Of a stretch of DNA of 64,000 bases, positions 1 to 64,000 are shown piece by piece. How positions within the stretch are numbered: position 1 is the stretch's first letter; the number at the start of each line of letters is the position of its first letter. The translations under genes and the position numbers were made by a program. The DNA is from a virus. The stretch lies in UHGV virus genome UHGV-1374997. One strand, 5' to 3'. The notes beneath the pieces were generated by a model. That model did not search any database. It saw only the letters and a program-made list of their open reading frames with translations, and was not told the DNA's origin.

Positions 1-44
1 TTGAATTTTTTGGTTGGATAGGTTACTTTGAAAAAATCACAGAT

Positions 45-1658
45 TTGGAGGGAATTATGAGGTTGAGGTATAACGGAAAACTTTTTCAAATACGGGCACA
101 TACACAGGAAGAACGGAGTGCCCTTAGTAAAATGAAACACGTAACATATAATAAGGAAGAAGATTGGTTCGAGACAAAGCTATTCAGGATTGCGAAGGAA
201 TTTATAGAAAGTTCTCACGATTACAGGACTAGAAGCATTCTTGAGAGTTTTTCAGAAAAATGGGATTTTTCTTGGGCCACAGCTCCGTCGAAAGGATTTT
301 CCGTACCATCTAATGAAGGTTTGCAGTATTTAGATTATCAGTTGGCAGGTATAGAATATATGATGAGGAACCCCGGAGTCTTACTTGCTGATGAACCGGG
401 AACGGGGAAAACCATTCAGATTGCCGGATATCTGAACAGCCTTCCGGAAATAAAGAGAGCTTTGATTATATGTCCATCATCCCTCCGGCTGAATTGGAAA
501 AGGGAATTGGATAAATGGCTTGTCGATAAATCCCGTAAAGTAACTTTGGACCCTAAAGACGATGAGGCTTTCGCGCATATCGTAAGCTTTTCGAGTGTAT
601 GGAGGCCGAACGTATTTCCTTTCCTCGACAAGAGAAAATACGATGTTGTGGCTATTGACGAAGCTCATAACTGCAAAAATGACGAAGCGAAAAGGACTAT
701 TCAATCGCTTCATCTCGCAAAAAAAGCATTTCGGAAAGTCTTGATGACCGGAACTCCTTTGGTGAATAGGCCCATAGAATTATTCCCGCTTCTGAACTGT
801 CTTGACGAAAAAAGATGGCCTAATAAATTCGCGTTTGCATTCGAGTATTGTTCCGCGCATTATGAAGATATATACGTATATGATAAGCAAAAAGGACATG
901 CGGTAAAAAAATCCGTACTCAATATGAGTGGAGCTAGCAATCTTCCATCCTTATCTGAGAAGCTCCGTGGATCGATGATGATTCGAAGATTGAAATCAGA
1001 TGTGCTTCCGCAGCTTCCCAAGAAAAGAAGACAAGTTATCGAAATACCTTTGGAGACGAAAGATTGTAAGGCCGCTATCAAAGAAGAAGCCAAACGATGG
1101 GCTAAATTATGTGATCTTTATGGATACGAAGAATGCGTGCGCCAGATGGAGTTTGGTGAGGGAGTCGCGTTTACCGAGATGGCGGCAAAGCGCAAGGAAG
1201 TTGCATTGAGCAAAATACCATTTTGTGTAGAATATTTAAAAGATTTGCTTGAGGGGGTTGACAAAGTCGTCGTTTTCGCGCATCATAGGGCTGTTGTTGA
1301 TTTACTAACTGACGAGCTTAAAGAGTACAATCCCGTAAAAGTTATAGGAGGAATGTCGGACAAACAAAAGCAGGAAAGTGTTGATTCATTTCAAGAAAAC
1401 GATAATGTGCATCTTTTTATCGGAAATATCCAAGCTGCTGGTGTCGGATACACCTTGACAAAAAGCTCAATAGTGATATTTGTAGAATTGGCATTTGTGC
1501 CCGGTCTTATGAGTCAAGCTGAGGATCGTTGTGTACGAATAGGGGCTACAGCGGATTATGTGCTTGTTCAGCATTTAGTCTTAGAAAAATCCCTTGACAA
1601 AGAACTTTGTTCCATGCTTATTCATAAACAGGAAATTGCAGATAAAATTTTAAATTAA
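45..1658 (+). CDS. SNF2-family DNA helicase/ATPase
   Basis: Has the DEXH ATPase motifs (LLADEPGTGKT; DEAHNCKN; TGTPLVN) and a C-terminal helicase domain ending ...QAEDRCVRIG. Typical of phage SNF2 helicases. Confidence 0.8.
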   Translation: MEGIMRLRYNGKLFQIRAHTQEERSALSKMKHVTYNKEEDWFETKLFRIAKEFIESSHDYRTRSILESFSEKWDFSWATAPSKGFSVPSNEGLQYLDYQLAGIEYMMRNPGVLLADEPGTGKTIQIAGYLNSLPEIKRALIICPSSLRLNWKRELDKWLVDKSRKVTLDPKDDEAFAHIVSFSSVWRPNVFPFLDKRKYDVVAIDEAHNCKNDEAKRTIQSLHLAKKAFRKVLMTGTPLVNRPIELFPLLNCLDEKRWPNKFAFAFEYCSAHYEDIYVYDKQKGHAVKKSVLNMSGASNLPSLSEKLRGSMMIRRLKSDVLPQLPKKRRQVIEIPLETKDCKAAIKEEAKRWAKLCDLYGYEECVRQMEFGEGVAFTEMAAKRKEVALSKIPFCVEYLKDLLEGVDKVVVFAHHRAVVDLLTDELKEYNPVKVIGGMSDKQKQESVDSFQENDNVHLFIGNIQAAGVGYTLTKSSIVIFVELAFVPGLMSQAEDRCVRIGATADYVLVQHLVLEKSLDKELCSMLIHKQEIADKILN

Positions 1659-1672
1659 TAAATAGGGATAAT

Positions 1673-2170
1673 ATGAAGCTTAATTTTGATAGTATCGTAG
1701 GTGTGGAGCTAGGTGAATTTCGTGATATCCTAACCTCTGTTCTTGATGGAAATTCATGTTTTATGGAAGAGATTTCTTTGAAAGCTCGTAGGGAATTGGG
1801 GTTTGCATTAGTGAAAGAAGAAGATTGTCATGGCAGGTCATATCTTCCTCTTATTAAAAAGTACGTTAAACTTATTAAATGTCAAGAAAGCTCCGAATAT
1901 GAAAGATTGGTTTTGCATGGCGCAAAATTTATGGGCCTTGAAAGAGAAATTGGTTCCTATGCCATGCGAAATAAGGAAGAACTTATTTTCAGAGATCCGA
2001 GTAAACTAGCCATAATTTCCGTTTATGTGAAAGAAGTTCTTATCCCTGAAATTTTAGATTCTTTGGAAAATATTCCTGTGGAGGAAAGAAAGTCTTTAGC
2101 TATTCTTATAAAAAGTATGTCGGAATCGGAGTTTGCAGACCTTATTTTTGAAAATTTTTTTAATAAATAA
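1673..2170 (+). CDS. hypothetical protein
   Basis: 165-aa ORF preceded by an RBS (aataggga..atg). No recognisable motif. Confidence 0.4.
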   Translation: MKLNFDSIVGVELGEFRDILTSVLDGNSCFMEEISLKARRELGFALVKEEDCHGRSYLPLIKKYVKLIKCQESSEYERLVLHGAKFMGLEREIGSYAMRNKEELIFRDPSKLAIISVYVKEVLIPEILDSLENIPVEERKSLAILIKSMSESEFADLIFENFFNK

Positions 2171-2189
2171 TTAAAGGAGATAGAACTTA

Positions 2190-2993
2190 ATGTGGGCATC
2201 TGATAATATCCGAGTAAATGTGGAAGGTTCCCCCGAAGCGGTTGCCGAGTTTTTCTTGCGTCTTGGAGGAATGAAGTCCGGATTTAATGAAGCAGTAGAA
2301 TCGCCTATTTCTTCCGAGCCACATAAACACGAATCAGTGGTAGAAAAGATTGATACGAAAGATGAAAAGAACACGTCTTCCATCGAAGATAAGCCCGTTG
2401 AAAATGAAGAAGAGGCACCTGACGTAGAAAACAAGCCTACGAATAGTGACGAAGAACGTGAGCATTTGAAGTCTATTCTTACCGAACGCGGCATCGAGTT
2501 CTCTCCTCGTGCACGTCTTGCCACATTGAAGAAGCTCGTAGAAGATTCCGATAACACTGTCGAAGAAACCACCAAAGAACCTGAACCCGAAATTATCGAA
2601 AATGACGATGTTCCTCCCGTCATGGAAGACCCTGCGGCGACTATTTTGCAGAAGACCGGGCAGGAAGAATATAACGGCGAGAAAAGCTGTGCCCCCGAAG
2701 AAGAGGGCTATGAGGATGTTCCTTCCGCTCCGCTCAAGTTTGAGGAAGAGCCCGAAAGAAATTATACTCCCGCAGAATTTCTGGATGAGTGCAAGCGGTA
2801 TTGCAGTCGGGTAATGCGGACTGGCAGAGATCTTGATACGTCCCATAGAATGCTTGCCGATATTCTTCAAAATGTGACGGGTGTAACTCGCAAAGTCATT
2901 GAAGTTGAGGAGAAATATTACAATACGATTGTGACGAAACTTCATAATCACATAGATCTTTTGCGAGAAGACCACAATTCAACCAATGAATAA
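2190..2993 (+). CDS. highly acidic hypothetical protein
   Basis: 267 aa, very rich in E/D, RBS aaaggaga upstream. The central region is low-complexity and acidic. Confidence 0.45.
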   Translation: MWASDNIRVNVEGSPEAVAEFFLRLGGMKSGFNEAVESPISSEPHKHESVVEKIDTKDEKNTSSIEDKPVENEEEAPDVENKPTNSDEEREHLKSILTERGIEFSPRARLATLKKLVEDSDNTVEETTKEPEPEIIENDDVPPVMEDPAATILQKTGQEEYNGEKSCAPEEEGYEDVPSAPLKFEEEPERNYTPAEFLDECKRYCSRVMRTGRDLDTSHRMLADILQNVTGVTRKVIEVEEKYYNTIVTKLHNHIDLLREDHNSTNE

Positions 2994-3013
2994 AAAAATG
3001 AAAGGTAAGTATA

Positions 3014-4276
3014 TTGGGAAAACATAGCAGGATAGGAGCTTCTTCCTCAGAAAGATGGATGGCGTGTCCCGCTTCCGTCAGGATGAGCGTTGGGCTCAAA
3101 AACGAAGGCAGCCCCGCAGCAAAAGAGGGCACGGCGGCCCATGCTCTCGCAGAGTTCTGCCTTAAAAATGAGATGTATCCCGCATGTAAGAAAGGAAAAA
3201 AGATCTACGTAAAGGGAGATTCCTTTGAGATAGAAGAAGAGATGATAAAAAGCGTCTCTCTTTACGTAGGTCACATTCTTTACGTAGTTCATAATCAAAA
3301 ATTGTGGATGGACGAGAATGGCGACCTTGTTCAAATCGACACCGAAAATGCCCATTTTGAAAAGTTTGAGAAAGGGGATAGCAAGAAGCTGTCCGTCGAG
3401 GAAAAATTCGCTCTTACTTGGATAAAGGAAGGGATGTTCGGTACATGCGACTGTAATTACAAAGATTATAAGAATAGGAGACTATATGTATTCGACCTAA
3501 AATATGGAAAGAGCACGCCAGTAACAGCCGTTGACAATTCTCAAATGAAATACTACGCTTTGGGTATTGTAGGAGAGCCATTATCGAATGACGACTTTGA
3601 TGAAGTAGTAATGGTTATTGTCCAGCCGAGAAACGATTGTTTTGGAGTAAGTTCGTATAGTCTAAAGATCGATGATCTCTATCTCTGGGCTGAAACGGAG
3701 TTACGCCCTGCGGCAGAAAAGACAGAAGATCCTGATGCCGAATTTTCATCAGGAGATCATTGTAAATGGTGCCCGGCCTTTGGAGTTTGTCCTCAGATCG
3801 AAAAAGATCTTGGATATTTAGTAAATTATAACAATTATATAGAAGAAAAGAAAAAAAATATTGAACTTCCAGACCCAAGACACTTGACAAGTGAAGAAAA
3901 GTCTCGTATATTGCATCTATCGATTGTGTACGCACCTTGGATCGAAGCGGTGGCAAAATCAGCTTATGAAGACGCTGTCGCGGGAAGATTAGTTCCGGGG
4001 TTTAAGCTAGTTAAAAAAAGAAAATCGAGACGAGTTTGGAGGGACAATGCGCTCACCGCCCAAGAGCTAAGTTTGAAGTATGGAGATGAAATTTTTGAGG
4101 AGAGAAAGTTAAAATCGCCTTCTAAATTAGAAGGTATTTTGACAGGAGAGGAAATTGATCTCTACTCATTTAGACCGGAATCCGGTACGGAATTAAAACC
4201 AGAAAACGATAAACGTAAATCCGTAAATCCATTAACATCTATCGACGAATTTTATTCGCAACAAGAGGAAAACTAA
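3014..4276 (+). CDS. PD-(D/E)XK nuclease with Cas4-like Cys cluster (DUF2800-like)
   Basis: The N-terminus SSSERWMACPAS matches the DUF2800 signature. Also has a DLKYGKS motif and a C-terminal Cys cluster DHCKWCPAFGVCPQ. Apparent TTG start. Confidence 0.7.
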   Translation: MGKHSRIGASSSERWMACPASVRMSVGLKNEGSPAAKEGTAAHALAEFCLKNEMYPACKKGKKIYVKGDSFEIEEEMIKSVSLYVGHILYVVHNQKLWMDENGDLVQIDTENAHFEKFEKGDSKKLSVEEKFALTWIKEGMFGTCDCNYKDYKNRRLYVFDLKYGKSTPVTAVDNSQMKYYALGIVGEPLSNDDFDEVVMVIVQPRNDCFGVSSYSLKIDDLYLWAETELRPAAEKTEDPDAEFSSGDHCKWCPAFGVCPQIEKDLGYLVNYNNYIEEKKKNIELPDPRHLTSEEKSRILHLSIVYAPWIEAVAKSAYEDAVAGRLVPGFKLVKKRKSRRVWRDNALTAQELSLKYGDEIFEERKLKSPSKLEGILTGEEIDLYSFRPESGTELKPENDKRKSVNPLTSIDEFYSQQEEN

Positions 4277-4277
4277 A

Positions 4278-4937
4278 ATGGCAAGAGTTACTAAGCGCGT
4301 TATTTTCAAGGCTTCTATTTCTTATCCTCATCTTTCTGCGCCCGTAGTCAATCCCAATGATAAGAACAAAGACCCCCAGTATAGCATTGAAGCGCGCATT
4401 CCCAAGAGCGACGTAGACACGATTAAGAAAGTGCGCTCCGTGCTTGAGGAAGTTTATACCGAGGGTGCTGGCCCGGATAAGAAGAAGTGGAAAGTTGATT
4501 TTCGTGAGCCCGGCTTTTTTGATACGTATCTGTCGAAGCAAGGCAAGGATGGTTTCCCTCTTCGAGACGGCAAGTATAAGCCGAGCGGCGATTGCGACGA
4601 TATTGTTTTCATGAGCGTCAAAAACAAGTATCCTATTGCTCTGGGCGTAAAGACTGGCCCCACGACTTATCGGAAGCTCGAATCGAAAGAAGAAATCGAA
4701 AAGGAACTTTACGCTGGTTGTATCGCCGATGTCATCATGGACGTTTACTATAATGACAGGCCCGGCACTGAACCCGGATGCTTCCTTTCCCTCAAGGGTG
4801 TCGTAAAGACTGGTGAAGGACAGCGTCTTGCCGGAAGCTCTCCCGTCGACCTTGGCGAACTCTATGGCACCGAAGAAAATAACGATGTAACCTACGGTGG
4901 CTCGGAAGATTCTTCCTCCGATGATTTGCCGTTCTAA
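4278..4937 (+). CDS. DUF2815-like phage ssDNA-binding protein
   Basis: N-terminal pattern MARVTKRVIFKASISYPHL fits DUF2815. Sits between the DUF2800 nuclease and PolA, as in other phages. Confidence 0.55.
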   Translation: MARVTKRVIFKASISYPHLSAPVVNPNDKNKDPQYSIEARIPKSDVDTIKKVRSVLEEVYTEGAGPDKKKWKVDFREPGFFDTYLSKQGKDGFPLRDGKYKPSGDCDDIVFMSVKNKYPIALGVKTGPTTYRKLESKEEIEKELYAGCIADVIMDVYYNDRPGTEPGCFLSLKGVVKTGEGQRLAGSSPVDLGELYGTEENNDVTYGGSEDSSSDDLPF

Positions 4938-4959
4938 TAAAAAATAAGGAAATAAAATA

Positions 4960-5262
4960 ATGTCAGAGAATGAAAAGACCAACAATGTTTGCCGCCGCGA
5001 CTTGACGAATGCCGTCATGCGTATTACCGGATTCCGCCGTGCTGATATCGAAAAGGTTATCAATGCGTATACCGAGGTGATTTATGCCAATCTTAAAGCA
5101 GGGCGTAGCGTGAAGCTGCATCGGCTTTGTACTTTCAAGGTCGTAGACTTGGCCCCTCGTGAGTTCCGTTCGAACCTTACCGGAGAAATTGTTCGTAAGC
5201 CCGCACGAAAACGTGTTCGTGTGAAGCTTTCCTCCCGACTCCAGATTAATGAGAAGAACTAA
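4960..5262 (+). CDS. HU/IHF-family DNA-binding protein
   Basis: 100 aa with HU-like layout: N-terminal helix (LTNAVMRITG...KVINAYTEVI) and a beta-arm segment LTGEIVRKPARKRVRVK. Confidence 0.55.
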   Translation: MSENEKTNNVCRRDLTNAVMRITGFRRADIEKVINAYTEVIYANLKAGRSVKLHRLCTFKVVDLAPREFRSNLTGEIVRKPARKRVRVKLSSRLQINEKN

Positions 5263-5340
5263 AACCCTATAACAAAAGTCCCCGCATCCGAGCTAAAAAA
5301 GCAAAGAGCGGGGACTCTACGTTTATATTGAGAGACCGTC

Positions 5341-5529
5341 ATGACCATATCAAACTGTTTGTACTGTGGAGGTAGAGGAAAACTTCTGATTCGGTCGTCA
5401 TTAAAGAAATACAGGAAAATAGATCTGTATCAGGTTAAATGTAATAAGTGCCATGCTAGAGGCCCTATTTCCGATAGTGAAATCAATGCGATACGTCATT
5501 GGAACGGAAAAGGGTATCCTTCCTCCTAA
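5341..5529 (+). CDS. Lar-family restriction alleviation protein (small Zn-ribbon)
   Basis: CLYCGG...VKCNKCHARGP...AIRHWN matches the Lar family pattern CPFCGG..C..C.A....WN. Confidence 0.5.
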   Translation: MTISNCLYCGGRGKLLIRSSLKKYRKIDLYQVKCNKCHARGPISDSEINAIRHWNGKGYPSS

Positions 5530-5594
5530 AAAGTTCTTGACATGGAAAGCATAATTTAATAGGTTGTAAAAAAACATCAACAAGGAGAGAAAAT

Positions 5595-6644
5595 ATGTCT
5601 ATTCTCAAGTCCAAAGTTTCCGTTATCCGTTTTATCACCGAAGTTGAAGATAATCTTGAAACTATCATCAATGGGCTTAACGCCGCACGTTTTCAGGAGA
5701 AGTGGGAAGCCGGGATGGATTCCATGCAAGGCTTCTGTCCTCTTAACGACCGTTGGGGCTGCTCTGATTTCCACGAAGGCAACATCAAGGCGAATGGGTT
5801 TATTGCATTCTTTTTCCGTACTGACACTAAGCGGGTAGATCCCAATCTTCTCAAGCGTGAAATTTCTGACCGGATTGAGCGTTTCTCTGAAACTCATGGA
5901 AAGAAGCCCAACCGTGAAGAACGTAAGGACATTCAGGTCACTGTGAAGAACAAATTGCTCAATGAAGAAAAAGCCAAGCCTTCTTTCTATCCGGTCATGT
6001 TTAATCCCGAGACGGGGGAAGGGTATCTTTTCGCTACTTCCAATAGTGTCTTTGAGAAGTTCCGGGCATCGTTCAAGTTGGTTGCCGGGATTCCGAATGT
6101 CAAGAATCTCGAAGAAATCGTGGAATCCAGAAACCTTGATTTTATGGTCTATAGCCAGACGTTCCTGACGTGGTTCTGGTGGCGCATGGAGAATGATCCC
6201 ACCAAACCTGTCACTACCGAGAATACTTCCTACGAATGCTCCATGAGCGGCATTGTAACGGTAAGTTCGGCGGAAACCGGGGAAAAGGTCACGGAGAAGT
6301 CGGATCAGCTTCATGAGGCTCGTATGGCCCTTCTGCGGGGTCTTCGTGCGGAAAAGGCGGCGGTTACTTGCTGCGCTGGTTCTGGTGTCAATATTGAGTT
6401 TACTTTGGATAATGAAAGCCTCAATATTTCCGGGCTCCCTATTCCTAAGATGGAAGAAAAGCCGAGCGACGTGTTTGAAGAATTTGAACATGCGAAGATT
6501 CATATTGATGAAGCTTTTGCTCTTATTGATTCTTTGATGGAGGAATATATTGAGCTTAATGCAGTAGGCGACCCGCTGCCTCCTACGCCGCTTATTCATT
6601 GGGGCCGTGGAGATTTTTGTTCCGGAAGCATTGAAATTCTGTAA
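5595..6644 (+). CDS. hypothetical protein (possibly RdgC-like, recombination-associated)
   Basis: 349 aa with a good RBS (aaggagagaaaatATG). Weak overall resemblance to the RdgC architecture. The overlapping antisense ORF 5577..6665 looks like junk. Confidence 0.35.
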   Translation: MSILKSKVSVIRFITEVEDNLETIINGLNAARFQEKWEAGMDSMQGFCPLNDRWGCSDFHEGNIKANGFIAFFFRTDTKRVDPNLLKREISDRIERFSETHGKKPNREERKDIQVTVKNKLLNEEKAKPSFYPVMFNPETGEGYLFATSNSVFEKFRASFKLVAGIPNVKNLEEIVESRNLDFMVYSQTFLTWFWWRMENDPTKPVTTENTSYECSMSGIVTVSSAETGEKVTEKSDQLHEARMALLRGLRAEKAAVTCCAGSGVNIEFTLDNESLNISGLPIPKMEEKPSDVFEEFEHAKIHIDEAFALIDSLMEEYIELNAVGDPLPPTPLIHWGRGDFCSGSIEIL

Positions 6645-6658
6645 GCACGGAGGATATA

Positions 6659-6850
6659 ATGGCAAAAGGAACTTTCAGGGTAGTAGAAAAAATTTGTCCT
6701 TTCTTGAATGCGCCGTGTAAGGAAAAGAGGTGTATGATGTGGGATGAAAAATATCTAGTCTGCCAATTGGCATATCCAGCGAAACGTAGGGTGAAAGGCG
6801 AAAGTATACAGCCGCTTTATCTAAATCACATAAACATGGAAACGAAATAA
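6659..6850 (+). CDS. small Cys-containing hypothetical protein
   Basis: 63 aa with CPF..C..KRC motifs. Followed by a terminator hairpin. Confidence 0.3.
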   Translation: MAKGTFRVVEKICPFLNAPCKEKRCMMWDEKYLVCQLAYPAKRRVKGESIQPLYLNHINMETK

Positions 6851-6858
6851 ATAAAAAA

Positions 6859-6897
6859 AAGATACCAGCGTTTGTTAAAAATTCTGGTATCTTTTTT
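6859..6897 (+). terminator. rho-independent terminator hairpin + T-run
   Basis: gataccag...ctggtatc stem followed by tttttt. Confidence 0.6.
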
Positions 6898-6909
6898 AAT
6901 AAAGGAGGC

Positions 6910-9036
6910 ATGATGAAATCCGTAATTGACTTTGAAACAAGATCCCCTGTAGATATTAAAACTTGCGGAGCTTACGCATATGCTGCGCACCCTGATACTG
7001 AGGTGATGATGCTTGCCGTCCGTATATGTGGACAGGAGGCTCGTGTATGGGTAGCTCCGGCATATAGGCATTTTCTTGATACTGAATTGAGCGACGATGA
7101 ATTGCAGGATATTATTAATAATTGTGAAGAGATTGCAGCACATAACGCCCCTTTCGAAAGAGCCATTTGGAAGTTCAAGATGGAGCCTCTCTGGTTTAAG
7201 CCATTGCCATTAGAGAAAATTCGATGCACGATGTCTCAGGCCCTTATGTGCAACCTTCCCCGTAAACTGGAACAAGCGGTAAAGGTTTGGCGAAAAGACG
7301 CCCCTCAGAAGGATAATGAAGGGCATAAGCTGATGATGAAAATGTCAAAGCCTAGGAAGTTCCGTAAAGCCGAACTTTCCGCATTCCCAGACCCCGAAAA
7401 GGCTAAGGCTACTCAAGAGTACGTCTATGCCGTGCTTTCAAAAGGTGGCATTCCTACCATTAAAAACTACCATCAATATATTGTCTATCCTTGTGACGAG
7501 CCAATGTTTAAACGATATGTTGAATATTGTCGACAGGACGTGGTTGCGGAAGAAGTTCTTTTTACGGAGCTTCCTCCTATCCCTGAGCGGGAGCTTAAAG
7601 TGTGGCGTCTCGACCAGACGATCAATGACCGTGGAGTAGGAATTGACAGGTTTCACGCGGTCAAAATTATGGATATGGTTAATAAAGTAGAAGATATTTT
7701 GACGGAGGAAGCTTCCGAGATTACGTATGGTGCTGTATCTACCATGAAGTCTTCCAAGTCTATTATTGAATGGCTTCAATCTCGTGGGGTTGATACTGAT
7801 TCGGCAAGCAAGCAAGCTATCTCCGACCTTCTTGAACGGACTGATCTCCCCTCCGATGTTCGTAGATTCCTTGAGATTCGTCAGACTATTGCCATGTCTT
7901 CTACGGCAAAATATCAGACTATGCTCTGTACTTCGTGCTATGATGGCAGGGCGCATGGAACGATGATATATCATGGAGCCTCTACGGGAAGATTTGCTGG
8001 TGCTCTTATTCAACCGCAAAATTTGACTAGACCTTCAACAAATAATATGAATATACCCGAAGGTTCCAAGCCTTTGGATAATTATGATATCAGTGAAATG
8101 GATATCGAACTTGCAGCTAGCGGGGATTTAGATCTTATCCAGCAGTATTGGAAAGACCCTAAAGTCCTTGCCTCCGATTGCCTTCGCGCAATGATTCACG
8201 CTAGAAAAGGATACGATTTTATCTGTGCCGACTATAGTGGGATTGAAGCCCGAGCATTGGCATATCTCGCTGGCGAAGAGTATGTTCTTCAAGGTTTTAG
8301 GGATGGCCTCGACCCGTATAAAGTTGCAGCTACGACTATCTATGGAGTGAAATATGAAGATGTGGATAAGAAGCAGCGTCAAGTAGGTAAGACGGCTACG
8401 TTGGCTTGCGGATACGGAGGTGGTTATGGCGCGTTCCTTCGCTTTGGAGCCGATAGAATGGGCATTGATGAAGAGGAGGGAAAGAAGATTATTGCTGCAT
8501 GGAGAGATGGCCACCCAATGACGGTTAAGCTTTGGCACAAACTCGTTGAAGCTGCTGTCATGGCTATGACGAATAAGGGCGGAATTTATTCTTATCGTGG
8601 AGTATCATTCCAATACTATAAGAGATTCCTCCTTATGAAGCTCCCTAGTGGCAGGTTCCTCTTCTACTTCGAGCCTAAACTTGAAGATGTGGAGATGGCA
8701 TGGTCTACGCCAGAAAAGCCAGCGTTCAAGAAGCTTGTTACGGCGATGACCTTGACGCCAGAAAAACAATTTGTGAGAAGGCCGCTTAACCATCTCATAC
8801 TTTCAGAAAATGTTACACAAGCTTTCTGTAGAGATCTGATGGTGAATGCGATGTTCAATCTCGAAGAAGCTAATTATCCGGTAGTGTTTCATGTTCATGA
8901 TGAGATCATTGCGGAAGTTCTTAAAGGGTTTGGGTCTGTCGAGGAATTTGAAAGTATCATGTGCAAACTTCCTCAATGGGCGGAAGGTCTGCCAGTAAAG
9001 GCCGAAGGATGGAGGGGAGAATTTTATAGGAAATAA
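6910..9036 (+). CDS. polA: DNA polymerase, family A (3'-5' exo + polymerase domains)
   Basis: N-terminal exo-like region. Pol A motif A DYSGIEARALAYLAGEE, motif B RQVGKTATLACGYGGG and motif C HVHDEII are all present. Confidence 0.85.
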   Translation: MMKSVIDFETRSPVDIKTCGAYAYAAHPDTEVMMLAVRICGQEARVWVAPAYRHFLDTELSDDELQDIINNCEEIAAHNAPFERAIWKFKMEPLWFKPLPLEKIRCTMSQALMCNLPRKLEQAVKVWRKDAPQKDNEGHKLMMKMSKPRKFRKAELSAFPDPEKAKATQEYVYAVLSKGGIPTIKNYHQYIVYPCDEPMFKRYVEYCRQDVVAEEVLFTELPPIPERELKVWRLDQTINDRGVGIDRFHAVKIMDMVNKVEDILTEEASEITYGAVSTMKSSKSIIEWLQSRGVDTDSASKQAISDLLERTDLPSDVRRFLEIRQTIAMSSTAKYQTMLCTSCYDGRAHGTMIYHGASTGRFAGALIQPQNLTRPSTNNMNIPEGSKPLDNYDISEMDIELAASGDLDLIQQYWKDPKVLASDCLRAMIHARKGYDFICADYSGIEARALAYLAGEEYVLQGFRDGLDPYKVAATTIYGVKYEDVDKKQRQVGKTATLACGYGGGYGAFLRFGADRMGIDEEEGKKIIAAWRDGHPMTVKLWHKLVEAAVMAMTNKGGIYSYRGVSFQYYKRFLLMKLPSGRFLFYFEPKLEDVEMAWSTPEKPAFKKLVTAMTLTPEKQFVRRPLNHLILSENVTQAFCRDLMVNAMFNLEEANYPVVFHVHDEIIAEVLKGFGSVEEFESIMCKLPQWAEGLPVKAEGWRGEFYRK

Positions 9037-9049
9037 TCTAAAAAATCTA

Positions 9050-9096
9050 TTGACATTTGCTTCCGGTTAAAGAATACTCCATTCATCGGAAGCAAA
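9050..9096 (+). promoter_or_regulatory. TTGACA-17-AATACT promoter-like element overlapping a hairpin (tttgcttccg/cggaagcaaa)
   Basis: Lies in the intergenic region upstream of rtcB. Confidence 0.3.
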
Positions 9097-9123
9097 CATT
9101 TTAGAAAGAAGGAGTGTAAGAGA

Positions 9124-10305
9124 ATGTTTGAGGTAAAAGGATCAGTAAGTACAGCTAAGGTTTTCACAGATTATGTGGAGCCGACCGCGTTATCTCAGAT
9201 TATTGAATTATGTAATCAGGAGTTCACCGAAGGAAGTAAAATCCGTATCATGCCTGATGTACATGCTGGCGCTGGATGTGTTATCGGAACGACGATGACC
9301 ATTGAAAACAAGAAAATCGTTCCTAATCTTGTCGGAGTTGATATCGGATGCGGGTTGACATCAGCGCGATATGGTGGTTATGAATTGGGTTTCCTGCAAG
9401 AATATGAAAAAGAAGAAGGCGTATGGGTAAATGATTTTTTAAAAGAATTTGATAGGTTGATTCGGGCAAATATTCCTATGGGCACGAATGTTTGCGAAAA
9501 GTTAATGTACCATCCATTTAGGACACGAATAAAAGAATTGATTTGCGCTAAAAATGTAAATATTGAAAGGGGATATCATAGTATTGGGACTCTTGGTGGT
9601 GGAAATCATTTTATTGAAGTTGGATGCGATATCTTCTCTGAAAATAAAGGGCCTATAGGAGAATTGCGTAGAGATTTTTATATCACGGTTCATTCCGGAT
9701 CTCGTGGTATCGGAAAAGAAGTAGCTACTTATTATCAAAAAATTGCGGAAGAACAATGTAAGGGTGTACCCAAGCATTTAGCGTATTTATCCGGGCAAGC
9801 ATTTGAAGACTATATTCACGATATGCAGATTATGCAGGAATACGCTTCTATCAACCGTGATTGTATAATCGAAAAAGTAACTATGGATTGCGCTTTAATC
9901 GCTCCCTTTCCGGATAGTTACGAAGAAACAATTCATAATTATGTAGAGATTGGAGAAAAGATTATTCTTCGCAAAGGTGCAATTTCCGCGAAAAAAGATG
10001 AAAAAGTTATGATCCCATTAAACATGCGGGATGGTATCATAATCGGAAAAGGTAAGGGCCTTGAGGATTGGAATGAATCCGCGCCTCATGGTGCCGGGCG
10101 CGTACTTAGTCGAGGACAAGCTAAACGGCAATTGTCTGTAGATATTTTCAAGGATCAAATGGAAGGAATCTATTCAACCTGCATAAACGACTCGACGTTG
10201 GATGAAAGCCCTTCCGCATATAAGAGTTCCGATGAGATTTGTAATCATCTCGATTCCGTAGAAATTGTCGGAAGGACTAAACCTATCTATAACATTAAAG
10301 CATAA
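9124..10305 (+). CDS. rtcB: RtcB-family RNA 3'-phosphate ligase
   Basis: IRIMPDVHAGAGCVIGTTMT matches the RtcB metal-binding motif MPDVH.G.G. Size and further His-containing motifs (GGGNHFIE, HSGSRG, HNYV) are consistent. Confidence 0.75.
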   Translation: MFEVKGSVSTAKVFTDYVEPTALSQIIELCNQEFTEGSKIRIMPDVHAGAGCVIGTTMTIENKKIVPNLVGVDIGCGLTSARYGGYELGFLQEYEKEEGVWVNDFLKEFDRLIRANIPMGTNVCEKLMYHPFRTRIKELICAKNVNIERGYHSIGTLGGGNHFIEVGCDIFSENKGPIGELRRDFYITVHSGSRGIGKEVATYYQKIAEEQCKGVPKHLAYLSGQAFEDYIHDMQIMQEYASINRDCIIEKVTMDCALIAPFPDSYEETIHNYVEIGEKIILRKGAISAKKDEKVMIPLNMRDGIIIGKGKGLEDWNESAPHGAGRVLSRGQAKRQLSVDIFKDQMEGIYSTCINDSTLDESPSAYKSSDEICNHLDSVEIVGRTKPIYNIKA

Positions 10306-10951
10306 GAAGGAAAAACAAATGACTAATTTTCGTTTTACAGTTTTGGAAGAATCCGGTTTAGCTAGTGCTATTCTTGGGACAGGGCTTTCTTTTGGCGTTA
10401 CGTCTGATTACGAGTTAACTGAAAGTGGAAGTTTAGCTTTAATTTACGGCAAAGACCAATCTAAGAAAACTCCAGATGAAATCGCGAATAGAATGAAAAT
10501 CGTTATGGAAAAATTGGCTCCTCTTGAAAAAGGAAATAATAAATTTTTAGAATTTTTAATCGTGCATATGGATATTAACGCCCCCCGTTATTGGTGGAGT
10601 CAATTTGACACATACAGAATTGGGGTGACGAGATTGTCCGAATCTACTATGCACACTCTCATGAAAGGTGGCCTGACTAGAGCTAATTTTTCTGAGGACA
10701 CGCCCCAAAGAGCCATTGATACCGTAAATTCCTGTATTCAAGAAGGAGCTTTTGAAGCTGCTAAAGCATCTTTGCCAGAAGGTTTCATGCAAAGAAGAAT
10801 AGTGTGCACGAATGCAAAAGCTATCAGGAATATGTATATTCAAAGAAGAAATCATCGTTTGAAAGAGTGGAAGATTTTTTGGGAGAATGTGGAATGTGAC
10901 GTGGAAAAATATTATACATTCTCCTATGCGCTTAAAGGGTTATTTTATTAG
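10265..10951 (+). CDS. divergent ThyX-like (flavin-dependent thymidylate synthase-like) protein lacking the canonical RHR motif
   Basis: The segment KGNNKFLEFLIVHMDINAPRYWWSQFDTYRIGVTRLSES aligns with the ThyX core GHxSxLEH..F.I...SR....Q..RHRI.S..Q.S. The RHR position reads TYR instead. Surrounded by nucleotide-metabolism genes. Confidence 0.4.
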   Translation: MSEGLNLSITLKHKKEKQMTNFRFTVLEESGLASAILGTGLSFGVTSDYELTESGSLALIYGKDQSKKTPDEIANRMKIVMEKLAPLEKGNNKFLEFLIVHMDINAPRYWWSQFDTYRIGVTRLSESTMHTLMKGGLTRANFSEDTPQRAIDTVNSCIQEGAFEAAKASLPEGFMQRRIVCTNAKAIRNMYIQRRNHRLKEWKIFWENVECDVEKYYTFSYALKGLFY

Positions 10952-10970
10952 AAAATTTTAGGTAAAATAT

Positions 10971-11726
10971 ATGTATGGATATGTTTATTGTACAACAAAT
11001 TTAATAACAGGTTGTATGTATATAGGTAGACACGCATCTAGCGTATTCGATGAAAAGTATTTTGGTTCGGGAAAGATACTAAAACGAGCTATAAAAAAAT
11101 ATGGAGAGAATAATTTTTCTATAGAGATACTTTGCGAAGCGGAGTCTTACGAAGATTTAGCTGAGAAAGAACGATATTATATAGCGCTATCAGATGCAGT
11201 AAACCGTAAAGATTTTTATAATATAGGCAGGGGAGGAGAAGGGTTTCCGTCCGGAGAAAATCACCCAAACTATGGTAAAAAAGGTAAGGACGCTTTTAGG
11301 TGGGGAAAAGTTCATACTGATAAATTTAAAGAATATATGTCGAGAATACGAAAAGGTATGAAATTTTCTTTTGACCATAAGCAAAAATTATCTCAAAAGA
11401 AATTAGGGGATGCTACATTAAATAAAGGAAGGCGTGTATCAGAAGATACAAAGGCCAAATTATCTCAAATAAATAAAGATGCTCAATTAAATAGGAAAAT
11501 GGGTATTAAGCAAAATGGTAGAATAAGGACTTTTCATGAATTTTTACATGGCTTTAAAGTTGCTATTTACTTTACCGATGGGTCGATTAAGACTTTTGAT
11601 AGCATGAAAGCGTGCGCGAGGTATACTTCATTGAAACATAGGGTGCGCCACATAAATACTATAAAAAGGATTATTAATGGAGAGACATTACCTCCAGAAG
11701 GAATAATAAAAATATGCTATATTTAA
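10971..11726 (+). CDS. GIY-YIG homing endonuclease with NUMOD-like repeats
   Basis: The N-terminus GYVYCTTN...MYIGRH...YIAL...N (GIY-10-YIG...R...E...N pattern) matches the GIY-YIG domain. Repeated [ST]EDTKAKLS-like segments follow. Confidence 0.75.
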   Translation: MYGYVYCTTNLITGCMYIGRHASSVFDEKYFGSGKILKRAIKKYGENNFSIEILCEAESYEDLAEKERYYIALSDAVNRKDFYNIGRGGEGFPSGENHPNYGKKGKDAFRWGKVHTDKFKEYMSRIRKGMKFSFDHKQKLSQKKLGDATLNKGRRVSEDTKAKLSQINKDAQLNRKMGIKQNGRIRTFHEFLHGFKVAIYFTDGSIKTFDSMKACARYTSLKHRVRHINTIKRIINGETLPPEGIIKICYI

Positions 11727-11747
11727 AAAATATTAAGGAAGGGGTGG

Positions 11748-12401
11748 ATGTTTAAATTCAATTATTTGGATAGGATTCTTATAGCTCTTTTAATTAGCGT
11801 ATTTATTGCTAATTCAGTACATAATTATGTAACACTTACAAATTTTAGAAAAAGTAAGAATGTTCAGATAGAGGAACTTCATCATAAGATAGAATTTTTA
11901 AGTACAGCGTTAGGAAGTATGGCCTCTGAAAATGCTATTATGAAGCAGAAGTTGGAAGCCCCTTATCAAAAAAAGGAAAATACGTCTCAAGATAAAAAAG
12001 AGACATACGGAGATACTAGAGGATTGCGGAATAACAATCCTTGTAATCTCAAAAGCTCGAAGAATACGAAATGGGACGGTCAAGTCGGAAGTGATGGCAA
12101 GTTCATTATTTTTGAGTCCCCTGAATATGGTATCCGTGCTTGTGCAAAAAATCTAAAGAATTATCAGCAGAAAAATGGCCTTGACACATTGCGGAGCATG
12201 GTGTATAGAATGGGACCTCCTCACGAAAACGATACAAAAAAATATGTTCGTAATTTATCTAATATCGTAGGAGTATCCCCGGATGAAAAAATTAATGTTC
12301 TTAAACATCTCCCCGAGATTATAAAGGGAATCATTTTTCTTGAAAATGGGAAAATGCCCTATCCTGAGAAGATGTTTATCGGATATACAATCTTTAACTA
12401 A
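11748..12401 (+). CDS. membrane-anchored hypothetical protein
   Basis: N-terminal TM helix (ILIALLISVFIANSV). C-terminal domain carries RNNNPCNL...W.G...F.....G.RA. Family not identified. Confidence 0.4.
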   Translation: MFKFNYLDRILIALLISVFIANSVHNYVTLTNFRKSKNVQIEELHHKIEFLSTALGSMASENAIMKQKLEAPYQKKENTSQDKKETYGDTRGLRNNNPCNLKSSKNTKWDGQVGSDGKFIIFESPEYGIRACAKNLKNYQQKNGLDTLRSMVYRMGPPHENDTKKYVRNLSNIVGVSPDEKINVLKHLPEIIKGIIFLENGKMPYPEKMFIGYTIFN

Positions 12402-12415
12402 CAAGGAGAATCTAC

Positions 12416-12871
12416 ATGAGCAATCACATTATCAACTTCAAGCGTTTTCATGAAAATGCCAGTATGCCCCTCCGTGGAACCGATTGGTCCGCTGGATATG
12501 ACCTCCATGCAGTCACCTGCGATATTGATTGGGATAAAGGGCTTGTTACCTATGGAACCGGAATCGGTATGGAAATCCCTGCGGGGTACGTGGGCCTCGT
12601 GTTTCCTCGGTCTTCCGTATTCAAGAAGGAAATGACGCTCTCTAATTGCGTAGGCGTCATTGACTCCGATTATCGCGGAGAGATCAAGGCTGTCTTCCGC
12701 ATTCCTAAGAATTACTTCCAAGATCCTAGCCTTGCGAATAAAATTTATGTAACTGGCGACCGGATTTGCCAGATTGTCATTGTTCCGTACCTCCCTGTCG
12801 ATTGGGTGGAGACTGAGGAGCTTTCCACAACCGTTCGAGGCACTGGCGGGTTTGGCAGCACTGGTGTGTAA
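12416..12871 (+). CDS. dut: dUTP diphosphatase
   Basis: dUTPase motifs present: AGYDL, PRSS, GVIDSDYRGE, RGTGGFGSTG. Confidence 0.9.
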   Translation: MSNHIINFKRFHENASMPLRGTDWSAGYDLHAVTCDIDWDKGLVTYGTGIGMEIPAGYVGLVFPRSSVFKKEMTLSNCVGVIDSDYRGEIKAVFRIPKNYFQDPSLANKIYVTGDRICQIVIVPYLPVDWVETEELSTTVRGTGGFGSTGV

Positions 12872-12882
12872 ATAATAAAAAA

Positions 12883-12920
12883 TTTTCAATGGCTAGGTAT
12901 TGACGCCTAGCCATTGAAAA
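12883..12920. terminator. perfect 15-bp palindromic hairpin after dut
   Basis: ttttcaatggctagg-8nt-cctagccattgaaaa. Confidence 0.45.
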
Positions 12921-12960
12921 TGTATAAAAATATAAATAAATAAAAAAAAGAGGAAAGCAC

Positions 12961-14859
12961 ATGCACATTAAGATTACTTGGGATCAAGAATTCTACGACC
13001 TTATGATGTATCTTATCGCTAAATACGGCAGGGATTTTTTGACCTTGGATGGAATTGGCGATCAGATGGATATCAATAAATTTTCAAAGGATTTTTTCAA
13101 TACGGACACTACTACGGCGGACGTTTCCGTAGATTCCAACGCCAATGTATGTGCGCGGACATCCATCGAGTATAATCATGAAATGCCGAAGCCTGTCAAA
13201 AAGTACAATAGCTATTTCCTTCTCTGGAAACAAATTAAGAAGGATTATGGGCTCCTTGAAGCTAATACTGTCGTTGAAAAAGTGCTTCGTGGGGACCTTT
13301 ATGTAAATGATTCCACAGATGTAGCACTCCCCTACTGCTTTAACTATTCTACTTATGATATTGCTCTTAATGGATTGGAAGGCGTATCTAAGAGAGTCCG
13401 TGTGTGTGCCCCTAAATCTTTGGAAACATTTGTGCGCCAAGTGGAACAATTCATGGTTGTTGCCGCAAATTCAACCTTGGGAGCTACCGGATTTGCAGAC
13501 TTTCTTATTGTGGCTTCTTTGTTTGTGGAAAAAATGAAAAGCACAGGATATGACGGTCGGATTAAGGTTGACGACTATAAAATATATGTGAAGGAAAAAC
13601 TTATTAATTTTATCTATACGGTAAATTGGGAGTTCCGGGGAAACCAGAGCCCGTTTTCTAATCTCTCTGTATTCGACCGTAATTTTCTTGAGTCTCTTTG
13701 TCCTGATTATACGATGGATGGAAAAGCTGCTAATCCTGAAACTGTTCATGAATTGCAGAGTCTTTTCCTCGACGCCATGAATGAAGAGATGCGGAGAACG
13801 CCTCTTACGTTTCCCGTAACGACAGCTTGCTTCTCTATTGATGACGACCGAAATATCGTAGATAAGGACTTTGTAAAATTCATTGCTGAGAAAAACAAAG
13901 AGTTCGGATTTATCAATATGTATAATGGCAAGATGTCAACTTTGAGTTCGTGCTGTCGGCTTAGATCAGACAGGAAGAATGAATATTTTAATTCTTTCGG
14001 CTCCGGAAGCACAAAAATTGGATCTCTTGGTGTTGTGACGGCAAACTTCCCTCGCCTTGCAATGCAGTCGGGGGGAGATGAGGGCGTGTTTATTGATAAG
14101 CTTAGGGATGCGTTTTTTACCGCAGCGAAAATCAATAACGCTAAACGCAAAATCGTACAGCGTCGAATTGATCTGGGGGCCGCGCCTTTGTACACGCATG
14201 GGTATATGGATATTACTAAACAGTATTCCACCTTTGGAGTCACCGGACTGTATGAAGCAGTGAGCATCCTCGGAAAGGACATTTTGGATGAGGATGGGCA
14301 AGATCTTGTGATGCGGACTCTTGAACAGATTAACCTTTGGATTGATGAAGCTCAAGAATTGTATCAAGCTCCTCATAATTGTGAACAGGTTCCCGCCGAG
14401 TCGTCCTCTGTGAAACTCGCAAAGAAAGATAAAGTCCTTGGTTACGATTGTGGAGTATCCTTCTATTCCAATCAGTTTATTCCGCTTATCGCTAAAGCCA
14501 ACATGCTCGACCGTATTAGACTCCAAGGAAAATTCGATGGATTGTTTTCGGGGGGAGCGATTTGCCATGTCAATGTTGGTGAGAGGATCGAAGATACGAA
14601 AAATATCGAAGACCTTATTTTCTATGCAGCAAAATCCGGTGTTGTTTATTGGGCGGTAAACTATCTTCTTCGAATCTGTAATGACAACCATACTTGGGTG
14701 GGTTCTGACAGATGCCCTATCTGTGGCAAAGAATGGTCTGAGGAGATTACCCGTGTTGTAGGGTTCTTTACCAATGTAAAAAATTGGAACAAGGTTCGTA
14801 GAGAAGAAGACCGACCCAATCGTCAGTTCTATAGTAAGGAAGAAATGAAATGCGAGTAG
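12961..14859 (+). CDS. nrdD: anaerobic ribonucleoside-triphosphate reductase (class III)
   Basis: C-terminal Zn ribbon CPICG, and glycyl-radical region ITRVVGFFTNVKNWNKVRREEDR matching RxxGY..PV.NWNKGK..E..DR. Size 632 aa. Confidence 0.8.
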   Translation: MHIKITWDQEFYDLMMYLIAKYGRDFLTLDGIGDQMDINKFSKDFFNTDTTTADVSVDSNANVCARTSIEYNHEMPKPVKKYNSYFLLWKQIKKDYGLLEANTVVEKVLRGDLYVNDSTDVALPYCFNYSTYDIALNGLEGVSKRVRVCAPKSLETFVRQVEQFMVVAANSTLGATGFADFLIVASLFVEKMKSTGYDGRIKVDDYKIYVKEKLINFIYTVNWEFRGNQSPFSNLSVFDRNFLESLCPDYTMDGKAANPETVHELQSLFLDAMNEEMRRTPLTFPVTTACFSIDDDRNIVDKDFVKFIAEKNKEFGFINMYNGKMSTLSSCCRLRSDRKNEYFNSFGSGSTKIGSLGVVTANFPRLAMQSGGDEGVFIDKLRDAFFTAAKINNAKRKIVQRRIDLGAAPLYTHGYMDITKQYSTFGVTGLYEAVSILGKDILDEDGQDLVMRTLEQINLWIDEAQELYQAPHNCEQVPAESSSVKLAKKDKVLGYDCGVSFYSNQFIPLIAKANMLDRIRLQGKFDGLFSGGAICHVNVGERIEDTKNIEDLIFYAAKSGVVYWAVNYLLRICNDNHTWVGSDRCPICGKEWSEEITRVVGFFTNVKNWNKVRREEDRPNRQFYSKEEMKCE

Positions 14860-15293
14860 CGGGCACGGAGTTTAATTTGGCTCATCGAGCATTGGAAATA
14901 TATCTTTCCGGATGCAAAGCCCCCCATTGCGAAGGGTGCCACAATAAAGAGCTTTGGGAATTTAATCAGGGGATTCCGTATCAAGAATGGATTAAAACCC
15001 AAGAAAATTCTGGACTTTTTAAAGATAGTCAGATATTAATAAAAAGGGTCTGGATTTTGGGGGGTGAGCCTCTTGACCAGAATTTGATTTCCCTTCAAAA
15101 CTTCATTACCCAGTTGTATGTGTATTTTCCAGAGATTTGGTTGTGGACAAGGTATGAAAAAATCCCTAGGCCACTCCACCATCTACTAAGATATGCTAAA
15201 CTCGGAATGTATGATAAGACAAAACCATCTTATACGGAGCCTTTGTTCGAGATAAAGCTGGCGTCGAATAACCAAAGAATCATAGAGTTGTAG
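14850..15293 (+). CDS. nrdG: anaerobic RNR activating protein (radical SAM)
   Basis: LSGCKAPHCEGCHNKELW resembles the NrdG cluster GCxxxCxGCxN. The gene overlaps the nrdD stop. Confidence 0.65.
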   Translation: MRVAGTEFNLAHRALEIYLSGCKAPHCEGCHNKELWEFNQGIPYQEWIKTQENSGLFKDSQILIKRVWILGGEPLDQNLISLQNFITQLYVYFPEIWLWTRYEKIPRPLHHLLRYAKLGMYDKTKPSYTEPLFEIKLASNNQRIIEL

Positions 15294-15342
15294 CTTAATC
15301 TGAGGTACGTAATCGTATTTAGTTTTACGTACCTCAGATTAA
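15294..15342 (+). terminator. 17-bp stem hairpin after nrdG
   Basis: ttaatctgaggtacgta...tacgtacctcagattaa. Confidence 0.5.
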
Positions 15343-15356
15343 ATAAAGGAGGATCT

Positions 15357-15602
15357 ATGGAGTTTACGAATCGAGAAGGTGCGGTAGTTTCCGCATTTAC
15401 TGGATTTCTGATGGGTGCATGGAGCGAATATCATTCTTATGTTGAGGAACTTTTTGGGCGGCCCGTAACCCACGTAGAAATGTGCGACCCTGATTTTAGA
15501 AAGGAGCTTAGAGAAAAAGCCCGTCCAGACTTTGTGGGTATATGCGATATTCTTTATGAGGAATGGCTTAATAGTGGAAAAGAAAATACTAAGGAGGCAT
15601 AA
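15357..15602 (+). CDS. hypothetical protein
   Basis: 81-aa ORF with RBS aaaggagga. Confidence 0.35.
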   Translation: MEFTNREGAVVSAFTGFLMGAWSEYHSYVEELFGRPVTHVEMCDPDFRKELREKARPDFVGICDILYEEWLNSGKENTKEA

Positions 15603-15604
15603 AG

Positions 15605-16075
15605 ATGAGCGAGTTATATCAAACTATTATAGAAATACCTAAATTCACACTGTTCATCCCTACCGAAGAACGCCCCATCCATAGAATTGTTCTTGGAACT
15701 CATAGATGCAGAATTGTGGGTATTGGGGATGACGCCTTTCCTATCGAGGATGGAACTCTCTCTTTTGCAAATGGTCTTAACCTTTTTCGGGTTAAGGGAC
15801 GCTATTCTCAATATGATCTTCTTTTTAAGGAGCAAATACCAGAAGAAGAAATTGATAAATACGATAAGGACGATTCTGAAATCTATTATGCTCGTAAGCA
15901 TTGGTTTTCAAATAAGAAAGTGGCGTATGGGGATGGATGGTGCAAGTTAAAAGAAAAAAGGGAAATTGATATAATTTTCAAAGCTCCTTTGCATCTTAGT
16001 ATAGCCCTCATCCCTTTGGAGCAGCGAGAAGAGCTTTGGGAAGATTTGATTAAGAAAGGAGCCGTATGTATATGA
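15605..16075 (+). CDS. hypothetical protein
   Basis: 156-aa ORF with RBS taaggagg upstream. Confidence 0.35.
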   Translation: MSELYQTIIEIPKFTLFIPTEERPIHRIVLGTHRCRIVGIGDDAFPIEDGTLSFANGLNLFRVKGRYSQYDLLFKEQIPEEEIDKYDKDDSEIYYARKHWFSNKKVAYGDGWCKLKEKREIDIIFKAPLHLSIALIPLEQREELWEDLIKKGAVCI

Positions 16076-16647
16076 AGGATACTAAAGTTATCAATCTTTA
16101 TGGAGGCCCCGGATGTGGGAAAAGTACCGGAGCCGCCCATATATTCTCGGAGCTAAAGCTGTGTGGGATTTCTTGCGAGCTTGTAACTGAGTTTGCTAAA
16201 GATTGTGTATGGGACAATAGCGTCGACCTACTGAATGATCAATTGCTCGTTACCGCGCAGCAATGGCATCGAGTAGATAGGCTTCTTGGGAAAGTCGATT
16301 ATGTTATTACGGACTCGCCTATCCTGATTGGACTGGCATATATCGCTCCTAAGTCGTATTATTACACACCTTTATTCGAATTGATCCTCAATCTGCATCG
16401 CTCCGTAAAGACAATGGATGTTTTTGTTAAAAGGGTGAAAAAATATTCTATGGTAGGTAGAATCCAAACGGAAACGGAAGCAAAAGAGAAAGACATAATT
16501 CTTAAAGAAATTTTTGAAAAACATACTAATTTGTCTTCTCAATTCTATATCATTGGAGATGAAGATGGATACAACGCCGTGATTGATGAAATTCTTCTAA
16601 ATCATAAAGGGAGCCATCATAGACAACAATCCATTTATGAGTGGTAA
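16066..16647 (+). CDS. P-loop NTPase, putative (d)NMP/nucleoside kinase
   Basis: Walker A motif LYGGPGCGKST close to the N-terminus. Confidence 0.45.
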   Translation: MYMKDTKVINLYGGPGCGKSTGAAHIFSELKLCGISCELVTEFAKDCVWDNSVDLLNDQLLVTAQQWHRVDRLLGKVDYVITDSPILIGLAYIAPKSYYYTPLFELILNLHRSVKTMDVFVKRVKKYSMVGRIQTETEAKEKDIILKEIFEKHTNLSSQFYIIGDEDGYNAVIDEILLNHKGSHHRQQSIYEW

Positions 16648-16744
16648 GGAGCAATTTTAGGCCCTTAGTGTTCTATAAAGAGCGATTATACTTCGTTTTT
16701 ATAATATGTACTTTGATTATTTTTGATATAAATAAAAATTAATA

Positions 16745-16772
16745 ATGGGGCGTATTTACGCCCCATATTTTT
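16745..16772 (+). terminator. GC hairpin + T-run
   Basis: ggggcg-tattta-cgcccc followed by atattttt. Confidence 0.55.
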
Positions 16773-16800
16773 CCTATTTTACAATTTTGTCAATTTTTTA

Positions 16801-16829
16801 CTTGACAAAGGAAAATATATGTCGTATAG
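16801..16829 (+). promoter_or_regulatory. sigma70-like promoter candidate upstream of portal
   Basis: TTGACA-17-TATAGG. Confidence 0.35.
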
Positions 16830-16865
16830 GACGTAGTAGTAAATTTTTACCGTAGGGCAGGTACT

Positions 16866-18194
16866 ATGGGTTTTTTAAATATTTTCGATAACTTCCGAAA
16901 AAAGGACTCAGAATATAAATCGAATATGGATGATTCGTTCTTAAATTCGATTTCTGTTTCCGATTCCGGTACTCCCGTTACCACACGGACAGCACTTGAT
17001 TGTTCTGTCGTCTTGGCTTGTGTTTCCGTTATTTCCAATGGTATCGCTCAGGTTCCTTTTCGTTTGTATCAAAAAAAGGGAAATACTAGAAAGCCAGCGG
17101 AAAATCACCCATTGTATTGGCTTTTTGAGGAAGGCCCAAACCCATATCAAAGCCAATTTGAATTTCGGGAGACTCTCGGCTTGCATCTCGCGCTGACTGG
17201 AGAGGCTTTCGTTTGGCTTGTAAGAGTACGTGGAGAGATTAAGGAGATGTATCCTTTCCCTCCCGGCATGGTTAATGTTCAGATGGATGAATCTGATTCT
17301 CTTGGGCTTCGGTCAAAATATTTTGTAACGACCGAAAACGGACGATATATTGAAATCCCTGAAAAGGATATGTGGCATTTGAAGTGGAGAGGATACGATG
17401 TTATTCGTGGCCTGTCCCCTGTCAAACTGGCTAAAAATGCTATTGGTCTTTCTTTGTCTTCGGATAAATATCTTGGAACATCTTTAAAGAATGGAGTTAA
17501 ACCTTCCGGAATTCTTACCGCAGTAAATGACTTGACAGAGGAACAGAGAAAGCGTATTCGTGAGACGTGGGAGAGAGAATATAGCGGTTCAAGAAATGCC
17601 AATAAGACAATTATCTTGAGCAACGATTTTCGATATCAGCAGATGTCCATGACTAATCAGGACGCTCAGTTTGTTGAGAATCGTCAATTCCAAGTTGCGG
17701 ATCTTTGTCGAAATTGGGGAGTGATGCCAATCATGGTCTTTGATTATATGAAGACCACAACGTACGCATCTTCCGAACAGCTTTTCTTGCAGCATAAAAT
17801 TCATACGCTTGATCCGTGGTATCGGCGTATTGAAACGAGTGCCAATAAATTCTTGCTCACAGAAGAACAGCGTAGAAAGGAAGGTCTGTATTTCAAGTTC
17901 ATGGATGATGGATTGCTTCGTGGCGACGCGAAAAGCCGTGCCGAAGTTTACCGCACTGCCATCAATTCCGGGTATATGACTCCTAATGAAGTTCGAGCCC
18001 TGTCTGAAATGAATCCCGTCAAGGGCGGCGATGAGCTATTTATGCAGGGGGCTATGAGGACTGTAGAATCCATTGTTAAGGAAGCGGACGTAATGGACGC
18101 ACAGATTCCTCAATCAGGTAGTACAATTCCGAAAAAACCTAAAAACGGAGAGACGAACAATGACGATCAACGGAATGACGAAAACAATGAGTAA
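16866..18194 (+). CDS. portal protein (HK97-type module)
   Basis: 442 aa. It is the first gene of a portal-protease-capsid cluster downstream of a terminator and promoter. Assignment rests on position and size. Confidence 0.6.
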   Translation: MGFLNIFDNFRKKDSEYKSNMDDSFLNSISVSDSGTPVTTRTALDCSVVLACVSVISNGIAQVPFRLYQKKGNTRKPAENHPLYWLFEEGPNPYQSQFEFRETLGLHLALTGEAFVWLVRVRGEIKEMYPFPPGMVNVQMDESDSLGLRSKYFVTTENGRYIEIPEKDMWHLKWRGYDVIRGLSPVKLAKNAIGLSLSSDKYLGTSLKNGVKPSGILTAVNDLTEEQRKRIRETWEREYSGSRNANKTIILSNDFRYQQMSMTNQDAQFVENRQFQVADLCRNWGVMPIMVFDYMKTTTYASSEQLFLQHKIHTLDPWYRRIETSANKFLLTEEQRRKEGLYFKFMDDGLLRGDAKSRAEVYRTAINSGYMTPNEVRALSEMNPVKGGDELFMQGAMRTVESIVKEADVMDAQIPQSGSTIPKKPKNGETNNDDQRNDENNE

Positions 18195-18363
18195 AGATCA
18201 AGCCACCCTTTCTAAGCTTATTTATTTCAAGAAACGTGATTTGGATTGGGTAGAGGAGCTTTTGCGGCAAGGCGTCGACCCAACCTGTACTGAATATGAA
18301 CTCATTAAAAAAGAGTTGGCGGAACTGGAGAGCGAATTTAAAGGAAATTCGGAGAAAAAATAA
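18160..18363 (+). CDS. hypothetical small protein
   Basis: 67-aa ORF between portal and protease. Confidence 0.3.
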   Translation: MTINGMTKTMSKDQATLSKLIYFKKRDLDWVEELLRQGVDPTCTEYELIKKELAELESEFKGNSEKK

Positions 18364-19289
18364 TGACAGTTGAAACGAAACAATTTTATGCTTTCAATGA
18401 TCTTGAATGTAAAAGCGATGATGGAGATCAATATACGTTTTCCGGCTATCTCGCGGTTTATAATAATGTTGATCAAGGACTCGATGTTATTATGCCGGGC
18501 GCATTCAAAGACTCTCTTCGAGAATGGAAAAAGAAAGGATACTATCCTCCGATGTTAAAGCAGCATGGAGGATTTAAGATCAATGCTGATGACCTTGAGC
18601 CTATCGGAAAATGGACGCTCATGCGTGAAGATGATAAGGGGCTTTATGTTGAAGGAAAGCTCTTTAGCACCACGTCTGGAAGAAATATATGGACGGTCCT
18701 GAAAGAATCTGATCCCGGCTCAATGGGTATGAGTATTGGATATCAAGCCAGAGATTATAAATACGTTGAAGGGAAGAAATACGGTAAACAATATTCTGGT
18801 TATACTATTCGAGAATTAAATAAAATTAATCTTAGCGAAGGGTCAGTGGTGACATTTCCCATGAATACGGAAGCTACTATTGACGCGGTGAAAAATATCG
18901 GCACCCTGCGAGATGCCGAACAATTCCTCCGTGAAAAAGGTTTTTCCAATAAGGAAGCCAAAGATATCGTTGTCCAGCTTAAATCCATTATCTCCGCTGA
19001 TATTGATGCGGAAATTAAGGGAATTAAACAGCCGGAAGAATCTAAGGAAGCTCATGAGGAACCTAAAGAAACTCAAGAGGAATCTGTAAGTATTTCCGAA
19101 AAGTCGAATGAGTCTGAAAGCAAAGCCCCCGAAAACATTGCTGAGGATAAAACGAAAGACGAAAATACGGAAGAAGCTAAAATGGACGAAGAACTTTCTG
19201 CATGGCTTGATGAGGCTATTGCTACCAAGCGTAAAGAAAATGCGGAAAGGGAAACTCTGGAAGCACTGGAAGCGTTGCTCCGAAAATAA
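18363..19289 (+). CDS. prohead protease (HK97 family) with acidic scaffold-like C-terminal tail
   Basis: N-terminal half resembles HK97 prohead proteases (GYLAVYNNVD...IMPGAFKDSL...PMLKQHG...GMSIGY). The C-terminus is acidic and coiled-coil. Confidence 0.7.
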   Translation: MTVETKQFYAFNDLECKSDDGDQYTFSGYLAVYNNVDQGLDVIMPGAFKDSLREWKKKGYYPPMLKQHGGFKINADDLEPIGKWTLMREDDKGLYVEGKLFSTTSGRNIWTVLKESDPGSMGMSIGYQARDYKYVEGKKYGKQYSGYTIRELNKINLSEGSVVTFPMNTEATIDAVKNIGTLRDAEQFLREKGFSNKEAKDIVVQLKSIISADIDAEIKGIKQPEESKEAHEEPKETQEESVSISEKSNESESKAPENIAEDKTKDENTEEAKMDEELSAWLDEAIATKRKENAERETLEALEALLRK

Positions 19290-19317
19290 TTTTTAATAAA
19301 AAAAATATGACTGATTA

Positions 19318-19357
19318 TTACGCCGTTTTCTTAATTGAGACGGCGTAATTTTTTTGT
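19318..19357 (+). terminator. rho-independent terminator
   Basis: attacgccgt...acggcgtaat stem followed by ttttttt. Confidence 0.65.
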
Positions 19358-19374
19358 TCTTTTTAAAAAAGGGG

Positions 19375-19403
19375 TTGACAAAAATGTAAAAATATGATTT
19401 ACA
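19375..19403 (+). promoter_or_regulatory. TTGACAAAAATGTAAAA motif (shared with 49951)
   Basis: Identical 17-mer upstream of the capsid gene. The -10 is less clear here. Confidence 0.35.
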
Positions 19404-19501
19404 CTATCAAAGTCAATATTGGCAATGCCTCAGTTCGGGATGAATGGGAGGTGCTTTTTACTTTATCTATTTTAAAAATCTCGAAAAGAGGAAGTATTTT
19501 T

Positions 19502-20803
19502 ATGGCTGAAAATCCTATTGTAGAAAAGATTAATGCTCTCTGGGAAGAACAGAAGGCTACTCTTGACAAGCGTGACGAGGCTTTGAAGAAAGATCATACC
19601 GCAGCTATCTCCGACCTCAAGGAAATGCTTGCTAAACAGGATGAGGACTTTAAGAAGTATAAGGCCGAAGCGGACGAAGAGATTAAGCGTCTCAAGATTT
19701 CGAGTGCCCCTTCTGGTGATCCTAAGACCCGTGAAGATATGGTTAAGTCCGCTTTCTTCCGTACCGTCCATAAGACCAACTATCAGGATCTTCCCGAGGA
19801 ATCAAAGTCAGCCCTTATTGAAGCTGAAATGCGTGCCGCGAAAGCTTATGGCCTTCCCAAGTCAGAAATGGAAATGAAGACTCTCCTGTCAGGTATTGAT
19901 ACCTACGGTGGCATCTTCGTTCCGGTCGAAGTTGAACAGGATATTCTGAAACTCGCCCGTGATGACTCTGCGATTTATCGTCTTGCTGAAAAGAAGACTA
20001 CGGGTACGTCCAGTTATGAACGCCCCGTCCGTCTCTCCGAATCATCCGCTGTGTGGACTGGTGAAGTCGAAACCCGCCGCGAAACCAAGACCCCGGATTA
20101 CGGTCAGCTCAAGTTGGATGTTCATACGCTCATGGCGAAGCCCACCTTGTCCTCCGAACTCATCGAAGACTCTTATGTCGACATCGAAGCCGAACTCATG
20201 GACAGCACCCGTATTGCCTTTGGCGAAACGATTGCTCATGCTCATGTGTGGGGCAATGGCGTGAAGAAGCCTTTCGGCATTCTTGCCTATCCCGTTGCCG
20301 AACAGACTGGCAAGGCTGGTGTTGATTGGGGCAAGCTCGGTTTTGCTAAGACTGGCAAGGCTGGCGCGTTCCTCCCTTATGACCCTGCCTCTAAGGATAA
20401 AGGCCCCGCCGATTGCCTTATCGATATGACCACCTTCCTGAAACGCGGCTATCGTCAGGGTGCTAACTGGCTGATGAACTCCTTTACCGAGTCCTCCGTG
20501 CGTAAGCTCAAGGATAACGATGGTAACTATCTGTGGCAGCCGTCCTTGCAGATGGGTAAGCCGAATACCCTGCTCGGCTATAACATCGAAATTGACGAAA
20601 ATATGCCCGACATTGAAGCCAATGCTTTCTCTGTAGCCTTCGGCAACTTCCGTAAGGGGTATCTTGTTGTCGAACGTCGCGGTATGCGTATCCAGCGCGA
20701 CACCGTGACCAAGGCTCCTCTCGTTATCTTCAACATTGACCTGCGTACTGGCGGCGGCATTCAGAACTTTGAAGCTATTAAGCTGCTCAAGTTCGCGGCC
20801 TAA
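19502..20803 (+). CDS. major capsid protein (HK97 fold) with N-terminal coiled-coil delta-like domain
   Basis: Start reassigned to the ATG at 19502 (RBS aagaggaag). Follows the protease gene. GC-rich optimal codon usage suggests high expression. The N-terminal region is coiled-coil. Confidence 0.65.
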   Translation: MAENPIVEKINALWEEQKATLDKRDEALKKDHTAAISDLKEMLAKQDEDFKKYKAEADEEIKRLKISSAPSGDPKTREDMVKSAFFRTVHKTNYQDLPEESKSALIEAEMRAAKAYGLPKSEMEMKTLLSGIDTYGGIFVPVEVEQDILKLARDDSAIYRLAEKKTTGTSSYERPVRLSESSAVWTGEVETRRETKTPDYGQLKLDVHTLMAKPTLSSELIEDSYVDIEAELMDSTRIAFGETIAHAHVWGNGVKKPFGILAYPVAEQTGKAGVDWGKLGFAKTGKAGAFLPYDPASKDKGPADCLIDMTTFLKRGYRQGANWLMNSFTESSVRKLKDNDGNYLWQPSLQMGKPNTLLGYNIEIDENMPDIEANAFSVAFGNFRKGYLVVERRGMRIQRDTVTKAPLVIFNIDLRTGGGIQNFEAIKLLKFAA

Positions 20804-20823
20804 GCAAAAAAGGAGAAATCATT

Positions 20824-21174
20824 ATGGCTATGAAAGATCTTGCATCTCATATGAAGGTGGTCCCGGTTACTTCGGGAACTCCTATTGACATTCAGGGGTT
20901 TAACTCCGTCACCTTTATTCTTGAAGGTGACGGCACCAACGATGCTTCGCTTGCTATCACGCATGGCGACACGTCTTCCGGCGCTACGGAAGCTCTTGAA
21001 CCTCTGGACCTCACTAAACCTATTGCGGACGTGAAAGTCACTGCGTCAGTAACTAGTGCTAAAGTCGGTTACATCGGTAGCCGCCAGTTCGTGAAGGTTG
21101 AAGTTACTAAGTCCACTGGCACCCCGACCGTTCATGCGGTTCTGATGCGCGCTGACCTTGTTCCGGTGGAGTAA
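20824..21174 (+). CDS. hypothetical head-associated protein
   Basis: 116 aa directly after the capsid gene with RBS aaggaga. Confidence 0.35.
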   Translation: MAMKDLASHMKVVPVTSGTPIDIQGFNSVTFILEGDGTNDASLAITHGDTSSGATEALEPLDLTKPIADVKVTASVTSAKVGYIGSRQFVKVEVTKSTGTPTVHAVLMRADLVPVE

Positions 21175-21180
21175 TTCCCT

Positions 21181-21492
21181 ATGGCTATCAACGAAGCGAT
21201 TACCAGCGTAGCATCTCCTGTAGAAGCCGCCGCTGATGAAACCCCGAAGTCTTCCGCGAAGCCTAAATCATCAAAAGAAATTGTGAGTGGGGCGGATACC
21301 GCCCCCTCCGTTTCAGAAGATGTTATGGGTATCGTAGAAGACCTGAAAAAGGCCGGGCTTGATGAACGACTTAAAAGGGAAAATCTGACTATCGTTGCTT
21401 TTGTCGGTGGTCGTTCCGGTTTCGGTTCCGCCGAGATTGTTCTTACCGAGCTTGCCGATAAAGTAAAGCATAAAATCAACGAAGGGAAATAG
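21181..21492 (+). CDS. hypothetical protein
   Basis: 103-aa ORF. Confidence 0.35.
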   Translation: MAINEAITSVASPVEAAADETPKSSAKPKSSKEIVSGADTAPSVSEDVMGIVEDLKKAGLDERLKRENLTIVAFVGGRSGFGSAEIVLTELADKVKHKINEGK

Positions 21493-21497
21493 ACGAT

Positions 21498-22460
21498 ATG
21501 AGTCTTGACATGACCATTGCCCCTAAATGCTATCCTGTTTCTGTGGAAGAGGTCAAGCAGCATTTGAGGCTGAATACCACAACTGCGGAAGAAGATTTTT
21601 ATATTGAAAATCTTATAGCTTCCGCTACGACTCACGCGGAACAGAAAACCGGGCGAGTTTTTGTAGATTCAGAATGGTCGTGGACTCCCTCCGAAAAAGA
21701 GATGAATGGATCTGCGGTTCCTCTCCCCGTGGTTCCCGTTACATCCGTAGAAGTGTTTGACTCTTCGGGCCAGCCTGTCTCTCCTGACCTGTATACTGTT
21801 GAATACCCTGCGTTGTCGCCGCAAGGAAATCCGCTTATTGGATCTCTCTCCCCTTTGAGCGGATTTCCTCTCAATCCAAAAATTGTTCTTCGTGCCGGAT
21901 ATACGGTAGAAGAAAAATCCGAAAAAATCGTAACTAACGAATCTCCTTTCGTCGAACCCACTAAGGCCGGATTTACCGAATCTAGCGTTACTCTCGTATT
22001 CAATCGACCCATTATGGGTGATGCAAAACCAGAAAATTTTCAAATCTATGATTCCGTTGGAAACAACGTACCTGTGCTTGCCGTCTTTGTCAAGGATGAT
22101 GTTGTAAAAATTCAGACTACGGAAGCATCAATTGTGAAAGGCGCGTCCCTCATCATAAATTATGCTGGCGGTTTCCTTCACGATGAATTTCATAATTATG
22201 TAGATGCCCAATCTGTAAAGATTCCTCCTATCGCGGAAATTCCGAAATTACATATTGCTCCGGATGCAATTCCAACTCAAAAAGTTTTTGTAAGCAATTG
22301 TCCTCATCCTTTGAAACAATGGATTATGGTTCGTACAGGAACGCTCTTTCAGCAAAGATCCGAGATAGCTTTGAGAGCAGGAAAATCTAACGACGCACTA
22401 TTTCCAAGCAATTTTATAGATAATATATTGGACACATTTAAAATTATAGGATTTGTTTGA
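21498..22460 (+). CDS. head-tail connector (gp6-like) with C-terminal extension
   Basis: N-terminus VSVEEVKQHLRLNTTTAEEDFYIENLIASATTHAEQKTGR matches the gp6-like head-tail connector family pattern. Confidence 0.6.
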   Translation: MSLDMTIAPKCYPVSVEEVKQHLRLNTTTAEEDFYIENLIASATTHAEQKTGRVFVDSEWSWTPSEKEMNGSAVPLPVVPVTSVEVFDSSGQPVSPDLYTVEYPALSPQGNPLIGSLSPLSGFPLNPKIVLRAGYTVEEKSEKIVTNESPFVEPTKAGFTESSVTLVFNRPIMGDAKPENFQIYDSVGNNVPVLAVFVKDDVVKIQTTEASIVKGASLIINYAGGFLHDEFHNYVDAQSVKIPPIAEIPKLHIAPDAIPTQKVFVSNCPHPLKQWIMVRTGTLFQQRSEIALRAGKSNDALFPSNFIDNILDTFKIIGFV

Positions 22461-22812
22461 TATGCTTGATTATACTTCAAATCCTGCCGTATTAAATAAA
22501 AGAGCGACATTGCTTAAAGAAGTTCGATCAAGAGACGTTACTGGCTCACCGACAAGTTTATATCATCCTGTAGCTGACATCTATGTTGGCATTGAATATA
22601 TGTCTGGGAGAGAATATTGGATTGCTTCTCAGTCTCAAGGCGAAGGGACGATACGAATTTCCATGAGATTTCGTTCGGATGTTTCAGACAGAAGTAGATT
22701 CATATTACATTCGGATCATGAAGGCGATATTGTTTTGGAAGTAAAGTCACCTCCTATAAATAAAGAAAATACTTATCTTGAAGTTATGTGTAGGAGACTT
22801 TCCGATGCTTAA
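22453..22812 (+). CDS. head closure / head-tail adaptor (SPP1 gp16-like)
   Basis: The pattern GSPTSLYHPVADIYVGIEYMSGREYWIASQSQGEGTIRISMRF matches this family. Confidence 0.5.
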   Translation: MFDMLDYTSNPAVLNKRATLLKEVRSRDVTGSPTSLYHPVADIYVGIEYMSGREYWIASQSQGEGTIRISMRFRSDVSDRSRFILHSDHEGDIVLEVKSPPINKENTYLEVMCRRLSDA

Positions 22813-23215
22813 TACGCCGCTAAAGCTTGTCCAAAGAGCAGAAACAAAACTTTTTCAACTTTTCATAAAGTCTCAAGAAGTAAAAAAATTTTTTGGTGAA
22901 AATATCTTTCAGGGGATCGTCGAAGCGAACACCGTAGCTAATACTAAACGCTTCGTTCTAATTCATAGAATTTCCGGAGATCCCTTGGATAAAACACTTT
23001 CTGATAGGGGAGACTTATTGCGGTCAGTCCGTGTTCAGGTTGACGTAATGAGTACCAATTATGCGGAGGCCACAGAGGGCTCTGAAATTATCAGAAGTTT
23101 AGCGGAAACGGAGTTTCCATCCTGCGTAGATGGAGATCATTATGGAACAACGCAGATTGGACAAAATATTTGGCATATTCAATCTGTAGATTTTATCCTT
23201 GAAGAAGGAGCTTAA
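22778..23215 (+). CDS. hypothetical neck/tail-completion protein
   Basis: 145 aa between the connector proteins and the major tail protein. Confidence 0.35.
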   Translation: MKLCVGDFPMLNTPLKLVQRAETKLFQLFIKSQEVKKFFGENIFQGIVEANTVANTKRFVLIHRISGDPLDKTLSDRGDLLRSVRVQVDVMSTNYAEATEGSEIIRSLAETEFPSCVDGDHYGTTQIGQNIWHIQSVDFILEEGA

Positions 23216-23217
23216 CA

Positions 23218-24021
23218 ATGGCTGTATCTTATCAAGCCAGAACGAGTAAAGGACTGAAATTCTATCGTGGTACGGGAAATTCCTTTGCTACGGCAGTGTG
23301 GGAGCATGTTCCGGGAATTTCAGCTTGGAATGGACCTAATATTTCCAAGCCCACAATTACCGTTACGACCACTCAATCGGAAGCCGTAGAAAAAATCTCG
23401 GATATTCCTGATAACGGTACTATCACTTTTAACGGTTATGTTGATGACCTTTGCGAAACGCATCAGAATTTGCTGACGCAAGATTTGTACTCTCGTGATT
23501 ATCGTCCGTGTAAGGTAGAGTTCCCCACGGGTACGGTTATGTACTTCATGGGCCAGCTTACCGGGATGCCGCTTTCTGGTGGCGTCGGTGCTGCGAATAC
23601 GACCACGTATACTTTCGACGTTTCTGGTAAGATTGAATGGGTTTTTGGTGGTAAACGCGCCACTCTGAGTTGGGATAGCACACTCGCTGGTACTGAATCG
23701 ACTGGCGCTGTGACTGGTAAAGTCACTGTAACGCTTATCCCGGGCAAGGAATCAACCGCTAAATTTACTACGAGCGTTACTAACGACGCGAACTTTACTG
23801 CAAATACGCATTATAAATTGGCTAATGTCCCGGCTGGACTTGTTGGTGCCCTCAAGAAAGTTAGTGATACGGTTGCCGAGTTGTCTTTCACCGGAGCCGC
23901 TACTACTAAGGTGGATGTTTCTAACGTCGCCTTGACTTTCATGGATAGCGCCTTTACTAACGCTGACGCTAACCTCATTTCCGGCAGCACGAAGACCGAC
24001 ATTGCTATTACTTTCGTCTAA
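23218..24021 (+). CDS. major tail protein
   Basis: Sits just upstream of the G/GT chaperones and the tape measure. The N-terminal domain has a paralog at 43925. Confidence 0.6.
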   Translation: MAVSYQARTSKGLKFYRGTGNSFATAVWEHVPGISAWNGPNISKPTITVTTTQSEAVEKISDIPDNGTITFNGYVDDLCETHQNLLTQDLYSRDYRPCKVEFPTGTVMYFMGQLTGMPLSGGVGAANTTTYTFDVSGKIEWVFGGKRATLSWDSTLAGTESTGAVTGKVTVTLIPGKESTAKFTTSVTNDANFTANTHYKLANVPAGLVGALKKVSDTVAELSFTGAATTKVDVSNVALTFMDSAFTNADANLISGSTKTDIAITFV

Positions 24022-24092
24022 TCTATAACAACCAAATAAAAGAGAGGGAGAATTGTCTCCCTCTCGAAAAAAAAATTCAGGAGAGGAATTAT

Positions 24093-24464
24093 ATGGCTAT
24101 TCTTACTATCGAAAAGTTTGCGGAACTGCGTAACAGTCTTACTGTTGTGAAAGACAAGTTTTACATCCCCGTGTGGGACGCGGAAGTTTACATGCGTAGA
24201 CTGAGCGCCGGGGAAGCAATGAAAATTTATAGTCGCGCCGAGAAAGTTCAAGACGAGGATAAAAAGGTCGAAGAATATAACTTTGCGATGTATCGTATGG
24301 TTATTGCTTGCCTTGTCGATGAGAACGGCAACCAGATGCTTACCGAGAATGACATTAACTGGCTTTTGAGTCAGGATGTTCAGGTTGTTACTGCCTTGGT
24401 CGAAGCCGCGTCCAAAATGAATACCATCAATGAAAAGGCTCAGGAAGAGGCTGAAAAAAACTAA
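24093..24464 (+). CDS. tail assembly chaperone (gpG-like)
   Basis: Located between the major tail protein and the tape measure. Ends at the slippery site A_AAA_AAC. Confidence 0.55.
   Translation: MAILTIEKFAELRNSLTVVKDKFYIPVWDAEVYMRRLSAGEAMKIYSRAEKVQDEDKKVEEYNFAMYRMVIACLVDENGNQMLTENDINWLLSQDVQVVTALVEAASKMNTINEKAQEEAEKN
24455..24461 (+). other. -1 programmed ribosomal frameshift slippery heptamer A_AAA_AAC
   Basis: 0-frame codons are GAA AAA AAC TAA. The -1 frame reads without a stop into ORF 24482..24703, which is in frame 2. Confidence 0.55.
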
Positions 24465-24481
24465 CAACTGGCTGGCTTTGG

Positions 24482-24703
24482 ATGTTCGCGTATTCTCTTG
24501 CGCGTGATCTTCATATGACGGTAAATCAGCTTTTAGAAAATATGGACGTAGAAGAGTTCATGGGATGGGTTGCTTACCATAAGATTAAAAATGAAGAACA
24601 AGAGAATGAAGAAGGGGGTCAATCTCCTAGAAAAAGAGAAATGACCCCCGAAGAACAAGAAAAGGCGATGTTCGCTCTTTATGGCGGAAAAGTTATTGAA
24701 TAA
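24482..24703 (+). CDS. tail assembly chaperone extension (gpT-like; expressed as G-T fusion via -1 frameshift)
   Basis: In the -1 frame relative to G, with no stop codon between the slippery site and its ATG. Confidence 0.5.
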   Translation: MFAYSLARDLHMTVNQLLENMDVEEFMGWVAYHKIKNEEQENEEGGQSPRKREMTPEEQEKAMFALYGGKVIE

Positions 24704-24712
24704 AAAAGTCGT

Positions 24713-24973
24713 CTACTTCTTCACAGCGTTTTCTTTATCCAGCCGTTTGCGTGCTTCCCATTCTTTACGCATTGAAACAATCTGATTGATGCCCGGAATA
24801 ATTGCGCTTTTGACTAACGCATGGCAACTCAATGCCACATACAAACCGATTATGCCTAACTTTGTACCATAAGGTTTTCCGTTCACGTCCGCAAAAACGC
24901 CAAAGGCAAAAATCAAGGCACCAATGATTTCAACAGAAACAAAGACCCTAAGCAAAACGTAAAATTTTTTCAT
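24713..24973 (-). CDS. small membrane protein (moron-like, opposite strand)
   Basis: 86 aa with two hydrophobic helices and RBS agggag. It is the only minus-strand gene in the structural module. Confidence 0.5.
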   Translation of the reverse strand: MKKFYVLLRVFVSVEIIGALIFAFGVFADVNGKPYGTKLGIIGLYVALSCHALVKSAIIPGINQIVSMRKEWEARKRLDKENAVKK

Positions 24974-25004
24974 TTTTATTCTCCCTTAAAAAGCCCGTAA
25001 TGGA

Positions 25005-25592
25005 TTGGAGGTGTACATGGCTTTTAATGTACAACAACTCCCGCTCAAACTTCTCTCTGAAATTTCATTTCAAATAGAGACGGAGGGTGCGAAAGTCCTT
25101 ACGGGCTTTTCTAATGCGCTCCGTCTTGAGATGATAAAAAATGCTAAAAGTGTCCCCCTTTCCAAGAACCCTTGGTACGTAACGCCCAATGAAAATTTTA
25201 GAGAAACGCCATTTGTCCGTCCATCAAAAAGAATACCGAAAAAAGCCAAACTTGTTGACGCTGGAGCTTGGTATGCACACTTTCTTGAATACGGTACGGA
25301 GCCCCATGTTGTCAAGGGAAAAAGAAGTCCTAAAAAATGGATGCGATATGAAGACAAACTTGGCGTACCTCCCGGTATAGTATTCAGAGATCCAGCTACG
25401 AAAGAAATTATCAGATTTACGGAAAGAAGTAAAGTAGACGGAAAAGTCTACGTTTTTTCAAAAAAAGAAGAGCATGGCATTCCCGGTAAATCCACGCCAA
25501 ACCCTTTTCAACCTGCGGGATATGTGCGTAAAACTGCGGACTCAGCCGAAAAAGTGCTTGAAAAATATTTGTCCACGGAAGAGGGATCTTAA
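25005..25592 (+). CDS. HK97 gp10-family phage protein
   Basis: AKVLTGFSNALRLEM...GAWYAHFLEYGTEPH matches the gp10 family pattern TG.L..S...YA.YVEYGT. Confidence 0.45.
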   Translation: MEVYMAFNVQQLPLKLLSEISFQIETEGAKVLTGFSNALRLEMIKNAKSVPLSKNPWYVTPNENFRETPFVRPSKRIPKKAKLVDAGAWYAHFLEYGTEPHVVKGKRSPKKWMRYEDKLGVPPGIVFRDPATKEIIRFTERSKVDGKVYVFSKKEEHGIPGKSTPNPFQPAGYVRKTADSAEKVLEKYLSTEEGS

Positions 25593-28500
25593 TGGCGACT
25601 AAAAGACTCACACGGCTAGTTATTCCGGTGGAGCTTGACGATAGTAAAACAGCAAGCACTCTCACCAATCTTAAAGAAGTAATCACTCAAACAAGCCAGC
25701 AAATTTCTCGGAGCATGGAGAAAGCCCTGCCCGTTGCTGATATTACTAATGCTTCTATAAATATTATCAGGTCAATCGGAAGTATTCAAGCGTCCGCCAA
25801 AACCGCCGCCGCAGGAATTAAAAGTGAGACTGATAAAATTGGGAACGCTCTGCAAGGTGCTTTCGGCGTAGATGCGACGAAAGCGTCTTCTATGATGCAA
25901 AAATTCCTTGAGATGCGCGGTGTTGAAAGGGCGGTAACTCAGTTAAAACGGATGCAGCGTGAGTATGGGCTTACATCCGCCGAAGCTATTGAGTTTGCGA
26001 AAAGCATCAATGCGTCTGACGAGGTTCTTCGTCGATTTGCTGACACTCAGGAACGCACAAAACAGGGTGGTAGAGGCGTTTCCGGGCTTCTTACGCCGTA
26101 TTCCCTTACTTCTGGTGTTCAAGCCGCAGCGGGCGCTGTAGGTGTTTCTTTCGGTATGTACGGAATGGTCGAGCTTACCAAGTCCGTATTTAACGCTACC
26201 ACCGCTCTTGATAGCTTACAGCTTTCTTTCAAGTCGATTTACGGAGAATCCGCAGTAGCCGAGCAATCCCTCGGATTTGTACGTAAAGTAAGTGATGAAC
26301 TTGGATTGTCTTTTATCGACACTGCGCAAGCTGCAAAAGCTCTGTTCGCTTCCGCGAAAGGCACTGTCTTAGAAAACGACGCTCAGATGATTTTTAAAAG
26401 CTTCTCCCAGATGGGCGTTGCGCTTAAACTCACTGGCGAACAGATGGATTCCGTGTTCCTCGCTATCTCTCAGATGATTTCTAAGGGTAAGGTCAGCGCG
26501 GAAGAACTTAGATTACAGCTTTCTGAAAGAATGCCCGGTGCAGTGAATCTTTTTGCGAAAGCTATTGGAGTGACCACAAAACAACTTGACGATATGCTCC
26601 AAAAAGGCGAAGTTGGACTTGAACATCTTCGTACCTTTGCGGAAGAAGTCGGAAAGACGTATGCTAAGGGAGCGGAAGAAGCTTCTCACGGTTTACAAGC
26701 CGAGCTTAACAGGTTGGCTACTGCATGGTTTGACCTCAAATCCGCAATGATGGATTCCGAGGGCGCGGCAGCTTTTATTCGTGTACTTACGGAAATTACG
26801 AAATTCATTGGGCAGAACATTGATTCAATAATGAATTTCGTAAAGTGGCTTGGAATCGTATATGCGACGCTTAAAGTCACTACGGCTTTCGGTGTTGCGG
26901 TAGATGCGCTCAAGAATCTCAGAACTGCTTTCACGCTGACAGGAGTAGCCGCAGCAGAAGCGTCCGGCATAATGAAAGCCGCGCAAGCCGTAATCGCTAA
27001 ATTCGCACTTGCTTTTAACGCCAATCCTATCGCACTTACTGTCACCGCGCTAGTCGCTGTAGGTACTGCGGCATACGCTCTTAGCAACCAGATGTCTGAC
27101 TCCGAAAAGTTTATTTCCGGATATGCCAAGAGCTTCGACGAGATTGCCAGTAAGTCTGAAAAGGCTGCGGCAAGCCAGAACAATCTTTCAAATTCCAATA
27201 AACGACTCCAAGAACAATATCTTAGCGGTGAATACGTAAAGCGCCAGATGGACTTTATCCAAGCCCTTCAAGAGCTTCCTAACGTATTCTCTTCTACTAA
27301 GGTGATTAGTTTTTTTGATTCCATACTCGGGCCTCTTTCCGATACTGATTCAGAAGCTCTCTTTACATTAAGAAGTCAAGCCGTTAAGCTTGCTAAAGAG
27401 ACTCGTGATGCTATTGATAAAGCATTAAACGAAGAAACCGACCCGAAAGCCAGAGATGAAATGATTAAGAACACTCTTGATCGTTTCAAGATCATGTTCC
27501 GTACTATCAAAGATGGCATGAAAGAAGCTGGTGCATCTGACGAAGTTATTAAGCAATGGGACAATTTCGGTGGGGCCATTCTCAATGCGAAAGATACCGC
27601 AGATGCAGCTAAAGCGGCGTTGGAAGCGCTCACCGGAGAAGCGAACAAAAGCGGAAACAGCATAGCTAAATTCGCGGAAGCCTATGAAGCTATTCGTAAA
27701 GGAACAAAGACCACAGAATTTGGCAAGCAGCTTGCCGGGCAGGAAGACTTCGAGGCTCAGATTCGCGGACTTCTCCAGATGTCCGAAGCTCAAGAGCAAC
27801 TAGAGAGCAAGACTCGGAATCTCCTCGCAGCATATACCGAACAGCAGAACGCCAATACTTTGACCGAAGAAAAGATGAGAGAGCTTGAATCAGCTTTTGA
27901 TTCTATGTCTAGTCAGTCCGGTCAACTTGACAATGCTTTCCGGCTTGTAGCTGAGGCGGCAGTATCCTCTGGAGCGGACGCTTCTACTCTCGATTCAATT
28001 ATTGAAAAACTTGGGGAGACTTTCCATCTTTCATCTCAGGATATTGACGAGTTTAGAACAAAACTAAATTCTGCGTTGTCTGTTGCGGCACTCCAATCTG
28101 CGGAACAAAAACTCGCTGCTATTGAAGGTAAATTAGCAACAGTAGGGAGTAAGACCTCTCGTGCTGCTTTGACTACCCTTTCATCAATGAAAGAACTTCA
28201 AAAAGGGCAGGAGAAACAGATATTAGAAGCTATAGAATCCGGCGATTTTACGAATCTCCTTAATGCACAAGGAAATAAAATAGCCGAAGATGTAGCTAAA
28301 GTTTATAAAGAAATTGCGGAAAAATCCGAAGCTCTTGTTACTGCGGAAGAGGCTAATCGCAAAGCAAAAAGAGACGCAAATAAAAAGCCAAAGAAAATCC
28401 CTGAATTTGATATTGAAGGATTTGATGTTCGCGTACAGAAGTTATTTGGAACCGAAACGAACTTCGCAAAAATTGTTGAAGCCGAAATTGAAAAATTAAA

Positions 28501-29692
28501 CGCTTCACTGGCTACACATAAACTTGATATTAAAAAAGTCGCGGAAATCTATAAAGACGAGCTTCCTGATGGATTACATTCCGTTGCCGAGGCGCAAGAG
28601 TTCCTGAGCAACAAGCTCAAAGAAGGATTGTTCGCCAAGCAAGCGGAAAAAGAAAAGAAAGCCGTCGATGATCTTCGTGAAAAATTGATGGACTTTGAAA
28701 GGGCTTATTCTGAAATCGTTTCGGGCGATAAGGGTGAAGCCGCACTTAAATCCTATGAAAAGCAATCTAAGCAATGGAAAGACACTGCTGAGAAGCTCTA
28801 TAGGTCTATATCTAATTCCGCATTTTCTTCCGCAGAAGAAAGAATTGCTGCTGAACAAGAATATGCTGATACGGTTGCCCGTATTGATGAATGGATGGCG
28901 GAACAGAGAATCCGTACTTCTGGTGGTGTTTTAGATAATCTGAAACTCGGTATCAAAGACTACTATGATCAGCACAAGAACTATGCTCTTGGATTGGGTG
29001 AAGTAGTAACATCTACCACAGATAGTATGGCAGCCGCCTTATCTGATTTTGTGGTAGGAGGTATGCGAGACTTTAAGTCCTTCGGAGAGGCATTTGATAG
29101 CTTGGTCAATGACATGATCAGAAGCCTGTCAAAATTGCTTGCGCAACAGCTTATGTCCGGCATTCTCCAATCTGCGCTTGGCCTCTTCACCGGAGGTATT
29201 GGCGGTGGAGGCGGTGCCGATAATGCGGTTTCATTCTCGTCTTGGTTCGGCGGTATTAATAGAAAAGCCAATGGTGGCGTGATGACTGGAATTTCTGGTC
29301 ATAGCAATTCGATAGTAACTTCACCGACTCTTTTCTCTTACGGAAAAGAAATCAGCCAGTATGCCAATGGTGCTGGATTGATGGGAGAAGCTGGACCCGA
29401 AGCTATTATGCCTTTGACGAGAACAAGCTCAGGTAAACTCGGCGTCATTTCTAAACGAGAAAATGAGTCGAGCCGACCCACATCTTCTTCATCTTCCGAG
29501 GTGTTTGTAAATGTTTATAACTCTACTGGTCAAAAGGCACAAACCAAACAAACTCAGAATGCAAATGGGTCAAAAAGCATAGATGTTATAATTGGTGATG
29601 TCGCCGCACAGCAGATGCTTACTCCCGGCACCAAAGCCAATTATGCTATCAGAACTCAAACCGGGGCTACTCCCCCGACGATTAAGCGGTGA
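25592..29692 (+). CDS. tail tape measure protein
   Basis: 1366 aa. Has a TP901-family TMP core (SAEELRLQLSERMPGAVNLFAKAIGVTTKQLDDMLQKGEV), coiled-coil Ala-rich stretches and a Gly-rich C-terminal part. Confidence 0.9.
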   Translation: MATKRLTRLVIPVELDDSKTASTLTNLKEVITQTSQQISRSMEKALPVADITNASINIIRSIGSIQASAKTAAAGIKSETDKIGNALQGAFGVDATKASSMMQKFLEMRGVERAVTQLKRMQREYGLTSAEAIEFAKSINASDEVLRRFADTQERTKQGGRGVSGLLTPYSLTSGVQAAAGAVGVSFGMYGMVELTKSVFNATTALDSLQLSFKSIYGESAVAEQSLGFVRKVSDELGLSFIDTAQAAKALFASAKGTVLENDAQMIFKSFSQMGVALKLTGEQMDSVFLAISQMISKGKVSAEELRLQLSERMPGAVNLFAKAIGVTTKQLDDMLQKGEVGLEHLRTFAEEVGKTYAKGAEEASHGLQAELNRLATAWFDLKSAMMDSEGAAAFIRVLTEITKFIGQNIDSIMNFVKWLGIVYATLKVTTAFGVAVDALKNLRTAFTLTGVAAAEASGIMKAAQAVIAKFALAFNANPIALTVTALVAVGTAAYALSNQMSDSEKFISGYAKSFDEIASKSEKAAASQNNLSNSNKRLQEQYLSGEYVKRQMDFIQALQELPNVFSSTKVISFFDSILGPLSDTDSEALFTLRSQAVKLAKETRDAIDKALNEETDPKARDEMIKNTLDRFKIMFRTIKDGMKEAGASDEVIKQWDNFGGAILNAKDTADAAKAALEALTGEANKSGNSIAKFAEAYEAIRKGTKTTEFGKQLAGQEDFEAQIRGLLQMSEAQEQLESKTRNLLAAYTEQQNANTLTEEKMRELESAFDSMSSQSGQLDNAFRLVAEAAVSSGADASTLDSIIEKLGETFHLSSQDIDEFRTKLNSALSVAALQSAEQKLAAIEGKLATVGSKTSRAALTTLSSMKELQKGQEKQILEAIESGDFTNLLNAQGNKIAEDVAKVYKEIAEKSEALVTAEEANRKAKRDANKKPKKIPEFDIEGFDVRVQKLFGTETNFAKIVEAEIEKLNASLATHKLDIKKVAEIYKDELPDGLHSVAEAQEFLSNKLKEGLFAKQAEKEKKAVDDLREKLMDFERAYSEIVSGDKGEAALKSYEKQSKQWKDTAEKLYRSISNSAFSSAEERIAAEQEYADTVARIDEWMAEQRIRTSGGVLDNLKLGIKDYYDQHKNYALGLGEVVTSTTDSMAAALSDFVVGGMRDFKSFGEAFDSLVNDMIRSLSKLLAQQLMSGILQSALGLFTGGIGGGGGADNAVSFSSWFGGINRKANGGVMTGISGHSNSIVTSPTLFSYGKEISQYANGAGLMGEAGPEAIMPLTRTSSGKLGVISKRENESSRPTSSSSSEVFVNVYNSTGQKAQTKQTQNANGSKSIDVIIGDVAAQQMLTPGTKANYAIRTQTGATPPTIKR

Positions 29693-29696
29693 TTAT

Positions 29697-30083
29697 ATGA
29701 GTATTACTTGGCCCGCAGATCTTCCTCAAGTACCCTTCGCAGACGGAGGGTACTCCGAATCAATGCCGTCCAACCTTCTTGTGTCTACTATGGATACAGG
29801 TCCGAGTAAAGTTAGACGGAGGGGAAGCGCGACTCCCGGAAAAATGAATGTATCTTTTAAAATGACTACGGCAGCTACTAAAAAATTAGAAACCTTTATC
29901 CGAACAATTCTTGGCGGTGGGGCAAAAGCCTTTGAATTTCCTCATCCTAGACTTGACAAAAATGTAAAAGTACGTATAATGCCGAAGTCGGACACGGAAT
30001 TGTATGAAATAAATTTCATCGCTCCCGGCCTATGGAAAGTAGATTTTACCTTTGAGGTTTTTTACGATGCCCCTCTCGCCTAG
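29697..30083 (+). CDS. minor tail protein (lambda M-like position)
   Basis: Start reassigned to the ATG just after the tape measure stop. Small protein at the head of the tail tip operon. Confidence 0.4.
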   Translation: MSITWPADLPQVPFADGGYSESMPSNLLVSTMDTGPSKVRRRGSATPGKMNVSFKMTTAATKKLETFIRTILGGGAKAFEFPHPRLDKNVKVRIMPKSDTELYEINFIAPGLWKVDFTFEVFYDAPLA

Positions 30084-30588
30084 TACGGTGGCGTCGATGA
30101 TGGCGCAGGAAACGGATAACGCCGACATAGTTCTTTTGACAATTACGCATCCAAGCTGGACGGAACCTATTTATCTATCGTCCGACCCTACGGTTTTTCT
30201 TAGGAATGATACGGAAACTAATCTTCCTATCTACGGAACGATATCCCGTGGCAAAGAATTTCTTTATATTCCCATGAGAGCTATTGCCCCGGACTCCAGA
30301 CAAGAGACACCTCCTGAATGCAAAATTTCAATCGACAATGTTTCTCGGTATATAGCACCGTATCTTGTTAAAACAGATCGACGCACTCCTAAAGTAACTT
30401 TTGAAATAGTTACCACCGCTTTTCCGGATATTGTTGATACTGTGTATCCGGAATTTGATTTATCTTCCGTAACAATCAACGCCCAAACTGTAGATGCCAG
30501 CATTTCCTTGAATACGGCTTCTCAAGAGCCCGTGCCGTGGCTTAGATTTGTGCAAGCATACTTTTACAGTCTTTTTTATAATGGATAA
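30052..30588 (+). CDS. minor tail protein (lambda L-like position)
   Basis: 178 aa between the M-like gene and (after the IS insertion) the K-like NlpC/P60 gene. Confidence 0.4.
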   Translation: MRFFTMPLSPSTVASMMAQETDNADIVLLTITHPSWTEPIYLSSDPTVFLRNDTETNLPIYGTISRGKEFLYIPMRAIAPDSRQETPPECKISIDNVSRYIAPYLVKTDRRTPKVTFEIVTTAFPDIVDTVYPEFDLSSVTINAQTVDASISLNTASQEPVPWLRFVQAYFYSLFYNG

Positions 30589-30599
30589 GGCGCACCTTG

Positions 30600-31895
30600 A
30601 CCGGAATTTTTACTCTGAAAGTATCTCTTAACATTTCCCTATAAACTGAGTATAATTTAATCATGAAAAGAATGCAAGCATATAAATTCCAGTTACGTCC
30701 TAAAGCCAAGCAAGCAAATCTCATGTTGGGTTTTGCCGGATGCTGTCGCTTTGTATGGAATAAGGCGCTTGCATTAGAGAAAGAAACCTATCAAGAGGAG
30801 GGCAAACGTCTTGGGTATTATAAACTTGCTGGTTTGCTCAAAGATTGGAAAAAGGAAGAAGAAACATCTTTTCTTGCTAGAGCACACTCTCAGATATTGC
30901 AGCAGGTACTAAAAGATCTTGATCGGGCTTACAAAAATTTTTTTGAGAAGCGTGCGGATTTTCCACGATTCAAGAAGAAGGGTGCCCACAATACCTTTCG
31001 ATATCCGCAAGGCTTCAAGTTGGATGAAGGAAATAGTCGCGTTTATCTTCCCAAAATAGGTTGGGTGCGTTACAGAAAAAGCAGGGCTATAGAAGGGACG
31101 CTAAAGCAAGTAGCGGTTTCTCTTTCTGCCGGAGAGTGGTATGTCTCCATCCTGACTGAGAGGGAAGTAGTTGAACATATCCATCCCTCTCAAAGCTCTA
31201 TTGGTATTGATATGGGTGTTGCCCATTTTGCAATGCTCTCTGATGGAAGCACAATTGAACCGTTGAACAGCTTTCGCAAATATGAAAAGAAGTTGGCAAA
31301 ACTGCAACGCAAACAAGCGAGATGCAAAAAGTTTTCCGCCAACTGGCAAAAGGTCAAATCACGCATTCAACGCTTGCACCTCCACATAGCTAATGCTCGC
31401 AAGGACTTTTTGCACAAGGCAAGCACAATGATTAGCAAAAACCACGCTGTTGTTGTACTTGAAGACTTGAAAGTGCGGAATATGTCCAGCTCAAAGACCG
31501 GAGGAAAACGCAAGTCAGGATTGAATAAATCTATATTGGATCAAGGGTGGTTTGAGTTCCGGCGGCAACTGTCTTACAAGCTGGCATGGATGGGTGGATC
31601 TTTGACCGCAATTCCTCCTCAGTATACCAGCCAGACCTGTAGCCGTTGCGGATGTGTAGATAAACAAAACAGACAAACGCAAGCCAAGTTTAAATGTATA
31701 GCTTGCGGATTTGAGATTAACGCCGATCACAATGCGGCGTTGAATATCTTGGCGGCAGGGCTTGCCGTTACAGCCTGTGGAGCGGGAAAGGCTCAAGCGC
31801 CCGCGTTGAATCAGGAACCCGCCTATAGTTTGGCCTAATTGGGCTTTACTGATAGGAATCCCTTGTTTGTAAGAATAAGGGAGGATGCCAAAACG
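30600..31895 (+). mobile_element. IS200/IS605-family TnpB-only element, copy 1
   Basis: Left end lies near ctgaaag (30615). Right end is taattgggctttactgataggaatccc + hairpin + gggaggatgccaaa. No tnpA. Inserted between the L-like and K-like tail genes. Confidence 0.7.
30663..31838 (+). CDS. tnpB: TnpB (OrfB_IS605) RuvC-like RNA-guided nuclease
   Basis: RuvC-I IGIDMGV, RuvC-II VVLEDL, Zn finger CSRCGC...CIACG, RuvC-III NADHNAALNI. 391 aa. Confidence 0.9.
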   Translation: MKRMQAYKFQLRPKAKQANLMLGFAGCCRFVWNKALALEKETYQEEGKRLGYYKLAGLLKDWKKEEETSFLARAHSQILQQVLKDLDRAYKNFFEKRADFPRFKKKGAHNTFRYPQGFKLDEGNSRVYLPKIGWVRYRKSRAIEGTLKQVAVSLSAGEWYVSILTEREVVEHIHPSQSSIGIDMGVAHFAMLSDGSTIEPLNSFRKYEKKLAKLQRKQARCKKFSANWQKVKSRIQRLHLHIANARKDFLHKASTMISKNHAVVVLEDLKVRNMSSSKTGGKRKSGLNKSILDQGWFEFRRQLSYKLAWMGGSLTAIPPQYTSQTCSRCGCVDKQNRQTQAKFKCIACGFEINADHNAALNILAAGLAVTACGAGKAQAPALNQEPAYSLA

Positions 31896-32042
31896 GATAA
31901 AATATGAAAATGAGAGACAAATTTTCAAAATACACAGTAATCCTCCAACTTTAGGCTGGACAGGATGCCAAAACGGATAAAACATGAAAATGAGAGACAA
32001 GTTTTCAAAATACATAGGAATCCCTTTTGTGGATCACGGAAT
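31883..32042 (+). repeat. tandem direct repeat, 2 x 80 bp (about 60 bp conserved)
   Basis: ggatgccaaaacggataaaa(t/c)atgaaaatgagagacaa(a/g)ttttcaaaataca... at 31883 and 31963. The second copy holds the real RBS and start of the NlpC/P60 gene. Confidence 0.8.
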
Positions 32043-32403
32043 AACTTCCGAAGGCTGTGATTGCTACGGCCTTGTGCTTCTCGTGTATAAAGAGGAGCTT
32101 GGCATTGATCTTCCGTGGCTCGGGGATTCCTATTCTCATGCGTATCGTAGAAAAGACGTAAACTCCACGGTAAAAAAGAACATTGATCTTGGTTGCTATA
32201 TAGACGTTACGAATGAGCCTCGCAAACCTCTTGATATTATTATTTTTAGGACTGGAGGTCTTGAAACACATATCGGACTTTGGGTTGAGGATGGATGGCT
32301 TTTGGACATACTTGAAGGGGCGCATAGTACGATTCGTAGGTACGATACGTCCGAATGGAAAAACAGAATTACGAGAATTTTGAGGCACGTAGATGCGCGG
32401 TAA
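31984..32403 (+). CDS. NlpC/P60-family peptidase, lambda K-like tail tip protein
   Basis: Cys-His catalytic motifs CDCYGLV and HIGLW. Confidence 0.65.
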   Translation: MKMRDKFSKYIGIPFVDHGITSEGCDCYGLVLLVYKEELGIDLPWLGDSYSHAYRRKDVNSTVKKNIDLGCYIDVTNEPRKPLDIIIFRTGGLETHIGLWVEDGWLLDILEGAHSTIRRYDTSEWKNRITRILRHVDAR

Positions 32404-35400
32404 AGCAATGAAAAAGCGAGCCTCTCGTAAAAGAGGGGAAATCACAGTTCTTGGTCGGCATTGGGCAAGTTCGTCTCGTGTCTCGCTCACAGTCCAAGAA
32501 GGACAATCCCTTGAAAACATCATCACAGACTCCGTAAAAATTCTTCGGGCTAACCAAGCTATTACTCCTGCATATGCTGAATATCTAAAGAAGCATTGTG
32601 TTTGCCGTGTGGATTTTATCAATATCCCTAAAGAAAAATGGGCCGTCACCTATCCTGTGGATGGTCAGCGTGTCGAATTTTTCATTAAGCCCGGTAAAGG
32701 TGGCGGTAAAAATCCTTTTGCTACAATCCTTAACATTGTTGTAGCTGTCGCTGCTATCGCAGTGCCCGTACTTGCTCCGGCTTCATGGGGGTTGATGACA
32801 GCGGCGGGAGCCTTGACTTGGACTGGTGCCGCAGTAAGTTTTGGTATCTTAACGGTTGGCTCACTCGCTGTCAATATGCTTTGCCCTCCTGCAACGCCTA
32901 AACTTAGCGGACCTAAATCTTCCGAAAAAGAATCTCCTACCTATTCAATCTCCGGAGCAAGAAATGGAGCGAATCCCTATGGTTTTGTTCCGCTTATCTT
33001 CGGAAGGAATAAGGTCACTCCTCCTTTGGCAGCGAAATCTTGGACAAATATTGAATCGGATAAAACCTATTTCAATATGTGCGTTATCTGGGGGCACCCA
33101 GATATGTCCGTAAGAGATTTTAAAATTGGGGATACGCCTTTAGAAAACTTTAAAAATATTGACCACAGATTCCATCCTTCTACCACTGGTGAAGGGCTTG
33201 TCTATTTTGGCAAATCCTTTAATGAAGAAACCGTGGGGACTTTAATCTCGAAAGAAGCTGGATATATTACTCGGACAATGGGAGAATGCGATACAATCAG
33301 CTTAGACATTACGTTCTCCAAAGGGCTGACTTCCATCAATGAAAAAAATGGAGATAACTATGATCGTACCGTTGAGTTTGAAGCTGAATATAAATTAAAG
33401 AATGATACGGTATGGAAAGGACTTGTCGGGGGGTCATTCCCTATTCGTGGGACATCTATCGAGCTTAAAAGAAAAACTGGCTTTTATTTAAACGCCGGAA
33501 GAAACTCTATTGTCTATAGTGATTTTTCTGGTAATATCAATATGGCTGATGGAGAAACAGCTCCAGTTAATACCGTTCCATTAGCAAAAGTTATTCTTGT
33601 ATCAACTCCTCATTATGAATTTGATGATGATGGAAGACAGCGGGTAACATATACATATTCATATACTTGCGAAGACTTGCGGGTAAGTTCTGTATCCGGT
33701 GCCGCTCCATATATTAATGAAGTAAAACATTATACGAAAAAATGCGGATATGGACTTGGAAGCAGATGGGGATATACTTGCGTCGAAGTTTATGATTATT
33801 CGACTTATGAAATTGTCATTCCTGACCAATATGTGAATGGCATTAACAAATTTGCCATCTCTGGACAGCAATTAAAGCCCTTGACCCGTACTTATACTGT
33901 GAATGTTCCTCACGGAGATTACGATGTTCGTATTCGAAGACTTACTGATGATAATTCAAATAAGTATATCTATGATGAAGCTACGTGGGCGACGAAAAGG
34001 GCTATTGTAAATCGTCAATCTTTTTCAACTCCTGTTCCCGTATGTGTTTCTGAATTGCGTATTCAGGCATCGGAACAGCTTTCTGGATACGTCGATAACT
34101 TTAATGCTATTTGCACGGCATTGATTCCAGACTTTAACACTAGCAATAATACGTGGGAATGGAGAGAAACGAGAAATCCCGCATCCGCTTATAGATACGC
34201 ATTGACCTCCCGTCACGCTTTGAATACGCCCTATACGGAAGATAAACTCGACGAACCGACATTGCGGGAGTTCCATAAATATTGTACCCGAATGGGTTGG
34301 ACTTTCGACTTTGTTTGTGATACAGAAGAAAATCTGTGGTCACGTCTTACCCAGATAGCTGCGGCAGCACGCGCTTCCGTAAGTACGGAGATAGATGGAA
34401 AGTATGGTGTAGTAATCGACGATAAGGATAAGGTACCTGTGCAGCAGTTCAACCAGCGTAATAGTTGGGGGTTCAGCATGGAAAAACTTTTCCCTAACGT
34501 CCCTCACGCGCTCAGAATCAAATTTGTTAACAGTGAAAATAATTTCCTGCAATCGGAGGATTTCTGCTATGCGGACGGATTTGATAAAAACAATGCCACG
34601 GATATTCAAGAAATTGATTTTCCCGGCATTACTACGTGGACAAACAACTGGAAGCAAGGAAGATATCATTTAGCCTCACAGCTTCTTCGTCCTTTAAGCG
34701 TTACAATCAATGCTGATTGGGAGCACAGAATGTGTCATCGCGGAGACGTTATTGAAATTTTCCATGACGTTCTCATGAACACTTTCGGGGCGGCTCGTGT
34801 TGTAGGGTTGATTTATCAGGATACGGAAGGGGCGGAATACATTGTTTATGAAAACTCCGAAAGGCCCATTGATACTCCTGCTGTAGGCGTCGTTCTTGAC
34901 GATTCCATTGTTTTTAGTGAACGAGATGTACTTTATGGTATTGCAATCAGAAATCCATATGGAAAGACGGTCACATATCAAATTAGACCCGAATTTGGAG
35001 AAGAGCATTCCTATATCTATTTCACTTTTGCAATATCATATGCTACTACTCCCTATATTGGAGATTTAGCTAGCGTATCATTAATGGGCGAGGCGAATGA
35101 TAAATACCTCGTAACTCAGATTGCCCCCGCTGAAAATTCCTCGGCGGAAATTAAGGCGATTCCATATTCTCCCGAAGTCCTCGACGCGGATAAAGGAGAA
35201 ATTCCTCCTTGGAATCCTCCTATTATCATTGATAAATTGCCTACCTATACTATCCCCAATCCTACTATTATACAGATAATTTCCGATGAGTCCATGCTCG
35301 TTAAGATTGGGCAGAATATCATTCCTCAAGTCGGTATCTGGTTTAAAGTTGGGGATGGAACCTCGTTAGATTGTGTGGTTTATGCTCGTGCAAAGAAAAC

Positions 35401-37633
35401 ACAAGAAACAGCTTGGGGCAATACTGTCCGAACTTCCGTATCCGAAGGATATGTAGTCATCTCGAATATGGAGTCTGGCGAGCTATATGACTTGTCTATC
35501 CAAGTTACCGATCCTGTACGGGGAATTAGCAGTGATTGGATAACTCAAACCGGATATTTCGTTATTGGAAAAACCGCGCCGCCTCCTGATGTGGACGGCG
35601 TTACCGCTGAGCTTCTTCCTCCGTCCGGGGTAAAAATCAGTTGGAATCCCGTAGCCACTCTTGATATAGATTACTATGCTGTTCAAGGGGACATTACAGG
35701 GAAAACGATTGACACGAGTATCATACTTCCCGTCCCAAATAAATTCGGCACATTGAATATGACAGTTAGCGCAGTGGATACGCTTGGAAATTTTTCCTTG
35801 CAACCTGCCCCCGTTTCTGTTACTATTCAAAAACCTAAAAACCCTGTCATTAAAACGGAAGTCACTATCGATGGCCTTAAATTGAGTTGGACAGATTGTA
35901 CAACTTCTTGGCCTATCAAGAATTATGAAGTTCATGATGAATATATGTCAAGAACGGAATTTTCTAATGTGACTTCAATATATGTGTCGCCAAGACCTGT
36001 GGGTAATTATAAATTCACAGTGAAAGCTATAGACATTTTTGGAAATGAATCTGGTACTGTTCCTGCATTTATTGAAGTGGATCTTCTCGGGAGGGTCCAG
36101 CCGACAGCAAGAATTGATGGCGCTGATATTCTGTTAGAATGGCCTATTGTATCGTCGGCGTTTCCGATAGATGAATTCGAAATCGTTGAAGGGGATTTCA
36201 CTCCGGTAGGTAGGGCTAAAGTCAACTATTTCCGAGTTCCTGCGGGAGCTGTCGGGTTTCATGAATGGAAAATCCGAGCACGAGATATCGTCGGTAACTA
36301 TGGAGATTGGGGTGAAGTTTCTATCGAGATTAAAGCCGCCGCAGCACCAACTGTAAAAGCGACAATTCAAGAAGATAAAATCCTTATTTCTTGGGTAGCG
36401 CCTTCAACAATCAATTTACCAATAACTGAATACGAGATAGAAAATAGTACGACAGGAGAATCTTTCGGAAGGATTAATGCGACACAGATAGTCGTACCTC
36501 CTGAAAAAACCGGAAACCACATTTTCAGGGTTCGTAGTTGGGATACTGGAGGAAATGCTGGAGCATGGGGTCAAACGAGTTTCCGAGTCGAAGCTCCCGG
36601 CAGAGTTTATATAACTCCTACCGTCATCGACAATAACGCGCTTCTTGTTTGGACTGAACCTTCCACGGTATTCTTTCCAATTCATCATTATGAGGTACTT
36701 CGTGGGGATGAATTGGAATACGCGGAACTTATTTTCAATGTCAACGCTTTGATTGTCAATATCTTTGAAGCTGTATCCGGTAATTATACATATTGGGTTG
36801 TTCCGGTAGACGTAGCAGGTAACAAAGGCACCGCAACTCCCATTACTTGCGTAATTTCTCAGCCTCCGGATTATGTTCTTTTCTATGATTGGGATTCCGT
36901 TTTCTCTGGAACACGCCATAATTTTGTTCTTGATGGCATTGGAGGGATGATTGGCCCTATCGTAGATGAGAATGAAACGTGGGCACAGAATATTGCACGA
37001 TTCGGTGGAACGACAGCGAACTCTACATGGAAAAACAAGGTGGATATTGCCGGACCTACTTGGATGGAACCAGCAGGTACAGAGGGGTGGTATCAAGAAG
37101 AATTTGATTATGGACAAATCATGCAGTCCATCAGACTTGTGGTCACACCTACGGTTCAAATTCTTTCCGGCACGCCTCTGTATTATGTTAAAGTTGAATT
37201 TAAAGTGGATGTGAATGACCCGTGGGAATTAGCCGCAGAAAATGCTACGCCGGTGTTTTTACAGCGATTCCGGTATATCCGATTTACACTTGGAATGCTT
37301 CCGGACTCCACGGGACTTATCCGAGTGTCCGAACTGAACCTTAAATTCGACGTTAAAATTCGAAATGACTCTGGTGTCGCTTTGGCTGAGGCAAATACGA
37401 ACGGTCCAGAATGGCCCGGAAACGCAAATGATACTGGAAATCTGGTAAACTTTTCTATGCCGTATCTCGATGTATGGGAAGTTACGGCTGCACCTGAAAG
37501 TGAAGATGCGGGATTGGTCGCCTTGGTTTCTTTCCAAGACATTCCTTCCCCCAAGTTTTTCAGAGTATCTCTTTTCAATAATAAGGGCGAACGCACTACG
37601 GGGAACGTAGTGTGGAAAGCAGTAGGAATATAA
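32393..37633 (+). CDS. tail tip host-specificity protein, lambda I-J-like fusion with five FN3-like repeats
   Basis: N-terminus resembles gpI (KPGKGGGKNPF followed by a hydrophobic segment). Large J-like body. Five tandem repeats of about 85 aa (W..P....I..YEV...) span roughly 35570-36870. Confidence 0.7.
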   Translation: MRGKAMKKRASRKRGEITVLGRHWASSSRVSLTVQEGQSLENIITDSVKILRANQAITPAYAEYLKKHCVCRVDFINIPKEKWAVTYPVDGQRVEFFIKPGKGGGKNPFATILNIVVAVAAIAVPVLAPASWGLMTAAGALTWTGAAVSFGILTVGSLAVNMLCPPATPKLSGPKSSEKESPTYSISGARNGANPYGFVPLIFGRNKVTPPLAAKSWTNIESDKTYFNMCVIWGHPDMSVRDFKIGDTPLENFKNIDHRFHPSTTGEGLVYFGKSFNEETVGTLISKEAGYITRTMGECDTISLDITFSKGLTSINEKNGDNYDRTVEFEAEYKLKNDTVWKGLVGGSFPIRGTSIELKRKTGFYLNAGRNSIVYSDFSGNINMADGETAPVNTVPLAKVILVSTPHYEFDDDGRQRVTYTYSYTCEDLRVSSVSGAAPYINEVKHYTKKCGYGLGSRWGYTCVEVYDYSTYEIVIPDQYVNGINKFAISGQQLKPLTRTYTVNVPHGDYDVRIRRLTDDNSNKYIYDEATWATKRAIVNRQSFSTPVPVCVSELRIQASEQLSGYVDNFNAICTALIPDFNTSNNTWEWRETRNPASAYRYALTSRHALNTPYTEDKLDEPTLREFHKYCTRMGWTFDFVCDTEENLWSRLTQIAAAARASVSTEIDGKYGVVIDDKDKVPVQQFNQRNSWGFSMEKLFPNVPHALRIKFVNSENNFLQSEDFCYADGFDKNNATDIQEIDFPGITTWTNNWKQGRYHLASQLLRPLSVTINADWEHRMCHRGDVIEIFHDVLMNTFGAARVVGLIYQDTEGAEYIVYENSERPIDTPAVGVVLDDSIVFSERDVLYGIAIRNPYGKTVTYQIRPEFGEEHSYIYFTFAISYATTPYIGDLASVSLMGEANDKYLVTQIAPAENSSAEIKAIPYSPEVLDADKGEIPPWNPPIIIDKLPTYTIPNPTIIQIISDESMLVKIGQNIIPQVGIWFKVGDGTSLDCVVYARAKKTQETAWGNTVRTSVSEGYVVISNMESGELYDLSIQVTDPVRGISSDWITQTGYFVIGKTAPPPDVDGVTAELLPPSGVKISWNPVATLDIDYYAVQGDITGKTIDTSIILPVPNKFGTLNMTVSAVDTLGNFSLQPAPVSVTIQKPKNPVIKTEVTIDGLKLSWTDCTTSWPIKNYEVHDEYMSRTEFSNVTSIYVSPRPVGNYKFTVKAIDIFGNESGTVPAFIEVDLLGRVQPTARIDGADILLEWPIVSSAFPIDEFEIVEGDFTPVGRAKVNYFRVPAGAVGFHEWKIRARDIVGNYGDWGEVSIEIKAAAAPTVKATIQEDKILISWVAPSTINLPITEYEIENSTTGESFGRINATQIVVPPEKTGNHIFRVRSWDTGGNAGAWGQTSFRVEAPGRVYITPTVIDNNALLVWTEPSTVFFPIHHYEVLRGDELEYAELIFNVNALIVNIFEAVSGNYTYWVVPVDVAGNKGTATPITCVISQPPDYVLFYDWDSVFSGTRHNFVLDGIGGMIGPIVDENETWAQNIARFGGTTANSTWKNKVDIAGPTWMEPAGTEGWYQEEFDYGQIMQSIRLVVTPTVQILSGTPLYYVKVEFKVDVNDPWELAAENATPVFLQRFRYIRFTLGMLPDSTGLIRVSELNLKFDVKIRNDSGVALAEANTNGPEWPGNANDTGNLVNFSMPYLDVWEVTAAPESEDAGLVALVSFQDIPSPKFFRVSLFNNKGERTTGNVVWKAVGI

Positions 37634-37652
37634 TATATGGAGAACCCCCGAA

Positions 37653-39623
37653 ATGGCAGAAGTACCTTCTAAAGTTGACGTTATTGTCGGCATGAAATCC
37701 GCATTTAGGTCTAATTTGAGTACGGATTGCGTAAGATGGAATTATTCAAAACGCAATTTTGAGTACTGGAATGGAACTGAATGGGTGCTTGTCGGGGGTT
37801 CCTCTACCGGGGAAGGACGGTCAATTCAAGACAGCTTGTCTCTGTTCAATGTCCTTCCTCGGAATCCCTCCCTCAATCTTTTCGCGGACGAATATGAATA
37901 CTCGTGGGGAAAGATTCCTCCGCAAATTGCATTCACCCGTAATTCGTCAGCTACGTATTGGGGGCCTGACGGCGTATCTCATATCGCTGCGGCAGGAGAA
38001 CCTCGTATTGATCATAATCCTGTTACGGGTGAATGCCTTGGCTGGCTTAGGGAGCCTCAAAGAACAAATTTTATAGATAATGTTGTTGTTAAAGGCGTAG
38101 GAACAGACGGAGCGCACTATGTAGAACCTTCTGCTAGCTTTAATTTTAAATTTAGATCCAAAGTATATAAATATCGGGCGGGTACGCCTACGAATACTCA
38201 ATTTGGTATTTATACCACAGGGATTATTCCAAAAGAAAATCAAACGTATTTTAGTTCAATATTTTTTAGATGCGATAAAAATAACCCACTATCTATTATA
38301 AATATCGACACTCCGAATTATGTTGTTATCCAAGGCGGTGGGTTATCCGTAGATTTTAATTTCAAAACCAATACTATTATTAGAAAATCTGCCGCTATAA
38401 CTGAAAATAATTTTGGTCTTGAGGATGTCGGGGATGGATGGTTTAGAGCATGGTTCCGTTTTAAAGGAGCAGAAAACGCAAATCTAAAAACGGGTATACG
38501 TATATATTTTAAAGACTCTACGGGGCTTGTTACAACTTTTGACGGAGATGGTAAGTCCACCTTCTGGTATGCTTGCCCCCAAATGGAAGAATCCGAAGAT
38601 TTTGATACTAAACCAACATCCCCGATTCCTACGGAAGGAACCGCCCAAGTTACAAGAGCCGAAGACAAGTTTTCTATAAATAACGGGATTACGTTTACTA
38701 GAGCATCACAAGCTACGTATTTTGATGCGGAAGGATACATGAGAACTGTCGGAAATGATGTTGAACGGCCTTTATATGATAATAAAACGGGTAAATTCAT
38801 TTCTACGCTCACTGAAAAACAAAGAACGAATTATGCGACAACTTTCCGGCTTGGTCAAATTACAAAAGAAGAAACCCAAGATAAGTTCATTGGTCCGGCA
38901 TATATCTTAAAACTTGATTCAAGTTCGAGTGCATCCCATTATTTAGAGCATAAATTGTACGCACCTACTGATATTCCAAATCACATAGGTGAGGACATAA
39001 CCTTTTCGGCAGTAGTAAAACCTATAAACCATAATTATATTTGGCTTAGAATAGGCTCAGATATTTCGGGAATGGTAGGTCGTTATTCTGCTTTATATGA
39101 TCTAGAAACAAGCTCTATCATAAAAGTTAGTAAACCAACATCCCCAAATGTAGTGTGGAGAGCTACCATAGAAAAGATGCGGAATGGATGGACCCAAGTT
39201 TCTATTGGAGCAAGAATATTAGAAGAATACTCTGAGGTAACAGATTGGAAGGGGTTTTTTTCCGCTTTAATTTTTGCTGATGCTACAGGAAATATCATAA
39301 TCGATGGAGATTCATTTTCGTCTATTTTAGTTGGAAATATTCAAACTGAGATCGGAATTGGATACTCATCTTATATCCCTATTGTCAATAATACCGCAAC
39401 TACTCGTGCTATGGATAACTATACTAACGTATTTCCGACAAAGGACTCTCCATTTTTATTTAACCCGGTAAAACAAGCATTCTTCTTTAATGAGGGTGAT
39501 GGAAAACGGGCATATAACTTAAAAACTACTAGAACAATCGAATTTTCTATGGGCACCACGAAACAGTGCGTCGTTTTCCCCGCGCATTTAACAAATAGCC
39601 AACTTTCAGATTTAATTAGATAA
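37653..39623 (+). CDS. putative tail fibre / receptor-binding protein
   Basis: 656 aa, immediately downstream of the J-like gene. Confidence 0.4.
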   Translation: MAEVPSKVDVIVGMKSAFRSNLSTDCVRWNYSKRNFEYWNGTEWVLVGGSSTGEGRSIQDSLSLFNVLPRNPSLNLFADEYEYSWGKIPPQIAFTRNSSATYWGPDGVSHIAAAGEPRIDHNPVTGECLGWLREPQRTNFIDNVVVKGVGTDGAHYVEPSASFNFKFRSKVYKYRAGTPTNTQFGIYTTGIIPKENQTYFSSIFFRCDKNNPLSIINIDTPNYVVIQGGGLSVDFNFKTNTIIRKSAAITENNFGLEDVGDGWFRAWFRFKGAENANLKTGIRIYFKDSTGLVTTFDGDGKSTFWYACPQMEESEDFDTKPTSPIPTEGTAQVTRAEDKFSINNGITFTRASQATYFDAEGYMRTVGNDVERPLYDNKTGKFISTLTEKQRTNYATTFRLGQITKEETQDKFIGPAYILKLDSSSSASHYLEHKLYAPTDIPNHIGEDITFSAVVKPINHNYIWLRIGSDISGMVGRYSALYDLETSSIIKVSKPTSPNVVWRATIEKMRNGWTQVSIGARILEEYSEVTDWKGFFSALIFADATGNIIIDGDSFSSILVGNIQTEIGIGYSSYIPIVNNTATTRAMDNYTNVFPTKDSPFLFNPVKQAFFFNEGDGKRAYNLKTTRTIEFSMGTTKQCVVFPAHLTNSQLSDLIR

Positions 39624-39638
39624 AGGAAAAATCTCATT

Positions 39639-39977
39639 ATGAATACTGCTATAGCACCAATGCCTTCGGAGCTTATCAATGCGTATACAGATTTCTATTT
39701 CGCCGCTCCTAATGTAGCCGCCCTTGAAGAATCATTGGGAATCTCTCTTAACGATCCTCCGGAAGGTGTTTATGTCGATTATATTGGAAAAGCCGAAAAA
39801 ACTCCTCCGATATATTCAAACGATGACCCAGAAAATGCTACTATCGTTACTCCGGCTACTTATTATGATTTTGAATTGGTCAATATCCGAATTTCGAGTT
39901 TCGTAATTCCAGACAAATTCGTTAACTCGAAATTCCTTATTCCTGAGCCTAAGACTCCAGTTAGAGTGTGGTTTTAA
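39639..39977 (+). CDS. hypothetical protein
   Basis: 112-aa ORF with RBS aaaggaaaa. Confidence 0.35.
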   Translation: MNTAIAPMPSELINAYTDFYFAAPNVAALEESLGISLNDPPEGVYVDYIGKAEKTPPIYSNDDPENATIVTPATYYDFELVNIRISSFVIPDKFVNSKFLIPEPKTPVRVWF

Positions 39978-40040
39978 AATGAATAATACTCAAATTTGGG
40001 CGGAACTTAACGCTGCACATGAAACAAAAACTTCTGAGAA

Positions 40041-40307
40041 TTGAAATTAATAACTTCAATCCCTGCAACTGGTGGCATCATTACCATAAATTATACTGGT
40101 ATTTTACTGGGATACGGAACGTCAACAGACGTTGTTGGTTCGATGTGGCTAATTAATAAAAGAACGGGAGAAGGTTCAAGCGGATATTCTGGGGGAGGCT
40201 CAGGAAATGCCTTATATGCAAATATCCATGTTACCGCTGGAGATCAAGTTCAAATTTACTATAGTAACGTAAAAATAGATAGATTGGCTATTGCTTTGTT
40301 TGCATGA
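40041..40307 (+). CDS. Gly-rich hypothetical protein (TTG start; possible frameshifted continuation of the 39978 ORF)
   Basis: A 21-codon ATG ORF at 39978-40043 ends 1 nt into this ORF, in a different frame. Confidence 0.25.
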   Translation: MKLITSIPATGGIITINYTGILLGYGTSTDVVGSMWLINKRTGEGSSGYSGGGSGNALYANIHVTAGDQVQIYYSNVKIDRLAIALFA

Positions 40308-40366
40308 TAGAAAAATACTATTGACATTTTTTTCGATATCTGATAGACGAATAAAATAAAATCTTA

Positions 40367-40633
40367 ATGGAGAGAAATATGAATCTCGAAAAAATTAATG
40401 AAATTGTTAAATTTATTGATGAGAATCAGCATAAGGTAAATGACGATTATGCTATGCTTACGCAGCTTAGAAGCACGCTGTATTTTGTAGACAAGTCTCT
40501 TGAAAAGAAGCAAAAAGACCTTGAGGAAGCTTCCGAAAAATTGAAAAGCCTTTTTTCCGTGATTATTGCCCCGGATAAAGAAGAAGACGATAAAATCGCA
40601 GAAGTAGTTTCATCGGACAAACCCTCGGCCTAA
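40367..40633 (+). CDS. hypothetical coiled-coil protein
   Basis: 88 aa with RBS ggagaga. Confidence 0.35.
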   Translation: MERNMNLEKINEIVKFIDENQHKVNDDYAMLTQLRSTLYFVDKSLEKKQKDLEEASEKLKSLFSVIIAPDKEEDDKIAEVVSSDKPSA

Positions 40634-40695
40634 ATAAAAATTGAATCTATAGAAGTCTAATCTAAGAAGCCTAATCTTTAGAAGGTAATCCTTAC

Positions 40696-42291
40696 ATGGC
40701 AAATCCTAATTTTTCAGCACCAGCAATATCCAATAAAATAGCATCGGATATTGATTCCATTCGAGAACTTGCAAAACTTATTGCGAGGATGCGAGGGGAT
40801 CTTGCTGACAATGCTCCGGAAGGTACTATCATCTTCAATCAATCTGCAATGAATTTCCAAATGAAAAGCGGAACGGTTTGGAATGCTCTGGATAACGGTA
40901 CTGGCAAGTACGCTTTCAATGTTGATAGGCTCGACGGGTTTCATGCTAATGCAGGGATTATTGCCAATTCCATAGTAGTCCGTGATTCTAAGGGCGTGAT
41001 TCCCGGAAACATCTCCGGGCGCGCCCCTAATGCTACACAAGCTGATGAGCTTACTACGGTTAACCCCATTGCGAAAGGGGGGACAGGAGCTTCTACCGCT
41101 GCACAGGCTCGCGCCAATCTCGGTACGAATGACGTAGGTAATCTTACGGCTGGAGTTCTTCCTTTCGCACGGGGCGGTACAGGTCGCACAGATGGTAGCG
41201 CGAATGATGTTCAAACTCCGGATGTAGTAGTAGACGCTAATGTCACTACCGCAAAAGGGAGGGGTCAAATAGGTGTACTTGCAATGGGCCGAGGTATCGG
41301 TACAGATGCGAATTTATTTACGGGAAATGGTAGATATTGGTTTAATAATGGCGATGCATTAGTAAATTTCCCAAAGAATAATGTAGGCGGGTCATTGGAT
41401 GTCCGTGCTTATGCCACGTATTCTCATCAAGACTATATTAATTACAATAATACAGGTCGATTTTGGAGAATAACTCAAAATACCGGAAGTACGTGGTCCC
41501 CGTGGTATCGTGTCCCCGAAGGTTTAACGGATAATTACACCACAAACTCATCTGTCGTCGCCGCATCAGCAAAAGCATTGATGAATCTCAAAGCTTACGC
41601 AGATACGAAATTGTCTTTGGATGGCGGGGCTATGACCGGAAGGATTAACGGATTGCGGGGGACTTATAATAGTTCGGTTATTGCTAGATATAGTACCTCA
41701 GCATTAGAAATTAGAGAAAATGATGGTGTTGGAAATACGCAATCAGACATAGGGTATGCTCCATCAATTGGTTTTCATTGGGCGAATAGAGTTGCGGGCC
41801 TGCTTGCGCTGCGAAGCGACGGCATATTTTCCTTTATGAAGCAAAACGGAACGAGAGCCGTTGTTGATTGCGATGTCCCATATGCGTCACTTAGTGCTGT
41901 GGCTAATCATTTAAATGTTTCGGGCCAGTCTACCATTTGGCGTTGGGAGGGTCAAAGTGGGCAGCCTACTTGGGTATGGGGGGGCGGTGACGGCGTAAAT
42001 ATGGCGGTCTGGAATCCTTCAAACTTCTCTGTAAATTATGCTAATTCTTGTAATTGGGCAAATAATGCTGGACAGGCCACTCCAACTATTTATGCAACTT
42101 GGCAATCGCATGGTCAAGCAAATCTACCTGCGGGAGGGACTTGGTTGTGGTTAAAGTACGCAAATTATCCGGATCGAAATAATTTCTGCTATTGTGGTGT
42201 CGCCGCTGGCGGATCATGGATTGGAGACGCATCCGGTATCGGAGGCAAGACTTCGGGTGTATCTATTTGTGCTTTTAAAATTAGCCAGTAA
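40696..42291 (+). CDS. side tail fibre protein (Stf-like)
   Basis: Contains phage tail-fibre repeat motifs KGGTGASTAAQARANLG and FARGGTGRTDG. Confidence 0.65.
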   Translation: MANPNFSAPAISNKIASDIDSIRELAKLIARMRGDLADNAPEGTIIFNQSAMNFQMKSGTVWNALDNGTGKYAFNVDRLDGFHANAGIIANSIVVRDSKGVIPGNISGRAPNATQADELTTVNPIAKGGTGASTAAQARANLGTNDVGNLTAGVLPFARGGTGRTDGSANDVQTPDVVVDANVTTAKGRGQIGVLAMGRGIGTDANLFTGNGRYWFNNGDALVNFPKNNVGGSLDVRAYATYSHQDYINYNNTGRFWRITQNTGSTWSPWYRVPEGLTDNYTTNSSVVAASAKALMNLKAYADTKLSLDGGAMTGRINGLRGTYNSSVIARYSTSALEIRENDGVGNTQSDIGYAPSIGFHWANRVAGLLALRSDGIFSFMKQNGTRAVVDCDVPYASLSAVANHLNVSGQSTIWRWEGQSGQPTWVWGGGDGVNMAVWNPSNFSVNYANSCNWANNAGQATPTIYATWQSHGQANLPAGGTWLWLKYANYPDRNNFCYCGVAAGGSWIGDASGIGGKTSGVSICAFKISQ

Positions 42292-42300
42292 GGTAAAAAA

Positions 42301-42837
42301 ATGAAAGTTATCCTGCGTATCTCAGATGATTCGTTTGTTATCCAAAAATATGGGATGCCTTATCAAGTTCATCCATATATTAAAGAACACGCTAAATTGT
42401 GGGATGAAATTAATACTTATATTACGAATCATCCCGAATGTGTAACAGAAGAGTATCCTCATATTCCCCCAGAACCAACTTTTGAAGATGTAAAAGCATT
42501 AAAACTTGAAGAGATTAATACGGCTGCGGATTCAGCTATTTCAAAAATTGTATCTACGTACCCTGAAAAAGAGATCGATTCTTTTGGAAAACAAGAACTA
42601 GAGGCACGCGCATATCTTAAAAACCCAGAATCTCCTACGCCTTTTCTTTCTATTCTTGCTAAAACACGAGGAATCGCATTGCCGGATCTTGTAAATAAGG
42701 TTATTCTTAAAGCAGATAAGTTTTCGATTTTATCGGCACGTATTATTGGGCAACGACAAGCTCTAGAAGACAAACTTAAAATTTGTACTACTATTGACGA
42801 AGTAAAGGCGATAACCGTAGATATTATTACTGCTTAA
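42301..42837 (+). CDS. putative tail fibre assembly/chaperone protein
   Basis: 178 aa directly after the tail-fibre gene. Confidence 0.4.
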   Translation: MKVILRISDDSFVIQKYGMPYQVHPYIKEHAKLWDEINTYITNHPECVTEEYPHIPPEPTFEDVKALKLEEINTAADSAISKIVSTYPEKEIDSFGKQELEARAYLKNPESPTPFLSILAKTRGIALPDLVNKVILKADKFSILSARIIGQRQALEDKLKICTTIDEVKAITVDIITA

Positions 42838-42849
42838 AAGGATTTTAAC

Positions 42850-43086
42850 GTGCAGTATTTAAGAAAAGTTCTTATTTCTATAGATCAATTAATCAATACG
42901 CTCCTCGGCGGCTGGCCCGACGAAACATTATCATCTAGGTGTTATAGATGGGCAAAAGATGGTGTCTATATATGGCCTCAAAGGACAGTAAACTCTTTAT
43001 TCTTCTGGCAAAAAGACCATTGTAAAAGTAGCTATGAAAATGAAAGGAAAGGAAGACAGCTTCCTCCCGAATTGCGTAAAAATTAA
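42850..43086 (+). CDS. hypothetical protein (GTG start)
   Basis: 78-aa ORF. Confidence 0.3.
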   Translation: MQYLRKVLISIDQLINTLLGGWPDETLSSRCYRWAKDGVYIWPQRTVNSLFFWQKDHCKSSYENERKGRQLPPELRKN

Positions 43087-43106
43087 ATATATAAGGTAAA
43101 GTTTTA

Positions 43107-43286
43107 ATGGAAGACCTCTCTTTTCAAAATAATATTTTTTCTATCCGTGGAATTAAGAAAAATGCGGACCAATCTTTTACCATAACTCTTGGTATTGGTG
43201 ATCAGACTGCGGAATTTATTATCCCGGATACCGATGAATATGAACTTATTTATAACGGAATCAAAGAATTTCTTGATAACAATTAA
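43107..43286 (+). CDS. small hypothetical protein (59 aa, below ORF-track cutoff)
   Basis: Plus-strand ATG ORF with RBS-like taaggtaaag. Preferred over the antisense ORF 43104..43322. Confidence 0.3.
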   Translation: MEDLSFQNNIFSIRGIKKNADQSFTITLGIGDQTAEFIIPDTDEYELIYNGIKEFLDNN

Positions 43287-43304
43287 AAAGGACAATATAC
43301 GAAT

Positions 43305-43664
43305 ATGAGCGACACACATCAAACAGTTACGGTAGGCGGTGGGGAGAAAACGGACGGAATTTCTAGTGCTATTCTTGCATTCGCTAAAGATATTCCGAGG
43401 GAAGTTTCAGATCATGTATCTACGCTCTTTTGGAGGATGCTGACGTTGCTTCTTATCGTCATGTTCCTTCTTACCGGGGGAGCTTCCTATTATTTTTCAT
43501 CAAGAATCAATGATATGGAAGCTCAAATCTCTGAGAAAAACAGAGCTATCGAATCAATTAATCGTAGACATAGAGATCTGGTTAGGGCTATCGGCAAGGG
43601 AGATATTCAGTCTCTTTCTAAAGCGAATATTAAATCAGATTCAAATCATGAAATTTCAGAATAA
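43305..43664 (+). CDS. membrane protein with TM helix + coiled coil (holin/spanin-like topology)
   Basis: TM helix LTLLLIVMFLLTGGASYYF followed by a coiled-coil region. Confidence 0.35.
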   Translation: MSDTHQTVTVGGGEKTDGISSAILAFAKDIPREVSDHVSTLFWRMLTLLLIVMFLLTGGASYYFSSRINDMEAQISEKNRAIESINRRHRDLVRAIGKGDIQSLSKANIKSDSNHEISE

Positions 43665-43682
43665 AAGTGGCAATGGTAAACA

Positions 43683-43925
43683 ATGGCTACATCCGAAGCT
43701 AATATTTGTCCCGTTTGCAAAGAAAGGGCTTTTTATCAAACAACCGTAGTAGCTTTTGAAGATACTCATTTACATCGATTAGGAATGGAAGAGAGATCGA
43801 CCTATACTTGTGCCGTATGCGGAGCGACTTTTTTGAGAAAGGTAAAACCTGAGTTTTATCAAGTCAAAACTCAAACGCCTCCAGCTTGGCTAGTAAGGAA
43901 ATTAAGCAAGAAGGAGGCTAAATAA
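43683..43925 (+). CDS. Zn-ribbon protein
   Basis: CPVCK...CAVCG. Confidence 0.4.
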   Translation: MATSEANICPVCKERAFYQTTVVAFEDTHLHRLGMEERSTYTCAVCGATFLRKVKPEFYQVKTQTPPAWLVRKLSKKEAK

Positions 43926-45205
43926 TGGCATATGCTCCGCGTACCAGCAAAGGTCTTCGATTTTTCCGGGGAACAGGGACAGACCTTGCAACGACATCAT
44001 GGCAGATAATTAATGGTATTTCGGATTGGGCGGCCCCAACACCCACCATCCAATCTATCGATATGACGACGATTAAGGATGAAGCCACTGTATACGCTCC
44101 CGGAATCCGAGAGAGTGGAAGCTCATCTATGACCCTGTATTTTGATGATTTGAATACGATCCACCAGAATCTTTTGATTGCCGATAGTAAATCTGCGGTC
44201 AATATTCCTTATCGTATTGATTTTACAGAAACGGGAACTAGCGTAGCTTTCATGGGGCATCCGACATCCGTTCCAGTATCCGGTTCTGTAGGGTCTGCAA
44301 ATTCAGCAGCTATCACTTTCTACGTTTCAGGCGACCCTGTGTGGGCTTTCGGTTCGGGAAGCAGCCCTGAGCTTGACCCTTCCCAATTTCCGGAATCCAT
44401 AAAAGAAAGATTCGTTATTGTTACCAATGAAGCCGCGATGCTTTCCTTAACAATCACTGATATCCAAAATGGCGATTCAGTGATTGTCAAAGAGCCAAAG
44501 CCTCTTATGTATGCTGTAATCGATGACGGCGCGCTTGGTACAATGGCGGCATTTTATGCGTATCAGTCAAAATCCGATTGGAGTCTTCTTTCCAGCATCC
44601 CCGCCGCATTTAAACCTTCCGCACATGCAGATGAAAGCGCGACATACGGATTAGCAACAACAACTCTGTATGGTCATGCAAAAATAACGACAACTACGCC
44701 AAAAGCTCTTGGCGTAGCCAATATAGGTTCGGAAGACGCATTCGCTAGAGGCGACCATGTTCATCCTGTTCAAAAAGATGTATCAGGGAATGCCGCGACA
44801 GCTACGCAATGGGAAACTCCTAGGACATTCTATATTTCCGGAGTATATAAAGCAGAAGCTATTGTTAATGGAACCCAAAATATAGATTTCGCGTTGGAAA
44901 GAAATATCCAAAGTTTGTCTTCTGGCGCAGGAAACGTTTCTGTTGAATTAATTCCTTCCGTAACCCACATCGTTACAGTGGACCGCGCTTTTACCGTAAC
45001 GCTTCCAGCGGGATTACAATCTGATAAATTCTATGAGTTTCATGCTATACTTAAAGCCGCGAATGCCTCCGCCGCATTAACGATTTCCGAACCTATCCAA
45101 TGGGAAAACAATACGCCTCCTTCTTTGATCGAAAATAAAGTTACTGAAATTCAAATACAAATCTATGGCAATATAAAAATTGGAACATACCGCATATTCA
45201 GTTGA
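43925..45205 (+). CDS. major-tail-protein-like N-terminal domain fused to C-terminal domain (fibre/knob-like)
   Basis: The first 145 aa are paralogous to the major tail protein at 23218 (MAYAPRTSKGLRFFRGTG... versus MAVSYQARTSKGLKFYRGTG...). The C-terminal 280 aa are unrelated. Confidence 0.55.
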   Translation: MAYAPRTSKGLRFFRGTGTDLATTSWQIINGISDWAAPTPTIQSIDMTTIKDEATVYAPGIRESGSSSMTLYFDDLNTIHQNLLIADSKSAVNIPYRIDFTETGTSVAFMGHPTSVPVSGSVGSANSAAITFYVSGDPVWAFGSGSSPELDPSQFPESIKERFVIVTNEAAMLSLTITDIQNGDSVIVKEPKPLMYAVIDDGALGTMAAFYAYQSKSDWSLLSSIPAAFKPSAHADESATYGLATTTLYGHAKITTTTPKALGVANIGSEDAFARGDHVHPVQKDVSGNAATATQWETPRTFYISGVYKAEAIVNGTQNIDFALERNIQSLSSGAGNVSVELIPSVTHIVTVDRAFTVTLPAGLQSDKFYEFHAILKAANASAALTISEPIQWENNTPPSLIENKVTEIQIQIYGNIKIGTYRIFS

Positions 45206-45213
45206 TTTTAACC

Positions 45214-46493
45214 CTGAAAGCACTTCTTGACATTTTCTTACAAACAAGCTATGGTTTAAGCCATGAAAAGAATGCAAGCATATAAATTCCAGCTCCGCCC
45301 CAAAGCCAAGCAAGCAAATCTCATGTTGGGTTTTGCCGGATGCTGTCGCTTTGTCTGGAATAAGGCGCTTGCATTGGAGAAAGAAACCTATCAAGCGGAG
45401 GGCAAACGTCTTGGGTTTTATAACCTTTGTAAGGCCCTCCGCGATTGGAAAAAGGAAGAAGAAACATCTTTTCTTGCTGGAGCACACTCTCAGATATTGC
45501 AGTTTGTATTGAAGGATCTTGATCAGGCTTACAAAAATTTCTTTGAGAAGCGTGCAAATTTCCCACGATTCAAGAAGAAGGGTGTCCACAATACCTTTCG
45601 TTATCCGCAAGGCTTCAAGTTGGATGAAGGAAATAGCCGCATTTATCTTCCCAAAATAGGTTGGGTGCGTTACAGAAAAAGCAGGGTCATAGAAGGGACG
45701 CCAAAGCAAGTAGCGGTTTCTCTTTCTGCCGGAGAGTGGTATGTCTCCATCCTGACTGAGAGGGAAGTAGTTGAACATATCCATCCCTCTCAAAGCTCTA
45801 TTGGTATTGATATGGGTGTTGCCCATTTTGCAATGCTCTCTGATGGAAGCACAATTGAACCGTTGAACAGCTTTCGCAAATATGAAAAGAAGTTGGCAAA
45901 ACTGCAACGCAAACAAGCGAGATGCAAAAAGTTTTCCGCCAACTGGCAAAAGGTCAAATCACGCATTCAACGCTTGCACCTCCACATAGCTAATGCTCGC
46001 AAGGACTTTTTGCACAAGGCAAGCACAATGATTAGCAAAAACCACGCTGTTGTTGTACTTGAAGACTTGAAAGTGCGGAATATGTCCAGCTCAAAGACCG
46101 GAGGAAAACGCAAGTCAGGATTGAATAAATCTATATTGGATCAAGGGTGGTTTGAGTTCCGGCGGCAACTGTCTTACAAGCTGGCATGGATGGGTGGATC
46201 TTTGACCGCAATTCCTCCTCAGTATACCAGCCAGACCTGTAGCCGTTGCGGATGTGTAGATAAACAAAACAGACAAACGCAAGCCAAGTTTAAATGTATA
46301 GCTTGCGGATTTGAGATTAACGCCGATCACAATGCGGCGTTGAATATCTTGGCGGCAGGGCTTGCCGTTACAGCCTGTGGAGCGGGAAAGGCTCAAGCGC
46401 CCGCGTTGAATCAGGAACCCGCCTATAGTTTGGCCTAATTGGGCTTTACTGATAGGAATCCCCCGCTTTTAGGCGGGGGAGGATGTCAAATAA
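45214..46493 (+). mobile_element. IS200/IS605-family TnpB-only element, copy 2
   Basis: Left end cctgaaagcacttcttgacatttt. Right end taattgggctttactgataggaatccc + ccgcttttaggcgggg hairpin + gaggatgtcaaataa. Confidence 0.7.
45263..46438 (+). CDS. tnpB: TnpB (OrfB_IS605) RuvC-like RNA-guided nuclease
   Basis: 391 aa. The C-terminal 230 aa are identical to copy 1. The N-terminal region matches copy 3. Confidence 0.9.
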   Translation: MKRMQAYKFQLRPKAKQANLMLGFAGCCRFVWNKALALEKETYQAEGKRLGFYNLCKALRDWKKEEETSFLAGAHSQILQFVLKDLDQAYKNFFEKRANFPRFKKKGVHNTFRYPQGFKLDEGNSRIYLPKIGWVRYRKSRVIEGTPKQVAVSLSAGEWYVSILTEREVVEHIHPSQSSIGIDMGVAHFAMLSDGSTIEPLNSFRKYEKKLAKLQRKQARCKKFSANWQKVKSRIQRLHLHIANARKDFLHKASTMISKNHAVVVLEDLKVRNMSSSKTGGKRKSGLNKSILDQGWFEFRRQLSYKLAWMGGSLTAIPPQYTSQTCSRCGCVDKQNRQTQAKFKCIACGFEINADHNAALNILAAGLAVTACGAGKAQAPALNQEPAYSLA

Positions 46494-46582
46494 CTCCGTC
46501 GACGGTCGTGGACGCATTTCAATATTTAAAACTCTGCGCTATATTGCCCCCATGATGTTAATCATCACTTGGGGGCTTTATT

Positions 46583-47098
46583 ATGTCTAACGCAACTACA
46601 GGATTTAATCAATCCACATATTCTTCTCCTACGCAGCGTTCTTCTATGCCTATGAACACATATAGCTATGCGATGGTAAGTTCTGATGGTGTTATTTACA
46701 CATGGGATGTCAACGCCGGGAACCAGCCTATCGGGGTAGCCACGGAGATTCACGAAAAACTCAAGGCGCAGCTTATACAAGCGATTGATAAGGCAGAGTC
46801 TTATTATAAGATGCTCGTAGAAAACGGGATTATAAAGCCTGAACCTACGCAAGAAGAAGTTCTTAATAACGCTTTGAAGGAATTGCAGGAATCCCGTGCG
46901 CAGAATGCTAAATTGGCGGAAATGATTGCTGGCCTTACGGATAAGATTCAAGTCATTTCATCGAATATCGCTTCAAATAAATCCGTCAACGAAGAAACTC
47001 AGGACACTCCGAAATTCGTAGATGACGTGATTAAGGAAGATGCAAAGAATCCTCCAGTTAAAATGGAACAAGGCAACAATAGAGGTAATAAACGATGA
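46583..47098 (+). CDS. hypothetical protein
   Basis: 171 aa with a coiled-coil central region. Confidence 0.4.
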   Translation: MSNATTGFNQSTYSSPTQRSSMPMNTYSYAMVSSDGVIYTWDVNAGNQPIGVATEIHEKLKAQLIQAIDKAESYYKMLVENGIIKPEPTQEEVLNNALKELQESRAQNAKLAEMIAGLTDKIQVISSNIASNKSVNEETQDTPKFVDDVIKEDAKNPPVKMEQGNNRGNKR

Positions 47099-47463
47099 AC
47101 GTACAAAAGATCATGAGCATTGTAAATACCTTGTCCGGAGGAAACTCAAAGGTAATTGACGCCGCGCAAAAGGCTATCTCCGAATCTCGTAATTACCAAC
47201 CAACTCTTGAGGGCGCGCTTCAAGTCGCCCAGAAGTTTGGTATTGATGCTCAAATCCTTGCGGGGATGAAGAAACATTTGGACAATCCTGCTATTAAAAT
47301 GGGGCTGAATACCATAGCTCCCGGAAGCATCGACAAAATTACCGAGATGGGGAATCAGCTTGAGGCCGCGCTTCGTCAAAGAGGTCCAGCTCCTGCCTCA
47401 AATGCTCCTAATCCCGGAAATGACGAATTGGCTAAACGCCTTCAAAAACTTGGAATAAAATAA
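47095..47463 (+). CDS. hypothetical protein
   Basis: 122-aa ORF. Confidence 0.4.
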   Translation: MNVQKIMSIVNTLSGGNSKVIDAAQKAISESRNYQPTLEGALQVAQKFGIDAQILAGMKKHLDNPAIKMGLNTIAPGSIDKITEMGNQLEAALRQRGPAPASNAPNPGNDELAKRLQKLGIK

Positions 47464-47542
47464 TACCTTCGGTGATTCGAGAAGAAATTCGCAGTTTCTT
47501 CTCTTCACATATACCCAAAAACTTTTTTATGGAGAATGACTT

Positions 47543-48112
47543 ATGGAATCTGAACGCGAATCTTCCATGAACTTCGGCTGGATCTTTATCGTGCTGCTCC
47601 TGTTCTTCGGGATCTTCGGCGGTGGCTTCGGCTGCGGTGGCAACGGCCTGTTCGGTCGTGGTAATTGCGGTGGTGCCGCTGCTGTTGCTGGTACTGAGCT
47701 TGCTGATCTGGTCGCGCTGCGCTCCGTGCTTGGTCACAAGACCATGACGGATAACTGCCAGACCGACCGCGATGTTCTGGAACTCAAGTGCAACATGACT
47801 GCGCAGAACGCTGTGCTGACGCAGCGGCTTGAAACTGCCTTCCGCACGATTATCTCTAATCAGGACGCTGGTTTCTCGGCTCTGCGTACTCAGATGCTCG
47901 AAGACCAGATTCGTACCCGCGACATGACCCTGATGGCTCAGAACAACGAAATTCAGGGGCTCAAGGCGCAGATGTACAATGACGGTCGTTTCAACGCTCT
48001 GGAACGCTCCATTGAAGCTGGTTTCTGCCAGACTGTCAAGCGTCCGCCCTTCTTCCCCGTGGGTTGCTCCCCGTGCGTGAATCCTTGTGGTTGCGGTGGC
48101 GTCACCGCCTAA
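47543..48112 (+). CDS. membrane protein with Gly/Cys-rich segments and coiled coil; GC-rich codon usage
   Basis: RBS ggagaa. TM helix followed by GGGFGCGGNG, and a C-terminal CSPCVNPCGCGG. Local GC is around 58% against roughly 42% overall. Confidence 0.5.
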   Translation: MESERESSMNFGWIFIVLLLFFGIFGGGFGCGGNGLFGRGNCGGAAAVAGTELADLVALRSVLGHKTMTDNCQTDRDVLELKCNMTAQNAVLTQRLETAFRTIISNQDAGFSALRTQMLEDQIRTRDMTLMAQNNEIQGLKAQMYNDGRFNALERSIEAGFCQTVKRPPFFPVGCSPCVNPCGCGGVTA

Positions 48113-48136
48113 CACGGGCTGATTTCACCTTGATAT

Positions 48137-48164
48137 GAGAGGGGCGCAATTAAACCCCTCTCAT
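48137..48164 (+). terminator. hairpin tgagagggg...cccctctca
   Basis: Directly after the 47543 gene. Confidence 0.45.
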
Positions 48165-48189
48165 TAACCACAATGTACGGAGAATTACT

Positions 48190-48627
48190 ATGTGCAATCG
48201 CTGCTGCATTCCGTGCATCCGTGTAGCAAGTATCACTACAACCGCCACGACTGCGACTCTTACTCTGGCTACCAGTATCCCGGTAGGAAGATTTGATATC
48301 GTAGTTGGAAAGAACTTGTGCATCAGTCCTTGTGCTGATGAAAAAGTTCAGATTGTTGCTGGAGGCGATACGTTTACGAACGTACTCAACACCTCTGGGA
48401 ACTATCTTACCCTTGGACAACTTTCTCGTTTCGTTCGATGCGGCTGCCGCATTCGTATGACTCAAACGAGCAATCCTGCGGGTAACATCATGGCTATTGA
48501 TGTGTCTTGCCCCGGCCCTAACGGAGTACCCATCGTAAACTGCGGGACATCTTTGCTTCCCGCAACCGCCTCTGCTTCCCTCGCTTCCCCGGAACTTGAC
48601 AAGTCGGAAGCCCCCGCTAAGAAATAA
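48190..48627 (+). CDS. Cys-rich hypothetical protein
   Basis: N-terminus MCNRCCIPC. 145 aa. Confidence 0.4.
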   Translation: MCNRCCIPCIRVASITTTATTATLTLATSIPVGRFDIVVGKNLCISPCADEKVQIVAGGDTFTNVLNTSGNYLTLGQLSRFVRCGCRIRMTQTSNPAGNIMAIDVSCPGPNGVPIVNCGTSLLPATASASLASPELDKSEAPAKK

Positions 48628-48734
48628 AGTATCCGGGATTTGGGAACATACGTAGCCTATGACTACGTAACCCCTACCGCGCAGCGTGGGACGATTTTTA
48701 TCTTCTCGCGCTGCGTTTTTATTAAGGAAATACC

Positions 48735-49124
48735 ATGTTTAGATTAGGACTCGGTATCCTGTTAGGATGGCTTATCTTTGATGAAGAAGGGAAAAAGGCT
48801 TCGAATAAGGCTGGTAAATTTATCAAAGATAAATCCGGTGAAGCCATAGACTATGCGTCTAAGCATATTGATACGGATAAAGTCGCTGATTTCGTTAAAA
48901 AGCAAATTTCCCCGAAAGGCATCGCTGAAAATATCGCCCAAGACGTAGCTGAGGATGCTATCATAGATACGGTTGCAGAGGAAGCTGTGCTTGGTAATGC
49001 CGCCGGAGGCATTCTAGCCGGAGAAACTTTGGCTACCGAACGAAACAACGAAAATTTGAATCAAATTGATCTTCTTCAACAGCGCGTGGATGCTTTGACA
49101 GCGGAAACCACGCCCATTATATAA
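48735..49124 (+). CDS. hypothetical protein with N-terminal hydrophobic segment
   Basis: 129-aa ORF. Confidence 0.4.
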   Translation: MFRLGLGILLGWLIFDEEGKKASNKAGKFIKDKSGEAIDYASKHIDTDKVADFVKKQISPKGIAENIAQDVAEDAIIDTVAEEAVLGNAAGGILAGETLATERNNENLNQIDLLQQRVDALTAETTPII

Positions 49125-49144
49125 CCACCACAAGGAAATGAATC

Positions 49145-49669
49145 ATGCACGATAGCAAATCCGCCGAAAAGATTGCAAAAGAAGAGTATAAAGAAGAACT
49201 TGCATTCTTGGAAGAACTTGAACATGAAATTGGCGAGCATTGTGAAGCTGGCGTCAAATCAATGCCCCATGTCGAAAACACTCGTGAACTACTTAAAGCA
49301 CATAAAGAATTGTGCCATTATCTCATGTATAAGTGCGCTATTCATGAAATGTCGGAATATTCCGAAGTGTATCATGAGATTGAAGACGTTATTGAAAATC
49401 CGCCCCATACGTGGTATCCCTACATGGATAAACCGGGCGGGCACATGAATATCATTGAGATGGAAGTCGGAGAGATGATGCACGCCTATGAAGGAATGCG
49501 CGCCACGCCTCCCACGATGACCCATGCTCAATTCGTACACGAGCTTAAACATGCCGCCGCCGCAATCTGCTACGCTCTGGAAGAAATGACCTGCTCTGAC
49601 AAGGAATACCATAAAAAGCACCATTTCCATAAGCCGTATCCCGAAGAATACGGTTCTAAGGCGAAATAA
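49145..49669 (+). CDS. His-rich hypothetical protein
   Basis: 174 aa with many His and Glu residues. Confidence 0.4.
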   Translation: MHDSKSAEKIAKEEYKEELAFLEELEHEIGEHCEAGVKSMPHVENTRELLKAHKELCHYLMYKCAIHEMSEYSEVYHEIEDVIENPPHTWYPYMDKPGGHMNIIEMEVGEMMHAYEGMRATPPTMTHAQFVHELKHAAAAICYALEEMTCSDKEYHKKHHFHKPYPEEYGSKAK

Positions 49670-49671
49670 TC

Positions 49672-49881
49672 ATGAACATCGAATCTGATCGCGGGATAGA
49701 TACAGGACAATCGGAATCTAAGACTTTCGGATGGATACCTTGTGCATTATGCAAGGCATGGATTCCGATTGTCAAAGACGGAGTACACGAACCTCCGAAA
49801 CACGGTATCTGCCCGTATCGGAAGCCCTCTAAATGCAAAACGGAACCTAGCTTCGGTTGTCGTTGGGGCTTTACTGCTTAA
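49672..49881 (+). CDS. hypothetical small protein
   Basis: 69-aa ORF. Confidence 0.3.
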   Translation: MNIESDRGIDTGQSESKTFGWIPCALCKAWIPIVKDGVHEPPKHGICPYRKPSKCKTEPSFGCRWGFTA

Positions 49882-49916
49882 TCAGAAATTCTCCCTACCT
49901 CCTTCCCATCCCTCCC

Positions 49917-49950
49917 TTAAAGGCGTCTATCCGGACGCCTTTTTCTTTTC
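49917..49950 (+). terminator. rho-independent terminator
   Basis: aaaggcgtc-tatccg-gacgccttt followed by ttcttttc. Confidence 0.6.
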
Positions 49951-49979
49951 TTGACAAAAATGTAAAATGAAGCTATACT
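49951..49979 (+). promoter_or_regulatory. sigma70-like promoter TTGACA-17-TATACT upstream of terminase
   Basis: Consensus-like hexamers with 17-nt spacing. Shares the 17-mer TTGACAAAAATGTAAAA with 19375. Confidence 0.55.
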
Positions 49980-50022
49980 TCTTTGATAATACCATTTTTG
50001 TCAGATAAGGAGAGGAGTTTCA

Positions 50023-52158
50023 ATGGCTAATGTAAAACCCATAACGACTAAACAATTCAATCAAAATAAAAAGCATATCACCGACATCCATTGGTACGCC
50101 GACAATGTTCTTAATGGAAATGTTCAGGTCTGTAAATACATTAGAGCATTATGCAAGAACTTTAAAGATGACCTCGCCAATAAAGACCTTGATTTTTATT
50201 TTTCAGAAGAATCAGCTATCCGAGTAATTTGTTTTATCGAAAATATGGTGCATGTCAAGGGCGTTCTTACCGGGCAACGGTTAAAACTTGAACCTTGGCA
50301 GAAATTTTTTGTCGGTAACATCTTCGGCTGGCTGGACAAGAAAAACAATCTCCGCAGATACAGAGAGGCAGCTCTTATCGTTCCCCGAAAAGCTGGCAAG
50401 GCTTTAGCTGTAAGCACTCCAATCCCTACTCCCGAGGGTTGGGTCACGATGAATGATTTAAAGCCCGGAGACGCCGTTTATGGGCCAAATTCGGATATAC
50501 GGAGAGTAGTAGCCGCAACGGAAGTGATGTACGGAAGGCCGTGCTACGAAATTTCTTTCAATGATGGTTCTTCTATTACGGCTGACGCGGAACATCTTTG
50601 GAAAATTGATGGTAAGAATATCGTAACCTCCGAAAGTCTGCATCAAATTTTGTCTCACAATGGCAGAAAGCCTAAAGTATGGGTAGCCCCGAATGTAAAA
50701 CGGCATGATGGCGAGACGGTACCTGTGGTAAGATTCATTACGGATTGTAAGCCTGTGGAAAGCGTTCCAGTGAAGTGTATACAGGTTGATAATGAGGACG
50801 GAATGTATCTTTGCGGGGAAACGTATATTCCGACTCACAATAGCAGCCTTGCGGCGGCTATTGGACACTATATGTTGGTTGGTGAAAAAGAAAAAGGTTC
50901 GGAAGTATACTGTGGCGCAACCACGGAAGTTCAGGCATTTGTGCTGTTCAACATTGCTCGGGACATGATTGTCGCCAATAAAGCATTTGAAGAGGCATTC
51001 GGCCTGACTTATACTAAAGAGTCTATTCATGCACAATCAACACTTTCTACGTTCAAGCCTATTATCGGAAGCCCAAAGGACGGTAGTAACCCTCAGTGCG
51101 CTATCGTTGACGAGTATCATGAACATCCTTCGGACGCGCTGTATGACTCGTTGAAGCTCGGTATGGGCGCTAGACAACACCCCCTCTTGCTTGTTACTAC
51201 TACCGCAGGGACAAACATCAAAGGGCCTTGCTATCGTTACGTTGAGCAAGGCAGAAAGGTCGTGTTGGGGAAAGCAAAGAACGATAGATTATTTTACATG
51301 GAGTTTACCATTGATGACACGGACAAATGGGAAGATTTTTCGTGCTGGATTAAAGCCAGTCCAAACTTCGGAGTTTCCGTATCCGAAGAGTTCTTGCGCG
51401 AGCAATACGAAATAGCCAAATCATCACAGTACAAGCGCTCATCTATTCTTACCAAAATGCTGAATGTTTGGAACAACGAATCGGTGGGATGGATTGACTT
51501 TCCTAAATGGCTTAATTGTACTGACAGAAATCTAAAGATGGAAGATTTTGAAGGCGAGAAATGCTGGATTGGCATTGACTTAGCCTCTAAAGTCGACTTA
51601 ACTGCAATGGTTGCCGTCTTTAAGCGCGATGGTAAATTCTATGTTTTCGGAAAATACTATCTTCCTTCTGATACTGTAGATAGGCCGGAGAATGACCATT
51701 ATCGGGGCTGGCGAGATGAAGGCTGGCTGACCGTAACGCAAGGGGCTCGAACGGACTATCACGCTCTGGAAGAAGACCTGCAAAATTGGGCTGATAAATA
51801 TGCTATTCAGGAAGTAGCATACGACCCTAGAGAAGCCGAATATCTTATGCAGAATATCCGGGAATGGGCAGCTTTTGAATGTATTGAGTTTACCCAATCC
51901 TCTGCCACTTTCTCTGAGCCGATGAAAGAGTTTGAAGCTGCGTACCTTAACGGGGAACTTTTCCACCAGAATGACCCTATCCTCAATTTCGCAGCAGGGA
52001 ATGTCGTCCTGAAATCCACAACGAACAAACTTGTCTATATGACCAAAACGGCAAATGAAAATAAAATCGACCCGATGGTTGCTATGATTATGGCAATCGC
52101 TAGAGCAATGGAAGATAAAGAAGAAGAGGCGTCAGATCCGTTTATTATGTTCCTTTAG
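50023..52158 (+). CDS. terL: terminase large subunit, interrupted by a mini-intein
   Basis: Removing residues 127-273 joins the Walker A motif PRKAGK|SSLAAAIG, matching the canonical VPRKNGKS[TS]LAAA. The C-terminal nuclease domain is present. Confidence 0.8.
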   Translation: MANVKPITTKQFNQNKKHITDIHWYADNVLNGNVQVCKYIRALCKNFKDDLANKDLDFYFSEESAIRVICFIENMVHVKGVLTGQRLKLEPWQKFFVGNIFGWLDKKNNLRRYREAALIVPRKAGKALAVSTPIPTPEGWVTMNDLKPGDAVYGPNSDIRRVVAATEVMYGRPCYEISFNDGSSITADAEHLWKIDGKNIVTSESLHQILSHNGRKPKVWVAPNVKRHDGETVPVVRFITDCKPVESVPVKCIQVDNEDGMYLCGETYIPTHNSSLAAAIGHYMLVGEKEKGSEVYCGATTEVQAFVLFNIARDMIVANKAFEEAFGLTYTKESIHAQSTLSTFKPIIGSPKDGSNPQCAIVDEYHEHPSDALYDSLKLGMGARQHPLLLVTTTAGTNIKGPCYRYVEQGRKVVLGKAKNDRLFYMEFTIDDTDKWEDFSCWIKASPNFGVSVSEEFLREQYEIAKSSQYKRSSILTKMLNVWNNESVGWIDFPKWLNCTDRNLKMEDFEGEKCWIGIDLASKVDLTAMVAVFKRDGKFYVFGKYYLPSDTVDRPENDHYRGWRDEGWLTVTQGARTDYHALEEDLQNWADKYAIQEVAYDPREAEYLMQNIREWAAFECIEFTQSSATFSEPMKEFEAAYLNGELFHQNDPILNFAAGNVVLKSTTNKLVYMTKTANENKIDPMVAMIMAIARAMEDKEEEASDPFIMFL
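50401..50841 (+). other. mini-intein (147 aa, Ala1, class-3-like WCT features) in terminase P-loop
   Basis: Block A ALAVST. Block B TADAEHLW. Blocks F/G VKCIQVDNEDGMYLCGETYIPTHN followed by extein Ser. There is no homing-endonuclease domain. Confidence 0.7.
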
Positions 52159-52165
52159 CGTACGT

Positions 52166-52247
52166 TAACACATACAATAGCACCCGATTAATCGCGGAAT
52201 CAATGGAAAGAGATTCATAGATTAATCGGGTGCTATTGTATGTGTTA
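52166..52247. repeat. 30-bp perfect inverted repeat with 22-nt spacer
   Basis: gttaacacatacaatagcacccgattaatc ... gattaatcgggtgctattgtatgtgttaac. Lies between the convergent terL (+) and the 52262 gene (-). Confidence 0.8.
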
Positions 52248-52261
52248 CTAGTTAAGAACTA

Positions 52262-52678
52262 TTAAAGGAACAATCCTTCTCCTCCAAAATGATATTCAGG
52301 TTGCTTATACCGCTCAATGACAAGACCCGGAGAGGAAAATCTTTTAATCAGATACAGGATCATATCAATATATTCTTCCGCGTTAAGTTGATCAAAATCA
52401 AATCCTCGATAAATATTGCTTTTATAATGATCAAGATATCCGGAAGATTTCAAGAAAGCCACACCTTTACTTCTTTTATCCAGATAAGAGTCGCTTCTCG
52501 TAAAATCAAAATTTTTAAGCACCCTTTCATATGCTACTTCAAATTGAGCTACATCAGAGACTCTATATTTGAATGTTTTCTTTTTACCATCTCCCAAAGT
52601 GACACTGATTTTGATGATTTCCATATGTTCATTCCTTATTAATTGATTTAAGAAATAATGTATGAACGCATCTATCAA
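52262..52678 (-). CDS. hypothetical protein
   Basis: 138-aa ORF. Confidence 0.4.
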   Translation of the reverse strand: MIDAFIHYFLNQLIRNEHMEIIKISVTLGDGKKKTFKYRVSDVAQFEVAYERVLKNFDFTRSDSYLDKRSKGVAFLKSSGYLDHYKSNIYRGFDFDQLNAEEYIDMILYLIKRFSSPGLVIERYKQPEYHFGGEGLFL

Positions 52679-52856
52679 TTATGAAACAAACGCTAATGAT
52701 AGGCAGTAAAAAGAAGAAAAAGGTTATACTAAAATCTTTTGATCTTAGTTCATCGGAAAATAGAAGTAATCCAATCGCAAAGATTATGGAGCTTATTGTC
52801 AGGTCATAGTATTTAAGAGCCTGTAAATTCTTTGCGAAGAATATTGATCGCTTCAT
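52629..52856 (-). CDS. small membrane protein
   Basis: 75 aa with two hydrophobic helices. Confidence 0.35.
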   Translation of the reverse strand: MKRSIFFAKNLQALKYYDLTISSIIFAIGLLLFSDELRSKDFSITFFFFLLPIISVCFIIDRCVHTLFLKSINKE

Positions 52857-53061
52857 TTATGGCATCCTCTCCTTCGGTCGTATCGAAAATGATATCGTGT
52901 GTTAATCCTTCCTTTAAAAATATAGTTATGACATTATCTTTCTTCTTAATTCCGACAATACTGTCAATTTCAAAAAATTCAATATCGGATGATAGGGTAT
53001 TGTCAAAAATAAGATAATTTTTTTTTGAGCGTAAAGGCTTTTCATCAAGATTATAATACAT
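52813..53061 (-). CDS. hypothetical protein
   Basis: 82-aa ORF. Confidence 0.35.
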   Translation of the reverse strand: MYYNLDEKPLRSKKNYLIFDNTLSSDIEFFEIDSIVGIKKKDNVITIFLKEGLTHDIIFDTTEGEDAINEAINILRKEFTGS

Positions 53062-53329
53062 TTTTAATCCCCTTTTTATTTACGACATAAAAACGCTGAC
53101 CTTTCGGTGGATCTGGCCTTTCAGGGCAAACCCACCCTTTTGGATGCGAGACTATATGGGCTCCTGCTTTGTCATCTTCATTCCCTAGTAGGTAGAATAA
53201 CAGAAGGATAAGAAGCGCGGAGAATATTATGATAAACACTGTCTCTATCCTCCTTTGAAGGAAATACAAATCTTCGATCAAAAATTTCAGTTTTAGTTTC
53301 CAACGATATGACCAATTCATGGTAGTCAT
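53051..53329 (-). CDS. hypothetical membrane protein
   Basis: 92 aa with a hydrophobic helix. Confidence 0.3.
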   Translation of the reverse strand: MTTMNWSYRWKLKLKFLIEDLYFLQRRIETVFIIIFSALLILLLFYLLGNEDDKAGAHIVSHPKGWVCPERPDPPKGQRFYVVNKKGIKNVL

Positions 53330-53421
53330 CGTAGTCCCCGCGCATAAGAATGATGCGGTCTAAATCAATAGCTATTTTCCTTTCAAGCGTGACGCCATAC
53401 TAAAAGCTATAAAGTTTCATT

Positions 53422-53643
53422 CTACCCCCTATTACTACTCATTATGAGAAGTCTAGAAAATGCTTCATCTCTACATTCCTCGGAAGAAAAAGAATACTCA
53501 AAAACATGGTCTTTATTGCTTCCGCATAGTATAATTTGAAGTTTCATACTGCCATTTTCCTTACTCATTGAGATTATTCTATGCGTGTCAATGGCTTCTA
53601 CGAATTCGTTATTCATTCCAAATCGAAAATTTACCAATTTCAT
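53422..53643 (-). CDS. hypothetical protein
   Basis: 73-aa ORF. Confidence 0.3.
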   Translation of the reverse strand: MKLVNFRFGMNNEFVEAIDTHRIISMSKENGSMKLQIILCGSNKDHVFEYSFSSEECRDEAFSRLLIMSSNRG

Positions 53644-54011
53644 GCCGATCCCTTCCCTTTCCGATAGTCGGAGGTTATTTTTGAATGACAGGATTTACAT
53701 AACGCCATAAGGTTGTTTTCGTCAAGTATTTTTCCACCCTCGTTAATAGGAATGATATGGTGGACTTCGTTAGCCACGTTAGGGAATGGGGTCGTTTTCT
53801 CGCATTCCTCGCAGAAGGGGTGCTTCCTGAGATAACGCTCACGAACTTTCTTCCACCTTGAATCGTACCCTCTTTCCGCCGGGGTTCCGCGCTTCATATC
53901 ATATCGTTTATCTGACGAGATTCTGTGCTTGGCACAATCTTCGCAGTACCCCGAAGGGTGATCCGTTGGCTTTTTACAGTGCTTACATGGTTTTTTTGGT
54001 CTAGGGGGCAT
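53640..54011 (-). CDS. HNH endonuclease
   Basis: Cys pairs CKHCKK...CEDC and CEEC...HHIIP...N...LCKSCH. Confidence 0.75.
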   Translation of the reverse strand: MPPRPKKPCKHCKKPTDHPSGYCEDCAKHRISSDKRYDMKRGTPAERGYDSRWKKVRERYLRKHPFCEECEKTTPFPNVANEVHHIIPINEGGKILDENNLMALCKSCHSKITSDYRKGKGSA

Positions 54012-54107
54012 ATATGGACCTCCATAATTAATCGTATTTTATTGATAAGGTTCCAGCGGAAAGAAACCACGCCAGTCTATAGACAGCTCCACTAAGTTGG
54101 TCTTTGC

Positions 54108-55375
54108 TTATTTGACATCCTCCCCCGCCTAAAGTCGGGGGATTCCTATCAGTAAGGCCCAATTAGACCAAACTATAGGCGGGTTCCTGATTCAACGCGG
54201 GCGCTTGAGCCCTTCCCGCTCCACAGGCTGTAACGGCAAGCCCTGCCGCCAAAATGTTCAACGCCGCATTGTGATCAGCGTTAAATTCAAATCCGCAAGC
54301 TGTACATTTAAATTTGGCTTGCGTTTGTCTGTTTTGTTTATCCACACATCCGCAACGGCTACAGGTCTGGCTGGTATACTGAGGAGGGATTGCGACCAAA
54401 GATCCACCCAACCATGCCAGCTTGTATGTCAACTGCCGCCGGAACTCAAACCACCCTTGATCCAATATAGACTTATTCAAACCTGACTTGCGTTTTCCTC
54501 CTGCCTTTGAGCTGGACATATTCCGCACTTTCAAGTCCTCAAGCACAACAACAGCGTGGTTTTTGCTAATCATTGTGCTTGTCTTGTGCAGAAAGTCCTT
54601 GCGAGCATTAGCTATGTGGAGGTGCAAGCGTTGAATGCGTGATTTGATCTTTTGCCAGTTGGAGGAAAACTTTTTGCATCTTGCTTGTTTGCGTTGCAGT
54701 TTTGCCAACTTCTTTTCATATTTGCGAAAGCTATTCAACGGTTCAATTGTGTTTCCATCAGAGAGCGTTGCAAAATGAGCAACACCCATATCAATACCAA
54801 TAAAACTTTTAGACGGATGAATAGGCTCCGGAGCTTCACGCTCTGTCAGAATGGATACATACCATTCTCCAGCAGAAAGAGAAACCGCTACTTGCTTGAG
54901 AGTCCCTTTTATAGCCCGGCTTTTTCTGTAACGCACCCAACCTATTTTGGGAAGATAAACGCGGCTATTTCCTTCATCCAACTTGAAGCCTTGCGGATAG
55001 CGAAAGGTGTTGTGAGCACCTTTCTTCTTGAATTGAGGGAAATTTGCACGCTTCTCAAAGAAATTTTTGTAAGCCTGATCAAGATCCTTCAATACAAACT
55101 GCAATATCTGAGAGTGCGCTCCAGCAAGAAAAGATGTTTCTTCTTCCTTTTTCCAATCACGGAGGGCCTTACAAAGGTTATAAAACCCAAGCCGTTTTCC
55201 CTCCGCTTGATATGTTTCTTTCTCCAATGCAAGCGCCTTATTCCAGACGAAACGGCAGCACCCGGCAAAACTCAACATGAGATTTGCTTGTTTGGCTTTA
55301 GGACGTAACTGGAATTTGTATGCTTGCATTCTTTTCATGGCTTAAATTATACTCAGTTTATAGGTAAATGTCAAG
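54108..55375 (-). mobile_element. IS200/IS605-family TnpB-only element, copy 3 (inverted)
   Basis: The right end matches copy 2 through gggggaggatgtcaaataa. The left end carries a 68-bp copy-specific segment with a G9 tract. Beyond that, 55443-55476 matches the upstream flank of copy 1. Confidence 0.7.
54163..55338 (-). CDS. tnpB: TnpB (OrfB_IS605) RuvC-like RNA-guided nuclease
   Basis: 391 aa. Motifs IGIDMGV, VVLEDL, CSRCGC...CTACG and NADHNAALNI are intact. About 93% identical to copies 1 and 2. Confidence 0.9.
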   Translation of the reverse strand: MKRMQAYKFQLRPKAKQANLMLSFAGCCRFVWNKALALEKETYQAEGKRLGFYNLCKALRDWKKEEETSFLAGAHSQILQFVLKDLDQAYKNFFEKRANFPQFKKKGAHNTFRYPQGFKLDEGNSRVYLPKIGWVRYRKSRAIKGTLKQVAVSLSAGEWYVSILTEREAPEPIHPSKSFIGIDMGVAHFATLSDGNTIEPLNSFRKYEKKLAKLQRKQARCKKFSSNWQKIKSRIQRLHLHIANARKDFLHKTSTMISKNHAVVVLEDLKVRNMSSSKAGGKRKSGLNKSILDQGWFEFRRQLTYKLAWLGGSLVAIPPQYTSQTCSRCGCVDKQNRQTQAKFKCTACGFEFNADHNAALNILAAGLAVTACGAGRAQAPALNQEPAYSLV

Positions 55376-55559
55376 TTATTTTTTTTTCGGGATAGGGGGG
55401 GGGGTTATCGCAAGTCTTTATAGTCTATTATTCATGAGTAAAGGCAAAAATTCCAGTTAAGGTGCGCCTTATATCCTCCCCCTAAAGAGAGAGAGAGGTT
55501 TTACGGCGCGTCCGATAAAAAGCATATAATGTGGCTTACGAAATTATTATTCATGGATT

Positions 55560-55943
55560 TTACTTTTCCTCAGACATAAAAATGTAAAAATGATTTTTTG
55601 CGGGCTCGCAATATTGCCATTTGAGTATATGAGACGTATCAGTTGACCTACTCCCCATATATTTCAACTCACCTTCTTGTATCTTCTTATTAAAAAATCC
55701 TATATACCACACTTTTTTATCGTCGCTAAAAGCTACAAGTTCTCCCTCCCGAAATTCCTGATCTGGGGCATCGTAAGTCCCCGCAAGATGTTCGTTACCT
55801 TCGTAAGGAATGCAATACTTACACACAATCAAGCTGGTATCTTTAAAAGCGTCCCCTACCTTTCCCGAAAAAAGCGCGGGCTCCCAAATTTCATGTTCAG
55901 AATCTCGCATCAAGACTTTATCAAAAGGCTTAAAATCGTACAT
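55560..55943 (-). CDS. hypothetical protein, paralog of 56264..56641
   Basis: Shares FDKVL.RDSE..IW....F.....YCIP..GNEHL.GT...CEPAKNHF. Confidence 0.45.
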   Translation of the reverse strand: MYDFKPFDKVLMRDSEHEIWEPALFSGKVGDAFKDTSLIVCKYCIPYEGNEHLAGTYDAPDQEFREGELVAFSDDKKVWYIGFFNKKIQEGELKYMGSRSTDTSHILKWQYCEPAKNHFYIFMSEEK

Positions 55944-55967
55944 TATGTAATCTCCTTTTTAAGCTGG

Positions 55968-56252
55968 TTAAAACAATACATGTTTCATTTTACGGTCAAA
56001 CAATCCTTCAAGATAGTCAATTTCTTCCTCAGAAAAATTGAAATTAAAACCTAGCATAAGATGATTACGTGCGAAAGGGTCAAGTTTCCATGCTTGAAAC
56101 CTTTCTTCTTTTTGATTGTCTCCCCATTTGATAGTACATTCCCGATAAAAAGCATTCGTTAAAGTCTTTTCTTGCCCATCCACTGTGAGAGTGAGCCACC
56201 CATCAGTAATATCTGAGTTCCATTCGTAACGTATGAGCTTGATTTCACGCAT
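55968..56252 (-). CDS. hypothetical protein
   Basis: 94-aa ORF. Confidence 0.4.
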   Translation of the reverse strand: MREIKLIRYEWNSDITDGWLTLTVDGQEKTLTNAFYRECTIKWGDNQKEERFQAWKLDPFARNHLMLGFNFNFSEEEIDYLEGLFDRKMKHVLF

Positions 56253-56263
56253 TATCTATTCTC

Positions 56264-56641
56264 CTAAGAATTAAATTCAAAGTGATTTTTTGCGGGCTCG
56301 CAACAGTCCCATTCTTGACATCCGCTAGATGAAGTGCACCCGAAGGTGACAAAGAGCTTTTTATCGTTACAGATTATTATTTCTTTAAAAATTCGCAAAT
56401 GCCAAACAGATTCATAGTTGTCTCTAACCGCCACAAGGTCGCGTTGCTTAGGCACCCATTCACTATTCTTTGTCCCCACAAGATGCTCATTGCCGAGGGC
56501 AGGGATGCAATATTCCCAAAGAGCTTCATTAATAGCTATAACCTTCCCATCTCTTCTATAATGAGAGAAAAATGTTGCGACCCAAATATCATCTTCGGAA
56601 TCCCTAACCAAAACCTTATCAAACATTTTAAACTCAGGCAT
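56264..56641 (-). CDS. hypothetical protein, paralog of 55560..55943
   Basis: Same conserved motifs as its paralog. Confidence 0.45.
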   Translation of the reverse strand: MPEFKMFDKVLVRDSEDDIWVATFFSHYRRDGKVIAINEALWEYCIPALGNEHLVGTKNSEWVPKQRDLVAVRDNYESVWHLRIFKEIIICNDKKLFVTFGCTSSSGCQEWDCCEPAKNHFEFNS

Positions 56642-57024
56642 TAGATTTCCTCCTTTATTATATTTTGTTCCGCCATAATAAATGCCGCATCAATTTCCTT
56701 AGCTATTTGGTCAGCAATATAATCCTCATCTTTAACTCCATCTTTCTCTACAGACATGGACGCTAGGCATAAAAGAGCATCCGAAAGAATCTTGACCGAC
56801 TTACACGCCGCAACGATATACTTAGCGTTGGCAAGCTGTTGCTCTCTCAGGACGTTTTGAGCAGGATAGTCCTTACAGACATACATGCTTACCATTGCGA
56901 TATGCTTGTCTCCGCAGTTAATGGCTCCATGACAATGAGACTCGTCAAGATGCCAATCGCCTCCATTCGTAGCGGCTTTCCTTAGCTTTTCCAATCCTGT
57001 AAGGAATCTAAGACTTTCGTTCAT
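56641..57024 (-). CDS. hypothetical Cys/His-containing protein
   Basis: Start reassigned to MNESL with RBS aaaggatgg. Confidence 0.4.
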   Translation of the reverse strand: MNESLRFLTGLEKLRKAATNGGDWHLDESHCHGAINCGDKHIAMVSMYVCKDYPAQNVLREQQLANAKYIVAACKSVKILSDALLCLASMSVEKDGVKDEDYIADQIAKEIDAAFIMAEQNIIKEEI

Positions 57025-57385
57025 ATCTCGCCATCCTTTCTTCATGTTCCATTTCCGCCTCGACCATAAGTTCAGCTTCACGCAAAAGGCACCAATTACC
57101 GCAACCGGGGAAGCTTCCACCTTTGCGCGGACACAAAGCCTTCATACTGTGAGCGCAAGGTACATCATTGTAATCCATGCTAATCAGTTTAATCTTTACG
57201 CGAGACTCGAACATAAGAGCGTCATAATAGTCAGGATACAAGGAATCAAAATACCCTCTTTCCGGACAATCTCTGCACATAAGGGAGGATTGATATTCAC
57301 AATTTTTGCATTGATCGATAAAATAAACTCTGTTTTTAAGCCACTCTTTTTCCTTGTTTGTAAGACCGTACTTGTTTTTTCTCAT
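57008..57385 (-). CDS. Cys-rich hypothetical protein
   Basis: CKNCEY...CRDCPERG...CAHS...CPRKGGSFPGCGNWC. Confidence 0.4.
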   Translation of the reverse strand: MRKNKYGLTNKEKEWLKNRVYFIDQCKNCEYQSSLMCRDCPERGYFDSLYPDYYDALMFESRVKIKLISMDYNDVPCAHSMKALCPRKGGSFPGCGNWCLLREAELMVEAEMEHEERMARYERKS

Positions 57386-57407
57386 GATGTCAATTCTCCT
57401 TTAATTT

Positions 57408-57620
57408 TTATCGGTTATCTGGCAATCCCAAAGTTATAAGCCTCGTAAGAACATGAGGTTTCGGAACTCCGAAAAGCATTGAGAGCCTAGTAATACTATA
57501 ATTATGTTCCTCTGCTTTCTCTCTAAACAATTCCTCCGGCATCAAAAGCTCGTATGCGAATAGGTTAGCTTCAATCTCTTCTTCTCTCGTAAATTGCTTT
57601 GATTCGTTTTTCATGCCCAT
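57408..57620 (-). CDS. stand-alone ImmA/IrrE C-terminal-domain mini-protein (no HEXXH)
   Basis: EANLFAYELLMPEELFRE...FGVPKPHVLTRLITLGL matches the family pattern EAN.FA.ELLMP....RL..LG. Has its own promoter and RBS agggagg. Confidence 0.5.
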   Translation of the reverse strand: MGMKNESKQFTREEEIEANLFAYELLMPEELFREKAEEHNYSITRLSMLFGVPKPHVLTRLITLGLPDNR

Positions 57621-57641
57621 TTCCTCCCTCTCTTGAAATAG

Positions 57642-57670
57642 ATACTACGAAATTATATTGGAGGTGTCAA
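57642..57670 (-). promoter_or_regulatory. sigma70-like promoter TTGACA-17-TAGTAT (leftward)
   Basis: The minus-strand sequence is ttgacacctccaatataatttcgtagtat. It lies 30 nt upstream of the ATG at 57620. Confidence 0.5.
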
Positions 57671-57691
57671 TACTTTTTTGTTTAAACTACA

Positions 57692-57741
57692 AGATAAAAA
57701 TAAAGACTTGTGACGATTCAGGTTGTCACAAGTCTTTATTT
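57692..57741 (-). terminator. 13-bp stem hairpin with flanking A/T runs (terminator of SPFH operon, possibly bidirectional)
   Basis: aaagacttgtgac-gattcaggtt-gtcacaagtcttt. Confidence 0.55.
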
Positions 57742-57745
57742 GCAT

Positions 57746-58630
57746 TTATTCGAGGGGGATATTCAGCATCGGAATATTCTCGCCAGTAACCTTGGGCAAT
57801 ACTCCATTCCATCCTGTAGCCATGATGTATCGGATAAGCTCAGGGGTAAGGGACTCAGCGAGCTTCTTATTCGCTGTATATTGAGCTTCCGCTTTCTTCG
57901 TAATGGAATATGCCTCGGCGTCCGCAATCTTTCGCATAGATTCCGCACGGCCTTCCGCCTCGGCTTTCTTCTTATCCGCCTCAGCTTGCGCAGTTTCAAT
58001 TTCTGTGCGACGCTGCGTAGCAATCTGAATAGCGCCTACCTTAGCATCAATCGCTTCCTTTACGTTCTGGGGAAGCCAGATATTGCCAACAATGGCAATG
58101 TAATCAATCTTAATCCCAAGAGGCGCAAGACGTTCACGAACGGCCTCCGTCACCTGCATGATAAACTCGGTCTTCTTTTCCCCGTAAAGCTGCTCAGAAG
58201 TCCTCGTAGAAGCGGCACGGACAATCTCGTCTCGAATCATATTGTAAACGTATACGTTCGTGATTTCGTCAATGCCCTTTCTGTACGTCTGGAAAAGCAA
58301 AGACACTTTATCGGGATCAACGGAGTAAGACAGAGAAACGTCAGCACTGAGAGAAAGCCCTTCCTTGGATTGGAATTGGAATGCGCCGCTATTTCCGGTT
58401 CCCCGCCATTCCTTTGTCTGCTGCGCCGTAGAGAACGTGAAAAGCTGTTCATTGATGCCTACCCAATAGCGGCCTACACCAAGCTTTTCAGTATCCACAC
58501 CTTTCGACGAGCCAAGCAAATTCACCTTTACGCCGACATATCCAGCCTCGACTTTCTCAATACAAGTAAGAGCGTAAATGCCGAAAGCAAGGACAAAAAC
58601 AAGAGTAACACACGCGATAATCTTTTTCAT
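57746..58630 (-). CDS. SPFH/band-7 (HflC/flotillin-like) membrane protein
   Basis: N-terminal TM helix. SPFH core (AGYVGVKVNLLG...) and the Ala/Glu/Lys-rich coiled-coil tail AEADKKKAEAEGRAESMRKIADAEA typical of band-7 proteins. Confidence 0.75.
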   Translation of the reverse strand: MKKIIACVTLVFVLAFGIYALTCIEKVEAGYVGVKVNLLGSSKGVDTEKLGVGRYWVGINEQLFTFSTAQQTKEWRGTGNSGAFQFQSKEGLSLSADVSLSYSVDPDKVSLLFQTYRKGIDEITNVYVYNMIRDEIVRAASTRTSEQLYGEKKTEFIMQVTEAVRERLAPLGIKIDYIAIVGNIWLPQNVKEAIDAKVGAIQIATQRRTEIETAQAEADKKKAEAEGRAESMRKIADAEAYSITKKAEAQYTANKKLAESLTPELIRYIMATGWNGVLPKVTGENIPMLNIPLE

Positions 58631-58890
58631 TATACATCTTCCTTAGAAATAATTTTAAAAATTTTATAACTCAAAAATACAGTTACGGGGAAACTAATAA
58701 TCAATGCCGCTCCGGTCAGAACCAAAGCCGTAGATTCGGAACTAATCAAAAACGGCAGAAGAAATCCAAACAGCCCAATCACATAAACCAGATTGATCAA
58801 GACGTAAACCAAAAATAGGAGAATATCATCTTCCGTCTTTTGTAGAATTGAAGCACCCTTTTCCGTTTTTTCGTTATTCATCGGAACCAC
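58630..58890 (-). CDS. small two-TM membrane protein, putative SPFH partner (NfeD/YqiJ-like role)
   Basis: 86 aa with two TM helices. Its stop overlaps the SPFH start, indicating translational coupling. Confidence 0.45.
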   Translation of the reverse strand: MVPMNNEKTEKGASILQKTEDDILLFLVYVLINLVYVIGLFGFLLPFLISSESTALVLTGAALIISFPVTVFLSYKIFKIISKEDV

Positions 58891-59146
58891 CTTTATGATC
58901 TAGTTTTTCCCGGAGCTTCCATTCTTGGATAGAACGCTGGAGATATCCTTTTTCCCATTCTTCCACTCCTACCTCCTTTTTTACGGCTACCATAGCGTTT
59001 CTTACTTCCGCGCAAGACCGTTTCAATGCTGCGGTATACGTTACTCCAGCATACTCGTAGCCAAGAGCGGCTACGAGCCTTGCCCGTTCGAGAAATCTTT
59101 CGCACTCAAAGATTGCGGTGTCTACGGTTTTCTTATTAATACTCAT
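58874..59146 (-). CDS. hypothetical protein
   Basis: 90-aa ORF. Confidence 0.4.
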   Translation of the reverse strand: MSINKKTVDTAIFECERFLERARLVAALGYEYAGVTYTAALKRSCAEVRNAMVAVKKEVGVEEWEKGYLQRSIQEWKLREKLDHKGGSDE

Positions 59147-59241
59147 TTTTCAAGCTCCTCCTTTTTTATATGGGTTATCAGTACAAATCTGTTTATCTAT
59201 ATTAGGGGGGCTTAATGCCCCCACTACTTTACAAAATCCAA

Positions 59242-59412
59242 TTATTCGGGCTTCGCGTAATTCGGAGCTTTTACGGGCTTACGAAATTCCGCCTTGCACT
59301 TGTCGCAAAGCTGAGTCCCTCTTACGCGGGGCTTTCCACATTCTGCACAACGCAACGCCTTTTCGGGATTCTTCTTGCCATAGAAAAAGCTGGTAGGAAT
59401 CATAATAGCCAT
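59242..59412 (-). CDS. small Zn-ribbon protein (56 aa, below ORF-track cutoff)
   Basis: Translates by eye to MAIMIPTSFFYGKKNPEKALRCAECGKPRVRGTQLCDKCKAEF..., with RBS ggagaga. Confidence 0.3.
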   Translation of the reverse strand: MAIMIPTSFFYGKKNPEKALRCAECGKPRVRGTQLCDKCKAEFRKPVKAPNYAKPE

Positions 59413-59530
59413 GTTGATCTCTCCTTGTCGATTAAAATGTTTAGATTAAAATGGTTTGATAGAATATTTCCGTGTTCCCTTTCTCTTGAAAGGCATACTA
59501 TGAAATTTTCGTTACCTTGTCAACACTTTT

Positions 59531-60031
59531 TTAAAAATTATTTTCAATGCTCCATTCAATCCAATTCATCCTATCTTTATGCGCGGTTCCATTGGGCTTC
59601 GCTACAGGCCAATAATAGCCCTTCGGATAGCGACCTAACGAGTCCTTGCTAATGCCGCCAAAAAACTTTTTCGTATGATAGTAGTCAAAGTCCTTACGCA
59701 AGAGATTGACCCTTTGCGAGAAGTGGAAAAGCCCATCCCCAAGCCAGAAAGGTTTTTCGGTGGATTCAAAACTGTATAATCTGACACCACTCAACCTCTC
59801 ACGAGTCGCATGTGACTTTCCGAATCGCATATAATATTCGGAACACAAAGTTGCGATATATCTACTCAAATCGTATTCATGCCCTTCCCACATAAGACAA
59901 GCTGGATGGTTCTTTGTGGGCACACGACCAGAAAAAATCTGATAGGCTTCCACGATTTGCTTATTCAGCCTCTTGTTGTCGAGAATCTTAGCCGTTTCAA
60001 GGAAGCCTGGAACGGGAAGAAATGTCTGCAT
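59531..60031 (-). CDS. pyrimidine-dimer DNA glycosylase-like (DenV/Pyr_excise-like) protein
   Basis: N-terminus MQTFLPVPGFLETAKILDNKRLNKQIVEAYQI...NHPACLMW resembles the bacterial and viral endonuclease V-like family. Confidence 0.4.
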   Translation of the reverse strand: MQTFLPVPGFLETAKILDNKRLNKQIVEAYQIFSGRVPTKNHPACLMWEGHEYDLSRYIATLCSEYYMRFGKSHATRERLSGVRLYSFESTEKPFWLGDGLFHFSQRVNLLRKDFDYYHTKKFFGGISKDSLGRYPKGYYWPVAKPNGTAHKDRMNWIEWSIENNF

Positions 60032-60049
60032 GACAATTAACCTCTTTCT

Positions 60050-60403
60050 TTAAGAATTAAAAACGGTGCGCCTACGAAGACTAGAGCATCCTTTAACACG
60101 ATGATTTTCGTCCCGTACAAGTTCGTCGGGGCAAAGCAAATCAATCCTGTCAGACGAATCAAAAACCATGTTCGTTACGATGTACATAACACCCAATTCC
60201 GGAGCGGGCAAGCCTTTAATCTCTCTTTCCACAATTTCACTTACGGGAACAAACCCCTTAGGGTCATGAGCAGACAAAACAGTATCATATTCTCGGGCAT
60301 AGTTAACCCGAGCCATGCCTTCCGGTTCAAAACGAAATAATTCTGTAGTCCCAGAAGGATTGTAAACATTAATCTGGTGCCCGGTGAAATTACGAATCTT
60401 CAT
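60050..60403 (-). CDS. hypothetical protein
   Basis: 117-aa ORF. Confidence 0.4.
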   Translation of the reverse strand: MKIRNFTGHQINVYNPSGTTELFRFEPEGMARVNYAREYDTVLSAHDPKGFVPVSEIVEREIKGLPAPELGVMYIVTNMVFDSSDRIDLLCPDELVRDENHRVKGCSSLRRRTVFNS

Positions 60404-60531
60404 TTTTATCCTCTTTTAGTTTATTTTATACGGGAAGAATAGAAAACACAAAGACCACTATAGCAGCGACAATCATCCTTTCAACGAAACTGAATGTATC
60501 GAAACTTTTCATAGGAGTCAACCATTTTTTT

Positions 60532-60894
60532 CTATTTTTTAAATTTTACGGAGAAATTTGCAAGGCACAAAGTAAGTTCCGTTCCGCAGGAATCACACTT
60601 GAAAATGACATTCGTATGCTCAGAGCCATGTGCTGTCTTATAGTGCATCTTACCCTTACACTGAATACACTTGACATCAATAAATCTGTGGATCAAATGA
60701 GTAGTATTATCGGTCGAAGAAAAATCTGTGCCTTCCGCCAACATCAAAGCAAGCGCGGAATCCCTATAATCAATGCTTCCCGGTCTGGTGTTTTTCCTAA
60801 AGTAATAGTGCTCCGCAAGCTGCATAGGATTAACTTCAAGGTCATCAAAATACCGATCATGTGGGAACATTTTCAAACATTCAGAAAGATTCAT
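60532..60894 (-). CDS. hypothetical protein with C-terminal Zn ribbon
   Basis: Start reassigned to MNLSECL with strong RBS aaggagtg. C-terminal CIQCKG...CDSCG. Confidence 0.4.
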   Translation of the reverse strand: MNLSECLKMFPHDRYFDDLEVNPMQLAEHYYFRKNTRPGSIDYRDSALALMLAEGTDFSSTDNTTHLIHRFIDVKCIQCKGKMHYKTAHGSEHTNVIFKCDSCGTELTLCLANFSVKFKK

Positions 60895-60910
60895 ATTTTC
60901 ACTCCTTTTT

Positions 60911-60951
60911 ATATGCAGCGTGTCCGAGATCGATAAAGACACGCTGCATAT
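60911..60951. repeat. 14-bp inverted repeat (atatgcagcgtgtc / gacacgctgcatat) in the intergenic region
   Basis: Lies between the stop of the 60966 gene and the RBS of the 60894 gene. Confidence 0.6.
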
Positions 60952-60965
60952 AGTGAGTTTATAGT

Positions 60966-61943
60966 TTAGATATCAAAAACAATTTCAGCCATATCAAAGT
61001 ACAGGTAATCACTATAAGTAATAGCTCCGTTACTATTCTCTGTCGCGGAGATTGCGCGTCTCCGAATTTCCGAGATTACCCTAGACAGTTCCGTAATACT
61101 TCTATCCTGATAGGCGTCCGCAAGTTCATGCAAAAGCTGCCTACGGCTCACTGCGTAGGAGCATTCCGTGCTTCTGACAAAAAGATCTCTCTGACTTTCA
61201 GCGGTAAACGCCACAGGTACAGTCTTGCGTCGCGTAAAAACGCCCTTGTAAAAAATAATCTTTTCTTCTTTCACCATGAAAGCATAGTAGCATCGAACAG
61301 GGGATTCCTTAGTTTCCTGCGCAATATCCTCCTGAGTATTAACTTCCTGTGTATGAGCTTCTCTCTGGATGTTAGCTTCTCTCTGGATGTTAGCTTCTCT
61401 CTGCATAGTAGCTTCCTCCTTTTCCTTTACATACAACTTAAGTTTATCCCAATCGTCAGCAGTGATTTCTGAGCACAACTTATTATCTCCAAAAGGGCAC
61501 TCAACATCCTTATTTACGAGAGGACACGTATTGTAGCCGTAGAGAATTTTATTATTACATTGTCTGGCAAGATCTTCAACCAAATTTTCTTCAAACAAAG
61601 ATTTATAAGAATCTATGCCTTCATCAAGAAAACTGGAGTCAATGAGAGGAAAAGGTGCTTCGACCTTCTTCGGCTGGTCTTCATGTTCTACGCTTTTCAA
61701 TTTATTATCCTCCTTTTTTTCTACCATAGCTCTCACCTCGCTCCAATGACTTTCATCTACGTTACCACACATAGCCTTGAGCGGGCATCGACCTTCTTTT
61801 GCATCTGGGCAGACTGCATATACCGTGCAACGCCTGGATGATGTTCTACAAAGATGAGCTAGCTCTTTATCCGTCTTTCTACTTAAAATGAGAGTAAAAA
61901 GTTCTTTCCTTCGCTCTACGTTCCTCTGATAAATATTTGACAT
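60966..61943 (-). CDS. hypothetical Cys-rich protein with internal 18-bp tandem repeats (REANIQ x3)
   Basis: Contains CPDAKEGRCPLKAMCGN and CPLVNKDVECPFGDNKLC. The tandem repeat ttctctctggatgttagc x3 lies around 61360-61415. Confidence 0.45.
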   Translation of the reverse strand: MSNIYQRNVERRKELFTLILSRKTDKELAHLCRTSSRRCTVYAVCPDAKEGRCPLKAMCGNVDESHWSEVRAMVEKKEDNKLKSVEHEDQPKKVEAPFPLIDSSFLDEGIDSYKSLFEENLVEDLARQCNNKILYGYNTCPLVNKDVECPFGDNKLCSEITADDWDKLKLYVKEKEEATMQREANIQREANIQREAHTQEVNTQEDIAQETKESPVRCYYAFMVKEEKIIFYKGVFTRRKTVPVAFTAESQRDLFVRSTECSYAVSRRQLLHELADAYQDRSITELSRVISEIRRRAISATENSNGAITYSDYLYFDMAEIVFDI

Positions 61944-62028
61944 TTCATCCTCCTTGATAAATTCTTCGTAGATAAACTCTTCGTGAACACACTATGCCGA
62001 ATTTTCGCTAGCATGTCAACAATTATGT

Positions 62029-62349
62029 TTATTTAAAAATATACACGATAAGAATTGTAAACAAGACCACCGCACCAAATCCGGCTAGAGAAGCAACTAC
62101 TCCATATGCAAATGATTCGGGAAACTTTTCAACAAAACGCCTTTTCATGACATACATTCTTTGGGAAATCTCTTTTGAGGGAACTTCATATTCACGCCCA
62201 CACATTGTGCATTTCCAAATAAAAACCGCCTCCCCATCTCCTCTTAGTTCGTTCCCATCCTTTTGGAAAACCGTATGTGAACCACCACAAACAGGGCAGT
62301 CCCTTCCAAAATCATATGCTGGCACTGAGATACGAATATCGTTTTTCAT
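62029..62349 (-). CDS. Zn-ribbon + C-terminal TM anchor protein (paralog of 62374..62706)
   Basis: CPVCGG...CTMCG, with a C-terminal hydrophobic helix. Confidence 0.45.
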   Translation of the reverse strand: MKNDIRISVPAYDFGRDCPVCGGSHTVFQKDGNELRGDGEAVFIWKCTMCGREYEVPSKEISQRMYVMKRRFVEKFPESFAYGVVASLAGFGAVVLFTILIVYIFK

Positions 62350-62373
62350 TTAATTATCTCCATTTTTTTTAAA

Positions 62374-62706
62374 TTACTTAAAGAGTGATTCGAAAAGCAG
62401 GAGTCCCAAACAACCTAACCCAAATACACCTATAAAGACCAATGCGGAGCATATCAAAGTTTTGGCTAAATCCTCCCAAAAAATTTTAATAAAAATATAT
62501 TTTAGATGTTCGGTCTTTTGGGAAACCTTTTTCCCCGGAACTACGTAATTATAGGAGCATCTCCGGCATCTCCAAACGAATACCGTTTCTCCATCTTCCG
62601 TTGTTTTTATATCTGGTGTATAACCATTCAAAGGCCAGTCCTCACAGATAGGGCATTTATCCGGGGCCTTATATGCTGGCCTATCCACAATATCGCTGTA
62701 TTTCAT
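62374..62706 (-). CDS. Zn-ribbon + C-terminal TM anchor protein (paralog)
   Basis: CPICED...CRRCS, with a C-terminal hydrophobic helix. Same architecture as its paralog. Confidence 0.45.
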   Translation of the reverse strand: MKYSDIVDRPAYKAPDKCPICEDWPLNGYTPDIKTTEDGETVFVWRCRRCSYNYVVPGKKVSQKTEHLKYIFIKIFWEDLAKTLICSALVFIGVFGLGCLGLLLFESLFK

Positions 62707-62847
62707 TTTAAGATACCTCCTCTTTTTTATCGTTTCGTCCCAATAATCGTAAAGAAGAAAATCACGCTAAGAATTGCTATAACGTAAATAAAATTATCTG
62801 GAATCATGTATGTTTTCCTTTTTTCGTGATTTTATGACTTCGTGATT

Positions 62848-63336
62848 TTATGATTTATTAAATTCGTTTCGCTTCTGCCTCCATATCTCACCACCCAAAA
62901 TTCCCGGAGGAACAATCCATTGATTTGTTCTTCCATAATTTGCACCGTTATTTGCTTCGCGGTAATTTCTGATATACATTTGCATCCACGTATCACTCAA
63001 AGCACCATTCTCTTTTACAAAATACGGAGTTCCTCTATAAGGTAATCTGGACCTATATATAAAAATCTCACGCCCTCCACTCTTCCAATACTTTCTCGTG
63101 TTTTCAAAATTAAAAGAGAACTTTACCTTTTCTACGAGCATCACAGCAGGTTCAAATTCGCCTTTATTGGGATTAAAAACCTCAAGCATCCCCGCTTTAA
63201 CTCTGTCCCGGCGATTGGTTACAAACGATTTTACGAAACCAAGAATTTCATTGGAATCAACACCAATGATAACACCTGTGATATTATGCGTGTGAAGGTA
63301 TCCTATGAAATGACGAGTTTCCGAGTTATCTTTCAT
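62848..63336 (-). CDS. hypothetical protein (first gene of leftward operon)
   Basis: Start reassigned to MKDNSE with RBS aaggag. Confidence 0.4.
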   Translation of the reverse strand: MKDNSETRHFIGYLHTHNITGVIIGVDSNEILGFVKSFVTNRRDRVKAGMLEVFNPNKGEFEPAVMLVEKVKFSFNFENTRKYWKSGGREIFIYRSRLPYRGTPYFVKENGALSDTWMQMYIRNYREANNGANYGRTNQWIVPPGILGGEIWRQKRNEFNKS

Positions 63337-63433
63337 TACCTCATCTCCTTGTGTTAAGATCAACCTACCCTACTTTGAGTTTTCATGCAACAAAATTTTC
63401 TATTTTATGAAAAAATTTTAGCTCCGAAAATAC

Positions 63434-63590
63434 TCCCCACCTGTCCCAAAAATGTTAGCTTGGATCGAGATCCCCACCTCGTCCAAAAATGTTAGCTTGC
63501 CTCGCATCCCCCACCTCTTTCGTTTACGTTAGCTCGGCTGGCATTCCCCACCTGTCCCAAAAATGTTAGCTTGGATCGAGATCCCCACCT
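63434..63590. repeat. array of about 4.3 direct repeats of roughly 37 bp (iteron-like)
   Basis: Units begin TCCCCACCT....AAAATGTTAGCTTG. Units 1 and 4 are identical (63434-63470, 63545-63581). Units 2 and 3 are diverged. Confidence 0.8.
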
Positions 63591-63950
63591 TGTATTAGAG
63601 CGCACGCGACCTTGATTGACTGCACAATCAGAATAGATTGATTGTACGCGCAACCAATATTGCCCCACGGGTACAGAGCAAGAGCGCGTCCATAGATGTA
63701 AGAGCGGGACGCCACAAGGTGAAGCGCGGCCACGTAAAAACGCGAGCTTATACACTAGACACCGTCCATAAGTTTTTTATGGCTGGAGGATGTCCTGCAC
63801 CAGTAAAACGGCTCATTGTCTAGTACTTTGTTCCCACATAAATCGTTTCTGTGGCCTTTTCTTCTCTTTCATGGGTTAACCTCCATGTCTCTTTAAAGAG
63901 CCACTTAAATAGGCATTTTTGAGCGTCTTTTTTCTGTAGTCTAGGTAAGC

Positions 63951-64000
63951 GGGTTAGACGTGCTCAAGCTGTACCGTGCTCAAGCTGTACCGTGCTCAAG
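63951..64000. repeat. 16-bp tandem repeat cgtgctcaagctgtac x about 3 (truncated by window end)
   Basis: Seen directly in the sequence. Confidence 0.7.

Follow-up and report, generated by a model that had tools for sequence, protein, structure and literature searches.

A predicted class 3 mini-intein within the Walker A motif of an HK97-type phage large terminase

The window analyzed here, a 64-kb stretch (64,000 nucleotides) of the virus genome UHGV-1374997, contains an open reading frame of 711 codons whose product is a large terminase (TerL) of the HK97 type interrupted by an intein. The gene, its parts and the residues predicted to take part in splicing lie on the plus strand as follows:

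50023..52158, plus strand: terL precursor gene, 711 codons plus stop (ORF list; Pfam TerL_ATPase and TerL_nuclease)
50023..50400, plus strand: N-extein, aa 1-126, ending ...PRKAGK, the first part of Walker A; aligns to HK97 TerL 6Z6D up to RKnGK
50401..50841, plus strand: predicted class 3 mini-intein without homing endonuclease, 147 aa, codons 127-273, ALAVSTPIPTPEGW...GETYIPTHN (PDB matches, AF2/Foldseek, relatives, dN/dS)
50401..50403, plus strand: Ala1 (GCT), block A position 1, non-nucleophilic; Ala1 in 131 of 149 related inteins
50542..50544, plus strand: Cys48, counterpart of Msm DnaBi1 Cys48; identical throughout the 18-sequence alignment and found in 131 of 148 relatives
50584..50601, plus strand: block B core D62-A-E-H65-L-W67, comprising DxxH, His B10 and the WCT Trp B12; D62, H65 and W67 invariant
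50776..50778, plus strand: Cys126, block F position 4, predicted initiating nucleophile; aligns with Msm DnaBi1 Cys118, invariant
50833..50841, plus strand: end of block G, with T145 (G5, the WCT Thr), H146 (penultimate) and N147 (the cyclizing Asn); invariant
50842..50844, plus strand: Ser+1 (AGC), predicted C-extein nucleophile and, after splicing, the Walker A Ser/Thr; aligns with the Thr of GKT in HK97 TerL
50842..52158, plus strand: C-extein, aa 274-711, the remaining ATPase domain and the nuclease domain (Pfam, 6Z6D alignment)

A first-pass annotation, made from the sequence alone, had called the 711-aa ORF terL, and Pfam agrees, placing TerL_ATPase at residues 289-406 and TerL_nuclease at residues 420-697 of the C-extein part of the precursor. 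In the conceptually spliced protein both domains score above their gathering cut-offs of 23.7 and 24 bits (TerL_ATPase PF03354, 80.5 bits; TerL_nuclease PF20441, 159 bits) and the Walker A motif reads GK[ST], the features by which an HK97-type terminase is recognized; comparison with HK97 TerL 6Z6D gave E = 6.7e-35. A tblastn search using the spliced extein as query found no second terL in the 64-kb window, of a genome that may measure ~85-90 kb in all, and no second intein of the P-loop family was found in the window.

The insert separates Lys126 from Ser274 in the Walker A motif (PRKAGK/...THN/SSL, slashes marking the splice points). The coordinates proposed in the first-pass annotation, 50401-50841, proved exact, as did the Ala1 start: the GCT codon of Ala1 occupies 50401-50403 and the AAT codon of Asn147 ends at 50841. 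The split of the P-loop that had been proposed falls between GK and S. When the N-terminal flank (...IVPRKAGK) is joined to the C-terminal one (SSLAAAIG), the resulting sequence, PRKAGKSSLAAAIG, is a Walker A motif. It had been claimed that excision of residues 127-273 would restore the P-loop, and the restored PRKAGK-SSLAAAIG indeed matches the Walker A of intein-less homologs, where the motif is unbroken (P0006, PRKSGKSLIANAIA; P0013, PRKQGKTTMVV) and carries GKS or GKT at the exact insertion point; the motif of HK97 TerL 6Z6D (RKnGKTgl) is unbroken as well. Excision also merges two partial TerL_ATPase stretches into a single Pfam match over profile positions 1-172 and leaves no gap at the junction in the alignment to 6Z6D. 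The proposal had been staked on exteins that, without the insert, can be aligned to terminase ATPase domains and on splice-junction residues that are conserved in homologs; the former was found with both Pfam and 6Z6D, and the latter also holds. An intein occupies the same site in 16 of the best 120 homologs.

In a phmmer search of the PDB, the whole of the insert matched three entries for class 3 DnaB inteins, 6rix, 6riy and 6bs8, far more strongly than chance would allow (E = 2.9e-32 to 1.3e-31), and it is ~53% identical to the mycobacterial DnaB P-loop inteins of class 3 whose structures are solved (6RIX, 6BS8). The AF2 model of the intein adopts a HINT fold (pLDDT 79.4), and its best Foldseek matches are the same class 3 entries; nearly all of the 48 PDB matches with E <= 0.001 are inteins, the few others being bacterial intein-like (BIL) and hedgehog HINT domains. 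The intein and Hint models of Pfam and NCBIfam gave sub-threshold matches only (Hint_2, E = 0.067; rSAM_Rv_intein, 17.5 bits where the cut-off is 700), because those models cover class 3 poorly. Searching for homologs by word index, with just the intein as query, was uninformative and returned 36 short fragments (parts of DnaB, FtsK-like and unannotated sequences). Relatives were collected by exhaustive search of cluster representatives, more than 9,000 of which belong to the intein family; 4,164 representatives have E <= 1e-10.

Pfam matched no LAGLIDADG or HNH domain in the 147-aa intein. In an alignment with 17 relatives, the entire LAGLIDADG block carried by P0003, P0007, P0009 and others, which spans roughly 200-290 aa in the endonuclease-containing relatives at the same site, is missing here, in agreement with the earlier view that the endonuclease domain is absent. 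Two antisense ORFs over the intein (50458..51036, 192 aa, and 50196..50447) were considered as separate endonucleases and rejected as spurious, since neither has a Pfam match and 4 of 16 contigs have a stop within the 192-aa ORF.

W67, C126 and T145 occupy the alignment columns of Msm DnaBi1 W67, C118 and T137, giving the W/C/T signature of class 3 that had been read from the sequence; around Cys126 this alignment reads VPVKCIQVD / VPVRCVEVD. The anticipated blocks F and G (...THN followed by Ser) were found as C126, T145-H146-N147 and Ser+1, and the three block G residues vary neither among the 18 aligned sequences nor among the 16 contigs. Block B, which had been given as TxxH...W, needs amendment: His65 and Trp67 are present, but the motif is DxxH, and the Thr (T60) stands five residues before the His. 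The DxxH form has been described for class 3 DnaBi1 (PMC6195587), and 135 of 148 relatives have Asp at B7; at +1, 142 of 149 carry Ser or Thr. A canonical class 1 intein, with Cys, Ser or Thr at position 1, was rejected because position 1 is Ala. The insert combines a restorable host sequence, a HINT fold and a nucleophilic Ser+1 after H146-N147, as expected of an intein, with the non-nucleophilic residue 1, WCT triplet, block B His and Ser+1 of the class 3 definition given by Tori et al. 2010 (PMC2807308; see also PMC5050341). Its sequence identifies it as a putative class 3 mini-intein, belonging with the mycobacterial DnaBi1 inteins to the P-loop family.

Sixteen contigs yielded 14 distinct alleles, and in every contig the 711-aa ORF and the intein are kept with all catalytic residues intact. 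Across the 14 alleles the dN/dS of the intein is 0.046, with a dS (0.21) similar to that of the extein (0.28), while nonsynonymous evolution is ~10 times faster in the intein than in the extein. The low dN/dS indicates that the mini-intein is under purifying selection and almost certainly able to splice. Base composition is uninformative on recent acquisition (GC 0.458 in the intein and 0.434 in the extein; GC3 0.422 and 0.452, respectively).

We consider it highly probable that the window's sole TerL carries a functional class 3 mini-intein, inherited vertically, whose splicing is kept by selection for packaging. Alongside the anatomy, homology, fold, conservation and purifying selection observed at this locus, the chemistry can be proposed from that of the homologous MP-Be DnaB and Msm DnaBi1 inteins. 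The precursor, with a computed mass of 80.9 kDa, would be unable to form a P-loop. Cys126 (F4), aided by His65 and Trp67, would attack the Lys126-Ala1 peptide bond to give a thioester-branched intermediate, from which the N-extein would move onto the hydroxyl of Ser+1; cyclization of Asn147 would then free the intein, and an O-to-N acyl shift would produce TerL with an intact GKS P-loop. The computed masses of these products, 16.2 kDa for the free intein and 64.7 kDa for spliced TerL, agree with the ~16 and ~64 kDa estimated earlier. TerL inteins of related mycobacteriophage sites have been shown experimentally to splice (PMC5050341). Having lost the LAGLIDADG homing endonuclease, the intein, which is fixed under purifying selection, would no longer be mobile and would be passed on vertically with terL, and packaging selection would keep it able to splice. 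As a single TerL was found in the 64-kb window, DNA packaging should depend on TerL splicing.

A further proposal, which supplements this explanation and does not exclude it, is that the mini-intein acts as a conditional switch in which a Cys48/Cys126 disulfide, or Zn bound at Cys126/Tyr136, reversibly blocks TerL splicing, so that terminase would mature, and DNA be packaged, according to the host's redox or metal state. We regard such a switch as unlikely, and its detailed form, in which the mini-intein persists for more than the difficulty of its precise loss and an inactive TerL precursor is held under oxidative or metal stress and active terminase is released when conditions are reducing, as equally doubtful. 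In Msm DnaBi1, a reversible C48-C118 disulfide and Zn at C118/V119/Y128 inhibit splicing (PMC6195587, PMC7360933), and the sensor residues Cys48, Cys118, Val119 (backbone) and Tyr128 have their equivalents here in C48, C126, I127 and Y136; Cys48, Cys126 and Tyr136 align with Cys48, Cys118 and Tyr128, and Cys48 is unchanged in the 18-sequence set. However, Cys48 of Msm DnaBi1 is itself required for splicing (PMC7360933), so its conservation is explicable without a regulatory role, and the Cys is missing from 17 of 148 relatives. A model of a selfish element followed by fixation accounts for all observations. Gating, if true, would make this the first example of virion assembly controlled by an intein.

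The insert might alternatively follow a route other than class 3, either direct attack by the +1 residue on the N-terminal junction, as in class 2 (KlbA-like) inteins, or cleavage without splicing by a Hint/BIL-type domain. Ala1 is common to class 2 inteins, and the mechanism assigned here rests on reasoning from sequence. Class 2 inteins, however, have Cys+1, Asp at F4 and no WCT triplet (PMC2807308), whereas the insert has Ser+1, Cys at F4 and both the Trp and the Thr, and its nearest solved relatives (~53% identity) are experimentally class 3; a KlbA-type Ala1 intein was rejected on these grounds. A BIL or non-splicing Hint domain was likewise rejected, because the insert lies inside Walker A with the P-loop Ser as Ser+1, and BIL domains, which belong to variable parts of non-conserved proteins, do not sit in catalytic motifs with a motif-completing +1 nucleophile. 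Together, these routes are very improbable. Least probable of all is a decayed, splicing-dead relic in a terL that is a pseudogene or encodes a non-packaging protein: the homing endonuclease, whose loss is one step of intein decay, is already gone and standard profile libraries do not recognize the insert, but the catalytic residues are intact in all 14 alleles at a dN/dS of 0.046, the ORF is unbroken in the sole terL of the window, and the identical TerL protein is present in 34 or more assembly blocks and in 10 IMG/VR contigs, as fits a thriving phage.

The predicted class 3 mini-intein most closely resembles the solved DnaB inteins of M. smegmatis (DnaBi1; 6BS8, 6OWN) and M. chimaera (DnaB-1; 6RIX, 6RIY), which also lack an endonuclease and to which it is ~53% identical over the splicing domain. 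These mycobacterial mini-inteins measure 139-145 aa against 147 aa here and share the numbering of Ala1, Cys48, Asp62, His65 and Trp67, the block F Cys, the block G THN, Ser+1 and insertion into the P-loop at GK/S. They differ in that their host protein is a bacterial replicative helicase rather than a phage large terminase, in the sequence and length of the linker (residues 68-111), and in their source, an actinobacterium as opposed to a metagenomic phage of 42% GC. The class 3 prototype, the DnaB intein of mycobacteriophage Bethlehem (PMC2807308), also has a non-nucleophilic residue 1, His65/Trp67, F4 Cys, G5 Thr and Thr/Ser+1, but it begins with Pro1, retains an endonuclease (341 aa) and resides in DnaB, as against Ala1, no endonuclease and TerL here.

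Class 3 inteins in terminases have been described previously. Phage terminase large subunits and P-loops were already given as typical class 3 hosts (PMC2807308), and mycobacteriophage TerL1-a and TerL1-b, both class 3 inteins with the WCT triplet, interrupt the Walker A region of TerLs of the Pfam terminase_1/TerL_ATPase type (Kelley et al. 2016, PMC5050341), TerL1-a being placed, as here, after the invariant Lys and before the nucleophilic Thr (PMC5050341). However, the TerL1 inteins of mycobacteriophages (e.g., Minerva gp9) carry LAGLIDADG and are ~340 aa long; that of Minerva is 41% identical to the present intein and its site lies two residues further on (SRQNGKGD/...THN/S). A 2025 survey of actinobacteriophages gave class 3 sizes of 225-359 aa and so includes no 147-aa class 3 mini-intein.

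Inteins of the same family with 40-55% identity occupy the same GK/S or GK/T site in TerLs of sequenced phages from outside the actinobacteriophages: Escherichia phage ECD7 (gp17) and its relatives, Stenotrophomonas phage SOVA965, Klebsiella phage RaK2 and Synechococcus phages B3/B23, as illustrated by ECD7 (SRQLGK/ALDVNT...PTHN/TT) and SOVA965 (GKGNGK/PISLET...PTHN/SP). All of these retain the LAGLIDADG endonuclease absent from the present intein, and the TerL of ECD7 is of the T4 type, unrelated to the HK97 type found here. The records of ECD7, SOVA965, RaK2 and B3/B23 are annotated simply as terminase. The architecture itself is shared by unannotated metagenomic TerLs that carry a class 3 mini-intein of 129-174 aa at GK/S or GK/T, some of the HK97 type (P0211, P0250, P0283, P0294, P0300) and one of the T4 type (P0284), together with P0002, P0004 and P0005; at least six other representatives are TerLs with a mini-intein at the same site. 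Relative to the window, their exteins are 30-50% and their inteins 44-60% identical, and P0002, P0004 and P0005 start with Gly1 and have Thr+1 where the present intein has Ala1 and Ser+1. The arrangement is real but well known, class 3 inteins in terminase P-loops having been described in 2010 and 2016, and its recognition here is therefore a sound annotation rather than a discovery.

The phage appears to have no close sequenced relative, since a megablast search with positions 44000-60000 of the window found no match among GenBank phages. Scanning the window for tRNAs and Rfam families gave no hits. The best relatives of its TnpB elements, at 75-76% aa identity, come from gut Desulfovibrionaceae MAGs, a weak hint to the host because these relatives are too distant and the 42% GC of the phage fits poorly.

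For annotation, the gene should be entered as an intein-containing terL with a mature product of 564 aa rather than the 711 aa of the precursor; Pfam and NCBIfam models miss class 3 inteins, and pipelines therefore call such genes plain terminase. The current understanding of inteins is unchanged by the TerL mini-intein. As a 147-aa class 3 mini-intein from a non-actinobacterial source of 42% GC that needs only Ser+1, it could serve as a scaffold for protein engineering, and it could be used to ask whether the redox and zinc control of mycobacterial DnaBi1 is more general. For the phages themselves, it points to an apparently widespread uncultured lineage whose virion production should strictly require protein splicing in the P-loop of its terminase.

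The sole terminase gene within the 64-kb window, terL, carries an in-frame insert in what would otherwise be the Walker A P-loop of the large subunit, positioned as follows.

50023..52158, plus strand: terL open reading frame, 711 codons, with Pfam TerL_nuclease and TerL_ATPase matches
50401-50841, plus strand: intein, residues 127-273 of TerL (147 aa) by exact codon mapping

Codon-level reading of nt 50401-50841 and their flanks gives ...AAA GCT GGC AAG / GCT TTA GCT GTA AGC ACT ... ACT CAC AAT / AGC AGC CTT..., translated as ...KAGK / ALAVST...THN / SSL..., confirming the coordinates and flanking sequences proposed in the first-pass annotation. In the full 711-aa protein, Pfam detects TerL_nuclease at residues 420-697 (158 bits) and a TerL_ATPase match split into two stretches, the best of which begins only at residue 289. 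Removal of residues 127-273 leaves a single TerL_ATPase match covering profile positions 1-172 of 178, which scores 80.5 bits instead of 68.5. In its spliced form, 564 aa long, the protein aligns gap-free across the junction with 6Z6D, the structure of the HK97 large terminase (E = 6.7e-35; livPRKaGKSslaaai in the spliced TerL, lsiaRKnGKTgliagi in HK97), and the nearest intein-less homologs read PRKSGKSLIANAIA (P0006, extein identity 55%) and PRKQGKTTMVV (P0013) at the P-loop. The unified Pfam match, the structural alignment and the uninterrupted homolog P-loops bear out the proposal that excision restores a terminase P-loop, and the exteins minus the insert constitute a normal terminase. Since the junction aligns with GKT or GKS in 6Z6D and the intein-less homologs, the first C-extein residue, Ser+1, would act both as splicing nucleophile and, after ligation, as the Walker A Ser/Thr, the double role described for the +1 residue of the Mycobacterium smegmatis DnaB class 3 intein, Msm DnaBi1 (PMC6195587). 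By calculation, the precursor has a mass of 80.9 kDa and would yield a spliced TerL of 64.7 kDa and an intein of 16.2 kDa; tblastn of the 64 kb found no second copy of the spliced extein or of the intein.

The insert was matched over its full length (1-147) by three class 3 DnaB intein entries in a phmmer search of all PDB sequences, M. chimaera DnaB-1 (6RIX, 6RIY) and M. smegmatis DnaBi1 (6BS8, identical in sequence to 6OWN), with E values of 2.9e-32 to 1.3e-31; gp41-1 inteins came next. An AlphaFold2 model built from a small alignment (mean pLDDT 79.4) predicts a HINT domain that is all-beta apart from a single linker helix. Foldseek against the PDB again placed 6RIX, 6RIY and 6BS8 at the top (E about 1e-12, TM 0.7-0.77), followed mainly by other inteins and by a few BIL (intein-like) and hedgehog HINT domains. 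These full-length matches and the predicted fold identify the insert as an intein. A Pfam/NCBIfam scan of the insert returned nothing above threshold (Hint_2, E = 0.067; an NCBIfam intein-containing radical-SAM model, 17.5 bits, cut-off 700), and because these libraries miss the insert, public records label such genes plain terminase.

Alignment of the window intein with 15 homologous TerL inteins and two solved DnaB inteins (18 sequences) revealed twelve invariant residues: T6, G23, C48, F53, D62, H65, W67, I113, C126, T145, H146 and N147, numbered from Ala1 (TerL residue 127). W67 occupies position B12, two residues past the block B His; C126, within VPVKCIQVD, occupies F4 and is the counterpart of Msm DnaBi1 Cys118; T145 occupies G5, directly before H146-N147. 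These are the positions of the class 3 W/C/T triplet (Kelley et al. 2016; PMC5050341). Together with Ala at residue 1 and Ser at +1, the pattern fits the class 3 definition of Tori et al. (PMC2807308), in line with the earlier class 3 proposal. Block B, previously read as TxxH, is instead DxxH (D62-A-E-H65), the form reported for class 3 DnaBi1 (Kelley et al. 2018; PMC6195587). The sequence excludes a class 1 intein, which needs a nucleophile at position 1, here Ala, and a class 2/KlbA intein, characterized by Cys+1, Asp at F4 and no WCT.

Same-site relatives of 334-429 aa bear a LAGLIDADG domain (Pfam PF14528 or PF05204) between the block B and block F regions. In the alignment, the window intein lacks this entire block, in agreement with the earlier reading that it has no endonuclease domain, and retains a 44-residue linker (residues 68-111). 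The linker start, NIVTSESLHQILSH (model helix 77-86), aligns with the segment preceding the endonuclease in the long forms. The element is therefore a mini-intein that arose when the endonuclease was lost. The closest intein-less exteins are those of P0006 and P0008 (55% and 52% identity); the other closest exteins, P0002-P0005 (47-51%), carry a divergent Gly-start intein (41-46%). The most similar inteins, those of P0034 (61%), P0211 (60%) and P0009 (58%), lie in exteins only 38-42% identical. Intein and extein histories are thus uncoupled, as expected if inteins once homed between terminase genes and the endonuclease was later lost. The P-loop inteins of P0002-P0005 start with Gly1 (GLALDT or GLSLDT), have Thr+1 and keep W/C/T; P0003 is an endonuclease-containing form, and P0002, P0004 and P0005 are mini-inteins. 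They represent a Gly-start class 3 subclade in the intein-bearing terminases closest to that of the window.

Inteins without an N-terminal nucleophile have been described in DnaB, RecG, SNF2 and phage terminase large subunits, mostly in the ATPase P-loop (Tori et al. 2010; PMC2807308). By tblastn, the intein matched 445 GenBank phage records, including T4-like coliphages, Klebsiella RaK2, Synechococcus B3/B23, Stenotrophomonas SOVA965 and many Mycobacterium phages. Junctions were read in three of these: SRQLGK / ALDVNT...PTHN / TT in ECD7 gp17, GKGNGK / PISLET...PTHN / SP in SOVA965 and SRQNGKGD / LGHNT...PTHN / S in Minerva gp9. When 1.84 billion cluster representatives were searched exhaustively with phmmer, 9,187 proteins matched at E <= 1e-3 (4,164 at E <= 1e-10). 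From the best 150 of the 9,187, 149 inteins were extracted with a regular expression in which a Cys in block F and [TS]HN were themselves obligatory; the first residue is Ala in 131, the +1 residue is Ser/Thr in 142, GK precedes the intein in 101, and 20 are less than 200 aa long. Many top matches (P0157-P0186 and others) are proteins of 1,200-1,900 aa with 4-6 matched stretches, single proteins carrying at least two inteins of this class 3 family. Ten mini-intein carriers scanned with Pfam comprised five HK97-type TerL (P0211, P0250, P0283, P0294, P0300), one T4-type TerL (P0284), two DnaB and two without a Pfam match; among the best 120 TerL homologs, 16 have an intein at the same site, four of them mini-inteins. 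TerL with a same-site class 3 mini-intein is therefore a recurrent architecture. A 2025 actinobacteriophage survey gives class 3 sizes of 225-359 aa, which places a 147-aa TerL mini-intein outside its curated set; this absence reflects sampling and not a difference in kind. Both the observation and the interpretation of the first-pass annotation were correct, and the kind of feature is already known: the terL intein is useful for annotation and to some extent for protein engineering, and holds little surprise for the specialist.

The window, together with five Logan and ten IMG/VR contigs carrying the same terL (16 contigs in all), provided 14 distinct terL alleles, every one of 711 codons without an internal stop, and A1, C48, D62, H65, W67, C126, T145, N147 and S+1 are kept in 14/14. 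Nei-Gojobori values, averaged over all allele pairs, which are not independent but give a clear pattern, were dS 0.21, dN 0.0095 and dN/dS 0.046 for the intein and dS 0.28, dN 0.0014 and dN/dS 0.005 for the exteins; in four contigs 12-16 intein codons differ from the window, every change being synonymous. The intein is under strong purifying selection, some 10-fold weaker than that on TerL itself, and the similar synonymous divergence of intein and exteins indicates long co-inheritance and not a recent invasion. An antisense ORF over the intein (50458-51036, minus strand, 192 aa) was rejected as spurious, having no family match and a stop in 4/16 contigs.

Cys48 is also present in 131/148 relatives. 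Oxidative stress links Cys48 of Msm DnaBi1 to the catalytic Cys through a reversible disulfide, and zinc is bound in that intein by Cys118, Val119 and Tyr128; either event blocks splicing (PMC6195587, PMC7360933). The zinc-site counterparts here are C126, I127 and Y136, and these shared residues make redox- or zinc-gated splicing of the terminase conceivable. Such gating is nonetheless improbable, as Cys48 is needed for Msm DnaBi1 splicing itself (PMC7360933), a requirement that accounts for its conservation with no need for regulation.

The window is phage DNA, encoding a helicase, DNA polymerase, NrdD, portal, major head protein, tape measure protein and J-like tail protein. terL ends a long rightward late block, 33 kb from the portal gene (16866-18194) and not adjoining it; the ORFs immediately before it (48190-49669) gave no match to a small-terminase family. 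The lineage with 99-100% identical TerL recurs in many independent assemblies, in contigs of up to 90 kb (IMG/VR L008-L017, all dataset 3300045988; Logan runs SRR32653988, ERR636366, SRR8898571, SRR27381199 and ERR13959541), so the window belongs to an uncultured phage that is common and roughly 85-90 kb in size; megablast gave no GenBank phage match to it. The surroundings of terL contain the following.

45226-46493, plus strand, and 54108-55375, minus strand: inverted copies of an IS605-type element (1268 nt, 93% identical), bracketing the terL region
52200-53600: low-GC patch (GC 0.29-0.37 vs 0.42 for the window) directly after terL, with small minus-strand ORFs
53640-54011, minus strand: HNH endonuclease gene, 123 aa (Pfam HNH, E = 1.8e-12)

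Each IS605-type copy encodes a 391-aa TnpB (Pfam HTH_OrfB_IS605, OrfB_IS605, Cas12f1-like_TNB), and no TnpA was seen. Related contigs L001-L003 have neither copy at these places, and L004 and L005 only the right-hand one; this variation among near-identical contigs points to recent TnpB mobility inside the phage population. The nearest bacterial relatives of the phage TnpB (L019-L026; 69-76% aa identity) are mostly from gut Desulfovibrio and Mailhella MAGs of chicken, rabbit and Hadza human samples, a weak hint of a Desulfovibrionaceae host or gut habitat that fits poorly with the 42% GC of the phage. The ORFs of the low-GC patch gave no family matches; because its gene content differs between otherwise near-identical contigs (120+82+73 aa in L001, 226+99 aa in L004), it is a hypervariable accessory-gene spot. 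The HNH gene, which follows terL at a distance of about 1.5 kb and is conserved across all related contigs, could encode either a homing endonuclease of the free-standing kind or an HK97-gp74-like partner of the terminase.

From homology to two inteins whose splicing has been studied experimentally, those of mycobacteriophage Bethlehem DnaB (PMC2807308) and Msm DnaBi1 (PMC6195587, PMC7360933), we propose a model for TerL splicing whereby Cys126 would attack the Lys126-Ala1 peptide bond, activated by His65 and Trp67, to give a block-F thioester-branched intermediate. The N-extein would then be transferred to Ser+1, the intein freed through Asn147 cyclisation, and an O-to-N shift would produce the native GK-S peptide bond. 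The P. horikoshii RadA precursor, with an intein in its P-loop, loses ATPase activity, as cited by Kelley et al. (PMC6195587). As TerL would likewise have no P-loop before splicing, ATP-driven packaging in this phage should depend on protein splicing.

Follow-up and report, generated by a model that had tools for sequence, protein, structure and literature searches.

Do an SPFH/Band-7 protein, a small membrane protein with two transmembrane helices (two-TM protein) and a shortened relative of the ImmA-type metallopeptidases work together when their genes lie side by side in a phage genome, and what would they do there? The genes in question occupy positions 57408-58890 of the window, i.e., the whole 64,000-nucleotide stretch of the virus genome UHGV-1374997 that was analysed here, and the SPFH gene and its partner (the SPFH cassette) sit in an early block of leftward genes; all features described below are on the minus strand. 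The original prediction read the locus as a single leftward operon, in which a promoter ahead of the short ImmA-like gene would also serve an SPFH pair located further down. The order on the minus strand is in fact the reverse, namely a 90-aa gene, the two-TM gene, the SPFH gene, a terminator, a promoter and finally the short ImmA-like gene, hereafter M78-short. Because a terminator and a promoter separate the SPFH pair from M78-short, the locus consists of two transcription units in this genome; the pair, which lies upstream and is transcribed before the terminator and then the 57670 promoter are reached, is therefore not driven by that promoter. The sequence features themselves are real, most of the points deemed remarkable at the outset are ordinary, and current understanding is so far unchanged.

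The first unit probably starts at a promoter-like site (TTGACA-17-TAGTAT) at 59495-59523 and ends after the SPFH gene. Within it, a 90-aa ORF without family match (58874-59146) has a stop codon overlapping with the two-TM start codon (ATGAATAA); this ORF is kept 5' of the two-TM gene in four relatives (L001, L005, L006 and L222), but not in L003. The two-TM gene follows at 58630-58881. Its reading frame extends up to a GTG at 58890 (58890-58630, 86 aa), and its most likely start is ATG 58881, which gives a protein of 83 aa. The stop codon of this gene overlaps the start of the SPFH gene (57746-58630, 294 aa) by 1 nt (TAATG), an arrangement that supports the anticipated translational coupling of the pair. 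Immediately 3' of the SPFH stop codon stands an intrinsic terminator with a 17-bp stem and a U-tract (57690-57741). Folding of the hairpin at 57741-57698 gives -22.8 kcal/mol (z = -7.3), in agreement with the strong terminator expected after the SPFH gene; its stem is kept and its loop variable in L001, L004 and L005, and the whole element is missing from L003.

The second unit begins with M78-short (57408-57614). Its sigma-70-type promoter, TTGACA-17-TAGTAT preceded by an A-tract, was found at 57642-57670 as predicted, together with the ribosome-binding site GGGAGG at 57623-57628, read from the sequence 8 nt 5' of ATG 57614; the ribosome-binding site is kept in relatives and the promoter in L001, L004 and L005. 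Two copies of the exact promoter pattern are present (57670 and 59523) versus 0.25 expected, and both fit the same extended consensus, AAAAAAGTnTTGACA-N10-AATTTCrTAGTAT-N3-TTTCAAGAGA, for which 0.06 would be expected. The first in-frame ATG of M78-short is at 57620. Relatives begin at the second one (57614), and L004 has a GTG at the equivalent position without any upstream ATG, so that the length of 70 aa given initially has to be corrected to the 68 aa that follow from the conserved start. The next gene of this unit is a Cys-rich ORF of 125 aa without family match (57008-57385). It is not a conserved neighbour of M78-short, its position being occupied by an 83-aa gene and an inserted cREC_REC gene in L001, L004 and L005, and directly by HNH in L003. 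Scanning the entire window with Rfam and for tRNAs returned no matches.

The assignment of the largest protein to the SPFH superfamily was confirmed by profile search: PF01145 (Band_7) matches with E 4.9e-26 (92.3 bits for a cut-off of 23.6) over profile positions 2-176 of 176, and the phrog_200 profile with E 4.9e-72. The protein comprises an N-terminal membrane anchor (residues 1-28 are hydrophobic by hydropathy), an SPFH domain, a long coiled coil and a C-terminal W-(N/D)-G-x-L-P motif. Its AF2 model (pLDDT 79) consists of a helix at 2-22, strands and helices at 24-185 and a helix at 188-260, and Foldseek relates this model with a probability of 1.0 to cage subunits of erlin, prohibitin, HflK/C, stomatin and QmcA. 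Among relatives, its dN/dS is 0.02-0.08. The HflKC-like label that it had been given does not hold. Indeed, the NCBIfam equivalogs reach 23.5 bits for HflK (TIGR01933, cut-off 159.4) and 18.5 bits for HflC (NF008259, cut-off 427), and instead of a K/C tandem a single SPFH gene is present; by these sequence scores, the phage protein is not an HflK/C orthologue. QmcA, HflC and prohibitin are equally far from it, and a sequence search of the PDB ranks QmcA first (E 8e-7).

Known SPFH systems resemble the phage cassette in part. With the HflK/HflC-FtsH system of E. coli, the phage protein shares the SPFH fold, the N-terminal anchor, the long coiled coil and a bulk predicted to lie outside the cytoplasm; however, HflK and HflC are a heteromeric pair, whereas the single phage gene is accompanied by one for an 83-aa two-TM protein that is not a protease, and nothing ties the phage SPFH protein to FtsH. 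QmcA-YbbJ, of the SPFH-NfeD type, also combines in one operon an SPFH gene and a gene for a small membrane protein, but the phage partner is shorter and has neither an OB-fold nor an NfeD domain (the NfeD profile PF01957 gave no match to the 86-aa two-TM ORF at E <= 0.1). The labels carried by phrog_200 are 'lipoprotein' and prohibitin family protein. A canonical lipobox, L-[AST]-[GA]-C, is indeed present in most members of this family, but not in the window protein, in which the lipobox-aligned Cys lies in a non-canonical ALTC; since this Cys is moreover replaced by Ser in L003, the lipoprotein reading was dropped for the window clade, where the N-terminus is more likely to be an uncleaved anchor.

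As predicted, the partner protein has two hydrophobic helices (by hydropathy). A G..LPFLISSxS motif lies between them; the protein matches phrog_1130 'membrane protein' with E 3.4e-8, and its dN/dS among relatives is 0.16-0.34. Genes of phrog_200 nearly always come with such a partner in start/stop overlap; a homologous two-TM partner abuts the SPFH gene in phages ProddE, Ostro and Spe5P4, which are Desulfovibrio, Pseudomonas and Serratia phages, respectively, and a P-x-L-(I/V)-S motif in the partner is kept across the cassette. In the phrog_200 + phrog_1130 cassettes of ProddE (gp9-gp10) and Ostro, the SPFH proteins align over their full length with 39-54% identity, and an overlapping two-TM gene with a G..P.L(I/V)S motif is found in the same order and with the same coupling. 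Phage SPFH proteins had been considered uncommon, which they are not: they have a PHROG of their own, phrog_200, with 619 of 50,697 phage records, and at least 527 SPFH loci are present in IMG/VR, where an overlapping upstream ORF with two or more TM helices was found at 63 of 80 loci, many of them redundant.

The carriers of the cassette include virulent phages, among them the strictly virulent Autographiviridae phage ProddE and Kayvirus, temperate phages, where it is located close to integrases, and conjugative elements such as a Bilophila ICE, in which the two-TM/SPFH pair lies beside TraM, relaxase and integrase genes. Some relatives of the window phage (L001, L002 and L194) carry an internally deleted SPFH gene, and the cassette is thus dispensable. 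As an accessory gene pair, the two-TM and SPFH genes rank among those with a wider spread in phages, prophages and conjugative elements; literature searches on what SPFH genes do in phages, ICEs or prophages gave descriptive mentions only, and phage SPFH genes are listed there as unexplained. The locus described here provides a compact example of the cassette, defined by a promoter and a terminator, and the three deletion variants are available as natural material for comparison.

M78-short corresponds, as had been claimed, to the C-terminal module of an ImmA-type protein. The Peptidase_M78 profile PF06114 matches with E 5.5e-11 (42.8 bits, gathering threshold 22) at positions 68-121 of 123 only, and the 68 residues contain no HEXXH; with this composition, M78-short cannot be a peptidase, which agrees with the original prediction. 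The protein begins ~13 residues before the E-A-N helix, the last helix of the peptidase, the HEXXH of full-length relatives being located ~30 residues upstream, and retains this helix as well as a helix-turn-helix-like unit of three helices. E15-A16-N17 are near-invariant to invariant in alignments, and profile alignment to CapP 124-176 places the Glu of this motif in the region of the third zinc ligand, a Glu described as E128 and E113 in the papers on CapP and IrrE, respectively. The AF2 model (pLDDT 83) is a four-helix unit. PrpR, CapP and IrrE are the sequence relatives of M78-short in the PDB, with PrpR as the best solved-structure relative (E 2.4e-9; Foldseek TM 0.62, 35% identity).

The E-A-N-x-F-A-x-x-L-L-M-P-E helix and the HTH unit are shared with ImmA (ICEBs1 and phi105 of B. 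subtilis), IrrE (Deinococcus) and CapP, with significant matches in Pfam, PADLOC and the PDB, but M78-short differs from these M78/COG2856 proteins in having no N-terminal alpha/beta part, HEXXH, GAF domain or adjacent XRE gene. No XRE/HTH_3 repressor gene was found among the neighbouring and other early ORFs that were scanned, nor next to the gene in relatives. CBASS-associated CapP, for instance, is made of a peptidase, an HTH and a C-terminal GAF domain, whereas M78-short ends after the HTH unit. PrpR/RamB-type regulators (in M. tuberculosis an XRE HTH, an M78-like and a C-terminal domain) are a case of an M78-type domain used in regulation; PrpR, however, is a multidomain DNA-binding regulator of 429 aa, only ~50 residues of which correspond to M78-short. 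A reading of M78-short as a DNA-binding HTH regulator was set aside and kept as a minor possibility: Foldseek matches to Fis and NtrC are weak (E 0.4-1), and the acidic net charge of -3.3 argues against simple DNA binding.

The explanation that we find slightly more credible than not is that two accessory modules meet in the early leftward block, the SPFH cassette having a role at the envelope and M78-short acting as a binding regulator or adaptor. All structurally solved SPFH proteins, to our knowledge, build a ring or a cage; by analogy, the phage protein would probably assemble into such a structure on the outer face of the cytoplasmic membrane, with the two-TM protein as its client or anchor. 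The cassette would then probably alter the behaviour of the envelope in favour of the element that carries it, our preferred guess being that it excludes incoming DNA or protects membrane integrity. As no PADLOC model matches the SPFH or the two-TM protein, a defence or exclusion role, including the superinfection exclusion or abortive infection raised with the prediction, is a possibility but indeed a guess. M78-short, for its part, would be a small regulator or adaptor that works through binding and not through proteolysis. Two sources are conceivable for the proximity of the two modules: both may descend from the immunity/moron region of a temperate element, in which genes for exclusion and ImmA-type genes are common neighbours, or a real functional link may exist between them.

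Such a link is at the centre of an unlikely, though not negligible, alternative to the two-module explanation, in which the three genes form one functional module and M78-short is a cytoplasmic regulator, sensor or adaptor of the SPFH and two-TM proteins, for example in exclusion or abortive infection. The original grouping of the three genes, which fails as an operon here, received unexpected partial support from a second lineage (L185-L191 and L223) that carries the same trio, with SPFH and M78-short proteins 40% and 44% identical to those of the window, respectively. There, the SPFH gene, the two-TM gene (1-nt overlap) and, after 39 nt, M78-short follow each other with no promoter or terminator between them; in L188 the order of the pair is accordingly reversed, SPFH preceding two-TM. 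The surroundings are otherwise unrelated to those of the window and resemble a defence island (TIR_2, DUF1016, DUF3800, ISL3 transposase). Within the window clade, L003 also has no terminator between the modules, and the adjacency is kept in all genomes. The M78-short proteins of the two lineages are not each other's nearest relatives; if this placement is real, the association arose twice, but the tree rests on 55-60 residues and does not separate shared ancestry of the block from convergence.

Several observations argue against the three genes being one module in general. An M78-type module is missing from the vicinity of 77 of the 83 SPFH loci surveyed; the other six are five close relatives, the only ones with a short M78 beside SPFH, and L084, in which a probably full-length ImmA-type gene lies ~1.8 kb upstream of SPFH. 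Conversely, about seven other M78-short lineages have no SPFH neighbour (short M78 forms without one occur in L011, L012, L015, L184, L200 and L214), and a functional link is thus not general. In addition, L192, whose M78-short is identical to the second-lineage protein, shows no SPFH match in ~630 nt upstream, the cassette of the Bilophila ICE has no M78 module, and in the window itself a terminator and a promoter divide the genes. It is unlikely that SPFH, two-TM and HEXXH-less M78 proteins constitute an undescribed three-component module of mobile elements, acting in exclusion, abortive infection or anti-defence, in which an SPFH cage in the membrane would have the dead-peptidase part as its regulator or sensor in the cytoplasm.

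M78-short could also be a decoy that mimics COG2856 peptidases such as ImmA, IrrE or CapP and blocks the damage-triggered cleavage of XRE repressors, so that host defence operons controlled by CapH/CapP, resident prophages and ICEs would stay silent during infection; we consider this improbable. The strong early-type promoter predicted for M78-short and the purifying selection detailed below are in line with such a role, as is the occurrence of independent, stand-alone HEXXH-less forms in other phage-like contigs and in 0 of the 80 closest bacterial-genome homologues. Furthermore, capP is the best match of M78-short in the PADLOC defence library (a partial one, profile positions 96-138 of 242), and CapP/CapH control many immune operons (PMC13228613). 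However, the surfaces with which CapP binds CapH (N-terminal hydrophobic patch, GAF) and contacts ssDNA (R90, K195, W196, Y264 and W280) lie outside the segment kept in M78-short, the contact of IrrE with DdrO's N-terminal domain is not placed in this segment, and M78-short is partly replaced in L222. Should M78-short bind components of a host COG2856/XRE damage-sensing switch, it would represent a small phage regulator or an anti-defence factor of a new type.

Similarly improbable is that the M78-short ORF is a functionless leftover of a full-length ImmA gene from a temperate ancestor. ImmA genes usually reside in lysogeny modules, which are absent from this phage, and the closest cellular homologues are all full length: the 80 closest bacterial ones (80/80) have 145-546 aa and an HExxH, the nearest matching at 49% over 55 residues. 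A monophyletic family of short M78 proteins found no support, as the identity between short forms (36%) is about that between short and full-length forms (35%), which suggests repeated truncation. L245 harbours a true frameshifted pseudogene, and in L222 a TnpB element replaces the promoter and the first ~9 codons of M78-short, so that the gene may be dispensable. Against this, an uninterrupted ORF of 68-72 aa is present in 7/7 related clusters, down to 79% identity. Compared with L003, 76% of synonymous sites differ versus 17.5% of non-synonymous sites (dN 0.20, synonymous changes being saturated), and closer pairs have a dN/dS of 0.13-0.43, values that place M78-short under purifying selection. 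In view of this selection and of the uniform length, the gene is not a recent pseudogene, and the possibility, raised with the prediction, that it is a truncated version of a longer gene in related phages was not borne out, every related phage having the short form. M78-short also has its own conserved promoter and ribosome-binding site, and the DNA 5' of it is regulatory and not decayed coding sequence.

A split gene was considered as well and rejected: an HMM of the HEXXH half, built from 66 full-length relatives, gave a best E of 3.7 in six frames over the window and 19 kb of a near-identical relative (L098, L258). Against GenBank phages, neither a tblastn search with the 70-aa protein nor a DNA search with 56500-60500 gave a match. 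M78-short shows that, in phage-like genomes, selection can maintain the helical/HTH C-terminal part of ImmA-type proteins on its own.

A role of the cassette in the timing of lysis, with a holin- or antiholin-like two-TM protein restrained by an SPFH scaffold, has a low probability. It is suggested by Kayvirus, where the SPFH gene mbpS and mbpV, a gene for a small membrane protein described as 'holin-like', lie in the lysis region between lysK and tgl (PMC7150955); the position of this putatively analogous pair points to a different role. In the window, by contrast, the cassette belongs to the early leftward block, and the one endolysin-like gene that was found (11748-12401) is ~46 kb away; elsewhere the cassette occurs near integrases in temperate phages and on a conjugative element, a carrier that causes no cell lysis.

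Finally, the proposal of an HflK/C-like action of the SPFH protein on host FtsH, which would tune a lambda-like, CII-dependent choice between lysis and lysogeny, is very improbable: membership of the superfamily, a structure that matches HflK/C cage subunits, among other proteins, over its full length and weak partial HflK/HflC profile matches speak for it, but the equivalog scores are far under their cut-offs, the protein is no closer to HflC than to QmcA or prohibitin, there is no K/C pair, the same cassette is found in strictly virulent phages (ProddE, Kayvirus) and on an ICE, and the idea has no basis in this genome type, in ~82 kb of which, out of roughly 86 kb (the window and a further 19 kb from a genome 96-99% identical to it), neither an integrase nor a CI/CII-like or XRE repressor turned up.

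Judging from its sequence, the phage is probably virulent, with a genome of roughly 86 kb and a gut host of the Desulfovibrionaceae. The M78-short homologues are too distant for host identification, and the host was therefore inferred from the SPFH protein, whose closest named homologues are from Bilophila, Desulfovibrio and the Desulfovibrio phage ProddE. The phage also encodes an anaerobic ribonucleotide reductase.

On the minus strand between 59550 and 57000, the SPFH and ImmA-like genes are predicted to lie in two transcription units, the first closed by a two-TM/SPFH gene pair and the second opened by a promoter at 57670, with the ImmA-like ORF as its first gene. The upstream unit begins with a promoter-like sequence pattern, TTGACA-17-TAGTAT (59523-59495), followed by ORFs for a 56-aa zinc-ribbon protein (59412-59242), a 90-aa protein (59146-58874), a small hydrophobic two-TM protein (58890/58881-58630) and the 294-aa SPFH protein (58630-57746), the last three being joined by start-to-stop overlaps (ATGAATAA and TAATG). 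Next comes a 17-bp hairpin with a U-tract (57741-57690), whose folding energy is -22.8 kcal/mol versus -6.7 ± 2.2 in shuffled sequences (z = -7.3). A second TTGACA-17-TAGTAT site (57670-57642) and a GGGAGG ribosome binding site (57628-57623) then precede the short ImmA-like ORF (57620/57614-57408) and a 125-aa Cys-rich ORF (57385-57008). Both promoters match beyond their hexamers (AAAAAAGTnTTGACA-N10-AATTTCrTAGTAT-N3-TTTCAAGAGA), a pattern for which 0.06 matches are expected by chance. Promoter, ribosome binding site and terminator are all kept in the related loci L001, L004 and L005; L003, the most distant relative, has a 55-nt gap in place of terminator and promoter, without either. The features listed in the original prediction (domains, promoter, ribosome binding site, translational coupling and strong terminator) are thus real, but its gene order, with the pair further down from the ImmA-like gene, has to be reversed, and the single operon that it drew from the 57670 promoter is divided by the terminator and promoter between the SPFH and ImmA-like genes. 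Two further elements were seen upstream: a GC-rich hairpin without U-tract (GGGGGC-ATTAA-GCCCCC, 59205-59224, minus strand) between the 56-aa and 90-aa genes, which could be a weak terminator or a processing/stability element, and, directly before the 59523 promoter, a gene (59531-60031, minus strand) whose 166-aa product has a pyrimidine-dimer DNA glycosylase domain of the T4 endonuclease V type (PF03013, E 2e-13), odd for a phage of strict anaerobes.

Profile searches identify the 294-aa protein as an SPFH/Band-7 protein, as had been anticipated (PF01145, E 4.9e-26; phrog_200 over its full length, E 4.9e-72). Its AlphaFold2 model (30 homologues, pLDDT 79) starts with a helix (2-22) and an alpha/beta domain, continues as a 73-residue helix (188-260) and ends in a disordered tail; it is matched end-to-end by Foldseek, with probability 1.0, to cage subunits of erlin, prohibitin, HflK/C, stomatin, QmcA and flotillin. 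By sequence it is roughly equidistant from QmcA, HflC and prohibitin (E 1e-6 to 1e-4), and its scores fall far short of NCBIfam's equivalog cut-offs for HflK and HflC. The small upstream ORF matches phrog_1130 ("membrane protein") and has two hydrophobic helices linked by PFLISSEST. Most SPFH family members carry a canonical lipobox; because the aligned site reads ALTC in the window protein and lacks the Cys in L003, the N-terminus in this clade is interpreted as a membrane anchor. Among these genomes, purifying selection is strong on the SPFH gene (dN/dS 0.02-0.08), and its partner is moderately constrained (0.16-0.34). Despite this, the SPFH gene of three relatives has an internal deletion of about 575 nt that leaves a 77-102-aa remnant (L001 9643-9876, L002 1559-1792 and L194 3564-3869, the counterparts of window 58630-57746), and the cassette is therefore regarded as accessory; all three retain an intact two-TM gene and the short ImmA-like gene.

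Contrary to the expectation that phage SPFH proteins are uncommon, 619 of the 50,697 phage records searched by tblastn contain a homologue (610 of them covering at least 80% of the protein), with hosts including Staphylococcus, Pseudomonas, Klebsiella, Erwinia, Bacillus, Escherichia and many more, and a pattern scan of IMG/VR gave at least 527 confirmed loci. A small gene (64-84 aa) lies immediately 5' of the SPFH gene in ProddE, one of the Autographiviridae, in the temperate Pseudomonas phage Ostro, which has an integrase gene some 2 kb off, and in the Serratia myovirus Spe5P4; the products align with that of the window, and all have the motif G-x3-P-x-L-(I/V)-S linking their two hydrophobic helices. 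Likewise, of the 80 best IMG/VR loci, 63 have an ORF predicted to encode two or more TM helices that stops a few bases from the SPFH start, usually with a 4-nt overlap; many of these loci are near-identical Pseudomonas prophages and hence not independent. The pair is also carried by an integrative conjugative element (ICE) of Bilophila, seen in Bilophila wadsworthia and in gut metagenomes (L249-L255, genes 4805-5011 and 5001-5924; SPFH 61% identical to that of the window), where it sits between TraM and a Fic protein, near relaxase, coupling protein, KorB and integrase genes. The cassette is thus common and mobile, occurring in virulent phages, prophages and an ICE, and that of the window is a further member of an already known, uncharacterised family. 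Genome papers mention such genes in Vi01-like phages, in Kayvirus (mbpS with mbpV; PMC7150955) and in a Schitovirus, one of them saying outright that it is not clear why they are there; the literature yielded no functional study of phage, ICE or prophage SPFH genes, and PADLOC no model matching the cassette.

The short ImmA-like ORF matches PF06114 (Peptidase_M78) at profile positions 68-121 of 123 only, and PADLOC capP at positions 96-138 of 242; the solved structures that its sequence matches are PrpR, CapP and an IrrE orthologue. The original prediction of a C-terminal ImmA module lacking HEXXH is therefore upheld, but its length is 68 rather than 70 aa: the conserved start is the second ATG (57614), relatives are called from the same site, and L004 has GTG there and no upstream ATG. 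Aligned with full-length relatives, the protein starts about 13 residues before an invariant E-A-N helix, and their HEXXH lies about 30 residues upstream of its start. The zinc ligands are H97/H101/E128 in CapP (PMC13228613) and H82/H86/E113 in IrrE, and according to the published work the peptidase domain is followed by a centrally placed HTH domain; the retained segment appears to correspond to the last-ligand helix plus the HTH unit. Its AF2 model is a four-helix unit (pLDDT 83) for which Foldseek gives PrpR as best match (TM 0.62), then weak Fis/NtrC-type HTH matches, and the protein is acidic in the N-terminal half (-6) and basic in the HTH half (+3). The CapP surfaces known to hold substrate and ssDNA lie outside this segment, which weakens the ideas of a simple decoy and of plain DNA binding. 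Judged from its sequence, the protein is a catalytically dead but conserved M78 remnant, incapable of proteolysis and with its own strong predicted promoter.

That it might be a truncated pseudogene of a longer gene in related phages is not borne out. A word-indexed search recovered seven clusters (79-99% identity), all of 68-72 aa and, in every recovered context, 3' of the SPFH cassette regardless of the genes further downstream. Against L003, 76% of synonymous versus 17.5% of non-synonymous sites differ (dN 0.20, dS saturated), and closer pairs give dN/dS of 0.13-0.43, with small counts. The DNA 5' of the gene is regulatory sequence, not decayed coding sequence, and an HMM of the N-terminal HEXXH half (66 full-length relatives) matched no frame of the window or of 19 further kb of its genome type; a real pseudogene is exemplified by a frameshifted full-length M78 gene in a metagenome (L245). 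These data argue that the gene is maintained, not decaying. At E <= 1e-3, just 21 proteins emerged from an exhaustive HMMER search of 1.84 billion representatives, a mix of 156-196-aa enzymes with HEXXH and complete 62-88-aa ORFs without it; six of the short forms are intact genes in co-oriented small-gene arrays, with unrelated proteins upstream, and IMG/VR holds two more (L200 and L214). The best 80 bacterial matches (one genome per species) all lie in 145-546-aa ORFs with H[ED]xxH 12-40 residues upstream. Short forms do not cluster (mean identity 36% short-to-short, 35% short-to-full, over 55-60 residues and hence at low resolution) and probably arose more than once. Relative to known M78 proteins, such a stand-alone module is a modest novelty.

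The sole surprising element is the recurrence of the trio, supported by two lineages. P0026, a distant short M78 protein (44% identity over 59 residues), occurs in contigs L185-L191 and L223. There, a 272-aa SPFH protein with a canonical lipobox, 40% identical to that of the window, is followed by an uncalled 70-aa two-TM ORF (LPWVVSS) that overlaps its stop by one base and, 39 nt further, by the 78-aa HEXXH-less M78 gene, with no promoter- or terminator-like sites between the three. At about 40% identity the three genes thus still stand together, with SPFH and partner swapped, in surroundings unlike those of the window phage: uridine kinase, repeat proteins, TIR_2, DUF1016/YhcG nuclease, ISL3 transposase and DUF3800 (the last four at L188 5936-6418, 3975-5060 and 10444-10671 and L191 1373-1981), a neighbourhood that looks like a defence island. 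The recurrence would fit a real functional module. Against a general link, among 83 SPFH loci a short M78 gene adjoins SPFH in only five close relatives, the gene about 1.8 kb upstream of SPFH in L084 being probably a full-length ImmA type; the Bilophila ICE cassette has no M78 module, SPFH is absent beside the short M78 gene in about seven further lineages, and L192 encodes the identical 78-aa protein without SPFH directly upstream. The trio would also fit inherited linkage, with an origin in the immunity/moron region of temperate elements: in streptococcal and lactococcal lysogeny modules, ImmA-type genes often have membrane genes of the exclusion type as neighbours, and the Ostro and ICE contexts place the cassette near integrases.

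The window phage (about 86 kb) encodes its own PolA-type polymerase, helicases, exonucleases, Gp2.5-like SSB, RtcB, anaerobic ribonucleotide reductase, HNH endonuclease and large terminase. Reading 10 kb past each window end from a 96-99% identical IMG/VR genome added methyltransferase, Dda-like helicase, primase, resolvase, small terminase, GNAT acetyltransferase and GP88 genes. In window and flanks, about 82 kb of the genome type, no integrase and no CI- or XRE-type repressor was found, which leaves the suggested lambda-type role in lysis-lysogeny unfounded; the distance from HflK/HflC does the same for the analogy with HflKC-FtsH and CII. Some 8 kb outside window position 1, a 99% identical genome (L098 1787-2494) encodes a Rha/Ant-type anti-repressor-like protein (phrog_63, E 7e-39), in a phage that otherwise shows no genes for lysogeny. 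The leftward block (about 63400-52200) consists of small genes, mostly without family match, as early regions typically do. The host is probably a gut member of the Desulfovibrionaceae, since, among named sources, Bilophila wadsworthia (61%) and Desulfovibrio (54-60%) have the most similar SPFH proteins and the best GenBank phage match is Desulfovibrio phage ProddE (54%).

By analogy with all solved relatives, the SPFH protein would assemble into a ring or cage attached to the membrane on the side away from the cytoplasm, with the two-TM protein as client or anchor, and the pair may change envelope properties to the benefit of the element; the 68-aa protein would act by binding. Exclusion of incoming DNA or membrane protection during takeover is a tentative, rather doubtful guess at the role of the cassette, placed first because virulent phages, prophages and an ICE have it in common.

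Other elements were observed in the window. Three diverged copies of a stand-alone TnpB (30663-31838 and 45263-46438, plus strand; 54163-55338, minus strand), of 391 aa with OrfB_IS605 and Cas12f1-like TNB domains, are 91-95% identical in nucleotide sequence over about 1.24-1.29 kb; no TnpA lies beside them and Rfam finds no known RNA adjoining them. In L222, a relative, a TnpB copy (2773-3948) between SPFH terminator and short M78 gene (about window 57700-57590) takes the place of the promoter and of roughly the first nine codons of the M78 gene; it marks a natural insertion site of the window's TnpB element and hints that the M78 gene can be lost or re-wired. Tandem paralogous genes of about 125-128 aa (55560-55943 and 56264-56641, minus strand), with the N-terminus x-F-K-x-F-D-K-V-L-x-R-D-S-E and no family match, occur in three to five consecutive copies in relatives (e.g., L001 11704-13558). 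Finally, adjacent paralogues of 106 and 110 aa (62029-62349 and 62374-62706, minus strand), with two zinc-ribbon-like CxxC pairs and a hydrophobic helix at the C-terminus, would be zinc-ribbon proteins anchored in the membrane by their tails.

Follow-up and report, generated by a model that had tools for sequence, protein, structure and literature searches.

A conserved array of five bipartite 37-bp repeats upstream of a promoter-like element in a human-gut siphovirus lineage

Close to one end of a 64,000-nucleotide stretch of the virus genome UHGV-1374997, the whole of which was analysed and is called the window below, a run of direct repeats of about 37 bp precedes a leftward gene. What does this run of repeats do for the phage that carries it? 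The original prediction took it for an iteron-like, protein-binding array at the head of a leftward operon and placed three roles side by side: an origin of replication, a partition site or an operator. We examined the anatomy of the repeats, their conservation among relatives and the elements that surround them, and weighed these roles against several others.

PHROG and Pfam scans of the window identify a siphovirus-type phage. The plus strand, up to ~52 kb, encodes an SNF2-like helicase, a DUF2800 nuclease, an Enc34-type SSB, DNA polymerase A, RtcB and NrdD, together with portal, major head protein, tape measure, tail proteins and the large terminase. From ~52 kb to the window end runs a leftward block of small genes, mostly without assigned function, and no tRNAs were found in the window. 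The remaining genome contributes a D5/VapE-type primase-helicase, a RecD-like helicase, two Rha/KilAC regulators and an MT-A70 methylase. No integrase, repressor or plasmid-maintenance genes were found, and the genome has the look of a virulent siphovirus that brings its own replication machinery. The Pfam scans extended over the window and ~20 kb of flanking genome and took in the replication module, the genes in the middle of the genome and most of those in the leftward block, structural-module ORFs and many small ORFs excepted; about 90% of the genome was examined in all, and PHROGs were run on ten large proteins. INPHARED holds no close relative, the DNA polymerase being at most 36% identical to those of known phages. 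The phage recurs in human-gut metagenomes as contigs of 70–90 kb, and one relative assembles as an 88.2-kb circle.

The repeats themselves are real. Tandem Repeats Finder reports a period of 37, 4.2 copies and a score of 163 at exactly 63434–63590, with an overlapping row that starts at 63411, and a second repeat search of the window agrees on the register, with spacings of 37/74 bp. Read on the minus strand, which is that of the leftward genes, the array occupies 63406..63590 and consists of five complete head-to-tail two-box units (63590–63554, 63553–63517, 63516–63480, 63479–63443 and 63442–63406), where four full units and a partial one had been described. Each unit comprises AGGTGGGG (box 1), N11, AGCTAA c/a r T (box 2) and ~9 variable nt. 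The box centres lie ~20 bp apart, equal to two helical turns, and site-to-site spacing is 37 bp, or 3.5 turns. As had been noticed, units 1 and 4 do not differ at all (37/37) and units 2 and 3 are diverged; all other pairs match at 20–28/37. The motif TCCCCACCT is present four times in the array and five times in the window against an expectation of 0.31, and GGTGGGG-N11-AGCTAA, with up to two mismatches allowed, occurs five times in 64 kb, always inside the array (expected 0.91).

Stop codons fall in each of the six frames inside the array in all 13 sequence variants, which makes the array non-coding. The overlapping 87-aa ORF at 63492..63755 is thus spurious, as suspected, and a protein-coding origin of the repeats, the one outcome named beforehand as fatal to the array, did not materialise. 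The units are not a CRISPR either, in agreement with the original prediction: they abut, and their variable parts amount to just 11 + 9 nt. No cas genes were found, only TnpB copies elsewhere in the window. Across the window as a whole, no Rfam family passed its gathering threshold, and around the array there were only chance-level matches at E ≤ 5.

Relatives of the array were gathered by protein-anchored and DNA-pattern searches, which recovered it from nine IMG/VR contigs, five further metagenome-collection contigs with ENA accessions and several ENA/Logan assemblies. It is present in every recovered relative of this ~88-kb gut siphovirus, in 10 distinct arrays with 31 distinct units. In the profile of the 31 units, little or no variation is seen at positions 1–8 and 20–25 and at T28; C13, A15 and C17–18 are semi-conserved, and the others are free. 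Among orthologous units, 1 of 75 box columns is variable as against 58 of 110 linker columns (Fisher p = 9e-16); the window's own five units give 0/15 and 22/22, respectively (p = 1e-10). Despite substitution of up to 46%, the 31 distinct units contain no indels. All 10 distinct arrays keep a spacing of 37 bp, with a single exception of 47 bp at one junction in one lineage, a difference of +10 bp, or one helical turn. The number of units is likewise stable, at five, or four in the lineage having the 47-bp junction. Arrays from independent metagenomes are identical, while the 16-bp and 26/47-bp repeats beside them readily gain and lose copies. With the boxes invariant, the linkers free, the spacing fixed and indels absent, selection acts on the two boxes and their geometry, which is the pattern expected of a protein-binding array and bears out this aspect of the iteron-like description.

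The array is one part of an intergenic cassette. It sits in a region of ~0.7–1 kb, the size of which differs among relatives, after a strong terminator that follows a GP88-family gene. On the leftward strand the order is 16-bp repeat, leader, small ORF, GC-rich segment, palindromes, junction, array, A/T tract, TTGCAT-N17-TAGGTT, and ribosome-binding site with a 162-aa gene (62848..63336, minus strand). The outermost element, a hypervariable 16-bp tandem repeat (CGTGCTCAAGCTGTAC, 63959..64000), is cut by the window end. The conserved leader motif AAAGACGCTCAAAAATGCCtATTTAAG (63904..63930, minus strand) opens the cassette; an antisense terminator considered at this motif was discarded, the tool calling one in a second cassette (see below) only and none in the main one. 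The small ORF with its ribosome-binding site (MKEKKRPQKRFMWEQSTRQ, 63813..63872, minus strand) keeps its first 12 codons across lineages and in the second cassette.

Next comes a GC-rich 110-nt segment (63651..63760, minus strand) with a conserved multi-helix fold, a candidate structured RNA. The fold has 29 pairs, is 97% paired and includes five compensatory pairs, and the opposite strand folds worse. This strand-specific folding implies leftward transcription, by which the array may be transcribed too. Two 20-bp palindromic operator-like sites (63612..63657), TTGATTG-N6-CAATCAg and TTGATTG-N6-CAACCAA, lie 26 bp apart and are unique in the window (two observed, 0.02 expected); among relatives there are from one to at least four copies, in 26- or 47-bp units. 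Directly 5′ of unit 1, the junction GGTCGCGTGCGCTCTAATACA (63591..63611, minus strand) recurs unchanged in every lineage and in the second cassette. A boxA/nut-like identity for the junction (GCGCTCTAATACAA) was rejected: GCUCU is all that is shared, and beyond GCUCU the likeness is not conserved in other lineages.

On the gene side of the array, an A/T-rich tract (63391..63405, minus strand) runs from the last unit to a putative −35 element and, with the tail of unit 5, reads AAAATTTTTTCATAAAATAGAAAATTTTG. The tract is ~75% A+T over ~50 bp, resembles the A-tracts that precede the phage's canonical promoters, and forms a weak all-A/U hairpin in the centroid fold. Beyond it we place a candidate weak sigma-A promoter at 63362..63390 (minus strand), with −35 TTGCAT (63390–63385), N17 and −10 TAGGTT (63367–63362), inferred from conservation: TTGCAT-N17-TAG..T is kept in three lineages whose spacers otherwise differ. 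The array would then lie about 65–250 bp upstream of a degenerate sigma-A promoter. A promoter scan of 62700–64000 calls nothing, TTGCAT-N17-TAGGTT falling under the tool's threshold. The ordinary promoters of the phage are near-perfect TTGACA-N17-TATAAT or TAGTAT, each with an A-tract upstream, and the element after the array is a candidate degenerate version of that design.

These surroundings refine the position first assigned to the array. It does stand at the start of one transcription unit, but within a longer leftward block; co-directional genes continue upstream, so the block itself starts before the array. The block runs ~27 kb further past the window end, and the downstream gene is therefore not the first leftward one. 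Between the ATG at 63336 and the end of the nearest box there are 81 bp, somewhat less than the 100 bp first given.

In two lineages, a shorter paralogous cassette lies ~6 kb upstream. It contains the leader, the small ORF, a CAATCAA element, the junction, two degenerate units and an A-tract, and it precedes a tool-confirmed canonical promoter, TTGACA-17-TAGATT. The small-ORF variant of the window matches the second-cassette variant of another lineage. T4-type PeSL (promoter-early stem-loop) elements, each a promoter plus a stem-loop, are mobile regulatory cassettes; they too are repeated regulatory modules that open early transcription units and appear to recombine between copies, but they differ in having no arrays of bipartite repeats.

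Elsewhere the units are scarce. No further copies of the array were found in the window or in ~60 kb more of related sequence, and a search of ~186,000 species genomes for the strict double-unit pattern found none. With a relaxed pattern, 30 scattered matches at chance level were obtained. An isolated perfect site in L005 is probably due to chance, as it lies within coding sequence and its homologues have two mismatches. One of the 30 relaxed-pattern matches, an array of four 38-bp repeats with similar boxes in a Pirellulaceae MAG, situated between membrane-protein genes, was judged coincidental. The same judgement was reached for a resemblance of box 1 and some linker extensions to 16S rRNA (12 vs 4.4 shared 8-mers; p ~ 0.016, a value inflated by overlapping k-mers).

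Among the roles first proposed, the operator or regulatory one is favoured over origin and partition, because the promoter-like element is kept in three lineages, the palindromic sites are adjacent, and the cassette recurs at a second, canonical promoter. In operator arrays the sites stand at most a few hundred bp upstream of a promoter, and further promoters have them too; both features are found here, the first of the two promoters being a putative one. We consider the array probably to be a protein-binding DNA array of some kind. More specifically, and more tentatively, we read it as part of a promoter-proximal cassette in which a protein binds the array cooperatively and thereby controls the weak sigma-A promoter next to it. 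The ligand acting on the DNA as a protein, the promoter as a real one and the direction of regulation are all three points that we infer.

In this regulatory reading, the array would be a cis-acting DNA element that presents five evenly spaced, same-orientation sites to a sequence-specific DNA-binding protein. Each site would be bipartite, AGGTGGGG plus AGCTAAyrT, and contacted along one face of ~25 bp of DNA, as suggested by box centres ~20 bp apart and the semi-conserved C13, A15 and C17–18 midway between them. A phage or host protein would load cooperatively along the array and build a higher-order nucleoprotein complex. This complex would switch TTGCAT-N17-TAGGTT, the putative start of a transcription unit in the leftward early-gene block, probably acting jointly with whatever binds the neighbouring palindromic sites. 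Candidate binders are the two Rha/KilAC proteins, from the same early block, and the lineage-specific 162-aa protein. The spacing between the last unit and the −35 is not fixed (18, 24, 41 or 47 nt), which makes a phase-dependent class I/II activator unlikely.

Several observations count against the regulatory reading. No gene for the binding protein was found near the array, the genes adjoining it showing no recognisable DNA-binding domain in Pfam and PADLOC scans; the scan calls no proximal promoter; and the second cassette occurs in two lineages only, with box 1 degenerate. With a period of 3.5 turns, moreover, adjacent sites would face opposite sides of the helix, an unusual arrangement if the cooperativity is of the simple side-by-side kind. 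The lack of an RNA-structure signal, by contrast, speaks for a role as DNA: the array transcript folds at z = +0.35, with no excess stability. If transcribed together with the upstream structured segment, the array may nonetheless have a role at the RNA level.

Known systems of comparable layout offer some guidance. The omega-heptad arrays upstream of the pSM19035 promoters P-copS, P-delta and P-omega, ParR–parC of R1 and pSK41, and the direct-repeat operators for the repressor of the Bacillus phage phi105 are same-orientation repeats to which small repressors bind cooperatively. They resemble the array in having several head-to-tail asymmetric sites that overlap promoters or lie just upstream of them. 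Recurrence of one array type at more than one promoter, and selection on sites and spacing, are further points in common. The sites of those systems are 7–20 bp, contiguous or in helical phase, whereas those of the phage array are 8 + 9 bp, 11 bp apart, with a 37-bp period. A further difference is that scans of the phage genome yielded no ribbon-helix-helix protein, ParR-like protein or partition NTPase.

The alternative that survives best assigns the array a function as RNA: transcribed leftward, it would act as a repetitive non-coding RNA resembling a type III antitoxin. In the toxIN family, repeats of 31–62 nt (mean 38) are present in 1.9–5.6 copies upstream of, and on the same strand as, toxins averaging 168 aa, and type III loci are common in gut Firmicutes (PMC3401426). 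Five units of 37 nt on the same strand, with a 162-aa gene 0–400 bp downstream, fit these numbers, and the phage is one of the human gut. Phages can also carry antitoxin-mimic repeats in intergenic DNA, with near-identical pseudo-ToxI expansions (PMC3475682), which gives the idea a precedent. Additionally, the upstream segment is seemingly transcribed leftward as well, and a constant unit length would be required of a processed RNA too.

The 162-aa protein is lineage-specific, has no assigned function, and is always encoded by the first or second gene after the array. Two AF2 runs gave it pLDDT values of 40 and 44, too low to judge its fold. Its family amounts to two clusters among 1.8 billion representatives in an exhaustive profile search, and its distribution coincides with that of the array, as would suit a toxin and its antitoxin. 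Against this, the protein has no toxin homology: no signal of ToxN, AbiQ, CptN or TenpN was obtained with Pfam, PADLOC (E ≤ 1) or a PDB profile search (E ≤ 10). A gene of 95–99 aa intervenes between the array and the 162-aa gene in two lineages, and the protein's single distant homologue lacks an array.

The nucleic acid itself argues in the same direction. No terminator stands between array and gene in the window or in L016; a promoter-like element is found there instead, and the second cassette has a canonical promoter at the corresponding position. Type III arrays have a promoter upstream; here no consensus promoter was found there, and the conserved structured segment hints at leftward transcription. 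RNAalifold predicts no pairs for the unit, and hand-picked stems are 62–66% paired. Compared with shuffles, the second of two candidate stems shows no excess and the first is marginal (2/500 shuffles), with 62% of cells paired. The phage units match at only 20–28/37, in contrast to the mostly perfect ToxI and CptI repeats, and no bacterial genome searched has these boxes in an array that could be the mimicked antitoxin.

Compared as a class, the type III arrays (ToxI/ToxN, AbiQ/antiQ, CptIN, TenpIN) and pseudo-ToxI share with the phage array repeats of ~37 nt, about five copies and a position upstream, on the same strand, of a ~165-aa gene, as well as the setting of a phage and a gut Firmicutes-type host. 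In the type III class the toxin is an endoribonuclease of the ToxN/CptN/TenpN/AbiQ family, a short palindromic Rho-independent terminator separates its gene from the repeats, each repeat is a pseudoknot with two nested 3–4-bp stems, and the repeats are mostly identical, a pattern that the phage array does not show: it lacks a terminator, toxin homology and pseudoknot-like pairing, its units are diverged outside the boxes, and a promoter-like element precedes the gene. We therefore regard an antitoxin-like RNA as unlikely. Its more explicit form, in which the array is cut into 37-nt RNAs set by the two boxes that partner the 162-aa protein or a host abortive-infection nuclease, stands a slightly smaller chance. 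Were these 37-nt RNAs real, they would represent a new, sequence-unrelated family of type III-like toxin–antitoxin systems or anti-defence decoys, with diverged repeats, in a virulent gut phage. Such an outcome would matter more, as it adds a new protein–RNA toxin–antitoxin or anti-defence family.

A replication origin, with the units as iterons for a phage initiator and the A/T-rich tract as the unwinding element, is the next possibility, and we hold it to be improbable. The array has in common with the iterons of R6K, F, P1, RK2 and lactococcal theta plasmids, and with lambda ori, its same-orientation repeats, conserved core and regular spacing. An adjoining tract of ~75% A+T is present as well, but it resembles the A-tracts of the phage's ordinary promoters. 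Three repeat families crowd the intergenic region, and the circular assembly breaks in the region of the array; contigs break here because of the hypervariable 16-bp repeat. In contrast to this array, iterons usually measure 17–22 bp, are spaced at ~22 or 33 bp and lie beside an initiator gene. The original prediction advised looking for an initiator or ParB-like gene past the window end; no initiator or ParA/ParB signature was found within 9 kb upstream or 11 kb downstream, and there is no DnaA box in 63337–64000.

Cumulative GC skew, a check recommended with the original prediction, shows no inflection at the array. It rises to ~52 kb and then falls smoothly, running straight through the array, across which skew is uniformly negative; the minimum lies at the divergence point immediately upstream of the helicase. 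A far stronger candidate origin is located ~20 kb away, directly downstream of the D5/VapE-type primase-helicase gene. This 1.2-kb non-coding region has 29% GC; CAACTGATCACA is present there at least 10 times, in both orientations, together with A/T-rich inverted repeats of up to 125 nt. The recurrence of the units at a second locus, upstream of a promoter, argues against an origin as well. On these grounds the origin proposal is not sustained.

A third alternative treats each unit as a promoter for a redirected host RNA polymerase, with box 1 replacing the −35 and box 2 serving as the −10; the redirecting factor would read box 1, and five starts would feed the early operon. The units could be promoter-like because box 2 also fits the −10 pattern G(−14)nT(−12)A(−11)nnnT(−7), and all 31 units have the equivalents of −14 G, −12 T, −11 A and −7 T. 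Box 1 would then fall at −34 to −27; a purine always occupies position 35, where the +1 is predicted, and only A or T is found at −6 to −4. However, the near-perfect TTGACA-N17-TATAAT/TAGTAT promoters of this phage look quite different, and promoters 37 bp apart would occlude each other. Nowhere else in the window, nor in ~90 kb of related sequence, does box 1 occur in a promoter context; the units are not met with elsewhere as single copies, and the scans found no sigma factor or RNA polymerase gene. Tandem promoters of this kind are thus distinctly improbable.

The remaining role from the original prediction, a centromere-like partition site for a centromere-binding protein, could double as an operator in the manner of the omega-heptad arrays of inc18 plasmids. 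The omega/parS sites of pSM19035 sit upstream of several promoters. A same-orientation tandem array upstream of an operon, at two promoters in two lineages, is the likeness on the phage side. F-plasmid sopC (12 × 43 bp) and the family of repeats of EBV oriP (20 × 30 bp) likewise have a period that exceeds the site and one site per unit, but their sites are palindromic, act in segregation and have known partners, whereas those of the phage are asymmetric. No ParA/ParM/TubZ-type NTPase, ParB or ribbon-helix-helix protein appeared in the Pfam scans, which excluded structural-module and many small ORFs. Combined with the virulent-siphovirus character of the genome, its own replication machinery and the lack of any integrase, repressor or plasmid-maintenance gene among those found, this leaves a partition site very improbable.

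A functionless minisatellite left over from tandem duplication is hardly credible: the adjacent 16-bp and 26/47-bp repeats do act like unstable minisatellites, but the array has invariant boxes amid substitution-saturated linkers, no indels, and a copy number stable over lineages and samples. A packaging (pac/cos) site was also considered and rejected, the terminase and HNH genes being 10–11 kb off and the units recurring at a second locus.

The regulatory reading thus makes the array a new instance of a familiar type of control element, in which the bipartite site and the 3.5-turn phasing are unusual. If it is correct, an uncultured human-gut phage lineage has a cleanly defined regulatory element, with an exact motif, a fixed spacing and natural variants. 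Phasing by 3.5 turns on a bipartite 25-bp site would inform the geometry of the complex that forms there. Likewise, AGGTGGGG-N11-AGCTAAyrT repeated in 37-bp phase would be a direct bait for the regulator that times early-gene expression in these phages.

Several further elements accompany the array in the intergenic cassette. A GC-rich segment of 110 nt (window 63651-63760, minus strand) has a multi-helix fold that is conserved on the leftward strand, with 29 pairs that are 97% paired over 9 variants and 5 compensatory pairs. In a shuffle control, 0/500 sequences gave a fold as good, and the long-range helices are lost on the opposite strand. The segment matched no Rfam family, and one lineage carries unrelated sequence in its place. 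Two 20-bp palindromes (TTGATTG-N6-CAAyCAA), 26 bp apart, lie at window 63612-63657 and form a pair that is unique in the window (0.02 expected). Among relatives the palindromes range from one to at least four copies, arranged as tandem units of 26 or 47 bp, and they resemble operator sites of a dimeric repressor.

At the edge of the window, a 16-bp tandem repeat, CGTGCTCAAGCTGTAC (63959-64000), continues past the window end, with copy numbers between about 1.5 and over 13 across near-identical relatives. One lineage carries a 17-bp variant, GCATGAGCATAGATGCA, and the repeat region is the break point of several assemblies. Between this repeat and the GC-rich segment lies a small ORF (window 63813-63872, minus strand) that has a good ribosome-binding site and encodes a very basic peptide, MKEKKRPQKRFMWEQSTRQ. 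Codons 1-12 are kept in all lineages and in a second, paralogous cassette, and the 3′ part forms a variable or truncated tail.

This second cassette, paralogous to the complete intergenic cassette and shorter than it, is confined to two lineages and was located on two contigs of phage relatives (L009 ~10330-9920, minus strand; L005 ~1-400). It runs from a terminator and a leader motif through the small ORF (MKEKKRPQKRFMRE), a CAATCAA element, and the junction to two degenerate array units spaced by 43-44 bp; an A-tract and a promoter (TTGACA-17-TAGATT) close it. The small-ORF variant of the window matches the second-cassette copy and not the main-cassette copy of the window's closest relatives, which suggests that the main and second cassettes have recombined.

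The array itself (window 63406-63590, minus strand) shows two resemblances to other sequences. Box 1, together with some extensions of it, matches universally conserved segments of 16S rRNA, as seen with the 16S rRNA gene in L051; the segments are AAGGTGGGGAT, GTGGGGAAT, TGGGGAGTA, ACAGGTGG, and CGTAAACGA, in sense orientation throughout. Array and 16S rRNA have 12 distinct 8-mers in common, where controls averaged 4.4 (p~0.016, although the 8-mers are not independent), and the resemblance is probably a coincidence. A relaxed pattern search of species genomes returned a tandem array of 38 bp × 4.1 in a Pirellulaceae MAG (L049:5742-5895), carrying GGTGGGGG-N9-CAGCTAAC and a CCAGCGAAAGCTGG hairpin. 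Its neighbors are membrane-protein genes, and it was rejected as an unrelated, chance resemblance.

Elsewhere, the window holds three TnpB (IS605 OrfB) genes of 391 aa, at 30663-31838 (plus strand; 3′ flank 31839-31983), 45263-46438 (plus strand; 3′ flank 46439-46582), and 54163-55338 (minus strand; 3′ flank 54012-54162). Identity between the first two is 96%, and the third agrees with them in length, Pfam profile, and 3′ flank. No TnpA was seen. All three copies are followed by the same ~54-nt element, TTGGGCTTTACTGATAGGAATCCC-hairpin-GGAGGATGyCAAA, presumably the end of an omega-RNA scaffold, in which both hairpin arms vary between copies (CCCCCG/CGGGGG versus CCCTT/AAGGG).

The large terminase (711 aa; 50023-52158, plus strand) may carry an insertion or intein, since its PHROG profile matches fall in separate stretches (N-terminal 15-130, C-terminal 273-705); an HNH endonuclease gene lies nearby (53640-54011, minus strand). 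For a 117-aa protein (60050-60403, minus strand), Pfam gave no match and PADLOC gave one, to the model “Unk_01, unknown small protein sometimes fused to CARF” (E=1.4e-14); this protein may have an anti-defence role related to cyclic oligoadenylate. Cys-rich modules (C..CP..C..W) make up a 325-aa protein (60966-61943, minus strand), which matched no family; their number differs among relatives (protein lengths 301, 325, 508, and 520 aa).

Outside the window, a strong candidate for a replication origin was found in the relative L073 (IMGVR_UViG_3300045988_150758). A 1.2-kb non-coding region of 29% GC (L073:1856-3083) immediately follows the primase-helicase gene (L073:3084-5681, minus strand) on its downstream side and contains A/T-rich inverted repeats of up to 125 nt and at least 10 copies, in both orientations, of a 12-14 bp iteron (CAACTGATCACA / TGTGATCAGTTG). 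As this iteron was also seen in the relative L072 and not in five other relatives, specificity may differ between lineages.
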